The notes beneath the pieces are model-generated. The model made no database searches, was not told where the DNA came from, and saw nothing but the letters and a program-made list of their open reading frames with translations. From NCBI GenBank assembly GCA_051362555.1, contig CM120642.1, positions 29,574,001-29,638,000 on the forward strand: a stretch of DNA of 64,000 nt, in the 5' to 3' direction. The stretch comes from Lingula anatina (lineage: Eukaryota; Animalia; Brachiopoda). The translations under genes were made by a program, and so were the position numbers. Below are positions 1-64,000 of this stretch, piece by piece. The first letter of the stretch is position 1. Every line of letters begins with the position of its first letter.

Positions 1-1314
1 AACCCTATCGATTATTCCGAGTATCATCTTAGTCTAGTCGGCGAAAACGCTGATATAGTGAGTGTAAACTCGGAGGTATCAGAAGGGAGAAATAAGGCGG
101 ACCCCATAGCAATTAACAATCTCGTAGACGAAGTGAACTATCCAAGTTGTTTACTGAAATTGGACATAACTGATCTGGACATTCGAATGTTTGTGCCCCC
201 TTATGGATTGTTTGCAGCCCTGAAAATCCCCGTGGTTAGTTTAGGATGGAAAAATGCCAAAGATAAACCCCATGTCCAGGCATTAGCCTTCGCCATGATG
301 TCCAAGCTGAATTACCTCCCTTTCCTCTCCATCGTCGAATCAACGTACCCTCTCGGGCCTTTGAGCACCGACCGGAGGTGGAATGAAGCGCCGTCCGTGT
401 TCTGGGTCAGGGAAAGCTACTTAGAAAAGCGCCTCAAGCATTTGAAGAACGCCCCGCCTCCACCCGCCATGCAAAATGCCGAACCTAACAACTTCGACCC
501 ACAACCGCCCCAGGGACTAGGGGGATTCCAAGAACCCCCCAATCAGCGTTTTGCGCCTCAACCTCCCGAAGATTTGGGTCAGTACGAAAACAACCCCCAG
601 GAATTAGGGGGTAACCAAGACGTTCCACAAAATTTGGGTGATTACCAGGCTTACCCTGATCAACAACAGCAACTCCCATCTGGTGAAGAGCTTCGACAGA
701 TTCCCCAGCAAAGAATGGAGCCCCAAGTAATGAACCGACAGCAGATGGAGCCGCAAAGAAGACTCCCACAGCAAATGAATGCACAGCGATTCGAGCAACA
801 GCCACAAGGCAGAGTTAACGAGCCCGCTCAGGCAATGCATGCAGCAAGACTGCAAGCCCAGCAGGAAAGAATGCAAGCACCTCAACCGCAGCAGCTCCGT
901 CCCCAACACCCGGCACAGGGACGGCAACAGCCACTGGCCCATGCAGGACAAGGAGAGGCGTTCGGAAACAGACCGCCCGTTCCAGCGGCCCAGGGAATGG
1001 ATATGCCCATGGGGCAACAAGCCAGGGTACCGCCACGTGTCCCAGAAACAATGGGCCAACCCCAACAGTCACGTGGCCAAGAGGATACGCAGCAAACTGT
1101 TGGAAACCTTCAGCAACCTATTGACACGATACAAATCGGTACTGTAGATAAAGATGCACAACCTCCGGATGTGAGTGGTAAAAAATTGCGTCCCGGTAAA
1201 ATAAGCAAAAATACAGCCGCGTTCATAAAAAAGCAAGCAGATAATATGGATTTGGAACTGAGTCAAGAAATGAAAGACAGACTAAATGATGCCACTGATA
1301 ACGAAAGCACGTGA
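1..1314 (+). CDS. Terminal exon of a gene entering from the left edge; possible degenerate FkbM-like (Methyltransf_21) domain followed by a Gln/Pro-rich low-complexity tail
   Basis: Frame is open from base 1 (NPIDYSEYHLSLVGENADIV...) to TGA at 1312-1314. The pattern PIAINNLV..LLKLDITD..LFAALKIPVVSLGW..NYLPF..W..VFW resembles the C-terminal half of FkbM proteins (LDDL..LKIDVEG..LF..IP.I.MEW..GY.P). The rest is Q/P-rich. Confidence 0.6.
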   Translation, partial: NPIDYSEYHLSLVGENADIVSVNSEVSEGRNKADPIAINNLVDEVNYPSCLLKLDITDLDIRMFVPPYGLFAALKIPVVSLGWKNAKDKPHVQALAFAMMSKLNYLPFLSIVESTYPLGPLSTDRRWNEAPSVFWVRESYLEKRLKHLKNAPPPPAMQNAEPNNFDPQPPQGLGGFQEPPNQRFAPQPPEDLGQYENNPQELGGNQDVPQNLGDYQAYPDQQQQLPSGEELRQIPQQRMEPQVMNRQQMEPQRRLPQQMNAQRFEQQPQGRVNEPAQAMHAARLQAQQERMQAPQPQQLRPQHPAQGRQQPLAHAGQGEAFGNRPPVPAAQGMDMPMGQQARVPPRVPETMGQPQQSRGQEDTQQTVGNLQQPIDTIQIGTVDKDAQPPDVSGKKLRPGKISKNTAAFIKKQADNMDLELSQEMKDRLNDATDNEST

Positions 1315-1830
1315 AAGTGTGACAGAGTGACTGAAAAATCCTTCGCAACACCAGCGCAACCTGATCTCAGCAAAAGCAATGCACTGTATTTCTGCCAGCA
1401 CAATGCACCGTGTTAGGTAAATCACAAGCTAGGTTTACTATACACTCTAATATTGAGTAAAATTTATGTATACGTTTTTTCTAACAGTGTGACGTTGCGT
1501 AAGTTTGCGCTGATATGGACATTGAGATCTCAGTCTATGTTATTATAATGTAACCTAATTACAGTCTGTAATGTGCCGGGTTATGATGTAAGTTGTAAAA
1601 GATATTAACAAAAGGAATAGCTTCTATTTTCAGTTATTCCAGACACATTTGGACTATCATTAGCCTGTATTAACTGTTTGATAAAATTCTGAATCAGTTT
1701 GATGGGTTTTACTTTTTTAGAAATAAAGTACATAAATATTTAAAAATTTGGTGTCGCTGGTGAACTGAGAAATTTAGTAAGTTACTGTTTTTTCCTTACC
1801 CCAGGGAGTGCATCTTCTGTTATAACCCCG

Positions 1831-1833
<3 letters not shown>

Positions 1834-1864
<31 letters not shown>
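1834..1864. repeat. (CT)n microsatellite
   Basis: Seen directly. Confidence 0.95.
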
Positions 1865-1867
<3 letters not shown>

Positions 1868-1947
1868 CTCTGAATTGTTTAACGTTATTTCTGTAAAATT
1901 ATGCACAAAACCTCATGCAAGTACCGGTAGGCCTTAAAATGATGATG

Positions 1948-1998
<51 letters not shown>
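1948..1998. repeat. (TAA)n microsatellite
   Basis: Seen directly. Confidence 0.95.
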
Positions 1999-3004
1999 GG
2001 TTTTGTAGAAAAAAAGGAAGCACTGGGACTATAATATTATAGGCCGCCCGGTATATCCCCTAGTTAACCAGCAGGACAAACGTTAATCCCGAGGTGCCGC
2101 CACCGAGCAACCTAGCTTGCACTGATTTTAGATATTTTTTCAGATTGTCTTCTGAGACAACCTAATAGTGTGAGAGAAATTCCTTTCAAAGACAAAAACC
2201 TGGATAAACCTATAAATGCGACAATTTCTTGAATTTTGATTAGCAAATTCTCCATTTTCTCGGGATATTTAGTCATAGACCTTCCCTAAGCAAAATGGCA
2301 CATTTACGAACGCATAATGTTTTATCAATAGAACATTAACCTATTTATAGCCTTTAAAGCGATACATTGAATCCTTTTTCTGGACAGTAGTCTTTGTACT
2401 GGTAGGCCTAAATAGCGCTGTCAAAATCCATTGGGAAGGTCTAAAAATCTTTAATTTTTGCGGTAAGTCGCCCAGCTCTTTTATAAATGTGAAAAGGCCT
2501 TTCCTGAAATGTGCTATTGTTAAGCTGTGTCAGTCATGATAAATGATCGAAATGAGATGTGAATCGATGCTGTTTTCGCGGATAACTGGATCAGTAGGCT
2601 ACTGTAGCTACATATAACCACGCCCTTAATTTGCTTGAATCGCGTTCGATCAATATATAGTTAGGTCATGTCACTCTAGATGTGCTAGGAAGCTGTGTAA
2701 TATACAGTTATGTTTAAATGCTTTAAATTAAATCAATCTTTTCAAAGTGCATGATATTTTTTTATTTCATATCATTGTGCACTCATACACGTACATACGT
2801 ACTGTACGAGTAAATTTTTCATCTTAAAAACTTTACAAAGTCTTTAAAATAACAACATTTCATCTATAAAAATAATGCACAAATTAAAAAAGGTCTTGAA
2901 ATTTCTCTTTTCTTTTAACCAAGTCTCTTTATGAAATACAATTTACATGGATCTAAATGTTAACATGAAACTTTGATAAATTCTGATAAATTCATAAAGA
3001 TGAA

Positions 3005-3193
3005 GTCACATGACAATGTTAGTAACAGCCAATCAAAAACGGCGTCCTGGGCGGCCATATTGAACAGGTGCGCCGCCTTGTGACAACCTGACAGTGTTGT
3101 TTATATCGTATTTGACTTTTGAATGTGTCGCCCGCATTGTCCTTTAGATACTGAGGCAAAGAAGAGCACTGTAGTAAAGATGTGAAGGTGAGT
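3005..3193 (+). promoter_or_regulatory. Putative laminin promoter and non-coding first exon ending at 3187
   Basis: AGCCAATCA CCAAT box at 3027-3035, YY1-like GCGGCCATATTG at 3051-3062, a CpG-rich patch, and a consensus donor AAG|GTGAGT at 3187/3188. A matching acceptor TTTCAG ends at 4081, upstream of the ATG. Confidence 0.55.
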
Positions 3194-4143
3194 ATAAAGC
3201 ACCGCCAAGAAATTTGGACATTCTCTTCTTCTTAATATCTTTTTGATAAAATATTCTGCAGTTTCATAAAAATTCAAAATTCGATTCGGCGCTAGTTGCT
3301 TCACACTCGTCAGTGAAGGTACTTCTACTACTAGCTACCAGTACTACCACTGCGTGTCCAGTTGTATAAATGCTTGCCGTCTCAGGGCCATAATATAACA
3401 TTATCATCTCTCTATTGTGTTACTATTCTAGTGTAAGCTGTTTAGAAATGTTGAAGTACCCGGTATTTGATCAACGTTAGAGGACTGAGATACCACTACA
3501 TTGACTGCACAGTTAACTGTATTTTTAACACACCACTGCTACTTCATACTTACATAACTTTTTCATAGATGAAGTATGTATAGTGGGTGGCTTTACTGGG
3601 GTTAAAAACCGTTACATATGTGACTAAAATTGATGACTGCAATCTACCTTTTGAAACATTTCTCTGATACAGACCAAAGTTAATTAGCTGTTTTTAGCAC
3701 CCAACTTCCTTGTTGTTCATTTCAGTGTTCTCATCCCTGGATGTACCTGGCCTAAGGGCCAGGCATTTAAGGCACTCGTCTGGAATTCTTTCCTAGATTT
3801 TATTGTTAATTTCAAGTACAGAGCAGCATCCTTAGTCCTCACTGAGGCCATGCATTCACTATTTGTCAGTGTGAGATTTAAAAAAAAAACAAAAACAAAA
3901 AAAAACAAAAAAAAAAAAAAAAAAAAAAAACAAACAAACAAAAAAAAAAAACAACATAAGGTTAAATACTAGTACATATTGGTAACTGCTTGTTTTAATA
4001 CTTTGTAACCTTGAAACACAGTAAAGTCAAGTTAGATTTATTACTAGTTCGTAACATTAACTTCACATCTTTTCATTTCAGCTTTGACACAGTTCACAAA
4101 TAAGAGGTGATCGGTTAATACCAGCGGACCATAACTTACAACA

Positions 4144-4437
4144 ATGGAGCCATCACGCAATAAACCAAGATGGCAAAGTTCACCAAACTTCAGCGTAAAC
4201 TCACTGTACAAATTCATCAGACTTTGGCTGCTGCTCCTGATGTTCAACTCTGTGGAAAATCACAACTTTAATGTCCTTTATAACCCATGTTCGCATGTTG
4301 ACGAAGTCACTGGGATGACAGAATATTTGGCATGCCTTGGTGAACCAGAGGAGTTGACAAGGACAGCTTATTATAACTTGACATTGAGTTCTCCCAATGA
4401 CACTTGCGGAGACCCCCCAGAGATATTCTGTGGTCTG
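4144..4437 (+). CDS. Laminin coding exon 1 (signal peptide, LN start)
   Basis: ATG 4144; hydrophobic LWLLLLMF; donor CTG|GTAAGT, phase 0. Confidence 0.85.
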
Positions 4438-7400
4438 GTAAGTAGGGAATGTTAAAGAGCTTTTTGGGGGGTAAATTTTGAACAAATGTCTCTATGCATT
4501 TTTCGTCTCATTTCTTTTCATTAAGATTATTTTATGTGTTGTTTTTTTCTGCTTTAACTTTTATTTAGATTTATCTTTACTAAATGTGTTCTTTCTGCTT
4601 TACTTCTTTGCGCTTGATATTTTATTTGTAATGTAATTGTCTGAAACAACAGTTCTGAATTTATTAATTTTTTTGTTCAGTTTCTTTTAATTTAAAATCA
4701 ATGTTTCAGACAAAATTTAGTTATGAATAAGGCCAGATGGTGCGCACACAAAACTAGACTATAAATCATCAGCTGGATAAGTCAATAAAACTGATTGTAA
4801 ACCTCGACAGTTACGTCATCAATGATGTGTCTTACTCAGAAAATAGCACAACATGGACCTAGACCACAAGTTAAAATACAGTGACGTCACTCATTTTTTC
4901 AAACTTTAAAACTGAAGCAAAACAGGAAAGCTTGTTTTTTTATGTCAGATGTTTTCAGTGAAGTTAGTAGATGGAGTAGTTAAGTACTATTGAGAAGACT
5001 GGCTGTGTCCTATCTGTTATGTCACCCAGTTGTCATGGCTCTTAATTAAATCTACTTCACAATGTGTCTATTGATCATTTCCTACAATCACATGAAATAT
5101 TTACCCTTAATCACTTAGGAAATACCTGGCTAGCGTGTCTTTACCTTTGGTGGATTTTGTTTTGTTCCTTCCTGGTTTCTCTGGTTTAATCATAAAATAT
5201 TTAGAATATTTCCCCAATACCAAAATTATATTATAATGAAATGGCGAAGTTATTGTGTAGTTAAATAAGGGTTTAAGTCAATCAGAAATGGGATTTTCAT
5301 GTTTATACTCTCACTGCAGAGATCCTACAGTAACTTTTGTTTTATTTTTTAATTTTATATTTTTGTAAGAAGGTGCTTAACATTGCAGATGTTTCAATGT
5401 TAACTATAATCCTATAAACACCTCTGCTGCATGCTTACTGGTAGTCTCACTGTAAATAGTTTTTGTTACCTAATATTGTTGTTCTTATATTTGTATTCTG
5501 TTGTCACCGTGATGATTTCTTTATTTTGGAATTAATCAGTCCTTCAATAATTAATTCAACTTTCTCATACCCTTGTTTTCTACATCGATCTACCTGTTTT
5601 TTTTCTTTCTTTTCTTTTTTTTTTAAACTAAGCACAGGGCAAATTCATACGATATTCCACCCCACCTATTATAAAATTGATGATTACGTTCCTGGCTGGA
5701 CTTAAGAGGTCTGTTGGCCATAACAAAAAGCTGTCAGCTTAGATGGCTAGATTTACGTGAAGTTATAATATGATATGCCTCTATATAACATTCCCCTTGC
5801 TTTTGAAATCCTGCAAATCCAGGTGATTATCTGGGGGTTCAGCAGCTTTTGTATACTGTTGAAATAACGAGGCCTAGACCCTCAAGCATACCCAGGCAAC
5901 ATAAGATAACATGTTTTCGTACTACCAAACACATTGGTAAATAGGGTTTGTTTTAATTAAGAACATGTCCACCCCTATCCCCAACTCTGCAAGTTGCAGC
6001 ACTGGATGGTGTGAAAAACTGGAGGAGGACTGTATTAACTTTTATGATGGCTTTACATTTTCTTATTACATATTCACACACTTACAGAATCTGATATGTA
6101 TTTGATATATAAGGTGGAACTATATGGAATCCTTCTTGATGCTGTTTATAACTAATTTAAAGTAACTATAACTAAAAGGTGATTCTTTTTGTTTTGTGTT
6201 GAGAATGTAATGTTGACTGATATGTATTTTTGTTTACTAGTATTTAATTATAATTTGGTTCACAATATTTACAGTATCATCTATTTTGTATATTACATTT
6301 TTTTCAGAGACGAGGTTCAGCATGTGATTACTGCAATGCCAGCGACCCAGCTCGTGCTCACCCCCAAGAGTACATGGTTGACGCTGACAGCGAAAACACC
6401 TGGTGGCAATCTGTCACCTGGCAACGCCACCCACAACCCCTTCATATCAACATCACCTTCTCTTTTGGCAAACTCTTCGAGCTCAGCGATGACATCATCA
6501 TCAGATTTAATTCAGGGCGACCGCAGGAGATGGTCTTGGAAAAGTCAATCGATTTCGGGCGCACCTGGATGCCGTTGCAGTACTACGCCAGTAGCTGTCA
6601 GAAATACTTTAATCGTGGAGTGCCAAGGACGATAACCATGGCCAATCCAGATGCTGTAATATGTACAGAGGCGAACAGTGTTGTGATCCCTTACACTGGA
6701 GGAGAGGTGAAATTCTCCGTGACGGAGGACAGATTCAAATTGTTCCTCGGAAACACTCTTACAAATTACACCACTCTCTTTGAGTCCTTTAATGAGACAA
6801 ACTGGAATGTGTTTTTGAGATTGACAGATCTGAGAATAAGGCTGCTTTATCCTGCCACAGATGGGAATGAGCTCTTTCCTACAGACAATAACATATTTAG
6901 GAAGTATTACTATGCTATAGCTGATGTCTCTGTGACAGGAAGGTAAGCTGTCTTCTTCAGTTAGCCAGCTGTGGTACCATCTTATAGAGTTAATGGGCTA
7001 AATCTCTGTCATAAGTATTATTATGCTAAAGCTGATGTCTCTGTGACAGTTAGTTGAGTTGTCTCAGCCTGCTTTAGCTAACTTAGTTAGTTGTCTAAAA
7101 CTCTACCATAAATATGGATACAAATAGGCAGTGCCAATCTGTAGCTTACTATAATACTGACCATACAGCTTTCCAACATCAGCCAAGAAAACTAGAACTT
7201 TTTAATTAATGTTTTTTTTATAAAGTTGAATTAAATGTGAGTATTCAAAGCAAAACAATATTTTAGAGTGGCTGTTAATTGTTCATATACAAAATAAAGG
7301 TACTTGAGCTCTATGAAGTCTAAAAGATACACACACAGAACTTGCCCCAGCTTACTAGTATTTTATTTCATGCATCTCTTATACACTAAAATGTCTCTTT

Positions 7401-10400
7401 ATTCCTAACCCCCACAGGTGCTACTGTAATCTCCATGCCAAGTTTTGCCAGGTCCAGAATGGCCGCACTGTGTGTGACTGTCAACACAATACCGCGGGTG
7501 ACAACTGTGAGCACTGCCTGCCACTGTACAATGATAAACCCTGGAGACCAGGTTACTATCTCCCAGTGGACACGGGGTCCCCCAACCAGTGTCAGAGTAA
7601 GTGTACATACTAGTGTTTGTTTGATGCCAGTTTGTTTACCTGACTCATTGTCATATACTAAGTACAGGTAGACATTAGAATCAGAAATGCATGTGTTCTG
7701 CTGTCCTTGCTTTCCAGGGGCGGATTTAGGGCGTCTTCTGGGTCTTCCGGAAGACTGTCAGATTTTCAAGTTTACATTGACGGGTATCCATTTTTTTCTG
7801 TCGGAAGATGGTCAAAAATGACGAACGGATCAACAAAGATAATTTGGAAGACTGTCAGAAAATATCTCTGAATCCGCCCCTGCTTTCTCCTAGCACATGT
7901 CAGCAGGAGTGATATGATACCATGATCAATGCATCATATGTGCTGGGTATTCAGATAGTGCTGTCATATGCCATTCAGAACTGAATGATATCTCCCTAAG
8001 CTGGCTGAATTATTCAAAAGCTTTCCTACCCGTATTTTTAACATGAAATGCATGTCAACACACTGTGACACATAAAACACACAGCTTATGTGTATTGAAA
8101 ATCAATAGATTGCTGTGTGATCTTTCTGCTGTGGTATTAATCATGAGTTAAGGGCGGGGTTCTTAACGCAAATTGTGGCCACCAATATGCATTAAATTGT
8201 TTAATAAAAAAGATTACTGTATGTGTGTCATTTTTTGACATTTCATTATCAATTTGATGAAGATCATTTATGAAGTTATTTGAATGTCTTTAAAAGATAA
8301 ACATGGTGATATGAAGACATTGTGTTACTGTATAAAAAACAACATTGCTGCTGGTCTTGCATAACCCCAAAGTGGATAATTAATTTTGTAAAAAGTATAA
8401 ACTGAAAGGTTTATATTGAGACTTAAAAGTGCTAACTTCTATTATTAAGCCCCAGCTTGGAGAATTGACATATTTTTAACCAATATCTGCTGGATGTAAC
8501 TTTCAAAATTTTGAGCACTTGTAAAAACTAAATACTAGAGGCTGAACCATTATATTATTCACCGTCTATCATTTACTTTATATGAAATCAAATCTGCAGT
8601 TATGATCAGTTATTGCTGTTTGTGTGTAAACTGAAGACTCGTTTATGGAAACACATGTTGGAGCATTCAATGTGGCAGTTGTTTCCATTACAAGTATTTG
8701 TCATTTGCATATTATATTGAGTACTTAGCTGAATTATTGATGTCTCCTAACACACCTGCTGCACCAGTTAAAACATACATCAAGTCACATTTAGATTAAG
8801 ACATGAGTCAGTGATTTTGGTTCTTGCTTAGGATTCTCTTAAAGTATGTCTACTATGTATTGATTTAGCTACTTTTAATCCATGATCACTAAGGCCACAC
8901 TTTTTTATTTTTATGGATGACATCCTCTGGGTACCCCAAAATCGGTGCGAGAGGGCGAAAAAAAAAAAACAGTCCAAAAAAAAAAAAAACTGCTTAAGTA
9001 AAGGAATGCTGTCAGTACACAGCTGGAAACACAAATTTAACCACAGAAACACGTATCAAACTAACAATATGTCTTTATCCATGCTCTCAAAATATTAAAG
9101 CATTGTGAATACTTCGTAGAAATGTAAAAAAAAAGTCATGAATTGATATACTTCATATTACCAAATCTATTTAAGGTTATTTCATGCATTCATTTGGTAT
9201 AGCAATCAATAAAACAAATATCAATCAAACAGTGTGTCTTTATTTGTATTCTCAGAATATTAAAACATTTTGAACACTTCACAGAAATGTTTAAAAAATG
9301 ATGCAAAGATATGCTTAATACTACCAAATCTATTAAAGGTCATTTCAGACGATGCCATTTTGTCAACTTCAACTCACACAAAGCAGCTAAACTGTCAGGT
9401 GGCCTGTCCGACCTTCAGCCCACCAAATACCTCGACGCCCTTGTCGACCCTTTTTTCGCTACAGAAAACCTGGTATTAATGTGCTGCTTTATACAGAATG
9501 TCACAGAAATGTTTCGGCCGCCGCCAGCCTTTCGCACAATTGTAAAAAGGTGATATCTCCATGCCCAATATCAATGGCATACCAATCCAAAACGATGGCT
9601 CCCATTCTCTTTATGACTTTTATTGTTGTGTAATTTGAAAGTAATCCTAGAGATGAATTTGACAGCAAAGTGGCCGCATTTCCACGTGGCGAAAATACGC
9701 ATGCGCAGAAAGCTCATTTCCTTGCAAATTCAATAACAACGTTTGCGACAACCGACTTCGTTGGGGGCTGGGGGGGGGGCTTTTTTTTTTTTTTTTTTTG
9801 GAGAACGGGCGAAAATCCATGCGCGCGCAGGATGTCATCCATAAAATTAAAAAAGTGTGGCCTAACTGTAAAAACTGCCTGTGAACAAGGCGTCAGATAT
9901 TAACTCTGTTTTGCAAGAATGTTATTGACAGTTTGGTCTCTATTCTTTGTTTTTAATTTTATGCATCATATTGCAGATTTACAAATCTTATCTTCATTTA
10001 CATAATGTAATTTCAGAAAAAAAAAACCCAGTAAATTAAATAATTGATTATAATGATAGTATTAGTAAATGTTCAATAAATATACTGTTATCATTAAATT
10101 ATTTAATACAGATGAATCACGATAAAAGATTAAAATGATATTAACCTCAATAGCTCTGTAAAGGTGGAACAGATCGTATTTTGAAATATAGGTAAAATGT
10201 TTGTATTAATTTTTTATGCATAGAAATTATGACATAGAAACAACAAATGTTTCTTGTACCTTAAAATGAGGTTGGATAAATGAATATTTCTCTTTAACTG
10301 AAGTAGAAACAAATATATTAGCATCCACAATAATTTAAAAGTCATGCTTGATTTTCTCCAGAATGCAACTGTAATGACCACGCAGACAGCTGTACGTATC

Positions 10401-11077
10401 AGGGATCAGTTGGTGGTGGCGTCTGCGACAACTGCTATCACAACACCAGGGGGCGTTACTGTCATGAGTGTCAGATGGGATATTATCGTAATTTGTCGTT
10501 GCCTATGACGAGTGTCAATGCTTGTGCAGGTAGTGTGCCAGTGCCATGGGGTGTAATTATGTAATTGTTGATGAAAAATTTTATTCTGGGCTTAACTTCA
10601 CATATGATATGATTTTTACAGACTATATTTACATAATCTTTTTGATAAAGGTGGTGAATTGTTTTCACCTGTCAATTAATTTGTCCTTTATTTTGTATTT
10701 TATTTGCCTACTACACATTTTGTTCACAATAACCCCTATACATTAAACTTCTACATGTAAAATATCTGTCCTATTTATTTTCAAATTGCTAAAATTAAGT
10801 ACCAGTTAAGATTTTTATTCATGAAAAACAAACAAACATTTATTTCATTATTTTTAGCATGCAATTGTGAGGTCCTTGGTGTCAGGGATGGAAACCTGTA
10901 TTGCCTCCAGAGTGCTAGTAATAATCAGGTGATTGGTCAGTGTTTCTGCAAGGACAGAGTGACCAGCAGGAGGTGTGACATGTGTGTAGATGAATACTAC
11001 GGGTTGTTGCTGTCAGAACAACAGGGAACATGTAAAGGTGAGAGTAAGGAAAGAAACACACACACTCTCTCATGTAT

Positions 11078-11141
<64 letters not shown>

Positions 11142-14100
11142 CCAGTGTCGTTTGGTAGCAGATCTTCCAAAAATTTAAATAGTTTATTTTAACTTGTATC
11201 TGTAATCTTGTTGTCTGAGATTATAATTCAAAAAATTATGTTGGTTTCCCTTGACATATTACAGAGAGAGACCTCTCTCTCTCTTTGCTAGCATGTGTGT
11301 GTGTGGTAAAGTAAAATTTAATTAAAATTTTTGTTGATATGCAATGTGCTTTTTGTTGATTCCACATTCCGCTTTTCACCCCCAGCCTGTGGATGTAATC
11401 AAGATGGCACAGTACTACAGAGTAATGTGTGTGAGAAGCAGCAAGGCCAGTGTCCCTGTAAGCCTAACATACATCTGAGGACATGCAGTGAATGCAGGGA
11501 TGGCTTCTACGACTTCCCAGCAGGAAGGAGTGCCGAGGTCAGTTCAAGAGATGTCAGTTTTATTGCAGGTTTTTTTTTTGTACAGTTATGGTACATACGT
11601 GTTAATATTTTAATTATTAATAGCAAAGGAATGCAATATTAGTTGAATAATTTTATCTGCTTCTTAAAGTAGTAAAAATTATTTTAAACTTATTAACACA
11701 AACATCATTTTATTTTGCATGATTCTCTTATAATGGGTTAATTTAACATAACATAACATAACATAACATAATTTTATTTCACGTCAGTTTTCCAACAAGC
11801 ACAACACTAGCCATAGCAGGCTAATATCACCGACAGAATGAAATAAATTAATGTGAAGTACTATAATAGTGATATAAAATTTAAATAAATAAATAATTTA
11901 TTTTTATATGCAGTTATTTTACCTGAGAAAATATTAAAAGTATTTAAGTGTTTAACACTATTGATTGTATAAAAGTGAGATGTTGCCTTAGAGGCTACCT
12001 GAGATTTAAAACCAGAATGCCTTTTAGGCTATACATTTGCACACAATTCACATTTCCAGTTTGACTGGGGTGTCCAGTTTTGGACCATACCTTTAAAAGT
12101 GTCCAGATCTTTACAATTTTTCATTGATACTGGCAACATATTCCATAGTTTAGCACCACTGTAGGCTAATGAATTTAATCCATAGCATTTTGTCCTGCAG
12201 TGCTTCTGAAGCAACTGATTTGAGTTCCTTAAGCTGTAAGGTACTTCTTTAACACTGAACAAATCCCACATGAAAGGTGGGGAGAGCTTATTTACTGATT
12301 TAAACACTTCAATTATTACAGCTCTATTCCTAGAAAGCTCAAGAGTAGATAACCCTGCTTTCTCTAGTAATGTACTATAACTAGACTCAAAATCATCATA
12401 CACAAACTTTAAGGCTCTGTACTGAATGCGTTCCATCTTTGCACAATCTACAGCACCACAAAAGTTCCAAGCTAAAGCACAATAGTTAAACTGTGATAAA
12501 ATAAAACATCTAAAGACTTGTAGTCTAGACATTTCATCAAGGTACTGTGAAAGTCTCTGTAACACTTTAAGTTGAGCACCTGCCTTCTTACATAGTACAC
12601 TGATATGATAATGAAAATTAAGTCTTTCATCAATATTCACACCTAATAGTTTCACATGTGGTTCTGTGGTGATATTAGCATTATCAATACTGATAGTATT
12701 TCTATCTGTAGTTTCATTTAACATAATAGCATGAAATTTAGATGGGTTAGCCTCCATCATATTGTCTCTGAACCACTTTATGGCAGTCTCTGACTCTGTA
12801 GTTAGAGTCTCTATCACCTCCTGTCTGGTTGGGTGCATAGCGACTAGAGTGTTGTCGTCAGCATAGTTGTATAACGACGCTCTGGTGATCGTTGCGTAAA
12901 TGTCATTCATGAAGACATTGAAGAGGATCGGTCCCATGATGGAACCCTGCGGGACCCCCTTTACCAGCGGTAGCCAATCACTGACATGTCCAGAGAGTTT
13001 AACCCTCTGACTGCGTGACGAAAGGTACGCCCATATCAAGGCACAACCTTTTTGCGACATGCCGTAGGCCCTGAGCTTGGCGATAATGAGCTGGTGCGGC
13101 AAACAGTCGAACGCCTTGCTCAGGTCCATTAGGATGGCTCCTGCGTGGTTGCGATTTTCCAAGGACTGCTTCCAGTCCTCGATCAAGCGAAGAAGCACAT
13201 ACTGGCAGTTGTATCCTCTCCTATAAGCGGCCATCCTGGGATCCAGGATCCGCTCTTTTCATTTTCTGCTGGTTTGACATTGGCTAGTTTGTTTTATCCC
13301 TGAGAATGTTTGAATTTAATAAAGCAATATAAGAAATAAAATACTATATAATTTACAATAGGATAAATCTTGACAAGCAAATTTCCTGTAACATTTCAAA
13401 GACAGCTTATTAGTATTGATAGAGTTCATGAATTAAATCCCCCCCCCCCCCCCTCCCCAATACTGTTACAGTAGAGAAGGCTTTCTTGACCATGTAACCA
13501 AACACTACTATTTCTCCTCCAGGACTGTCAAGACTGTGCATGTGACCCCGGAGGGTCAAGGTCACTGGTGTGTGACAAGGTCACTGGATTCTGCCAGTGT
13601 CGTCCCAATGTCGTCTCCAAGACATGTAACACTGTGGCGCCAGGCTACTTTCACCCCTATACAGATGCTATGTACTACAAGGTGTCCCGGGGAAACTGCT
13701 CTGAGGCATCTGATGTGGTATATGTGGGCAGGTTTACAGGGATGACTTTCCAGTCTTGTTTGGGGAATGCCTACATGGAGTTTGGACCACTGAGTCTTGA
13801 TTCAAGGATCAGTCAGAATGAAATGTATGTACAGTATGTAAATATTTACTTTGAAAGTTGTATTTTTTCAACGGAACTTTTTGATTTCTTTTCATTTTCT
13901 GCTGGTTTGACATTGGCTAGTTTGTTTTATCCCTGAGAATGTTTGAATTTAATAAAGCAATATAAGAAATAAAATACTATATAATTTACAATAGGATAAA
14001 TCTTGACAAGCAAATTTCCTGTAACATTTCATGTGGATTGTTAATGTCCATAATGTGACTAAAAAGTAGTCTCAAAGTTTGTGATTTTATATAAAAGGTT

Positions 14101-17100
14101 GAACATTTTCACTACAGGTATGTGTACCCAGCGGTTCGGTTTTCATATGACAATGCCATTATGAATGGAGTACTGGATATCACTGTAGATGGCAGTACTG
14201 TTGGTGAGACCTGCCCCACTACAAGAGGAGCCCTGACCAGTATGGGCACTGTCTTTACGCAAGGTTAGATCAAGAGCTTATATGCTAATTATCAAGTTCT
14301 AGACACTGTTTTTGACAGGTTTTTGACAGGTTTTCTAACAATTTTATTTACAGAGTCAGTTTTGAAAAAGAAGCAACTTATTATATTTATTAGCGGACAA
14401 ATATTCTATTCAATAACTGTTGTAGCTTTAAATAGCTTTGTTCATGGACATCTAAAAGAAAATTATTTGATATTTTGATTACCAGTCATTTCTCAGCCAA
14501 ACATAAAGTTTCAATATAAATTGTGCTCACCAGAAACTAGCAATAAAAATTATTTCTGAGCTACTCAAGATGTTTTTAATTCTTTAAACAGGGACTGGCA
14601 ATGCCTGGGTGTCCATATCCCCAGTGCAGCTGGACAAGAGATGTCAGTACATCTTTACACTGAGTCTACTGGGGGAGCCTAACTCAGTTATCACCATTGA
14701 TGCTCTCCTCTTGTTGCCAGCCTTGGAGTACACAGACGCTTTCATCCAAGCAGGTATTTCAGACAATTTGCAATGGTTAAAATATTCTTCCTTTGAAGAT
14801 TGCCTCCTTTTTAAGGGTAAAACAGATTTTAGCAAATTGTCTTATTTTATGAAATGTGCAAACACTGGGAGGTATAAGTTGTCCTTGTGTATTTTTCTCT
14901 GTTTTTATTCCCGTTTTTGTTATGGAGATATATTAGATAAATGGGGAGTTTTATTTGTGCTCTTACTCCTGTCTTGGTAACAGATTATTTAAAGAGTTTA
15001 ATTTTTATCTCTGTTTGCCTGTATTGTATGAATAACTGAATATCAGATGTGTTTTCACTTTGAATTGCGTTTCAGATATAGCCACGCAACTCCAGTACAG
15101 AGATTGTGTCCAGCAGATTGCCAAACTAAACACCAAACAGCAGGCTGTCTCCAGGTTACTATGCCAACAGATGGCCTTCTCTGTCATGGCACAGCTCTAC
15201 AATGGGACTATGGGTAATTATTTACATTTATTTTAAAGAAAATAATGCTGACAAATTAAATAAATAATTTAAAATTTTTTAATGATCATAAAATGTGTCA
15301 TTTGCAAAAGTTTTCAGTTGGCTTTTCCATACAGATTTTTCAATTGAGCCAGTGTTGAAATTTTAAAGTCAGTGTCACATTTGAATTTCAACTTGGAAAC
15401 ATGCATTTAAGTATTTTTTAAAGAAAAAATTTATAATATATTAACAAAACGAGAGGCATTTTTATGTACAGACACAGATGTGTCTGTACATATAGCCATC
15501 ATCTGCGTCTGTCGTCGCCGTCGTCGCCGTCGTGCACTTTTACCGATAACACGATAAGTGGAAAACCATTTTACCTTTTGACTTGAAACTTGCAGAACTG
15601 ATGAATATTCATAATACGCAGGTCAAGTTCGAAAATCAGCATGATCGGGTCACTTTAAGGGAATTTATGCAGTTTTTTCACTTTTTTCAGCATATATGCA
15701 GCACCGATAACACGATAAGTGGAAAACCATTTTACCTTTTGACTTGAAACTTACAGAACTGATGAATATTCATAATACGCAGGTCAAGTTCGAAAATCAG
15801 CATGATCGGGTCACTTTTAGGGAATTTATGCTGTTTTTTCACTTTTTTCAGCATATATGCAGCACCGATAACACGATAAGTGGAAAACCATTTTACCTTT
15901 TGACTTGAAACTTACAGAACTGATGAATATTCATAATACGCAGGTCAAGTTCGAAAATCAGCATGATTGGGCTATTTTGAGGGAATTTATGCTGTTTTTT
16001 CACTATTTTCAATATAAATGCAACACTGATAACACAATATAAGAAAAACGGATTGGCCAATTGTAATTATACTCACAGGAGTGGTCAATCTTACTAAAAC
16101 GCAAGTTGAGTTCGAAAATCAGCATAATCGGGCCATTATTTTAGAAGTTATACTGTTTTTTTCACATTTCCTCAGATTCAATTCTTAAGCATGTTAACAG
16201 TCTCATTATTTAACTAATAAGATGCCTAAAAGTGTTTGTTTGATATTTCCTGCATCTTTACAACATTGTTAGTTGATTATGTAAAAAACATGGTAAACTT
16301 GTTATCATGTATTGTGTAATAAAGTGTCAAAAATGGAAATAAACTCATATCATTGCAGTTTGTCAGATTCAATCATCCACTATGTTCAGAATCTCAGAAT
16401 GGAGGAAATTGGACATTTAACACTGTTCTATTGATACTTTTCCCATCTCATCAATTTTTTTAGTTGGTCATATAAAAATGGCAGTAAAATGTTTATTTTG
16501 TTTTATGTTAAAAAAGTGTTAAAAATGGAAATAAACCCATTTCAGAACAGTGCTGTCTTGTTTACATTTTGGCATTTTCAAGGTGTGACTTTGAAGTTCC
16601 ATGGGCCTGAAGACCTTTGCTAGTCACATTTTCTGAATATCTGTGATACTAATATTTTATTATTAAAAATTGATGGTTATTATGCTGTTAAACATTATGT
16701 AATATTGCATCAAAATTTGAAGAAACCCCTATTTTGGGCACTGCTCCCATGATGACCATTTAAGGAAAATCATGTCACTTACTGTTCTCAAACTTACAGG
16801 AAAGAAACATGGGACTAAAATACAGCTTCAGTAGGCAATGCAGTCTGTTTGGTAATTTTTTCTGGCAGTTAAACAGTTTTTTGTGAAAATTTAATTTTTC
16901 ACATATTGGCATTTTCAAGGTGTGACTTTGAAGTTCTATGATCCTGAAGACCTTTGCTTGTCACGTTTTCTGAATGTCCATGTTACTAATATTCTATTAT
17001 TAAAAATTGATGGTCATAATGCTGTTAAACATTATGTAATGTTACATTAAAATTTGAAGAAACCCCTATTTTGGGCACTGCTTCCATGATGACCATTTAA

Positions 17101-17525
17101 GGAAAATCATGTCACTTTCTGTTCTCAAACTTACAGGAAAGAAACATGGGACTAAAATACAGCTTCAGTAGGCAATGCAGTCTGTTTGGTAATTTTTTCT
17201 GGCAGTTAAATAGTTTTTTGTGAAAATTTAATTTTTCACATATTGGCATTTTCAAGGTGTGACTCTGAAGTTCTATGATCCTGAAGACCTTTGCTTGTCA
17301 CGTTTTCTGAATGTCCATGTTACTAATATTCTATTATTAAAAATTGATGGTCATAATGCTGTTAAACATTATGTAATGTTACATTAAAATTTGAAGAAAC
17401 CCCTATTTTGGGCACTGCTTCCATGATGACCATTTAAGGAAAATCATGTCACTTTCTGTTCTCAAACTTACAGGAAAGAAACATGGGACTAAAATACAGC
17501 TTCAGTAGGCAATGCAGTCTGTTTG

Positions 17526-17569
<44 letters not shown>

Positions 17570-20500
17570 GCAGTTAAACAGTTTTTTGTGAAAATTTAAT
17601 TTTTCACATATTGGCATTTTCAAGGTGTGACTTTAAAGTTCCATGATCTTGAAGACTTTTGCTTGTCACATTTTCTGAATGTCCATGTTACTAATATTTT
17701 ATTAATAACATTTGATTGTCATTATGCTGTTTAACATTATTTAATGTTGTATCAAAATTTGAAGAAATCCCTATTTTGGGCACTGCTCCTATGATGACCA
17801 TTTAAGGGAAATCATGTCACTTACTGTTCTCAAACTTATAGGAAAGAAACATTGGACTAAAATACAGCTTCAATAGGCAACGCAGTCTGTTTGGTAAATT
17901 TTTCTGGCAATTTTTTTGTGAAAATTTAATTTTTCACTTATTTGCATCTTTATTTTCTGTTCTTTGTCTGTACATCTGACAGCTTTGCTGCCTTGTTTTA
18001 GTTTATTGTAAAAGTAGGCAATCCTGAATTTTTTTCTTACAGCCTGCGACTGTGATTCTACTGGTACAGTAGAGAACAGCGTCTGTGCCTCCTATGGTGG
18101 ACAGTGCCAGTGTAAACCTGGGGTGTTTGGTTTAAGATGTGATGTCTGTGCACCTGGCTACTACAACTTCTCAGTCAATGGATGTACAGGTAAGGACAGG
18201 TGTTTACTGTGGGAGGGGATGTCTGGAGGTATGTTTTATGGATGTACAGGTAAAGACAGGTGTTTACCTTAGGGTATATATGATGTCTACTCAGTCACTA
18301 CATTATTTTTGAGTTGCATCTGAAGCAAAATTGACTTGGTAAGCACTGATATCTAATTCCGTCATTTTTTTTTAAAGTGAGACATTTGGCCTTGGTTGGT
18401 GCTACTCCTGGGATGATTCAATGTTGTGTCCTGGGCATTTGAAATATTTGCTGGTATCATTGCAATATGCTTATCTGTGTATACATTGATGTTGTGTTTC
18501 TAGTATGTAAGATTGATGATGAACCTGTTTTTCCCAGATGAATTGTATCTGTGTATAGTCAAATTGGACATACATGTATATAGATTTATGTTAAATATTT
18601 ATATTTATTTGAGGTAGAGGGTTATATTCATGTGTCCTGGGCCTCATGCTTACCTTAATACTCCACAAATTTATAATTTATAAGTAAACGTTGATTTTTG
18701 TTTTTACTGCACAGTTACTATGGGAGTGTTATTGTAGGAGGAAGTGGTGAAGCTGGAAAACAATATCTTTAGTGAACTGTTCAGTATTGTTGTATGAATT
18801 ATTTCTGAAATTTTAAACAAGTAAAAGTGCTTTCTGTAAGACCTATATTTCTACAGAAAATTGATCAAGGTACCGGTATTTAAAAAAAATGTCTGACATA
18901 ATGTTATGAAATACCAACTGAAAAAATACTTTAACTTTTTCAAAACTCTTTTTGAAAAATTTTGGTCTTAGTCAAGTCAGCATAATAAAAATCTGTATGG
19001 AAAAGCCAACTGAAAACTTTTGCAAATGACACATTTTATGATCATTAAAAAATTTTAAATTATTTATTTAATTTGTCAGCATTATTTTCTTTAAAATAAA
19101 TGTAAATAATTACCCATAGTCCCATTGTAGAGCTGTGCCATGACAGAGAAGGCCATCTGTTGGCATAGTAACCTGGAGACAGCCTGCTGTTTGGTGTTTA
19201 GTTTGGCAATCTGCTGGACACAATCTCTGTACTGGAGTTGCGTGGCTATATCTGAAACGCAATTCAAAGTGAAAACACATCTGATATTCAGTTATTCATA
19301 CAATACAGGCAAACAGAGATAAAAATTAAACTCTTTAAATAATCTGTTACCAAGACAGGAGTAAGAGCACAAATAAAACTCCCCATTTATCTAATATATC
19401 TCCATAACAAAAACGGGAATAAAAACAGAGAAAAATACACAAGGACAACTTATACCTCCCAGTGTTTGCACATTTCATAAAATAAGACAATTTGCTAAAA
19501 TCTGTTTTACCCTTAAAAAGGAGGCAATCTTCAAAGGAAGAATATTTTAACCATTGCAAATTGTCTGAAATACCTGCTTGGATGAAAGCGTCTGTGTACT
19601 CCAAGGCTGGCAACAAGAGGAGAGCATCAATGGTGATAACTGAGTTAGGCTCCCCCAGTAGACTCAGTGTAAAGATGTACTGACATCTCTTGTCCAGCTG
19701 CACTGGGGATATGGACACCCAGGCATTGCCAGTCCCTGTTTAAAGAATTAAAAACATCTTGAGTAGCTCAGAAATAATTTTTATTGCTAGTTTCTGGTGA
19801 GCACAATTTATATTGAAACTGATGAATTGTATCTGTGTATAGTCAAATTGGACATACATGTATATAGATTTATGTTAAATATTTATATTTATTTGAGGTA
19901 GAGGGTTATATTCATGTGTCCTGGGCCTCATGCTTACCTTAATACTCCACAAATTTATAATTTATAAGTAAACGTTGATTTTTGTTTTTACTGCACAGTT
20001 ACTATGGGAGTGTTATTGTAGGAGGAAGTGGTGAAGCTGGAAAACAATATCTTTAGTGAACTGTTCAGTATTGTTGTATGAATTATTTCTGAAATTTTAA
20101 ACAAGTAAAAGTGCTTTCTGTAAGACCTATATTTCTACAGAAAATTGATCAAGGTACCGGTATTTAAAAAAAATGTCTGACATAATGTTATGAAATACCA
20201 ACTGAAAAAATACTTTAACTTTTTCAAAACTCTTTTTGAAAAATTTTGGTCTTAGTCAAGTCAGCATAATAAATGTTCATGTAATTACAAAATATGAACA
20301 CTGATATGAATAATAATATGAAAGTTTTATCAAAAAGCATGCAGCCAAGGACCATGGTTTGTAACCTATAAAGTAAGGCAGCTTTTAGCATTAGAGGCCA
20401 GCACTCCTTCCGACCTCGGGTCTCCAAGTTCCACTATTTCCCCCTCTGACCCTGCTTACACTAGTATCATAGCTGTTATCACTACTGCTGCTGTCTTGGT

Positions 20501-23500
20501 GGCCATTTGTATTTGTGCTGGGATATACAATAATGGTGTCTTTCATAGAATGATGGATTGTTTGTGCCACTGGGAATGGAGGCGCCACTGCTGCCCATGT
20601 TGTGTGCGCAAACGTCTTAGTCCTTTGAGTGTTTTGAGGAGTCTTCCTCAGCCAAATGGCAGCAGCTTCAGAGAGCAAGACAGGACACAGGTGTCAATGG
20701 GAGATAGTTGGGGAGAGGCTGATGATGAGGAGGAGGAAGTTTTAGACTTGAGAAATGTTGCTGAAGACATAAAAGATAAGGATCCAGAAATGGTTGAAGT
20801 ACGCACCAGCTCTTCATCCCTAGAGAGATATCTGGTGACATCTGGGACAACTTACTTTACTGAAAATGAAATAAACAGAAACGATAATGAAAACAGAGAT
20901 TGGAATGGTCACTTTGAGGGCGCCAGGCTTCAGTTTTCTACCCTGTCATCTGCCGAGGAGAGAAGGGTTGACCACCACCCCCAGAGTGAAAGAATGAATT
21001 GGACCAAGACTAAAAGTTTATCAGAAACAGGAAGAAAGAGGAGGCAGCTTCCAGAGATCTCCAGAATGGTCCCATTACCATTGCAAGAAAAGTCAAAGGA
21101 CACACTGGCTGTTCCAGCACTTGCTTACCCCCCTGGCAGAAGGTGGAATCCCAGAACGAGAATCAAAACAATATCCCGATCAGACGATGAAGAGTGCAGG
21201 TCAGAGAAAGAATTTCACCAGACTCAGAGCGATGAGTATGTGTCTTCCACAGGCTACGATTCTAGTATCAGTATGGACACTCTAAGTAGGAGTTGGGGCG
21301 ATAGGTCGGAGGAGGAGACGCAGTATAAGAGCTCAGGTGATGGTCTAGCACAAGCTCTTTCCACCTCCAGTGAGACTTATGAGCCTCGTTCTCATCCTGG
21401 AGGAGATATCAGATCTCACCTCAGCAAAAAAGAGAGGTTAACTAGGAAACCAAATATGTTAATAGTGCAGAGAAATGACCTTGGGTCATCCAAACAAGAA
21501 AGTAAAAATAAGCCAGGAGAGAGGTACCGCCATCAGCAGAACCACCAAGCCAAGATTAAAAGAAGATTTTCAGAGCCGTTAAAGAAGGATCAGTTTACTT
21601 ACAGTACCAGAGCTGGAAGAAGATCTTCAGATGGAAATAAACCATCGAAGAAACAATCTAGCAATGGCTATAAGTCACAACAATTTTCAAAAAGTGGTCG
21701 AGTCCTAGATAAAGATGAGTTGATCCCACATGATAAACTGGACAGTGTAGACAAACATGAGGATGTGGGGAATGCTAGTGAATCTGACTCTTATAATTCT
21801 GATGATTCTTATATTTAGGAACAATGGTCAGATCCAAATGCAGATGGAATGGAAGAAGACCTATTTTTTCTTTTGATAAAAGAAATATAATTTATCTTTT
21901 ACAATAAACAGACTGAGTGTGACTTAAACAGTATTTATGTAGAATATTTAAAAAAATTATACAAAAGATACAAGATTTTTTTAAAGACACATGAGGTTAT
22001 TTGCTAAAATATTTTCTGACATCGGAATTTCTCCTTTACTTTGAATATTCATGTTACGTTAAATGGCATATGAATGATAACTATAGCATAGAATAAATAA
22101 TTAAATTAAAATTTTACCTTGTTAGTTCTCAGGAAAATTCATCAGAACTGCTGCTTTTGGATATGCCTGTAGCATCTTATCAAATGTACATTTATATATT
22201 AAAGGACTGGCTTTATTTGATGTGCAAAATATGTCTGTATGACATGTACTAGTACACACATTTTTGTTATCATTTTCATCCTGTTTTTGGAGAGGTCAGT
22301 TTCAGGAAGGATTTATTAGTTGACAACTTTTGATGTGTTACTTAACCAAGTAAAGTCTAGCCCTTGTATATATTATACTACACTACAATACTTCTTGGAT
22401 CCCTGTTTCATACTGGGTAGCATACAGCCTGGCTGTTGTATGAGGGGTTGAAAGCTTAGCATATGTTCTACAATATCTTTCACTGCCAGCTGAACCACTT
22501 CACCCATGCTTTAACCCCTAAGTGCTGAGTGCCAAGTTGGAAGACAGCAGGTACAATTAACGAAAGAATGGTATGTCCTTAGAAAGAGTCAAACTCACGG
22601 CCTCCTACTGCAGAGATGGACACTCTAACCACAAGGCCATCTGGATGGTATAAGCCGAATTTACAAAGCTCTGCTGTGGGTGAGAGTGGGGGTCATATTT
22701 ATCCTGCTTGCTTCCTATTCTACTTGATGATAACCTGAAATTGTTCAGTGTTTATGTTAGTTTTCTAATGGTTTTCTTAGTAACCATTGGTCAGTTGTCT
22801 TCATGTATTCAGGTTAGTGCCTGGTTTGACATATTTCATTAATTTTTTTTTTCTTTTTTGATATTTGGGAGCAGGGTCAGGTATCATTGTTTTTCACCAG
22901 CTGCTTTATTTGTAAAAATGGGAGACTTTTAGTTATTTGTAAAATGATTCTTTGCATGTAAAAATGTTATTGTAGGGTTTGTTTAACTTAATAATATGAT
23001 GGGATAGCAAAGTAAAAAGAAAAAAGAAAAATAATCAGTAGTATTAAATGGCATTCTATATTATGTATAAAACATTAATAAGACATTACCAAAAATGTTA
23101 TTTCTGAAATCAAGATATGGCAATGGAAGCATGGTGATTCTCTTTAGAGTCAAATTTTACCTCATTTTGTATCTTGTGACCTCTTCGGCATACCCAGTAT
23201 ATATATCCTTGATGATGTGGCATTGATGGTGGTATGGAGTATGTTTTATGTATGGGAATATAGAGTCATGTTGTGTAGCCATTGGCATTTGATTCCAATT
23301 ACATTTCCTGGCATCAGTAAGATTGAAACCCAATAGTTCCCACACCCCTTTTTTCTGATGTATATATGTTAAGGAACTTTATATAAGAGAGCCATTCCTC
23401 TTCATTTGAGAATATACATGTATAGGATGGTAAGTTCCTCAAAGGGATATTTTAAAAAATCAGCCATTTTTTTCTTCCATAAATAATTAATTGTACTTTT

Positions 23501-26500
23501 TCATGTTAACATGTGCATGTGTATGAGAATGTACATGAAATAAAAACTTTACATTTGATCAATACCATTTTATCTATAACTATCTCAGATGGGGTCATGC
23601 TATTAGCGGGAGTTTCAAGACATCCAATTTCATGTGTGAACATGCAGGTTTGTGTGCTCAAAATGTGTTCCTTATTTACATTATAATAGTCAGGAAAACT
23701 TGTGGTGTTTAGCCCCACTAGTGAACTCTATTCATTATAACATGTCTTCTTGTGTATTTCCAGCTTGTAATTGCCCAGTGCTAGGGTCAGAGAGTCCAGT
23801 GTGTGACACTATCACTGGTCAGTGTCCATGCCGGGTGGGAGTGGCCAGAGCTGGACAGCTGGACAACACTGGACAGGTAAGGGAGAGAACACTTGATCTA
23901 TAAGTTATGTAAATTTATCTGATAAGTTTGTGTAGTTGAATACTAAAGGTTTGTCATTTTGATGATTTAAAAAACGAAAGTGTGGATTTTTGTTTGATAT
24001 TTGCATGAGAAATCCAATTAGGCTAAGCTTCTGTCTTTATTGACAAAGTAGTGGTGTTTTAAAGTAATTTTTCAGCATTGATTAATTTAGAAATTGGTAA
24101 TATATTGGATATACATGTATATTATATATTTATTTTAGACAAATGGAAACCATCCCATTGTTCAATTTTAACTCAAACATCCAACTTGAAAAATTCACAC
24201 CATCTTCCAGAAGACCCAGAAGACCGCCTCCATCCCTCCTCCATATAATTACAATTATAGTACATTCTCTGTTCCAGGTTGGCCAGCTCCAGTGTACGTC
24301 CTGTCTGTCAAACTATTACGGCTACAGCTCAGGACAGGGGTGCACGGCGTGTCTCTGTGACCAGGAGGGGAGCCTGTCACCCCAGTGTGACAGTGTCACT
24401 GGGGTTTGCAGCTGTAAGGTGACAATTACTGGGGACAAGTGTGACAGGTGTCTCACTGGGTACTATAACTTCACGGCCCTGGGGTGTAGGTAGGTGATAG
24501 ACAACAAGGGATTTTCACATTGATTGATATTAATAATACTTGAGCAATTTAGTCTGCACTGGTGTTTTGAGAGCCTGCAGCTGGCCATTACATTTGGATC
24601 CTCTGCTCTTGACACTGCTGATTGGTAAATTAAAATAAACAGATCAGAATGAACACATGGACTTACTAAAGGGTGTAAAATCCCTGTAGCGTATTATATG
24701 TTAGGACCTCTCTTGTATTGCTAGTTATATTGCACCATGAAAAGGGACATTTTAATATAGAAGATTTAATTTGCACACTGATCTTGGTAAATTAATAAAC
24801 AAATACCAGTCTGTAACAAAATTGTCAGTTCTATTTTAAGTGTGTGGTTGGCTCAGATATAACTTAGAATTAAAATGTCTAAGAGAACTGTTCCTATTAC
24901 AGTGATTTGACGCAGTAGTATTGTGTGAAATTGCTCATTTTTATGGAACAAAATTACAACAAATCATTATGTTAAATATTGTAATGTTGATTAAGCCTGG
25001 AACAAAGCTTGCATTCATTCAGAGATGTGGTGCACCATTAAGTATTTTTTTTTTTGACCTCTAGTTTAAATTTGTGGTCAATCCAGATATTAATTAAAAT
25101 TTAGATGTCTAAGAGCACTATGCATATTACAGCAATTTGAAAGAGTAGTGTTATGTGAAATTGCTCACTTTCATGGAACAAAATGACATCGAATCATTAT
25201 GTTCATTGTTGTTGATTAAGCCTGGAACAAAGCTTGCATTCATTCAGAAACATGGTACACGTTAAAGTATTTGTGACACTATTCAACTGTACAACCCATT
25301 GTTTCATTCAAAATCTTTCAGGCCCTGCAATTGTAACCCAGACGGCTCCCTAGACATCAACTGCAACCAGACGACTGGACTTTGTCCCTGCAAATCTAAT
25401 GTAGATGGCGCCAAGTGTGACTCCTGTGTGGCTGGCACCTTCAACCTGGCCCAGACTAACCCCGACGGATGTCAGCCATGTTTCTGCTTTGAGCATGGAA
25501 CGCAGTGCACCTCAGCACAGGGCTATGTGGCCAGCTCATTGTACACAGATAGGTAATGATGACTGACAAAAATAGCAGTACTGTGATAATCTGTGAATAC
25601 TACAGGAAACTGGTATTAAGATTATGCCCTTGGAGGAGTTTCAAACAGCCAAAAACAGTGTTCTGAAATTCTGGCTAAATTATTAAACAACACAAAATGC
25701 ATAAGTTTTTAGGCTACAAAGATGATTGATTTTAGCATGCTGTTGAGTAGAAGATTGCTATTTGTTGACAGTACTTGGCATATACAATATTTTTATTATA
25801 GTGTCCAGTCTTGGCTCCTTGGCACTAATGAATACTCCACTCACAGAAGGGCACCTGCTGAGTTACTAGGGAACAGGTTCACTTCATACGGCCAGCTGTT
25901 ATCTCTGTACATGAGACCCAGGACTGGCACTGTGTTCTTGAACGGAGAGCGTGCTGTAGTGATGTCAGGCGGAGGTAATGTGAATTCATTGACTAAAAGT
26001 AGAAGATATTATAGCATGATTTCATCCACAGCATAGTGTTTTCTTGCTTTATTTCTTCACATCCGATGAAAAAAAACATGCACTTTCACCTTGAATATCA
26101 CTTCTAGAACTCTCTTGAACTCAGTTGCTAGAAAGGGGGTGGCAAATGTTATAATTGGATAATGACCACATTTTTTATCTTGATGCATAATGCAGAAGTG
26201 AGGATTTCAGAGGTGAATAATGTTTCACATTTGAGAAGGAAAACATACTGAGTCTTTTAGATATTTCGGTCATTATTAGCTTAAAGTTTTTACTTTGTTT
26301 CTTTTGCCACACTAAAAACTTTATAAAAACTCAATATCAGTAAAATATCAGTAACACCGATTTCTACTTTTTTTTTATCCAGGAGTGACCGTGTTCTATG
26401 ACCCTGGAGATGTGACCCTCTCCACCACACACACCACCCAGGTGGAGGTTCTACTGCATGAACAATACTGGAGACTGGCAGTTGACACCAGGAAGAGCCC

Positions 26501-28254
26501 CTCACCACGCCAGTTTTATGGTAAGATCCTAAACAGATATGTAACGATATGCAACAAAAAGATTAATCTTCAGGTTTAGTAAGTAAAATTAAGATAGCAC
26601 AATGCATATGGTCTGAATCAAAAAGGAAAAAAAAAATTTTTGAAAAATAACATTTGTTGTTAATTTGTTATCTAAGCATAAGTGTTATAAAATCTATAAA
26701 AACTGTTTTTAAGTGTTGACAAGTTATCAAGTTGTTGCATGAAAATCAGATTTTTATAACAACAGCAACATGCTGATTTAAATTTTTTCTTAATTCTAGG
26801 TGTTCTGGTAGACCTCCAGGCAGTGTACATCAAGTCAATCTACAGCGGGACATTGGTGGACACACTTAATGTTACCTTGGTTACAGCAGAGCCTGCATCA
26901 ACAATAGATGGCAGTGCTGTCCCTGTCAGCCACGTGGAAAATTGCACTTGTGGATCTTTTACGTCAGGTAAATCATATTGTTGAATCACATGTGTATGCC
27001 GAGTTTGATATTTATTCTTTTTGGAATGAACAGTTGTTGCACAAGCTGTTTTTCACTATGAAACTGTGCATAAGTATTATATTTAAGTTTAATGAAAGAA
27101 GAAAATGCATTATCTTTGAATAACAACTATTTGAATTTAACTTTGTGGTATGTTGTGAATTCTGCTTTTAGTGAATATGCATATTTTTTTTACATTGCTG
27201 ATAATATGTGGCGTAAGGATAATGCATCTTTAAGACTTAGTCTAATCTATTCACTTAATTAATAGGTTCCTTAGTTGAAATATAAGGATGATTTTAATCT
27301 CTTTTCCTCAGGCCTTTCTTGTGAAACATGTCAGGCAGGACATCGGCGCATTGTAAACAGAAGCGACCCGTATAGTCCTTGCCAGCCATGTGAGTGCAAC
27401 GGGAGAACAGAGACGGTTGTCCCTGAATGTGACGCAGCCACTGGGGTCTGTCTCAACTGTCGCAATGGGACGATGGGCTCTGACTGTTCAGGGTGTGCTG
27501 CCAATGTGATAGGGGCCAACTGCGACCAGTGTAGCTTTGGATTTTGGGGACTTGGAAGAGATGGATGTAGAGGTAAAACATATTTTTTTCTTTCTTTTTT
27601 AAAATTTTATACTGTAATTAATTATAACCATGTTTTTTGCCTTGGTTTGAGAATGCCACTGGTATAGATGATAATACACTGTTTATTGTATGAATTTTAC
27701 TTCTGAAGTACATAATTATTCATTTTATGAATACAGGCTTTCCAGAAGTATAACTCTCAGAATACATAGATAATACCATTTATGAAGTTATTTATAATAG
27801 GAAAACACAGTATAATTAACGGGATTGATTGATAAAAAAAAAAAAAAAACATGCACAGAATATTCTGGAATGCTAAGAGTTGACAAAATTGTGTTTATAC
27901 ATCCTATAAGACAATGAATCTGGTGACCAGTGCTCGAGGGGATTATCTTCAGATTATCTGCATACTAATTAAGAAATTAGCAAAAAAAGGCTGCACCTAA
28001 CTTTTTATATAAAAATGTCACTCTTCAATCATAAACACCATATTTTCACTGTCGTCACTGATTTCATTTCTGATTGTTGTAGCATGTGAGTGCAGCCCAG
28101 TTGGAGCAAATGGAGACTTCTGTCAGCTCCAGTCAGGCCAGTGTGACTGTAAGGCCAATGTGATAGGGAGGCAATGTGATACATGTGCTGATAACTATGG
28201 TGACCTGACTTCTGCAGGGTGTACTGGTTAGTAGTGCTCACATATGTGTGCATG

Positions 28255-28317
<63 letters not shown>

Positions 28318-31300
28318 TTTGCAAAATACTGAACTGCCAACAAATTATTACATTATGCACATAAATATTGAAGGATTGATATTCATGAATGTTGTTAGTT
28401 AACCTATATATAGTATTGTAAATCACAGTGAATTATAACATTATTTATATAAAAGTGTCTTGACATTTACTATATCACTCCGCTGCAAAGTTGATACTTT
28501 CATTGAAATAAAACATCCTATTTTAAAACCATCATATTTTCTTCTCTTTCAGTCTGCGATGAATGTTACAGTCTGGTGACCCCAGAGGTAGACCTCCTAC
28601 GCCAGCTGCAGGTCAACCTGACCCAGTATGTGACCTACTTACAGAGTCAGGACTGGAATACCGAGCTGGGGACGCCATTCACTGTGAGGCTGAATGAAAC
28701 TCTGCTCAGAATGGACCAGCTCAAGGACTATGTAAGTATAATATCATGGACTGTCAAGTTACAACAGACATTGTAAAGAATTTAGTGTTACAGAAAAAAT
28801 TTTTTTGGTAAAATATACAGTATTTGTTAATTGTGAACTGCTTACTAATTTTATCTGTTTGATTTAATTAAGGTTGTTTATTAAAACACATGAAAAGAGA
28901 AAAATAAAATATGCTTTACATGTGAGTTTCTCTCTAGACAGTAGATGTGGAGTAATTTATGGAATTTTTTTCTAAAGATACAAAATTTAATTACTAATAA
29001 ATATTCACACACAATTTCTTTGAGGCATAGGTGTCATATTTAAGACACAATATGCCTCTTGAAACCAACTTTGATTTTGATTTTATACTATTTTATAGTT
29101 CTCTATCAATCATACATTTATCCTTTCATTAAAAACATTGCATCCACCAACAATAAGAGAAAGTAAGTATTAAGTGCTGTGTATTCTCTTCAAGCTAACA
29201 CAAGCTGCAGCAGTAGAAACTCCTGTATCCACGGAGATCACCCGTCTGAATCAAACCCTGCAACATCTGATTGGTCTCCTGGAGACAGTGGTGAATGCTG
29301 GGATACAGAATGCCAATGCCACCAACGCCGCCTCTGAACTGCTGGTGGAACAGAGTCAGGTGGAAATAGACTATATCAATACAACACTGAGAGATACATA
29401 TGGGAAATTACAAGGTGATTGTTGTAATGTGTTTTTTACTTTTTTTGAATTATTACATGATGTGGCAAGCATAAGTGGTTTGCACATTTATACGTGCAAA
29501 GCAATTTAAACAGAGAAGACAAGATCTTTTCTAGCTGTCAGTTTATTTATTTATTGATATCTGTCATTGCTAAATAATAATCTTCAAATACAGGTTGTTC
29601 TTGCCTGGAGGTTTCATACACCGTTACTCAATAACAATGATGAACTTCAAACTAATGTTGCTGACTAATTCTAATTTAATTTTTTTAACATACACATGGT
29701 TTTTTCACTTTTCGTCGTTATACTGTGAGTCATCTTTATTTTTACATGTATCACTTAATCATTCTCATCTATTAACTTTCATAGGATTACGTAATGTTGG
29801 TAAGTCTACTGAAAATTTTATGATTTTTAGACTAAAATATATTATTATGATATATTATATTATCACAGGTTCTATAGCCCAGGTGACTGCTGACATTGGC
29901 GCCCTGCTGTCCTCCATCCAGACAGCCCAGAGTGAGCTGAGCAGCCTGGCAAACAATGCGGTAGATGAGCTGGTGAGGACCACTACTGTTGTGGAGAAGA
30001 TGGAGGTTGATGTCACAGAGACCAGGACAAGAGCACAGGAGACACTTCAGGTATAGACACACTGGGGAACAGAGTCGCAAAAATTGTCATTTAAGTTCAA
30101 CTTTCCAGAGCAGAAAATGTCCATATTAGACATGAGCTTTTTCCGCAGAATCACGGGAATTTCTCTTTTTATGTACAGACACAGATGTGTCTGTACATAT
30201 AGCCATCATCTGCGTCTGTCGTCGCCGTCGCCGTCGCCGTCGCCGTCGTCGCCGTGCACTTTTACCGATAACACGATAAGTGGAAAACTGTTTTTTCTTT
30301 TGGCTTGAAACTTACAGAACTGATGAATATTTGTAATACGCAGGTCAAGTTCGAAAATCAGCATGATCGGGTCACTTATAGGGAATTTATGCTGTATTTT
30401 CACTTTTTTCAGCATATATGCAGCACCGATAACACGATAAGTGGAAAATCATTTTACCTTTTGGCTTGAAACTTACAGAACTGATGAATATTCATAATAC
30501 GCAGGTCAAGTTCGAAAATCAGCATGATCGGGTCATTTATAGGGAATTTATGCTGTTTTTTCACTTTTTTCAGCATATATGCAGCACCGATAACACGATA
30601 AGTGGAAAACCATTTTACCTTTTGACTTGAAACTTACAGTACTGATGAATATTCATAATACGCAGGTCAAGTTTGAAAATCAGCGTGATTGGGTCATTTT
30701 TAGTGAATTTAGGCTATTTTTTCTCTTTTTTCAGCATATATGCAGCACCGATAACACCATAAATGGAAAACCATTTTACCTTTTGGCTTGAAACTTACAA
30801 AACTGATGAATATTCAAAATACGCAGGTCAAGTTTGAAAATCAGCATGATCGGGCCATTTTTAGGGATGTTATGCTGTTTTTTCACTTCTTTCAACATAT
30901 ATGCATCGCTAATAACACAATATAAGAAAAACAGATAGGCCAATTGTCATTATACTCACAGGAGTAGTCAAACAAACTAAAACGCAGGTTAAGATCCAAA
31001 ATCAGCATAATCGGGCCATTCTTTTAGAAGTTATGCTGTTTTTTCACATTTCCTCAGATTCATTTGTTAGGCATATTAATAGTCTCATTATTGAACTAAT
31101 AAGATACGTAAAAGTGTTTGTTTGACATTTCCTGCATCTTAATAACATTGTTAGTTGATTATGTAAAAATGATGGGAAACTTGTTATTGTGTATTATGTT
31201 ATAAAGTGTCAAAAATGGAAATAAACAAATATCATTGCAGTTTGTCAGATTCAATCATCTACTATATTCATTATCTCAGAATGGAGGAAATTGGACATTT

Positions 31301-34300
31301 AACACTGTTCTATTGATATTTTTCCCATCTCATCAATTTTCTTAGTTGATCATATACAAATGGTAAAAAACTGTTTATTTTGTTTTATGTTAAAAAAAGT
31401 GTTTTAAAAATGAAAGTAAACCCATTGCAGAACAGTGCTGTCTTGTTTCAGCATATATGCAGCACCGATAACACGATAAGTTGAAAACCATTTTACCTTT
31501 TCCCTTGAAACTTACAAAACTGATGAATATTCATAATACGCAGGTCAAGTTCAAAAAATCTGCATGATCGGGTCATTTTTAGGGCAGTTATGCTGTTTTT
31601 CACTTTTTTCACCATATATGCAATACTGATAACATGATAAGTGAAAAATCATTTTACCTTTTGGCTTGAAACTTGCAGAACTAATGAATATTCATAATAC
31701 GCAGGTCAAGTTTGAAAATCAGTATGATTGGGTCATTTTTAGGGAAGTTATGCTGTTTTTCACTTTTTTCAGCATATATGCAACACTGATAATATGATAA
31801 GTGGAAAACCATTTTACCTTTTGGTTTGAAACTTGCAGAACTAATGAATATTCATAATACGCAGGTCAAGTTTGAAACTCAGCATCATCGGGTCATTTTT
31901 AGGGAAGTAATGCTGTTTTTTCACTTTTTTCAGCATGTATGCAACACCTTTGTGCTATATGATGGTACTGTATGGATGACAGTCTATAAAATTGTCCCTT
32001 GGGTGATCACTAATTAAATTAAGGTCTATAAAGTCACTTGCCTACTCATTAATTTTCAATTGGCCATTAAATGAGATTACATAAAACACTCCTTGAGATT
32101 TCCCTGTAAAGTCCCATAGGTTTAGCTCTCTTAACTGTGTCACAAAATTAGGATTTGGTGATAATTGTGCAGATAAATGGTGTTTAACATTGCAAATAAA
32201 TTTACAACAAAAAGATTGTGTTATGCCAACATGCTATAGATGAATAACAGTGCTTTATTTTTCTCAAACTTGGTGGGGTTATTAATATCAAGTCAATACA
32301 GCTAGATTAAAAGTTTGAATAGCAGCTTTATTGGAATTTTTTACGTTTTATTTAAAATTTTTTTAAAATTATTTTTCAAACACAAGCATCTTCAAGATGT
32401 GATTTTATACTCCCATCCACCAGAAGTGCGGTGCATTTTCTGTATTTTTGTATATAATTGTTTTTTCTTCAGATTTAATTCTTAGGCATGTTAACAGTCT
32501 CATTATGGAACTAATAAGATATGTAAAAGTGTTGTTTTGACATTTTCTGCTTCTTAACAATATTGTTTGTTGATTATATAAAAATGACGGTAAACCTGTT
32601 ATAATATTGTGCATTGTGTAATAAAGTATCATAAATGGAAAGGAACTCATCATTGCAGTTTGTCAGATTTAATCATTCACTATGTTCAGCATCTGCAAAT
32701 GGAGCAAATTGGACATTGAAAATTGTTCTATTGCTATTTTTCCTATGTCAACAATTTTCCTAGTTGAACATTTAAAAATGACAGTTTATTGATCATTTTG
32801 TTTTAAAAAAGGTGTTGAAAATGGAAAGAAAATCATTTCAGTACAGTTATCTCTTGTTTACATTTTGGCATTTTGAAAGTGTGACTCTGAACTTCCATGG
32901 CCTTGAAGACCTTCCCAAATCACATTTTCTGAATATTCATGATACTTTTATTTTTTTATAAAAAATTTGATGGTCATTATGCTGTTAAGTATTATGTTTT
33001 ATTGCATGAAAGTTGAAGAAAACCCTATTTTGGACACTGCTGCCAGGATAGCGATTAAGGGAAAACCATGTTACTTACGATACTGAAACTTAGTGAAAAG
33101 TTTCATAAGACAGAAGTGCGCAGCTTGTGTTTGAAAACCAGTGTGATTGTTTTCTGTTTTGGAGGCAATGCAGGTTTATAGAGTGCTATACTGGCATTTT
33201 CAAGTTGTGACTTATCACTCCCATCTGCCAGGAGCCCTGTACTCTTACTTTGTAACATTTTCTGTATTTTGTAAGAATGATTCTTAGGATTGACATACAG
33301 CCCAAAAAAAAAAAAAAAAAAAATTAATAATATATATATATATATATATATATTTTTTTAATGAGTTTAAGCAATTTTTTTTGTGTGTAATTTTCACTGT
33401 ACCTCATTCTGGCATTTCCAAAGTTTAACTCTTATCAGCCTGACACCTTAGGGACTATTTCCAGACCCTATCACGCTAACTGTGGATCGATCTATCTCCA
33501 TGGGAATTCTCGCTAAATTGCAATCAATGTAAGTGGCTTAGTTGTCTGTCACGCCCACTGAAACTGGCATGCCAGAATCCTAAGACTCTCAAATTGAAAG
33601 CAATTTAGTGAGAAACCCCTTGGAGTTGCATTGATCCTGTTAGATTGATCTAGGTATGGGAACTTAGTCTAATGCTTGATACACATTTTACTTTCATCCT
33701 AATCCAATGGTATGCAGAGTAAGAATTTGATGTTGGCTATGCAGTTACAGTAAGCATAATACATTAGCTCATCAGAATTGACAGTATCCTATTTCCTGCG
33801 TTTTTATTTTCTGGTTTTTGTCTGTACATTTGACAGCTTTGCTGCCTTGTTACATGACCCCAGAGCAGTTAAACCTCCAAAAATTTATGTAAGGTGTTTG
33901 GTTTGGTTTTTTTTTTCTAAAACCTGGGCTCGTGTCTGCTATATTAAGCTAGAAATACTAATGTGGAATGGTAAGTAATGAGCCAATGTATTTTATATTT
34001 GAATGGCAAATTTGAAACTGAAGTCCTGACTGTGAGAGAAAAGATTAAGAAATATTCAAAGTTATCATCCAGGATGTGCTGTTCATTGGAGCCACGCTTT
34101 GTCATATCAACTTGTATCTTTATGTTCTTGTGTTTAATTTGTATTTGTGAAACAAAATGGACAGGCAATAGTAAACATGGAAGATGATGTCATTACAGCA
34201 CAGGAAAAGTCCTGGTTATAAGATTTGCTCCATATGCATACTCTGTCATAGTTTTGTTTTGACATATGTACTGATACAAATTCATGTTGAAATTAAGCCT

Positions 34301-35886
34301 GCAGTAGCTAAATATATATTAATATAAATCATTACCATCCCTTCCAGTTGCTCCAGACCAGTCAGCAGACCCAGCAGAACAGCACAGACAGAGCCAACAG
34401 CCTCCAGGTCTTCATGAGGGTCCTGGCCAGCAGGAATGGTAACCTAGCAACCAGTGCAGAGGGCGCCAGGAGTGCCATCACCCAGGCACAGGAGGCCATG
34501 TTGCTTGCCCTGGGGAATGTGAGCCAGTACCAGGATATAGTAATGGACAGCCAGACACTGACCACCAGGGCGCAGCTACTGAAGGAGGAGGCAGAGGCGT
34601 TGAACTTTGAGGTGAGGAATCTTTATTTATTTGCATGTGTATATAAATTTATCTTGCCTCTGTTATTAGGTATTATAAAGAAATAAGTAGAATGCTATGT
34701 GTATTTTAACTTTACAAAGTTCATTTTTTTTCCTGCACATTTTTTTAAATATTGAGTTGAAGAGAGAGAAGATGTATGCAGGTTATATAAGATGAATGGA
34801 AAATTATACTTATTCAGATATGCATATTTGAGTGACACAAAATTGTAAAAAAATAACATAAAACTTTTACAACCTTTACTTATCACTAATCATATTTCAG
34901 AAAATTATTATAATATTATAACTAGAATTTACATATTCTTTTCCTGTGATGAAATTTGATTTTTTTATTAATATCAACATTGTGCTCCAGGCTAACCAGG
35001 CAACTGCCAACAACCAGACAATAGTGGCCCTGGTGAAGGAGGCGGAGCTGTACACGGCTGGCCTGACAGACAGGGTGGTCGCCCTCAGACAGCAGGCAGA
35101 GAACCTGCTGGCCCGCGCCAGGACGGCGTATAACCTGACAGCCAGTGGGAAGGCACTGGAGGGGAAGACTTTTACTGATGCACAGAGGATGCTGCAGATT
35201 ATGAGGGAGTTTGACGCTCAAGCTGCTGGTGAGTGGGAGGGGAGTGGGGGTGGGGGTGGGTGGGTGGGGGTGGGGGTGGGGGTAGAGGGGGCGTAATGTG
35301 CCTGTTAAGACTTGTTCTGAGATTTTAATGTCTGTAATAAAGAAGTGGCAAGAACCTTTTAAGTCATACCTAAAAAACAATGCTTGTAGTAAATGAAAAC
35401 TTTATTTAATTTCTCTAGTTGAAAACATAATGTTCATGTGATTCAAAGAAATTGGAAAAGTCCCTGCTGATTTTCAAGTGTGCATTTCTGTTATCTTATA
35501 GATTTAAATATTGCACTGGAATAATAAATTATTTCATTTTTGAATTTAGACTGCAATGCTGTATTTTGATTTTTGTTTCACTTTATTCATTACTGATAAA
35601 AGACTCGTGTTTCATCCTGCACTTTTTATTTTACATGGCGTACCGACTGTTTCTACCTGGATATTGTAGGTGTTTCAGCAGCGGCTAACAGGTCACTCCT
35701 AGAGGTCCAGAAGGTCAAGGCCCTCAGTGACCAGGCTATCCAGAATGCCGAGGTCCTGAGGTCATCACTCCAGCCCACACAGGCCTTTGCACAGAATGCC
35801 CGGACAACAGCAGAACAGGCTAGGAGTACAGCTCAGAGCCAGGAGCAGGTCTCTCTTTCTCTCTGCTTTTCTCTCCCCTCTCTCTC

Positions 35887-35931
<45 letters not shown>

Positions 35932-36663
35932 GGGATGATACTTTTCTAACTCTCTGCAGATGTCTGACTTTTTGGGAGCCAAAATATCATTAATCTACAC
36001 AGCCCCCCTCATCCCTAATCTTTTCCCAGCAAATGTCATGTTCTTTTATATGATGTTTTTATGAGTTGCACTAGTCATTGTCTTTAATGTTCAAGTCGTA
36101 CAAAAGTAAAGCACAGTAAGAGTATATATTAGAGGTATGCAAAATTTAAAAGTATGTAATTATCTGCTTTCCAGACTGTGGCTCCTGTGAGGAGCAAAGC
36201 TATGGACCTGGAAACCCATGCTAACAGCCAGCTTAATAATCTGCCTGCCTCATTCAGCAGAGTGGGGACAGCCAACACCAGTCTGGTGCAGCCAGCAGTA
36301 CAGGTGTGTCAAAACCTTTCGCCTCTTCTGCTCAACGTCCAGTCTCGCACCTCCACGTCCTATCAGAGAGCTCAGTTGGCCTCTCAACGAGCCAACACCA
36401 CCAGGACGAGGTTATCAAGCATACAGACCAGCCTGAACAACATTGCCAGTCTGAATTTACAGCAGATTGCGTCCCTGAAGGCGGAGATTAGCCAGCAGAG
36501 ATCTGAGCTGAATGCCGAGGAGCTGCGGCAGATGGTGGCTGTGCTGTTACAGGCTAGCAAGGAGCAGAGGGCATGGCTGGAGGAGGCCAAAGTCAAGAGA
36601 AATCAGATGAGGGCACAGATTGAAGAACTTAAGAAATTTAGTGAGATGATAAGGACAACATAA
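4144..36663 (+). CDS. Laminin beta/gamma-like chain, 26 coding exons, about 1897 aa: signal peptide, netrin-G-like LN, 5 LE, LF(L4b), LE array, L4a, LE array, coiled coil
   Basis: All exons listed below join with GT-AG sites and consistent phases, total 5694 nt. Motifs: LN ([25 protein letters not shown]), 8-Cys LE repeats, LF (IDALLLLP), L4a ([17 protein letters not shown]), CDECYSLV, then about 580 aa of heptad-rich coiled coil. Confidence 0.92.
6308..6942 (+). CDS. Laminin coding exon 2 (LN domain)
   Basis: TTTCAG|AGA; [14 protein letters not shown]...ADVSVTGR; AG|GTAAGC, phase 2. Confidence 0.93.
7418..7596 (+). CDS. Laminin coding exon 3 (LE1)
   Basis: [10 protein letters not shown]...PNQCQ; donor GTAAGT, phase 1. 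Confidence 0.92.
7715..7882 (+). mobile_element. Non-autonomous MITE, hAT5-like
   Basis: TIR CAGGGGCGGAT/ATCCGCCCCTG with 5-bp TSD CTTTC. A second copy lies in opposite orientation at 40623-40791. Confidence 0.8.
8893..9862. mobile_element. PIF/Harbinger (Tourist-like) non-autonomous DNA transposon
   Basis: About 34-bp TIRs GGCCACACTTTTTTA.TTTTATGGATGACATCCT, flanked on both sides by TAA (8890-8892, 9863-9865); no transposase ORF. Confidence 0.8.
10362..10529 (+). CDS. Laminin coding exon 4 (LE2)
   Basis: [10 protein letters not shown]...[19 protein letters not shown]; phase 1-1. Confidence 0.92.
10858..11037 (+). CDS. Laminin coding exon 5 (LE3)
   Basis: CNCEVLG...[17 protein letters not shown]; phase 1-1. 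Confidence 0.92.
11079..11140. repeat. (CA)n microsatellite
   Basis: Seen directly. Confidence 0.95.
11386..11537 (+). CDS. Laminin coding exon 6 (LE4)
   Basis: CGCNQDG...[17 protein letters not shown]; GAG|GTCAGT, phase 0. Confidence 0.9.
11744..13253 (-). mobile_element. 5'-truncated non-LTR retrotransposon (L2/CR1 group) with uninterrupted partial RT ORF 12029-13234
   Basis: RT motifs [29 protein letters not shown]. About 260 bp of 3' UTR, then AATAAA and a (TTATG)n tandem tail at 11744-11770. No endonuclease domain present. Confidence 0.9.
13254..13398 (+). repeat. 145-bp direct copy of 13887-14031 at the LINE 5' junction
   Basis: Identical by eye, TCTTTTCATTTTCTGCTGG...GTAACATTTCA. 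Confidence 0.92.
13523..13824 (+). CDS. Laminin coding exon 7 (truncated LE5 plus LF start)
   Basis: [11 protein letters not shown]...[20 protein letters not shown]; AT|GTATGT, phase 2. Confidence 0.88.
14118..14263 (+). CDS. Laminin coding exon 8 (LF)
   Basis: [11 protein letters not shown]...GETCP...VFTQ; phase 2-1. Confidence 0.85.
14592..14753 (+). CDS. Laminin coding exon 9 (LF)
   Basis: [14 protein letters not shown]...IDALLLLP; phase 1-1. Confidence 0.88.
15076..15213 (+). CDS. Laminin coding exon 10 (LF end)
   Basis: YRDCVQQ...[18 protein letters not shown], typical of the end of a beta-chain domain IV; phase 1-1. Confidence 0.88.
15459..17997 (+). mobile_element. Helentron-associated (HINE/DINE-like) element carrying 161-bp and 337-bp tandem arrays
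   Basis: 5' T-run plus TGTACAGACA/TGTCTGTACA inverted repeat and a GTCGCC microsatellite. 161-bp units start at 15544, 15705, 15866, 16027; 337-bp units at 16571, 16908, 17245, 17613. 3' TGTCTGTACA subterminal repeat, small hairpin CAGC-TTT-GCTG, then TT. Confidence 0.75.
18043..18189 (+). CDS. Laminin coding exon 11 (LE6)
   Basis: CDCDSTG...[23 protein letters not shown]; G|GTAAGG, phase 1. Confidence 0.92.
18537..18989 (+). repeat. 453-bp direct repeat, copy 1
   Basis: Matches 19821-20273. Confidence 0.93.
18987..19820 (-). repeat. 834-bp inverted copy of 14507-15340, containing antisense copies of coding exons 9 and 10
   Basis: The ORF track gives identical mirrored translations (123, 63 and 60 aa); both ends mapped by reverse complement. 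Confidence 0.95.
19821..20273 (+). repeat. 453-bp direct repeat, copy 2
   Basis: Matches 18537-18989. Confidence 0.93.
20389..21818 (+). CDS. Putative alternative terminal exon: Ser/Thr/Pro stalk, transmembrane helix, Cys cluster, long disordered cytoplasmic tail
   Basis: 1430-nt open frame in an intron. Acceptor GCTTTTAG|CA is phase 1 like the exon-11 donor. [23 protein letters not shown] at 20466-20528, stop at 21816-21818, AATAAA at 21903 and 22092. Confidence 0.72.
22430..22645 (-). mobile_element. Degenerate tRNA-derived SINE
   Basis: Minus strand reads TGGCCTTGTGGTTAGAG (A-box-like)...GTGAGTTTGACTC (B-box-like), followed by a CTTGGCACTCAGCA core. Confidence 0.5.
23764..23876 (+). CDS. 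Laminin coding exon 12 (LE7, first part)
   Basis: [23 protein letters not shown]; CAG|GTAAGG, phase 0. Confidence 0.9.
24278..24489 (+). CDS. Laminin coding exon 13 (LE7 end, LE8)
   Basis: [10 protein letters not shown]...CLCDQEGS...CDRCLTGYY; phase 0-2. Confidence 0.92.
24850..25270 (+). repeat. Diverged intronic tandem duplication, about 230-bp unit, 2 copies
   Basis: GTTGATTAAGCCTGGAACAAAGCTTGCATTCATTCAGA and GTGAAATTGCTCA each occur twice. Confidence 0.8.
25322..25552 (+). CDS. Laminin coding exon 14 (LE9 plus half-LE preceding L4a)
   Basis: PCNCNPDGS...[17 protein letters not shown]; phase 2-2. Confidence 0.92.
25802..25974 (+). CDS. Laminin coding exon 15 (L4a)
   Basis: [19 protein letters not shown]; phase 2-1. 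Confidence 0.9.
26383..26520 (+). CDS. Laminin coding exon 16 (L4a)
   Basis: VLLHEQYW...SPRQFY; phase 1-1. Confidence 0.9.
26800..26967 (+). CDS. Laminin coding exon 17 (L4a end)
   Basis: [14 protein letters not shown]...VSHVENCTC; phase 1-1. Confidence 0.9.
27312..27572 (+). CDS. Laminin coding exon 18 (LE)
   Basis: [13 protein letters not shown]...CQPCECNG...[10 protein letters not shown]; phase 1-1. Confidence 0.92.
28083..28226 (+). CDS. Laminin coding exon 19 (LE)
   Basis: CECSPVG...[18 protein letters not shown]; phase 1-1. Confidence 0.92.
28255..28315. repeat. (CA)n microsatellite
   Basis: Seen directly. Confidence 0.95.
28553..28731 (+). CDS. Laminin coding exon 20 (CxxCY junction, coiled-coil start)
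   Basis: VCDECYSLV...FTVRLNETL; TAT|GTAAGT, phase 0. Confidence 0.9.
29195..29414 (+). CDS. Laminin coding exon 21 (coiled coil)
   Basis: CTCTTCAAG|CTA; phase 0-1; exact acceptor slightly uncertain. Confidence 0.8.
29869..30050 (+). CDS. Laminin coding exon 22 (coiled coil)
   Basis: [10 protein letters not shown]...AQETLQ; phase 1-0. Confidence 0.87.
30166..33851 (+). mobile_element. Second copy of the HINE-like tandem-repeat element
   Basis: Same 5' end (TTTTTATGTACAGACACAGATGTGTCTGTACATATAGCC), (GTCGCC)n, two blocks of about 160-bp units, and the same 3' end TGTCTGTACA.TGACAGCTTTGCTGCCTTGTT. Confidence 0.75.
33450..33670. repeat. Dispersed MITE-like repeat family, also at about 46472-46800 and 55902-56131
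   Basis: Shared GATCGATCTATCTCCA.GGG..TT..CTAAATTG and CTTAG.TGTCTGTCACGCC.ACTGAA motifs in both orientations. Confidence 0.65.
34348..34611 (+). CDS. Laminin coding exon 23 (coiled coil)
   Basis: CTTCCAG|TTG ... GAG|GTGAGG, phase 0-0. Confidence 0.88.
34991..35228 (+). CDS. Laminin coding exon 24 (coiled coil)
   Basis: ANQATANNQ...[18 protein letters not shown], a gamma-like motif; phase 0-1. Confidence 0.88.
35670..35848 (+). CDS. Laminin coding exon 25 (coiled coil)
   Basis: [10 protein letters not shown]...AQSQEQ; phase 1-0. Confidence 0.85.
35850..35929. repeat. (CT)n microsatellite directly after a splice donor
   Basis: Seen directly. Confidence 0.9.
36175..36663 (+). CDS. Laminin coding exon 26 (coiled-coil end, stop)
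   Basis: TTTCCAG|ACT; ends [13 protein letters not shown]; AATAAA at 36753 and 37008. Confidence 0.9.
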   Translation, partial: TVAPVRSKAMDLETHANSQLNNLPASFSRVGTANTSLVQPAVQVCQNLSPLLLNVQSRTSTSYQRAQLASQRANTTRTRLSSIQTSLNNIASLNLQQIASLKAEISQQRSELNAEELRQMVAVLLQASKEQRAWLEEAKVKRNQMRAQIEELKKFSEMIRTT

Positions 36664-38930
36664 GATATATTCATCTTTAGAGTAACGAGGAAGTGTGTGC
36701 TGAACGAAGGAGTAGATTTTATGCTCCCTGAATTAATTAAAATGATAGTTTAAATAAAGAAAAGGCAGAATGAATGATTTATTGGGAATTTTAAAATTTC
36801 AAGGAAAATCCTTTTTTTTTTTGAGAATATTCCCCTTTCCTAAAGTAAAAAAAGCTTTGAAAAAAAAACTTTGAATCTAAGAGAAGTTGACTAAAAATAC
36901 AAACATCAAATATTGTTAAAAAATTTCACATACTTACACATTGTTGTTTTTCACCAAAATGAGTGACAATCAAAAGAAATGTAAAATATTTTGATATTTA
37001 TATTGTAAATAAAACATTTGCAACAGGAATTTATGAAAGTGAGATAATATTTCGCTATTGGATATTATGTATTTTTTGTATAGGTTTGGGGTTTGATACA
37101 CTCACTATTTATGTGTTATCGTTCTGAATTCATATAATAGGGACTGCCTGTTTATCTTATTTCCCTTTTTGTATATTGAATTGTTTTGTCTTGTTTTATT
37201 TTACCACATTAAGCTTGTTGTTAAAATATATATATGGCCTTTTCTGTTACAATGTTTAAAACCCTTTCTTTTTTAAGGGGGCTTTTCTTTGATATTTAAC
37301 TTATCAGTTCTCTTATAATGCTTTGTTTCTAGAACAGGGTACATACTTTTTTCAATTCTGAAATTTTATGTTGTGAAATTTTTAACCTTTTTTCATAAAT
37401 CTCAATTTATGACTGTGAGTTTTACATTTTTTTTTTGCTATATTTCTTCTGAGGGTTGGCTTTGGATGTGATATAGGTTGAGTGGTTGTTATAAGTTGAG
37501 TATAGATAGATGAAAGGTTCAGTGCTGGTTTTGTTCTTATAACTGTTGAAGTATGAATGTAAGCTGTTGAAAGTGATTATTCTTCCCAATACTTATAATT
37601 TATTTATAGAAATATTGAATCATCTTGCTTGATGACTGTCTTTACTGAATTTGTATTTCTTATTAGTCAGCTTAAGAACTACTTTTACATTAAGTTATCC
37701 ATGAGTAGTTATAATATTCCAAAGTCTGTTTAAAATTTACAGTAACAGGTTGAGGATAAAGATCTTAATTGTGAAAAGAAATACTTTGCTCAGTTATGTG
37801 TATATAAATCCAATTTATGTTGATGGCATTCCATAAAAAATAGTACAAGATATATATATATATATTCAGGAAGGGTTAACAAGATTGATAAACCACTGGT
37901 TTTATTTATTAATAAACCTAAATGTACTAGTCAAAATGAATATGATGCTAATTAGACTTGTTAATATATGTTTCAAAGAGCAGAAATATGTTGTAGGGAT
38001 CAAAATATGAAAATGAAGTTGTAGTATTTTTAGCAGGTTTTAGAAGTGTTCACAGATTAAATACATTGTACCTGTTTACAATAACCTGTTACAGGGAATT
38101 AACAGCTTTTAAATGGATGGTATTATGCCCAGGTTGTGATGCTGTGCATTGTCTTTACCATGCATCATTGTCTATCCGTTTATTTATTCCTATTCATATT
38201 ATTTTATATTTTTTAATGCTAAAAAAACTTTATACTGATATTTCCTTATTTTTTGGACAGCCTCTTCTTTTGTTTTTTATCTTTCCAAGTGCCTTTTTAA
38301 AGCACAGCAGGCTGGGTCTGTTCTTAATATTCACTTTTGCTACTGTCCTGACCATTATAGTTACTGGGTGCTTGCACTGTTATGTAAATGCAGGGGAAAA
38401 ACTGCTGTGGGAAAAGTAAATATTATATTTGTGAAAAGATAAGTAAGATGTTTCATTATAAATGTATGCATAGCAAACTGCAAATGGCACTTACACCAGA
38501 TAGTAAATAAAAAAGTCTTGTGAAATTTCATAAAAAAAGATAGAGGAAAGTAGATTAGATAACACAAGTTATGCCTCTGGAAGATAAGTTTGTGCACATA
38601 TTATATATACGTGGGACCCTGTAACGTAAAAATTTGCAACAAATTCCCTGTCATTTGGTGATCATGAAAATTCCCCCTCCAGTCTAATGACTCATACCTC
38701 TTGACTTGCTGTGTTCAATATCCGTCCTTTCATTTCAGGTTTTATACTGTGTTTTTATTACTAAGTTTACTTGGGTTATTAAGGGTAAAGTTATGGTGTC
38801 TTACTATTACTCAACACTAACCAATGTTACGTACTGAATTAAATGAATTTGGTCTGCCATTTTGAAATTCATTATTTTTTTATTCAAATAATTGATGGGG
38901 ACAATTGATAGATGTAATAGAATTTGTGCT

Positions 38931-39730
38931 CTAAAACTTACCAACAATAGATAATCAAAGTACTGTGAAGGAGTAACACGCTAAGAGTGAATGAATACAA
39001 TCAGAAATGGATAAACCTTTAAAATGCTGTAAAATACAGCTGAGTTTTAAAATGAGTTTATTTGCTCACATATACAATAACTGCACAGTCCACTAGTTGC
39101 AGAAGGTTATGCAAAGCTGAGATGTTGAAATGCTGTGAAAGTGACTTACAAGAAATTAAGAACAAAAAAAAAAAAAAAATAATAATAAAAATAAAATGGA
39201 TAATTAAGAACGTTAACAAATGAATGATGATAATAAAAGTAATTAATATAAAAAAGGGTAAAATAAACTGAATTTTATTAAAATATAATAACAATCTACC
39301 TTAGACATAACAAGAATAATTTGTCAATTCCTGGAGATTCGTGGCCTGTGTGAAATAGGGGCTTTACACAAACATAACGTACTCGCACAATTCTACCTGC
39401 ATAACAGTTGCCTGGCTAGTGCAAACACTGAAATAATGAGACAAACAGGAAACTAACAATATCCATAAATTTGATAGTGTTTCAATAATATCCATATGTT
39501 GTCCTATTTAATCTTTTTAAAATGTCCAAAAATATACATTTATCGTTTATAATGAATAATATCATTTGGCATGTCCATCTACTTAGAATGCCATCCGATA
39601 TTTATAACATTATTTTTTCTTGGCCACACGTTACAACGATGAAAGTGCAATTGTAATTGAGCGGTCGCTGTAGCTTTTCTGAGCTCAGCAAAACAAGCCG
39701 ATATAATTCAATTATTGCTTTATTATACAA
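38931..39730 (+). repeat. Interspersed repeat of about 0.8 kb, diverged inverted copy at 61954-62707
   Basis: e.g. GAGCGGTCGCTGTAGCTTTTCTGAGC.CAGCAAAAC and AGAGTGAATGAATACAAT match in reverse complement. Confidence 0.85.
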
Positions 39731-40041
39731 TAACAATAGCTTGATCTAAAGAAATGTCTTCAAGAAATAATGCAGGAGCATTTGCACCCCACCCTTAATA
39801 ATTACATTTTTCTTTTCAGTTAATTTTCATCTTGTTATAATAATTTATTATAGCCTTATCGCATAATTATCTTTGCTTTCCCCGTGACGAATATCCCGGT
39901 GACTCCCTTCGCCACAAACAGTTTTCTTGTAATTATTAAACAGAGCAAGAAAGGTCTCTCTATTTCTGTAGAATTATAAATACAAGGTTATCGCAACGCT
40001 ATAACCGATTTTATAATACAGATATACTTTCGGGAATCATC

Positions 40042-40240
40042 GGGGTATTCCGTATATACTCGATTACAACATTATCAGTACACGACTTCTGACCTACAAT
40101 AAAGACGCAGAACCAATCAGTAGCAAGTTTCCATAATTCGTAACCAAGGGCCAGTCTCACTCTTGCTGCTGGTAAGAACGGACATCAAAATTCTTTGGTG
40201 AATTTTCATCTCAGCTTAACAAAAGAATCATCAGGTAAGC
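40042..40240 (+). promoter_or_regulatory. Possible promoter and 5' UTR exon (ending 40234) of the protease gene
   Basis: kB-like GGGGTATTCC at 40042-40051, CCAAT at 40113-40117, consensus donor CAG|GTAAGC. The first coding exon of the protease gene has an acceptor 17 nt before its ATG, so an upstream exon is expected. Confidence 0.4.
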
Positions 40241-40618
40241 ACTCCAAATCTTACACTTGTTGCAATTCTTACATACGCTGTCTCTTCTTCTTGCTTGCTC
40301 TCTTTTCATTTCCTTTCTTTCTTTTCCATTCCACCACCCACCCTTCAGCTTTTAATCGGTGGTGATATAGCTTTTCTGAGCCCAGCAAAACAAGCCGATA
40401 TCATTCCTTTATTATACAATAACAATAGTTTGATCTAAAGAAATGTCTTTAAGAGATAATGTAGGTGCATTTGCACCCCACCCTTAATAATAACATTTTT
40501 CTTTTCAGTTAATTTTCATTTTGTTAATATAATTTATTAGCCTAAACGCATAATTATATTTACTTTCCGCATGACGAATATCCCGGTAACCCCCTTCGCC
40601 ACAAACAGTTTTCATGTA

Positions 40619-41034
40619 CACACAGGGGCGGACCCAGAGTTATTTTCTGACAGTCTTCCAATTAATCTTTGTTGATCCATCCTCAATTTTTGACCGTCTT
40701 CCGACAGAAAAAATTAGATACCCGTCAATGTAAACTTGACAAATCTGACCATCTTCCGGAAGACCCAGAAGACGCCCTAAATCCGCCCCTGACACACACT
40801 GGACAATAGAAGTGTCACCCCCTCAATCAGAGTAATCAAAGTTATAAACCTGAAGAGGTGGAAAATAAGCAATGTCAGAATATTGAAACAGTTGAATTGT
40901 TCAGTCAGAACCGTTTTTTTCTTTGTGGAATTTGATGTTAATAAAATAATACCAGGAGCATATCATTCCACAGTCATTTATCTCCCCCAAAGTATTGGTT
41001 CAGTAGGGGTGACACTTCTATTGTCCAGTGTGTG
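40619..41034. mobile_element. Tc1/mariner-type MITE
   Basis: TIR CACACACTGGACAATAGAAGTGTCACCCC, TA on both sides; the empty site is visible in the duplicate copy near 39930. Confidence 0.8.
40623..40791 (-). mobile_element. hAT5-like MITE nested in the left TIR of the Tc1/mariner MITE
   Basis: CAGGGGCGGA/TCCGCCCCTG ends, 5-bp TSD ACACA; homologous to 7715-7882. Confidence 0.8.
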
Positions 41035-44000
41035 TAATTATTAAACAGAGCAAAAGATGTCTCTCTATTTCTGTAGAATTATAAATGGTGTTATCATGAC
41101 CTCATAAAGAGAAGACTACGTTGAAAAGTGTGATAAAATGCCTGTTCCTGTCTTGTGTCACGGACAAAGTCCTCTTCGGGGCATTGATTTTGGGCAGTGC
41201 AGAGAGTAAAAATGTAAACACGTAGATCTTTCATGCAATGGGAAAATATTTTTAACATTTTAAAGTGGTGGCTGTTATTTGCCTATAAATATCATAATTA
41301 GTTATTTCAAATAACCTTTTGTGAAAATCCTAGAGAAACGAGTATTTTCAAAGAAAAAAATCTGTTAAAAGGATAATAAAGCTTCGTATGAGATCTATAT
41401 TGCACAATAAAACATTGTGAACAACTAATAGAAATATAATATATCCTGTTTTACCATAAAAGCTGCAGTTATTAATCTCATATCTGAGCTGGTCTTTAGA
41501 CCACGACTTCCATTGATGGCTGTGCTCAGTTATAATCTCTTCAGAGATTTTAACAAAAAGCAAACTTTTGAGAAAAAAAACAGGGACTAACTTTGAATGT
41601 AAAAATGGATTCATTAAGCATTGGTAAGTATGGAAAAATTGTCGTTTACTCTAGGAAATTCATTTTTTGGCCAAAACGAAGAGTTATTATCCCTTTAAGC
41701 TATGAGTCGTACCAAGTTCTTTTAACAGACTTGGTCAAAATTCTCAGTATTCATAATATAAGTAAATATATATTTTGGAAGGGCTGACATAACCTCAGTA
41801 ACGAACAATACAGAGATGGCCGGGTGTTTACACCAATAGATGTTTTTGAAGCAGAATTAGGTGCCGGAATCTGACAACTGTTTTGTTCTCAACAATATAC
41901 AGCAAAAATTGAAAGTCCCTCGGCAGTAGCGTACCTCTAATATCCATCGCATATCCTTTGCCATCCGTCTCCTTTCTAGTTAATAGAAGGGGAGAATCAC
42001 AAACAATGGGGGCGTAAATGGAAGCAACACTTCGACAATTATATAAGTTGGCACTGACGTTGATTACTCACATAAGATTTGACTGGGAATACGTTTAGAA
42101 TTGTACATGCTATTTACATTTTTTACGAGTGATAAATATTGGAAGGGTTATGAACTCTAAATGCCACAAGGTATAATTACTTTCAGGTCCGTTAACTTCA
42201 TATTCCTTGACAATATGCCATTCTTTGAACATTTTGGCTGGAACTCTTTTTTTCCTGTAGATGCGGCAGTCAAATTGGCGACTACTCTTTTGACCGTTAT
42301 TATCGTAGAGAAGCTAGAAGAGTGCGAGTGAGTGCTGGTACTAAACCAAGCCAAGGCACTCAAAAACGCCAAAGTCGTACCTACAGTAGCCTTATTACCG
42401 ATATTATAGGCCTTCCTATTGGTTATTTATATGAATTGTTCCGAAAGGACAGAGTTATGATTTTTACCGACGGCTTACTAATACTTGGCACAGTAAGTGT
42501 GATTTACGGCCTTCAATGTATATCAATTTATCCTTTTTTTAGCAAAATCTACCAATAGCAATTACACTTGCGAAAATGGCAATGGTTTGAAACGATATCG
42601 AGAGGCACCTACCAACTACATGCTTTTGTAACTTTAAAATATCAGACATAATAAGAGGTTACCCTCTACCAGGAACAAAGATTGCAATTTCACTAGATAT
42701 TCACAGATAATGTATCTGGCTAAATATATTCAGTCTTCTTACTGTGACCCTGTGCTGAAATCTCTAGGTTGATAACATGACTGGTAATTGTTTGCATATA
42801 ACTCAGGAATTGCTACGTAACCACGTATTGCTAAGTCTCCCCAACAGCAATCAATACATTAATTTCGCTAAATTTAATAAATTGCTCTTTGTGACGCGTG
42901 CAGAAATTATTGCTTAGTTTAGTCAACTCTTATCACCTGAAGCAGATCAGAGAAAGGAGTTTGCTGCAGTATCAGAATACACTGTGTAGATGAAATGTGC
43001 TTACTCGCGTGTTTTTGGACTGATAACTGTGATATCGATTTCAGACATAGCTCTCTCGCCTGAACAGCTAACAGTGCCGTTGTAGGGTCATCTCCTGGTA
43101 TTTGGTCCGGAGACCTTTTAAAACAATTACAAAAAGATTCCTACTTGCAAAACTTGTAATTCCTGAATCCAGACACCACCGGACACCAGTTTCCAAAAGA
43201 AATCTCAGGTTTTGATGATCAATTAAGGTTTTATCAACATTTTTATTTGAAAAAAAAAATGTAAAATTGTGTTTGGAAGGACATTAGTTTTGATATAATA
43301 TTCAAAATATTGATTTATTTCCTTTATAATATTCTTTATAGTAAAGGTTAGAGAGATTTAATATAAGTTATTTCTTACATATACCTTAGTACATTAGTTT
43401 TAGATATATTTAATTAGAAAATAATGGATCCATTTATATCAATATCTCCTTCCTAGAAGATTTGGTACCTCTTTTTAAAAGTTTCTTTGTAACAGAAAAG
43501 TTGAAATCTTTTACTTCACTTTCTTCCCAAACATGATATGGGCCTATGAAAGGAATTCTGTTAGAAATATAACATTGAGAAATTAAATCAATATTTATAC
43601 TATTCATTTCGGAATGACACCCAGCAATTTGAAAGGACATACGAGACATTTTGATTGGACATTAAGAGGTGAATAATTATGACACCTGAACCCTGATGTC
43701 TTTCGAGAGAATTTAGAACTTGAAATGCAGAGGTATCACATGTATATACAGAATCTTAAAAAGCATTTTATTTCAAAACCATGTTGAAATTATTGTAATC
43801 TAGACAATTTATTATATTTTAATAAATGAATTTGGTAAGAGTTACTCTTAAAATGTCCCAATAATAGCCTATTTTAAGATGATAAGAGCAGATAAGACCT
43901 CATATCACAGAAAAAAAAGTTAAAAAGTTAAATGTTCGGTGATGAAATATATATGATCATAGAAGGACTCGTGGACTTAAGATACTATTCATCAAACTTA

Positions 44001-44899
44001 TCTCAGTAAATATATCATAAAATATTATTATATAGCTTTATTTTACATTTTATTTAGCAATGGATAAAATGCCTATCTGAGTTTTACTTATGCAAAATTT
44101 TCAAATTTAAAAACGATACGTATATTTAGAAAGCGAAATAATCAAATATATGTATATATAAACGGAATGGCACTGTACGGTTTTTAATCACAACAATGAG
44201 TACTACATGTAGATTATAGAGTCTGGTACCACGAGATCCCCGCCTCCCCCCATAAAAAAGACCAATCTAAAGGGGATATGTAGGTCTCCCGTCGTACGAA
44301 CCACCCTTGACCTGCACATTCTCCAGACATTTCCTCTTTGGATTCTTTTCTGTGGAGATACCTAAAAGACGGTGTCTATGCTAACAATTTCCAAACTATT
44401 GATACTCTCAAGAATATATTCGAAAACAAATCAGGAGAATTTCCCTGACATGATGAACATTGCCATTATAAACTCAAGTGTGTGAATAGCAACAGCAGCT
44501 TGAATCGATCACATTATAATCTATTGAGCTGATTATAATGTGATCGAGGAAAAAACTTACACCACATAAAATTAGCATGTCTGTAAGACAGATCTATAAA
44601 AAATTGTTAAGAATATTTTTACCCTTTATTATAATCCAAATACCAAAATTATTTTTTTCTTGCATCTAATTATTCAGTGATGCATCTATGTCTTGACTGA
44701 AAACAATGAAAAATATAAAATAGCGGTGTTTATATTTTTTCGTTGCAATGTATGAGCATAGGCAACTCTAAGCTCTAATCGTCTTTTTAACGCCTTTCTA
44801 TTATGATGTGAGATAGCAATCGGTTTTGGGCGTAACTTCATCCCCGAACAAGATTTAATCACGAAAATTGGCATACTGGAGCGCAAGAATATGAGCTAC

Positions 44900-45170
44900 A
44901 ATCCCGTGCCAGCATTTTGGTTTATATGCCTTTGTCTTAGAGTTATGAGCCTGTATTTACAGATTTTTAATAAACATTGTTATTATTTTGCTTTATCAAC
45001 GATAAAATTTTACCTAAGACTTAAGAAGACCTAAGAAAAACCGCTGGCAGGGTTTTTGAGTACTAAATGGTGTCATTAAATCGGCGTTGAAGTAGTGATC
45101 ATGGGTGCTCAGGTAAAAGAAACATTTGAGAAACGATTTTCAGTTTTTACACCAAAATCGCAATTATGAA
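44900..45170. repeat. Interspersed repeat, inverted homologue at about 50395-50660
   Basis: CGCTGGCAGG...GTACTAA.TGGTGTCATTAAATCGGCGTT matches in reverse complement. Confidence 0.75.
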
Positions 45171-47475
45171 GCCATCCTTAAGATGACATATGTGTAGCTG
45201 TTACGTAATTTTGTCGCTGATCGCTGAAGGTTTATATATTGCCCGAAAGAATGTATGAAAGGCAGTAAATAAGAAGTTTTGGGTGAAGGGTGTCAATATT
45301 AAATATTTAGTAAAGGTGCTACTGAATCAAAAATAGAACATCTTTTTTGGATCACGACCTAAATATGGCGGACGTACATGAAAGGAAGACCGCTTAATCC
45401 TGTAATGGTCTCTCCGCCTCTCACACGTCTCCTCACTGATTCTCCACCAAAACCCGGAGACATATCTTGCGAAAAATCCTTCTAGTGTTACGAGCACCTA
45501 CCAATAGATCATTGGAGAGCTCGTCTTTCACTATTTATGCCAAGAAATCTTATACATATGTATATAAATGTGGAAGTGGATAAAAAGAAAACAATTGACA
45601 TTTTTTTTGTTTTGTTTTATTTGTTCCCATTCTAGTGCTTTGGGGCTCAAACATCCCTTGCTTGTGCTTTGATAAAAATATTGAGCACACACGGTGCATA
45701 TTTATCATCTTGAACTGTGATTTAGGTGTTGTTATCACGTCTAAGTAAACACCATGCTGCGTTATTTCTTGAGATAAAACAGCTGTGTTTGGTTTATGCC
45801 TGACGCAATAAAGCCTTCATCGGGACAGCGTGGCATTGATTGTGGACAGTGCATTGATATTAGAGATCTGTACTGCAATGGGAGAATATTGTTTAAGTTC
45901 TTGTGTTTGTGGCTTTTGGTAGGTGTTATGTGCCTTCGTCAGCCTCTAAAAATAAAACATTAGTTAAAAAGGTTGCCCCACTCCCAATTCTGTGTTTTTT
46001 ATTCAAAAATGATCACCTCACAGGTGTAAATTGTTTTAAATAATGCTTTGCATTCCAGACCATAACTTACATGGTTAATCGTTCAGAAAATACAAAATAG
46101 TGGTGAAAAAATATATATTTTATAACATTTATTCAAATTTAGAGTATGCACCCACTGAAATCCGGTGTTTTACTGTAATTTCCGCAGAGGTAAAGAAATG
46201 CCTGTTAAATTAAAAAGACAAAGCCATATATCATCAAATTTACACAAAATTAGCTTTAGGATTATATGCTGGTTAAAGGTTTCTTGTTTAAAAACGTGTG
46301 TGTCTACCGCGTACTACAATTATCTCCTATAGGCGGCGGGACAAGCCTTCATCAAGGTTTAAAATCCAGTTTTGTGGGATATTGTCCCATCCTTGTTAAA
46401 GAATTTGGTTGTGTTGGTCAAGATTATTTGGGGATTGGTTCTCCTCTGCATTGAACAGTATCCAATGTCATAGACTGGGTTCCCATGCCTAGATCGATCC
46501 AATAGGTTCGGTCTAACTCCATGGAGATTCACGCTAAATCGAATCAGCTAGGGGCACTTTAGTGCACCCTCGGCCTCCGGTTGTTAATTACCCCCTAACA
46601 GCTTCAGTGGGCGTGACAAACATTTAAGCTTAGAGACCATTCCCAGAGACTATCGTATTACCTTTGGATCGATCTATCTCCACGGGGAATTTCACTAAAT
46701 TGTCATTAACTTAAGCGGCTTAGATGTCTGTCACGCCTACTGAAGCTGAAAGGGGGTAAATAACTACGTTTAACAGCTTTAAAAGGCGTGCCAGATTACC
46801 CTGATTCAGGGTCTGACACTTCTATTGTCCATTGTGTGTAATTTGTCTTTAAGGCTTTGTCTTATTTTGAAATTCAATCAATGCCAATATACGTCGCATA
46901 TAGGGAACCTACGGAGTAACATGGGGTACGTTCGTAAGTGAGAAAATGTTTCCTTTAATTTTGAATATTAAAAATGTGGATGTTAGCATGAAGCCATGCG
47001 TACGGGTTGTCACATATAGTATTGGCTCGTATTATATGTACCAAGGAAATAACCTTGTGTAGTTTAGTTCAATTCTCCTCACTCCATAGTAAATCGTGTT
47101 TTTTTTTTTTTTTTTTTTTTGCAACAGAAAGTTGACAACAGAAGAACCAGTATTTAATCAATTCAAAATCATCTTCTGCGATTAACCTCTCTTACATTTC
47201 TAGGACCAGTAAGCTAGTATTGTTTTTCTGTAAAATCTATTTTCAATAGTGTTGTTTCATATCAAATTTAGTATAACACGGTTGTCATTAGCCTTCGTAT
47301 TGAAAAAGGAATAGAATTAAGTGAGAGGGTACGTTTTCTGTTACGAGTCACCTGACAAAGGTGGATGTTTTAACTTGCGCCTATCCGCTAAGCTTTTAGT
47401 AAGTTACATTTATAAAAATTACCATTTTATGAAGTATATGTGCGTCTTCCAATTTCAGGATTCCATTTTTGAACC

Positions 47476-50400
47476 ATGGCAACTCTGCCTTGGAGACAAC
47501 GTTTGTACTATTTGACAACAAACTTTAAACAGCTGTGCTCCCGAAAACAAATTGGCTTATTGAACTATTTTGAAGAGCGCATGTGTCAATTACGAGATAG
47601 ATATGAAGAAGCCCTGGTTAACGTCCAAGAAGTAGAAAAATCACTGGGAATAAATTTACACACAAACAAGGGGTCATTCACATGCAATCCAAAAAATACG
47701 GAAATCATTTTCTTCGGGTTGTACGGAGATCTCCTGAGATATTTTGAAAGATACCCGCGTATTTCAAAAGACAGAATTAAAGGCGAAGCTCCTGTCCATG
47801 ACCGCTCTAATCGAAATAAATTGTGGATATTTATCCACCCAGGAAAGAAAGGCATGCAGGTAAGTTGGATCTCCGCTCCTAGTGTCCCTTCACCTTATGG
47901 TTACCACTGGACGTTCATCTTGACTGAAATGGCGGCGAGTTTATTTGATATTGGTAGCAATTTCATGTAAAATTAAATGGTAAACGACTTCCTTAATGAA
48001 TACATCAAATTGTTATCTCTATAAATTTTAACTATATTAATTTACGCATTTCACTCTGGTAAATGATTCAAATCGTTGTCCACATAGGATAATAATACGA
48101 GAGTATATGAGATAATACGAGAAAGGACCAAGTGCATGGTCTACAACGCGTGTAAGGATGAATAGAGTGATAGCCAATGAACGAGGCTAAATTGATGAAC
48201 GAGACGTACTAAATCATATTCATGGCTGAGGATATATTTCATAACTGAACTATCCATCTTAAAATATTTATTTTTGTTATTGTTTATATTCATAAATCAT
48301 TAAAATGATGAAACATTTTTATGAAGAAAAAATCGTCATTGGAAATAATAGTAAGTTTTTTTATGAGTTTGCTTTCTCACGAATACGTTTATTGTATTTC
48401 AGGAAAGTGCTGATCAGTTGCAGGATGTGTTTCTAAACGAGAAAAACATTTTGTTCATCAACAAGCTTTCCTCTCCCGAGTTGTTCGCAAGTGAGCTTTG
48501 GGACATTTTACCAGTCGTGCGTGACAACTACCAGCAAAATGCTCAAGGTTGGGATGATTATGTGCTAGCTCACACCGTTAAAGGTGACGCGTTTTCTATA
48601 TTACGTCAATTCATGGTTGATGAATTACACCAAGGTAGCCTTAGTGAGCCACGGGCGACGTTAATCAGTGAAATGTCTAAACTAAATCTGGACTTTCAAT
48701 CCCAGGGCATAGTAGAGAAAAAAAGTTTTCACAAAAGAGAAAATGATCTTAAAAGCGCAATTTGTCGGTACATACTTACGTGCGACGCGGAAATCGAGTT
48801 TTGGTGTGACCAGCGTCCACTTGAAGATTTACAAACGAGAAAAGTAGAGGAACATAGTTTGGAACAATTGCTCTGCTCCACAGTTGAAGTGATAGAGCAA
48901 ATACTGCTCCGAATTTTGAGTGCCATACTGTCTATTATAGAGCCGTTCTTTGACAAAGGAGTAAAATTTGACCTTGAAAAGTTGAAAGCCAACATAAAAG
49001 AAACTATCGCGTCATACTTACGACATACCTTTACTGACATAGAATCAAAGTCGAAGGGACTTTTCGCGTATTTTTCACGCCTGGTGTTTGGAACGACATC
49101 AAATCAAAATGTGTCCAGAGATGAGATTCTTCAAAGGACGCTGTGTACATTAAAGGCAAATGCAACAGCCATTACAGAAGATATCTGTGCCATATACAAC
49201 AACTTTAATTTGCCTCCAAAGAGAAAAGCATTTGTGACCGCAAAGGATCTGAACACCGAGTTGCTGTTCATCCAAATTGAAGTTGATGGGTTGTTGCGAT
49301 CATTGGTAGGGGATGGTGGACATAGGGAAAGTCAACAAGATACCCTGGACCCTTCAACTGAGAAATCGTTACTTAGGTAGGTTTAAGTGCCATCAAATAC
49401 CTTATGCTAACTAAATGGGACAATTAACATTTCTGTCATCATTTAGCTCTCAGAATGAAACGCATTTTAGTTCAGAGGGTATTTTAAATTCAAATACAAT
49501 AAATTACAATTCAGATACGTCTAGGTCTCAGTATACGAGAGAAGTCGTCAATCACCCTAACACACTCTTCTTTCGGCATGGCACGTATAACATTAAAACG
49601 AACCCTCATGGGACATTTTTCTTGGGACACCTAGAAATTAAACATTAGACATAAAGATACATATAGAGCGAGCGTGGATTTTCATTAACCCATATAAACC
49701 ATATTTATTAGTTTTTGGTACAAACAAAATAAAGTTGACATGCCAAACCATAAACCAAATTAACCTCTTGTTCAGCCAAAACAGGTTTAAAACTGCATTT
49801 TCTTCAATTTTTAGTCCTGAATTGACCTATTAACTGGTCCACAAAATCATAAAGGTCCGCTATATGACATAGAACCGCGCGCATTGCATAGTCATCACTC
49901 TTACTCCCATGCATAGATGTATGGCTGCATAGTTATTCAAACGAGACTGCTGAGGAATATTTACAGCGAATAAAGAAAGAAGAACAATCCATTCAAATAC
50001 CGTTTTTGAGATATATGAAATGATGTCCTCCTCTGCAGCCAGGCTGGTAACAAAAACAGAAATTAACAGTAGATATAACACCTGTGTTGAAGGAACTTCA
50101 TTGGCTTCCTCTATGTGAGAGAAATTTATTTAAAGTTTTATATGTAAAGTTTTAAGCAGATTCACATGAAAAATTCTTGTATCTCAGAACCCATTCAGCC
50201 ATATCAGCAGGGACGAATGACTAGGACTTCAACTTTAAACCATCTACTTAAAGGGCATACTGCCCTAGAAAAGCTAATAAATGTTGTGATGGGGCTTTTA
50301 CGATACATGTGCCTGAGTTATTATATATTATAGTTTATCCACTAAAATAAGAGCCGGGGGTAACTTGGACAGTACAGTTATAAGAAACTTTTAACGTCAT

Positions 50401-53400
50401 AATTGTGATTTTGGGGTAAAAACTGCAAATCGTTTCTCAAATTTCTCTTTTACCCACGATCAACGTTTTAACGCCGATTTAATGACACCAGTTAGTACTA
50501 TAAACTCCTGCCAGCGATTTTCTTAAAAGTATAAGTTAAGATTTTATCGCTGATAAAGCAAAATAAGGCCTTTGTTCAATCAAAATCTGTATGTAGAGGG
50601 TCAAAATTCGATCCAAGACGAAAGCATTTACATGTAAACCAAAACGCTGGCACAGGAGTGAAGCTCACACACTTCGGTCAACCATGCCGGTCCAAAATTG
50701 GCATAATAGAAAGGTGTTATAGAAAGGTGTTAAATTGACGATTTAAGCTTTGAGACGCTTATGCTTATACAGACTTGAAATTAAATATGGAATTTTTTTT
50801 CAAAATCATTTTCATCAGTTTTTCCTATTTTGCTGACAGATAAATGAAAATAAAGATTAAAATCAATCATCAATCGTGTTTTAACAACTTTTAATAATCT
50901 CTTTGGTGTCCTTGTAATTATTTTTGCCAGTGAATAAAAAAAAATAAATAAATAAATACATTGCCTATTGTAAATCATACGACAACCATTAAAAGCGCTA
51001 TATTTGATCTCTATGTTTTCTAAATTATCATCCGTAAAAGAGATACACGCCCCACAAAGCACCCACATGTCATTGTCTGGTCACAGCAACGGTCTATGTT
51101 ACACTTGGCCCCGTATCTCGAAAGCTTCGCTATGTTGCGAGCGGGCGCGAGCATGGCGATTCCGCGCTATTTGCGAGTGCGATTGCACCTACCCACTATC
51201 CCGAAGCCTTAGCAAACGCAACGCAATTATAACCTCAAACTCTACTAAAATTCGTGAAGACGGCATATCACAATTACACAAAATGTAAGTTTTTTCACCA
51301 TGACGCTAATTAAGAGCGAGGCTCACTTGTACAAATGAATGTGAAGCGGACTCTGTTATTGGGGGCTTTCTGTCACGTTATACACCGGCAATCTAATCGT
51401 GCAACCTTAAATTGTTCCTTAGGCGCCCCCTATCAAATAACAATCAAGTGATTCCTAGATTATTCCTTTATATGTCGTTTCGTCGTAGGCCTCTTCAAGA
51501 TGTCTGTAAACTCTGTTTTGACTAATTGAGCGGTACAGGTGAAATGTGACCTCAATAAAGAAACCCACGCGGTTTCATTGTTCTACTCAGAAACGGTCAA
51601 GGTCCCCGTTCATTGGAGAAACAGACGACGATGTTTTGCTGTTTACAGTGGCTTCCTCAGAGGTCGCCTGGTATTCTAACCTGCTAAAACCAGTTTGGTG
51701 TTCGCTAAGGGTGTTGAAAAACGCGTTCTGGTGGCAATTTGTCCCTCATTCTGATCGAACTGGGTGGTTTTTGTTAAGTTGCCTCTGTTTAGTTCCCTCT
51801 TTGTTTAGTGACCTCTTTGTAGGTACAGTGTACATCAGTCTGAGCATAACTCTGTAAAAATCTGAGGACCGTTCTGTGTGACACAGTAATCTGTCTGGCA
51901 ATGTCTGTCTTTTTCGTTTTGTAAAACAATGCTTAACCCATTTTACGTACTGCAAAACTGACCGCATGCATGCAAAATTTCTATACAGTAGTTGCCGTCA
52001 TATGAATACTTTTTGGCAGAATCTAGCTTCGCCAAAGCCAAACTTTGAGCAGCCCAAAGGTGCAACAGACACGGTTGTCAGTTAATCGGTTGCGACACAC
52101 CTGACTACACACTTCTGCATTCACATATATAATATGAGATCCGAGTTTTTTTTTCTTTTTTTTTTTGAAAATAGAACGCATTTTTACTTAGGTATAACTT
52201 TGAAACTGAAATACTCCATATTTAATGTCAAAAACGCCGATATTTTATATTTGCAAGGGTTTTTCATTGTTTCAAATCAGCACAATTATTGAATATTTAG
52301 ATGCAGGGAAAAACTCATTTTCGATATTTGGATGATAATTAAAGATTAAAATATCATTTTCCTACATATAAATGGCACTGACCGAGCACGAAAGTAAAAA
52401 CCGATCGAGTCTTGCAATTGTTTATTTTGAAACCATTCTATTTCCAGACTCCAGTACGTGAAAGCATTTGGGTTTCTCTTTGATAAGTTCCACGTTCATG
52501 TAGCAGAGAAAAACTTGCGGACACCCGAGGACCAGCAACGTGTACAAAAAGAATTATCAGCTATTCTTGATGAACGGTTCCAGGACGCGGGGTTTTGCAT
52601 AGTAAAACATTCTGCTAATGCAAATATCACGCCTTTCGCGCGCCCGACCGAGGTTTATGGACCTGGTACTAAAGTATGGCGACATGACCAGCGTCATGGC
52701 TCTTTAGGAGCTTTTGCTTATGGAAGTTCTTCTGATGACATGTACGCATTAACGTGTGCCCATGTGGTGGACAAGGATGGTAAAGTGTACGTTTTATCAC
52801 CTGCCGGTAACATTTGTCTAGGAAGTTGTAGTGCTAAAATACCATTTATGGGTAGATCACTTGATTCAGTGGTTGACGATGAACCTGTCAATCTTATTGA
52901 CATAGCAGCAGTCAAAGTTGAAAAAGAAATCAAACAAGATTGTGGGCAATGCTTTTGTCATGACAATACATGCGACTTTCGGCCAACAATTTCGAATTCT
53001 AGTCCCGAAGATTTGGTTGGTAAGTTGGTTCAAAAGCGTGGAGCATCAGATATAGGACGCGTCAAGAAGGGGATGGTCACTGGCCATGGATATTGCTTTA
53101 AATCTATATTTGGAACCATTAAAAATGCCATTCTCATATCCTGTCAACAAAAACGCGCACGAGCCTTTGCAGTGCCCGGGGACAGCGGATCCTTCGTGTG
53201 GTCAGAAATTCCTAGCAGATACCAAGATAACAGAAAACATGCAGTGTCTGCGGTAGCCATGGTGTATGGAGGGGCAACACTTGAAGGTTGTACTCTGAGC
53301 AATTTAACACAGTTTGTTGATGTCATGACAGAGCAATTTCCCGTTACCGTTGCATTTGGACTTAACAATGCACTTGCAAAGCTTAATGAAGTTATGCCAG

Positions 53401-53597
53401 ATGGAACACACCTGTCCTTGAGCAGACCAAGATTTCATTGGTATAATGCAGTTTTACATGCCATAAGGTTTTATGTACGTACGTGGAGATCAGTTTGTCT
53501 GGTATTGATGCTTCTGACGTCTTTTGTTGGAATTATGCGGCTAGATCTTGAGGACCTAGCCATTGGGCGCGTAAGCGTCAATTCTCGACTCGTTTAG
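47476..53597 (+). CDS. 835-aa protein: helical N-terminal region, Nal1/Ssy5-type trypsin-like serine protease, C-terminal hydrophobic segment. Exons 47476-47859, 48403-49376, 52448-53597.
   Basis: Kozak ACCATGG. CAG|GTAAGT to TTTCAG|GAA (phase 0) and AG|GTAGGT to TTCCAG|A (phase 2) join three ORFs. Catalytic motifs GSLG..YALTCAHVV (His), IDIAAVKV (Asp), FAVPGDSGS (Ser); ends SVCLVLMLLTSFVGIM. Confidence 0.82.
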
Positions 53598-53954
53598 ATC
53601 GCTTCTTTGCGGACTTTGTTAATTCATTTGTACTCTGACGAATAGGGTCAATGTATTAATTCTATTAGATGGTACTGAGGGTATCTGATGTTTTGTAAAT
53701 TTGGTTTGGGGTTCATCGTGGTAGGTTCACTGTTCAAAAATTGCATCTGTTTGTTTCATACGATGTTGGTAGCAAAATGGGAACAGAAGTATTCTCAATG
53801 GTGGGTTATTTTAAAAAAATGTTCTTTTTCGTATGTAAAGACAAGGAATATACTATACATTATTTATATCATTCTACAAAGGATATATGTGCTAGACTTT
53901 CGCAAATACTTTTAAAACTTCAATGAAATATGCGAAGAGGTGATTGTTTTGACT

Positions 53955-55332
53955 TACATCTTGAACATAATAACGAAAGGACGTGAAACGCGGCATCTTC
54001 CTTTGAAGCTATATGCGTTTGGGTAAACATTCGTCCATTGTCTCAGATAAGCTGTTTTGACAGCTCCACGGGAGCCTGAACAGATTATTATCAAGGTAGT
54101 GCGTGCTGTGCCTCAGTGAATTCCTTTTGTTCTATTGCATGGATAACGCAATTTCTCGCGGTCCCTCGTGGTTGCTATGATACAGCATTGCCGCCATCTT
54201 GCAGTTGCGCCTATGTGCTCGCAACTTCTTTTTCCTGTTACCTGATTAAAACGGGTTCTGGCGTTTGTCTATACTAGTACTTGTTATCGTTTCCAAGATT
54301 GCATTGAACTATGTTGAGCTGACATATAACTGGTTTTAAAGCAATGTATCGGCCGATCATGTGTGGTGCCATTTGTCAACGAGAGCCGCGATAGGAGAGT
54401 AAAGAGATTATCAATTAACATCCCCAAATTCGAGCAGACAATGGCCGGTAAAATGAATATATATATACACAGTTAACAAAAGTGTTGTTGTCAACTTTGA
54501 TAAAGGAATATCAAAATGCATTACGGGTGCGTTTTTGTGTGTCACAAATTCGCATGTGGTGCCATATTGCATATGAGCCGATATTGAGAGTAAAAAATAT
54601 TAATTATCATCCCAAAAATCGGGCATATTTAAGCAAGTAGCACAAATAAACAAAGTATACATCAGTCTTGATGTCATCTTTAATTAAAAGGTGCGTAAAA
54701 AATTCCGGCCTAAAAGAAATGTCAGCGAGCCTAAGAAATCAGAGAGAAATTGCGTCATTTTAATTCAAGACACGATTGAAGGTTTCATTATTGCCGCATC
54801 TCAAGCTTAGTTCTCACGTAGAGAGAAAATTTCGACACTAGAAATATTTTCCTATCGGATCATAGCTAAAAACAAGTATGTTACACTACAATTATACAAT
54901 TTTGAATGCTCATTTACGGCAACAAACAAGATTGCCTTTACTACATAGGGCATTAGCTTCCAAATTGATAGAACAAATTGTACTTATACTTAATCTCTTT
55001 AAGTTTATTGTCTCATCCACCCGAAGGATTTCCTCACGTTATCGCGAACTACCTGACCAAATGACACAAAAAGTCATCGACAACTGCGATATGCTCGCTA
55101 CCTGTACGAGAGGTCACGTGATCCGAACGTAATTTAAATGGCATTGTCCTAGAAAATCGTGGTGGTTGGATCTTAGTTACAATAATAGCTGTGGTATCAT
55201 CATCATCAAAGGTTCTCTTCTCTTCAGAGACTGTGTTCACGGTTTCGTGAAGAGCTCGCGCTAAGCCGATACGATTACCCTTTCATCTTGCTCCGCGTTT
55301 CATGTCCTTTCGTGATTATGTCCAAGCTTACA
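53955..55332. mobile_element. Degenerate DNA-transposon relic with long imperfect terminal inverted repeats
   Basis: CTTGAACATAATAACGAAAGGACGTGAAACGCGG mirrored by CCGCGTTTCATGTCCTTTCGTGATTATGTCCAAG; no ORF. Confidence 0.5.
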
Positions 55333-56207
55333 TGTACATATTTATTACATCTCTTTAAAGAGTTAAGCTTGATTTGTTGTGCGATATTCAGGTTTGAAAC
55401 CTGCTCGTTCTTCACTGAATAGAAGCTCATACAGAAGGTACCCTGTCAGTCTCCCCGAAAGTATGAAGTTGACAAGGTTTCCCTGGCACTTTATAATACA
55501 CAAGATACGCTAACGTGAAGTCTGCATGATTTAGATCTATCTGTTACACAGTTGGAGAAGAGACTCAATTGCTGAATTTAAAAAGAACATCAGAAAATGT
55601 TGTTTTTCATTTCTTTTTTCATATGTTTAATATTGTCATTGGCACTTAATTTGTAATATAAAATAATTGAATTGTTATTTACACATTCTCTTACAATAAA
55701 TATATACTAATTAAGTCTCGTGATTAGTTTTTTTCTGACAGGAAGTACATATACTGCATGTCTGGGTTTACCTCTGAAACTATCTGAGTCTAGCATTGCC
55801 TGGGTGCCTGGATTACATCTGGACCTCGATACACACACTCACGCACAAACACATACATACACATACATGCAAACACGAACCCACTTGCGCGCATCGCACA
55901 CAGACTAAGGATGCATTCCCAGAGATTTAGATCGATCCAGAGATTTAGATTTAGATCGACGTAACTCTCTGGGAACACGCTAAATTGCAGTCAGCCGAGC
56001 GCGCACCATAGTTAATTACTCCCTTACAGCTTTTAGTAGGCGGGACAGATGCTTAAGCCGGCTAAGCTGACAGTAATCTAGTGAGACTCCCCACAGGGAC
56101 AGATCGATCTAAAATTCATGGGAATGGGGTCTTATTCACACATACATGCTCATACACGCACAAAATAAATTGAAAAAAAAAAACCTTTAAAACCTGCCAT
56201 GAGAAGT

Positions 56208-56346
56208 CAGGCCCGTAGCCGGGGGGGGTGGGGGGGGGGTGTTCGAAAGAGCCGCCCCTTTTGCTGGGAAAAGGTAAATTTTGATCTAGGTACATGAAGC
56301 TTTTATGGGAAAAGGTCCACTTTTGAAATTGCTGGCTACGGGCCTG
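56208..56346. mobile_element. Short MITE with CAGGCCCGTAGCC TIRs (hAT-like)
   Basis: 13-bp perfect TIR; TSD not clear. Confidence 0.65.
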
Positions 56347-56407
56347 AAAAGAAGCGTATTGCGTATAAGGCCTAAATTTTGTTGATGTCTATATAGTGGC
56401 ATAGAAA

Positions 56408-56555
56408 GCATTCACATCGAATAGAGCCGAGGTCTAGCAAGGCCGAGACCTAAATATAGCGGACTTACATGAAAGGAAGACCGCATAATTCTTTAATGGT
56501 CTCTCAATGACATTCAGTGACCTTGCTAGACCTCGGCTCTTCTCGATGCCAATGC
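56408..56555. mobile_element. Hairpin MITE; internal part repeated at about 45355-45415
   Basis: AGAGCCGAGGTCTAGCAAGG / CCTTGCTAGACCTCGGCTCT inverted pair; ACCTAAATAT.GCGGAC.TACATGAAAGGAAGACCGC shared. Confidence 0.65.
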
Positions 56556-56757
56556 TCTCATAGGCATGTTAGCTGAAATAGGTCACATTTGGTCGGTTAA
56601 TTATTAACGTCTCGGCAGACAATCGTGTAATCATCCATGCACCAGACATTGTTCACACTGTGGAGTAATGCTCATAAGATAACGTTCACAAGGTCATGGG
56701 TATCCTCTTCATCAAGCACGTTCTCACTACCCACGTCCAACTTTTACAGTGCCAGAC

Positions 56758-58806
56758 ATGGCGCACGTGAACAGCTTCTTTGCGCTTTTAGCGCTGACAT
56801 GCGCTACACCTGCGGTTTCTGAAAGCAGAAATGGCTGCCGAATTATTGCAAAGGACAACCTTTTATGTGCCTCACCAGTGACAAGCAAAGACATTCTGAC
56901 TTTCGTCCCGAGAGCTGCGTCCTCATTAACGGTGGAGAGACACGTGGGGGAAGGATTGGAGTTGACGTTTGTGTTACGACACTTCCCGCGCCTGGAGAAC
57001 GCTAGCGTAACGTGTGAGCGGAAATGTCGTCTGGTAAGCAACTTCAACGAGCATTACAACGAGCCGCAACATTTGAAGAGACTGATCCTTCAGAACGTTG
57101 TTTTCTCCGCTTACACCCTAGACAGTTTCACAGAGCTAAATACTCTTCAGCTACATCACATCAATTTACTGCTCTCTCGAGAAAGCTTTCGAAAGTTATC
57201 CAAGCTATCTGACGTGGAGATATCTAATAACAAAGCTGTTGAATTACCAGACCATGTTTTTTCCTCTCAGGGGATATCTTTAAAAAGACTTATTATTAGA
57301 GATAATGCTGTCCTGAGAGTAACACACAATGCTTTCAAAAATTTAAAAGAGTTGCGCAAGTTAATTCTGAAATCAAATAATGTTACTTTCTTGTCCAAAC
57401 ACAGAGTGGAAGATCACATTTCACACAAGTTGTTCCGAGATTTAGTTCAACTGGAATATTTAGACTTGAGCGACAGCAAGATTTCCGCCCTACCAAAATG
57501 TATATTTGCCAACTCAAAATTACTGTCACATTTAGACCTGAGTAGAAATGAACTGTATTCACTTCCATCAGAAATCTTCAAGAAAAACTGGAGACTACGT
57601 GCATTGCTGATTGGAGGTAATAAACTTCGGTCTCTGCACTTTCTAAACTCTTTAACTCGATTGAGAACCTTAGACGTGAGTCACGCGCGAATTAGAAATA
57701 CGGATCTATCAATTTTGTCACGCTGCACGACTTTAAGAAAACTTACAATGCGACGCATTCCATCACTAAGGTTCAGTGTTAGAGAAATACAGCAACTACC
57801 AAAATATTTAGGTCATCTTGACCTTGGGGAAACCGATGCGAACTCATTGACTTCAGAGACATTTCATGGGTTCTTAAATTTGACTGTCCTTATTATGGAT
57901 AACGTTGGGTTAAAAACCTTGAGCTTTGTCCCATTCAGTACGCTTCAGCGTCTCCGTTATCTGGACGTCTCTCGTAACGGTTTACACGAGATAACTGAAG
58001 ACTTTGCACTATTTAAAGGTGTCTTGGTTCTTCGCGATAACCCACTGCATTGCAACTGCCTTCTGCAATGGATGCTACAACGAGAGACAAACAGAACTTT
58101 GTCCAAACCAGATATACGAGGGGCGACGTGTTTCACTCCAGCGAAGTCAAGAGGTCGGGAGCCGTCTTCTCTATCTCAGTCTGATATGCGATGCTATCCG
58201 CCAGAAGTTACGCTAAGCATTGGCCAGTTAGACAGCAATTACAGTCAGCTAATAACGTGCAATGCGTTAGGTGATCCACCACCAGATGTGATTGTGCAAT
58301 TGTCGTCAGGGCGCAATGCGTCTTCTCTGCCGCATTCGACACAATTCTCTAAATACAATACCAATGTCACGGCGTCTATAGTGGCCAGCGGTAATGATAT
58401 ATTAGTCATGTGCCAGGCGACGAATTCAGAGGGCAATGTTGTGAAGGAGGTTAGAGTAAACACTCACTGTGATCATAAAGAACTTACAATTGTGAAAAAA
58501 GAAATTCATGCTATTCGCTCTATGAAAGAATCTCTTTGGACGCTTGGACTTCTTTTAGTCTTCCTGGTTTTAATAATCGCAGCGCATGCTATTTCGTCTG
58601 AAGTGCGTGGTCACTTTGAACGAGAAATGAAACACCGAAATTCTGGTGGCTCAATAAATTCCTACAAGAAAAGTTCCAAAGACGTTCCTATCGATGGGAT
58701 CTCGGTGGGGAGTGTTTGTACACGTGATCAATCCTCGACAGAAGCAACCTCCGTAGAGGAAGAAAAATTGAACTCTTTTGATGAAAAATCATTATGTTTA
58801 AATTGA
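56758..58806 (+). CDS. Leucine-rich repeat, Ig-domain, single-pass membrane protein (LIG superfamily), 682 aa, intronless CDS
   Basis: ATG 56758 follows acceptor TTTTACAG at 56748. Signal peptide SFFALLALTCATPAVS, many LxxLxLxxN repeats, LRRCT NPLHCNCLLQW..C..P, Ig motifs CNALGDPPP and CQATNSEG, TM LWTLGLLLVFLVLIIAAHAI. Confidence 0.92.
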   Translation: MAHVNSFFALLALTCATPAVSESRNGCRIIAKDNLLCASPVTSKDILTFVPRAASSLTVERHVGEGLELTFVLRHFPRLENASVTCERKCRLVSNFNEHYNEPQHLKRLILQNVVFSAYTLDSFTELNTLQLHHINLLLSRESFRKLSKLSDVEISNNKAVELPDHVFSSQGISLKRLIIRDNAVLRVTHNAFKNLKELRKLILKSNNVTFLSKHRVEDHISHKLFRDLVQLEYLDLSDSKISALPKCIFANSKLLSHLDLSRNELYSLPSEIFKKNWRLRALLIGGNKLRSLHFLNSLTRLRTLDVSHARIRNTDLSILSRCTTLRKLTMRRIPSLRFSVREIQQLPKYLGHLDLGETDANSLTSETFHGFLNLTVLIMDNVGLKTLSFVPFSTLQRLRYLDVSRNGLHEITEDFALFKGVLVLRDNPLHCNCLLQWMLQRETNRTLSKPDIRGATCFTPAKSRGREPSSLSQSDMRCYPPEVTLSIGQLDSNYSQLITCNALGDPPPDVIVQLSSGRNASSLPHSTQFSKYNTNVTASIVASGNDILVMCQATNSEGNVVKEVRVNTHCDHKELTIVKKEIHAIRSMKESLWTLGLLLVFLVLIIAAHAISSEVRGHFEREMKHRNSGGSINSYKKSSKDVPIDGISVGSVCTRDQSSTEATSVEEEKLNSFDEKSLCLN

Positions 58807-61800
58807 CAGTGAAATTATCATTTTTATTTTTAATCCGTGAAATATATATCTGGATTGTACGTGCCTTAATGTACATCTTACAACTATTCACTGATTCATC
58901 AATGGTGCAAGTAAAGAAAAGAAGTTCCGTTTTATGCATTGTAATATATTTTATTTTACTGCCTGGAAGTGTGATTAAGCACGGAAACCTCCAGGTTAGA
59001 CCTGATATTTGATGAATAAAAACCTCCATGACAGGACACATTATAATGCTGTCTATGATAACTATGTAAATGTTTATTACAATACTTGGTGAGTTAGTAA
59101 AACCACCAAGTTTTCCTTTTTACAATATCCGTTAAAATAAACCAACACAGATGCTGTATCACACAATTTTAAACACTGCGATAGAAAAAATGTGTTCGCA
59201 CTGTAGCAGCAAACGTTACAAACGCACGGCATATTACAGCTGTAAATACACACAATTATGAAAAAATAAAGCATAAGAACAGTCAAATTAGAGCACATTA
59301 GAGTACATTGCTATTAGGTTCTTTCGCTTAATGGTAGTCAGGTTAGCGAGGTGAGGTGTCGGTGCGACGACAAACAGTGGAACAGACAAACAGAGAATTA
59401 AAGTACGTACATGATAGCGGTAGCTATCCTGGTGAAGTATTCAATGCTAACATTTTGTCCAAAATAGAAATTTGTCTATAGGCATTTTTCTAAGTCTCAT
59501 TAAATTGTCCAATTTGGGTGTCATACATTGTGGGTCTATCAAAAGGATTATTAGCCACAGCAACCATTTTGAAATATTCTGATGTTGGTCCAAATCTGCA
59601 CGCGTTGTGCTGACATTTCCAGTTCAAACTAAAACTTGTACTTATCATCAAACTTATATTCAATAGCATTCTTAGATCCCATGGGAGGTGCCAGTAGTCC
59701 TAGCTGTGTGAAATGTCCTACCCCTGTAATAAAGACAACAAAGTATGTACGTAAGGAAGTGATTTCTGATACAGGCTCGAAAGTAAAGTTCTTATATTTA
59801 AAGCAATTTTTGAGAGTTTTGTTCGGGATTTTGTATCCTATCGTGACTGGAAAAAGCAATGAGTAACTCAGGTAATTACATCATCCATTGGTATTTGAAA
59901 AAATACTTTGAACTATGCTGAAATTAAAATCGTTTGGATTTGTACCTTAAGAAAACCAGCAGCAAAGTTGTTCTATGTAAAGACATAAACCCAAAAAATA
60001 ATGCACACAATTGGCTATTTTGTCAATCTTGATGCGACATAACATGTTGTTTTACACCAAAATCATCATGTTTTAACGGGATTGAGCACATTCATGTTAA
60101 ATGGTAGCTCTGGATGTACATGTATCCGTTTTAGTTATGAATAAATGGGGACTTCTATATACAGACTTGACATTAAATATTGAATATTTTAGTTTCAAAG
60201 GTATGTGTGGAAAATGTATTTTTTTTTAACTAAAACGTGCATATTATGTGAAAAATGAGAATATATAAATGTGTTGTAAGGTGTGTCAGTAACAATTAAC
60301 TGTCTGACTTGTCTAAAGCACTGCTGCATTAGGTAATAGGTGGTGGTTTCTTTGGGTATATTATTTTGGCTGGTCTAAGTTCGACTGTGACAGAGCATGG
60401 TTCAGTAAAAAAGTCTCAATATTTCGGCAACACCTGCATGGAAAATTTTGAAATTTTACAAAAAAGTATCGGATGTTACAATGCGTAAACTGAGCGACGC
60501 AGTGTTACAGCACGACGTGTCTGTACATAAAAAGGAATAAAATACATACCAACTGTAAAAACGTTGAATTTGGCAGACTTGTCGCCGCACTGCAAAACAC
60601 ATGTCCCCAGCCTTTCATCGCATAAGGATGCTTCCTTAGAATTAGGGTGGACATGGCCACTTTGGCATTCGGTTTGATTTCTCTTGTCACACGCTATAGC
60701 CCTGCCTTCGTCAACGTGCTCGTGATCGTTACGACATATCGAAGGTCTACAACCTGAAACAACAAAACGGTACGTGAAGGCGCCTAATAATGTGTTAATC
60801 AGTACAGCTTTATCTATCAAATGGTAAGCTTATTAAACTCTAATGAGCCTTTAATCAGAATCGTTTAAATCTATTGAATAAAAGTATTGATAATATGCGA
60901 ACTAATGAATTCAATATCAATAGGTATTTTTTGTTTTCGCGAAAAAGTGAATGTGTCATGCATTATTTACATGTAATGTCAAAAAAGCATACAAAAATTG
61001 TATATTTACCCATCTTTAGCATTTAAACTTTTCTGCACATCTGTGAAGATTTCCAATGTTTGCACCACCTGTGCTTTAACTTGTTCCACATGAACTATTT
61101 ATATTCAACATGGGCCAATCAAAATCGAGAAATTTTACACAATAGAGGCAAAGGAGGATCGATATACTCAAGTCGGATATTCCCACGTTTTTAAATTATA
61201 ATTTGCATTTCATCCATTAATTATGCCACTCCTTTGTGAATGGTCGCCCCTTGAGGAAGACATGCACATGTAAGGGGCTTAATGCACAAGTGACAAAAAT
61301 AAAAAATAACGTTAGCCTTAGCCAGTGCAAGGGGGTTTAACTCCCAAACAAGAAATACCTTGAGAAGACAAACCCAAGACAACATTCATGTTGAGTAGGT
61401 TAGTCCTGATATTTTTCTTTTTTTTCATTTACAGGAACTAGAGTAACACACAAAATAATATGTCCACCAAGTAACTAAATGCTTTGGCTTTCATTATCCC
61501 AACTGTGCTCATAAAATATAATATGTCCCAGGTATTGGTCCCGGTTTTAATGGCATTTAAATACAGTTGAAGGCACCAATGACACCAGTGCCCGTTTTAT
61601 CGATGGTAAACTTTTTAGCTGAGTTTTTGTTATTAAACATTCCTTTGTTATTTCCTAAGCACCCCCTGCACTCTTAATGACTAAACTTTTTGTTATCTTT
61701 GCCGACTGTCAATTTTCCCAGCCGCGGGTCAATAAATTCCCGAGATGACATCATACTTATTTATGTCTGCGTTGCTTACTTATTTGTGTAACGATGAAGT

Positions 61801-61953
61801 AAGTTGTATTTGTCCCATGATTGCACGTTATGTGTCAAGGTGTAGGCTATATGAATAAAGAAATTTATTGACCAGAAGCTTGAATAATTGAGCGATGGAA
61901 ATTTTTTGAGTGAAGTATATCCTTAAATTAAACACACCGTATACAATTATAGA

Positions 61954-62707
61954 TGTATAATAAAACAATTATTGACTTTGGCTTTCAGTCAATTTGTTGT
62001 TTTGCTGGGCTCAGAAAAGCTACAGCGACCGCTCAATTGCAATTGCACTTTCATCATTGTAACGTGTGGCTAAGAGAAAATAATGTTATAAAATTTTGGA
62101 TGGCAGTTTTAGTAAATGGATATGCCAAAAAATATTATTAAAAAAAAAAAGATTAAACTATATTTTTGGAAAATTTAAACAGATTATGTAGGATAACATA
62201 AAGCTTTTAGTAAAACACTATCAAATAGACGGATATTGTTTGTCTCATTATTTCAGTGTGTCGTGGTGTTTGCCAGTATTTGTACTAGTCAGACCACTGT
62301 TGTGTAGGTAAAATTGTACTTTAAGCTTGTATAAGCAAGGTTTTCTGATGTTTAAGGTAGATTGTTCTCAAATTTTTAATAAGTTTCAGAGTTAATTTAC
62401 GCTTTTATATATTTATTACTTTTATTATGATAATTCATTCTTTCACGAAGTTAATTATTTAGTTAAGTATTTTTGTTTTTTATTTCTTTTATGCCACCTT
62501 CAGAACATTTCAACATCTCAGCTATTAATAATCTTGTGCAACTATTGGACTGTGGTATGATTGCATATGTGGGAAAATAAGCTGTTTTAAAAAACTCAGC
62601 TGTACTTTACAGCTTTGAAAAGTTATCCATTTCTAATTGTATTCATTCACTCTAAGCGTGTTGCTCCTGCACAGTGTTAAGATTCTTTATTGTTGATAAG
62701 TTTTAAG
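61954..62707 (-). repeat. Inverted copy of the 38931-39730 interspersed repeat
   Basis: Reverse-complement similarity along its length. Confidence 0.85.
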
Positions 62708-64000
62708 CAGTTTTTGGGCACAAACTCCCTTTTTTGGGACAGCTGTCATAACGTTTCGCTGCTTTTAAAGCGGTGTGGAGTAGTGAATGACTTTCTACGT
62801 CACTATAGGTAAGTAAATGACATATCATCATGAAAGTTGGCATGTTTTATTTATTTATTTTTTTTTTGTTTGGTCATAAGAAGTGAGCTCTCAACTGTTT
62901 TTTTATTAAACAAAGGTATTTTATAGACTCTTCACCAATGGATTCAGAAGTAAATATTCAAGAAAGGCACCTGATTGTAGTACTTACTGATACAAGTTCT
63001 GTAGTAATGATTACAACTTGGCATGAGCATTCATTGAATGTGGTCATATGCTAAATCAAAGCTACGAATCAGTGAACTGGACTCGTCTACTATTATTGTC
63101 AGTGAATAGCGTTTTTTTCATTTTTTTTGTGCGTGTCATTAAGAAACCAAAAATAACCCTTTTATCTTTTCAATTAACTCTGATTTTAAAATTCTATAAA
63201 AGGTAATTGATTTCCGTGCAGCAATTCATAATAATTACTTGTGGGTTTTTTATATAAAGATTAGATACACATTTAAACGGCCCGGATGCAATAAAAGCGC
63301 CCTGCATGGGCTGTACTCTCACAGAAAGAGAAGTGGGTGTATTTTTCTTTTGACGTTGGACCTTCAACCTATTGAGTAGAAAAAGGTAAACATTTGATCG
63401 GTCGTTTTTATTTACTCAAGTGCTACGTGTTTGACTACTTTTATATACAAACGTTTGTAAAGCAGACAGTTATGGGATGCCGAAGGTTGTTCCGTAGGGT
63501 TATTTTTCAAAAAAATTCTCAATGGGTGCATGGCCATGGTGCCATTGGTACATGTACACAAGCAAAGTCAAAAGTCTGCTACCAACACGATGTTCTCATC
63601 CTTTTTAAAAACCGACAGATATTTTTTCTCTACATTCAGCACAAGGCAATTATTAGTTATTACCCCATTCCATCACTGATTCAGTGAAACGCTTCGTAAT
63701 TATCACGAAGCAGCGTTATTAATGTATTATCAGGTAATTATATAATAGAGATTCTTTTATAGTTGATAGTTCACTTCTCCAAATGCTGTGAAATGTGATG
63801 TGATTTGTGCTGTGTTGTATAAGTGCCAATCTGTAGACCGCGTGCTGATACTACTTCTGCGCAAGCGTTAATTCTTGGAAAGCTATTAGTACTATGAGTT
63901 ATCACTTTTAAATTATTAAAATATGGTCATATGCCAATATTGAAACTACACGTCACTGGCACGAATCATTAAATCTCAAAATCGATCATCTTTATGGCTG

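Follow-up and report, generated by a model that had tools for sequence, protein, structure and literature searches.

An intronic last exon very likely adds a transmembrane isoform to a laminin-beta/gamma-like gene of Lingula anatina

Laminin chains are secreted matrix proteins that reach the cell via receptors. They include the laminin-beta/gamma-like chains, reportedly the subject of work by Fahey and Degnan in 2012. This group, which is the source of netrin-G, is treated as laminin chains in PMC3516229, the available sections of which mention no membrane form. Netrin-G1 and netrin-G2 themselves are chordate, GPI-anchored proteins according to the accessible parts of PMC10084454 and PMC3230378; the core of their NGL-binding loop I is NPY (P85/Y86 in human NTNG1; PMC3230378, same parts), and the calcium site shared by netrin-G and laminin gamma LN domains has an Asp and a Thr eight residues apart (PMC3409155). 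From the LAMA3 gene, LaNt alpha31 arises as a short-arm-only product through polyadenylation inside an intron, the full chain being forgone, as given in the available portion of PMC9788559. Isoforms a and b of usherin (USH2A) are described in the consulted part of PMC2584772 as a matrix form and a transmembrane (TM) form of one LN-LE protein, the latter ending in a PDZ-binding motif.

We analyzed a window of 64,000 nucleotides from the brachiopod Lingula anatina (contig CM120642.1, positions 29,574,001 to 29,638,000), which holds a related gene. A stop-free model of 26 exons with GT-AG introns yields a chain of 1897 aa, bearing out the coiled-coil chain of that length proposed by an earlier, sequence-only reading. 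Its LN exon matches Pfam Laminin_N (1.4e-49), and its best PDB matches are netrin-G1/G2, the closest solved LN domains (E 2e-46); the best database matches of the LN-LE region are netrin-G1 and chains of ~1900 aa. The long chain aligns over its full length, at 33-38% identity, to echinoderm, mollusc and amphioxus chains of ~1900 aa. The one LF exon of the window that was tested against Pfam had no match, and LF was assigned by alignment to orthologues carrying PF21199; exon 15 matches Laminin_B at 5e-4, under the Pfam cut-off. A full-length colinear alignment to orthologue P0012, which has both Pfam domains, indicates that LF and L4 are both present. In a quick tree search without bootstrap, the LN-LE region falls with netrin-G in a 33-row clade, apart from alpha, beta and gamma chains, with an SH-aLRT of 94, below the tool's mark of 95. 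Judged by its sequence, the host is thus a laminin-beta/gamma-like chain, and its long isoform resembles that group in combining an LN of the netrin-G clade, LF and L4 domains and a coiled coil with no LG. In contrast to what the available sections of PMC3516229 say of these chains, we propose a TM form for the host gene.

Table 1. Features of the host gene and of intron 11 (positions in the window)
Feature	Position	Strand	Content or basis
Shared exons 1-11	4144..18189	+	Predicted signal peptide, LN, 5 LE, LF, 1 LE; 834 codons + 1 base
Exon 11	18043..18189	+	Complete 8-Cys LE module after LF; phase-1 donor, presumably used by both isoforms
Rearranged block	18537..20273	.	Perfect 453-nt direct repeat (18537-18989, 19821-20273) flanking an inverted copy
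Alternative terminal coding exon	20338..21818	+	Preferred acceptor 20338; open frame, reads, pN/pS
Stalk, Ser/Pro/Thr-rich, predicted extracellular	20389..20468	+	Sequence; similarly composed stalk at this place in orthologue TM forms
Predicted single transmembrane helix	20469..20525	+	Hydropathy
Predicted cytoplasmic tail, 430 aa	20526..21815	+	Cys/basic patch, one RRQLP, low-complexity Ser/charged rest, C-terminal S-Y-I
3' UTR and likely intronic poly(A) site	21819..21980	+	AATAAA 21903-21908; depth fall in reads
Exons 12-26, long chain only	23764..36663	+	LE modules, L4 domain, LE modules, coiled coil, no LG

Intron 11 contains a frame open from 20322 to a stop at 21816-21818. Its 498 codons compare with a mean of 87 and a maximum of 150 for the longest ORF in 200 shuffles of the intron. 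The sequence-only reading had taken this ORF for a hidden last exon, and most of what it described was found again: one hydrophobic segment only (Kyte-Doolittle 2.69 over 19 aa, next best 0.56), no in-frame ATG ahead of it (the first, at 20550, lies downstream of the helix), a long Ser-rich tail (14% Ser, ending SDDSYI), AATAAA signals after the stop at 21903 and 22092, and a TTGTAAC motif before the proposed acceptor, at 20359-20365. The phases also agree, the exon 11 donor (ACAG/GTAAGG) and the AGs before 20389 and 20395 all being phase 1. Behind the helix lies a Cys/basic juxtamembrane patch at about 20556-20618; we take this patch, RRQLP and S-Y-I to be putative palmitoylation, SH3-ligand and class I PDZ motifs, respectively. 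The ORF matched no Pfam family, and of 7995 candidates (261-832 aa) scored in a direct search with it, none was a homologue at E <= 1.

The ORF is a transcribed coding exon under purifying selection. We aligned reads of four (X1, X4, X7, X9) out of nine runs, taken by species label, on 20280-22800. RNA coverage extends from ~20.34 to 21.98 kb and ends after an AATAAA. Reads tile the ORF in run X7 (22 reads, 17/30 bins) and run X9 (29 reads, 21/30 bins), and run X4 adds one pair at 99+%, oriented as plus-strand RNA would be, provided that the library is stranded. The depth in X7 and X9 is highest at 21725-21809 and drops in 21895-21979; in all four runs it is zero over 21980-22489. The earlier reading had proposed to look for 3'-end reads near 21.9-22.1 kb. 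Run X1 gave 32 reads, and we set aside 23 of them, at 20715-20746, which are loose on both sides and come from another gene. The reads carry 37 variants in the ORF, 23 synonymous and 14 non-synonymous, with no stop (pN/pS 0.16-0.26; binomial p from 7e-8 to 4e-5 across kappa 1-8). All four variants in the TM helix and Cys patch are synonymous; a single indel is listed, and it lies in the UTR.

The acceptor proposed earlier, at 20389 or 20395, was not confirmed. With a matrix built from the 25 other acceptors of the gene and leave-one-out scoring, true acceptors range from 0.3 to 15.2, and 20389, 20395 and 20338 score -5.5, -2.6 and -2.2; every phase-1 acceptor that would leave a stalk scores under every true acceptor of the gene, and an out-of-frame CAG at 20345 outscores the phase-1 sites. 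In run X7, 29 bases align upstream of 20365. We also reconstructed read layouts from the depth table, an imperfect accounting that takes reads to be 150 nt long and each cluster to have one partial read; two layouts fit the 5' cluster and none the 3' cluster, where a 1-nt deletion is present. Both 5' layouts include a full read crossing 20389 unspliced, and in one of the two a partly aligned read starts at the AG before 20338, where GC steps from 0.20 to 0.43. Compared with the start motif of the homologues described below, the residues that begin at 20338 (ACSQGPW) rank third among 373 intron AGs and those at 20389 rank 110; the score of ACSQGPW is 5.3 versus 27-35 in the homologues, and one Cys is left unpaired. 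Since 20389 and 20395 are weak and RNA runs across them, the acceptor is probably 20338. The joined product would have 1327 aa from this site, against 1310 from 20389 and 1308 from 20395; the membrane form of about 1310 aa suggested before therefore stands in architecture, but not in length if 20338 is used.

Orthologues point to the same switch. Among 45 related protein records, all of the TM forms being gene models from automatic annotation, nine, which represent eight species of gastropods and annelids, depart from the long chain precisely at the exon-11 junction and continue into a stalk, TM helix and tail (Patella vulgata, P. caerulea, Haliotis rubra, Bradybaena, two from Bulinus, Biomphalaria, Capitella and Owenia). 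Both forms are on record as isoforms X1/X2 in P. vulgata and H. rubra, sharing 869 and 666 residues, respectively, before diverging at the matching residue. The Biomphalaria and Batillaria models read through the TM exon and re-enter the next LE; the TM exon is therefore in the same intron. The TM form is thus already present in automatic annotations, unnamed (P. vulgata XP_050395646.2; H. rubra XP_046546823.1; Capitella ELU05178.1; Owenia CAH1785885.1; Bradybaena BFZ05662.1; Bulinus KAH9495699.1). The literature that we searched contained no description of a TM laminin isoform, and the supplements of Fahey and Degnan 2012 and those of PMC3516229 may list such gene models. Going by these records, the TM switch is a feature common to gastropods and annelids and not special to the L. 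anatina genome. Among 17 deuterostome orthologue records none has a TM helix at the junction, and five echinoderm cluster member lists hold long chains and short entries (<=631 aa), none of TM-form length; both are weak evidence of absence.

The gastropod and annelid isoforms and the exon in the window have in common the phase-1 junction, one LE after LF, the stalk, a single TM helix and a low-complexity tail, of 193-424 aa in the former and 430 aa in the latter (the Capitella form, of 1318 aa, has a 424-aa tail with four RxxLP motifs). They differ in the Cys patch, which is stronger in the window, and in their ends: the homologues start with xCPxLxC and finish with DE[VI][NK]GS[LI]V (6/6), whereas the exon would start, from 20338, with ACSQGPW and finishes with SDDSYI. 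An HMM of the alternative parts of the homologues found no match and no detectable similarity in the ORF. Neither the ORF with its read-through nor the rest of the window contains the C-terminal motif; the best match in the ORF is equalled by 233 of 300 shuffles. We discarded an 18-codon in-frame read-through after the stop, which does not match this motif, and an NGSMV string near 23.1 kb, which is not followed by a stop and which we attribute to chance.

Because of the reads, the low pN/pS, the nine records leaving at the exon-11 junction and the X1/X2 pairs, we consider it very likely that the ORF is a selectively maintained alternative last exon, through which the gene would make, in addition to the secreted chain of 1897 aa, a single-pass membrane form of ~1327 aa (LN-5LE-LF-LE-stalk-TM-tail). 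Expression, selection and orthologue isoforms thus favor the pairing of a secreted chain and a type I membrane form, as first suggested, with a different acceptor and with a join to exon 11 that we infer. Reads on 20280-22800, a range downstream of exon 11, show no exon 11-to-ORF joint or loose end near 20338-20395, which speaks for a rival in which the ORF is the last exon of a same-strand nested gene or internal-promoter transcript, encoding a small signal-anchored protein with its own upstream start exon. The lack of similarity to the TM exons of orthologues agrees with such a gene, and the 67 loose letters of the partial read would leave room for it; also in agreement are the ESM feature neighbors of the first 130 aa, a lead only (score <=0.87), which are single-pass proteins including short-ectodomain adaptors, e.g., synaptotagmin VII and LIME1. 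However, no in-frame ATG precedes the helix, the phase fits exon 11, and eight species join a stalk-TM-tail exon at this very junction, so that a look-alike in the same intron would be a coincidence; we regard a nested gene as improbable.

The degraded or lost start and end motifs can be read in other ways. They would suit a conserved TM exon in decay, a remnant present in intronic or mis-polyadenylated RNA and making no working membrane protein, and so would the poor acceptor, the unspliced RNA over 20389, the low read depth and the perfect rearranged block just upstream. Yet a frame of this length, variants with a pN/pS of 0.16-0.26 and neither a stop nor an indel in the ORF, and a sharp 3' end after an AATAAA are hard to reconcile with decay, and we give this reading very little credence. 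Slightly less still goes to a real isoform with another exon structure, in which exon 11 is followed by a small extra exon before the ORF, or the end motif sits on one more terminal exon: the missing motifs, the better score of the CAG at 20345 and a block that could hide or displace sequence fit this, but the plus strand of intron 11 outside the ORF has no CPxxxC or DExNGS coding stretch, the end motif is absent window-wide, and the reads stop after the AATAAA at 21903.

If the ORF is an alternative last exon, the exon 11 donor would join either the weak acceptor in intron 11 or that of exon 12, a choice of the former leading to cleavage and polyadenylation near 21.9 kb; because this acceptor is weak, the membrane form may be a minor or tissue-restricted product. 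Without the coiled coil it would be unable to enter a laminin trimer, and the short arm would be held on the cell surface, LN tip outward. Within this model we lean slightly toward a role in surface adhesion or recognition, with LN as the binding site for other laminin short arms, or for a partner on a facing cell, and with the tail attached to a PDZ-type scaffold. The main alternative, by analogy with LaNt alpha31 or netrin-4, would be modulation of the laminin network by a shed or dominant-negative product.

The TM form would share with netrin-G1/G2, its closest solved LN, a membrane-held LN-LE tip. Netrin-Gs are, in the accessible parts of the sources above, products of separate genes with LN, three LE, a GPI signal and neither LF nor tail; we rejected a netrin-G identity for the window form, which is LN-5LE-LF-LE with an internal TM and a 430-aa tail. 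In place of the NPY core of loop I the window has GLRRGSAC, and none of six aligned invertebrate orthologues has NPY; at the calcium site D and T are kept, six apart (DADSENT). A neighboring LRR-Ig-TM gene was dismissed as an NGL-like partner, LRRC4C being only 35th of its 58 PDB matches. As with LaNt alpha31, going by the available account, a laminin gene would give a short-arm-only product by intronic polyadenylation at the cost of the full chain. LaNt proteins, however, arise by intron retention and have a short secreted C terminus, whereas the window would have a spliced exon that encodes a TM helix and a tail of 430 aa; a LaNt-type identity was rejected, the ORF beginning 2.1 kb into the intron and encoding a TM helix. 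Usherin, as partially described, is not a coiled-coil laminin chain, and of its isoforms it is the long one that spans the membrane (5202 aa, with FN3/LamG); in the window, by contrast, the TM form is the short one and would replace the trimerizing arm.

If true, a laminin chain with its own anchor and long tail would link a short arm directly to the cytoplasm. Since snails and annelids both have the TM form, this is an old design rather than a quirk of one genome. A separate route to a netrin-G-like molecule is plausible, and because the host gene belongs to the source group of netrin-G, the membrane form could be older than netrin-G. Its origin within the source group of netrin-G makes it a testable intermediate between matrix laminin and membrane recognition molecule, and Capitella and Patella are usable for isoform-specific expression and knockout tests. 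We also found other LN-TM receptors, a hemichordate LN-LE-EGF-TM-kinase and a sea cucumber LN-HYR-FN3-TM protein. It is a tentative and rather doubtful extension that the TM short-arm receptor isoform is an ancient beta/gamma-like product, dating at least to the mollusc-annelid split, and a forerunner of netrin-G and of these receptors, the membrane display of this LN having begun as an isoform before becoming fixed in genes of its own.

The inverted copy in the rearranged block of intron 11 is a perfect 834-nt copy (18987-19820) of 14507-15340, which holds exons 9-10. We regard the block, whose end lies 64 nt ahead of 20338 and which leaves the ORF untouched, as an assembly artefact or the product of a very recent template switch.

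The host gene model comprises 26 GT-AG exons (4144 to 36663) encoding a stop-free protein of 1897 aa, in which a predicted signal peptide is followed by LN, five LE, LF, LE modules, L4, LE modules and a coiled coil, and which has no LG domain. No database protein exceeded 38% identity to this chain over its full length. The best solved-structure matches of the LN exon were netrin-G1 and G2, and its best matches in the protein database were netrin-G1 and echinoderm and amphioxus chains of ~1900 aa. When 42 LN-LE regions were placed in a tree with a quick IQ-TREE run, the window LN fell, with its placement inside the clade lacking resolution, in a 33-row clade with the ~1900-aa chains and netrin-G (SH-aLRT 94), outside of which lay alpha, beta, gamma and netrin-4. 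According to PMC3516229, this group is called laminin-beta/gamma-like and netrin-G is nested within it. Two other database membrane proteins carry a netrin-G-clade LN: LN-LE-EGF-TM-tyrosine-kinase-like in Glandiceps (XP_077982054.1) and LN-LE-HYR-FN3-TM in Apostichopus (XP_071826210.1). Both LN domains group with netrin-G (quick tree, SH-aLRT 94), and the architectures may be gene-model fusions.

Intron 11 (18190-23763) contains an open frame from 20322 to 21818; shuffles of the intron gave ORFs of at most 150 codons. Its product consists of a stalk of Ser, Pro and Thr, a single hydrophobic helix (20469-20525), a Cys/basic patch and a low-complexity tail of 430 aa with S-Y-I at its end. The ORF has its first ATG downstream of the helix, bearing out the sequence-only reading that none precedes it in frame. 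Database searches returned neither a Pfam family nor a near-length homologue for the ORF.

The strongest evidence for conservation of the membrane form comes from orthologue records. Several database matches of the LN run on into a TM segment and tail. Among 45 records checked at the exon-11-end position after enlarging the set by profile search, some of them partial or non-orthologous, 9 switch to stalk-TM-tail at the matching position (two Patella species, Haliotis rubra, Bradybaena, Bulinus (two), Biomphalaria, Capitella and Owenia), and none of 17 deuterostome records does so. In line with the proposal that one gene makes two forms, P. vulgata has annotated isoforms X1 (1927 aa) and X2 (1206 aa) that share 869 identical residues before diverging at this residue; H. 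rubra isoforms X1 and X2, identical for 666 residues, diverge at the same matching residue. The Biomphalaria and Batillaria models traverse the extra exon and then resume at the next LE, placing it in the same intron. The Capitella TM form has 1318 aa, with a tail of 424. Across six representative TM forms, similarity is confined to the two ends, xCPxLxC and DE[VI][NK]GS[LI]V. The latter is absent from the window exon, which was also not matched by an HMM built from the alternative parts of the homologues; the exon is therefore either orthologous but strongly diverged or a replacement within that intron. We favor strong divergence of an orthologous exon, given the agreement in position, phase, topology and length. 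Two Bulinus truncatus TM-form records (P0192 and P0195) are near-identical and lie on equally long contigs, which suggests that the locus is duplicated locally or occurs twice in the assembly by error.

RNA alignments covered four of nine runs over 20280-22800, a stretch that begins downstream of exon 11. The ORF is tiled at low depth (22 reads in X7, 29 in X9), with a single 99+% read pair close to the helix in X4 and a few X1 reads near 21.2 kb; 23 X1 reads were rejected as ORF expression, as they derive from another gene. Depth climbs towards 21.8 kb and declines past the AATAAA at 21903, with no coverage between 21980 and 22489. Other animals, taken together, differ from this assembly by 42 substitutions, of which 40 were listed. 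With three in the UTR set aside, the 37 listed in the ORF comprised 23 synonymous and 14 nonsynonymous changes, 25 of them at third positions and none creating a stop; the sole listed indel is in the UTR. This corresponds to a pN/pS of 0.16-0.26 (p 7e-8 to 4e-5, varying with transition weight).

No read joint or loose end is listed at the ORF 5' end in these alignments. The phase-1 end of exon 11 is matched by 20389 and 20395, the acceptors of the sequence-only reading; both sites are weak, with scores of -5.5 and -2.6 versus 0.3 to 15.2 in 25 true acceptors. Further phase-1 AGs precede 20338, 20350 and 20374. Run X7 has 29 aligned bases upstream of 20365, and its cluster totals match a set of 22 150-nt reads in which three clusters contain a single partial read each. 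The 5' cluster admits two layouts, both with an unspliced full read spanning 20389. In one, the partial read starts at 20336, precisely on the AG that precedes 20338, which is what a read spliced from an exon ending in AG, such as exon 11, would show. GC content steps from 0.20 to 0.43 at 20338, and the peptide from there, ACSQGPW, weakly resembles the start motif xCPxLxC of the homologues, having its Cys and Pro (3rd among 373 intron AGs). Against 20338 count its poor AAG context (score -2.2) and the X7 3' cluster, for which the same accounting gave no fitting layout. On balance we lean towards 20338; 20389 or 20395 seems less likely, and any other arrangement slightly less likely still.

We propose that the membrane form would arise when exon 11 is spliced to a weak intronic acceptor and the transcript is cleaved near 21.9 kb, and the secreted chain when exon 11 is joined to exon 12, skipping the intronic exon. 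Laminin trimerization depends on the coiled coil; lacking it, the membrane form could not trimerize and would display one short arm. We favor a role in adhesion or recognition, with the tail on a PDZ scaffold; alternatively, the membrane form may modulate the laminin network. We take the S-x-I/V tail ends to be a putative class I PDZ ligand and RxxLP a putative SH3 ligand. The window LN keeps an Asp/Thr pair at the gamma/netrin-G calcium loop (site from PMC3409155), although at shorter spacing, and does not have the loop I core that binds NGL (loop from PMC3230378); an NGL interaction of the vertebrate type would therefore not be expected.

The membrane form resembles netrin-G in showing an LN tip on the membrane (PMC10084454), LaNt alpha31 in arising from a laminin gene via intronic polyadenylation (PMC9788559) and usherin in having matrix and TM isoforms (PMC2584772), but belongs to none of them, being one isoform of a gene in the laminin-beta/gamma-like group. 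Automatic annotations contain it, labelled as an ordinary laminin or as hypothetical, and a targeted full-text literature search that covered few subscription papers found no description of a TM laminin isoform. We regard it as real, conserved and apparently undescribed, with a predicted junction in Lingula anatina and a putative function.

Other features in the window
Feature	Position	Strand	Remarks
Reverse-transcriptase-like ORF	12029-13258	-	409 codons, YADD motif, intron 6
Related tandem-repeat blocks, 161-nt and 337-nt units	15381-17860, 30166-33114		introns 10 and 22
Short imperfect exon-end copies	18228-18260, 7013-7064		just inside introns 11 and 2
337-codon ORF	48367-49380	+	no Pfam match
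388-codon ORF	52431-53597	+	weak trypsin-like peptidase match (E 0.009), C-terminal hydrophobic stretch
LRR-Ig-TM protein, single ORF	56683-58806	+	~680 aa, NGL-like layout

When compared with solved structures, the LRR-Ig-TM protein did not stand out as similar to LRRC4. The reverse-transcriptase-like ORF is presumably LINE-type; next to it, the sequence at 13254-13398 is identical to that at 13887-14031. The tandem-repeat blocks are probably one non-autonomous element family, and the exon-end copy in intron 11, which repeats the donor context, could be a decoy donor. Intron 11 also holds, within 18537-20273, an 834-nt stretch that repeats the exon 9-10 region (14507-15340) perfectly in inverted orientation. 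A pair of perfect 453-nt direct repeats flanks this copy, and at one joint the two elements overlap by 3 nt. Since RNA from other animals is a few percent off the assembly, the 100% identity implies that the block is very young or not real, that is, a very recent template-switch event or an assembly artefact.
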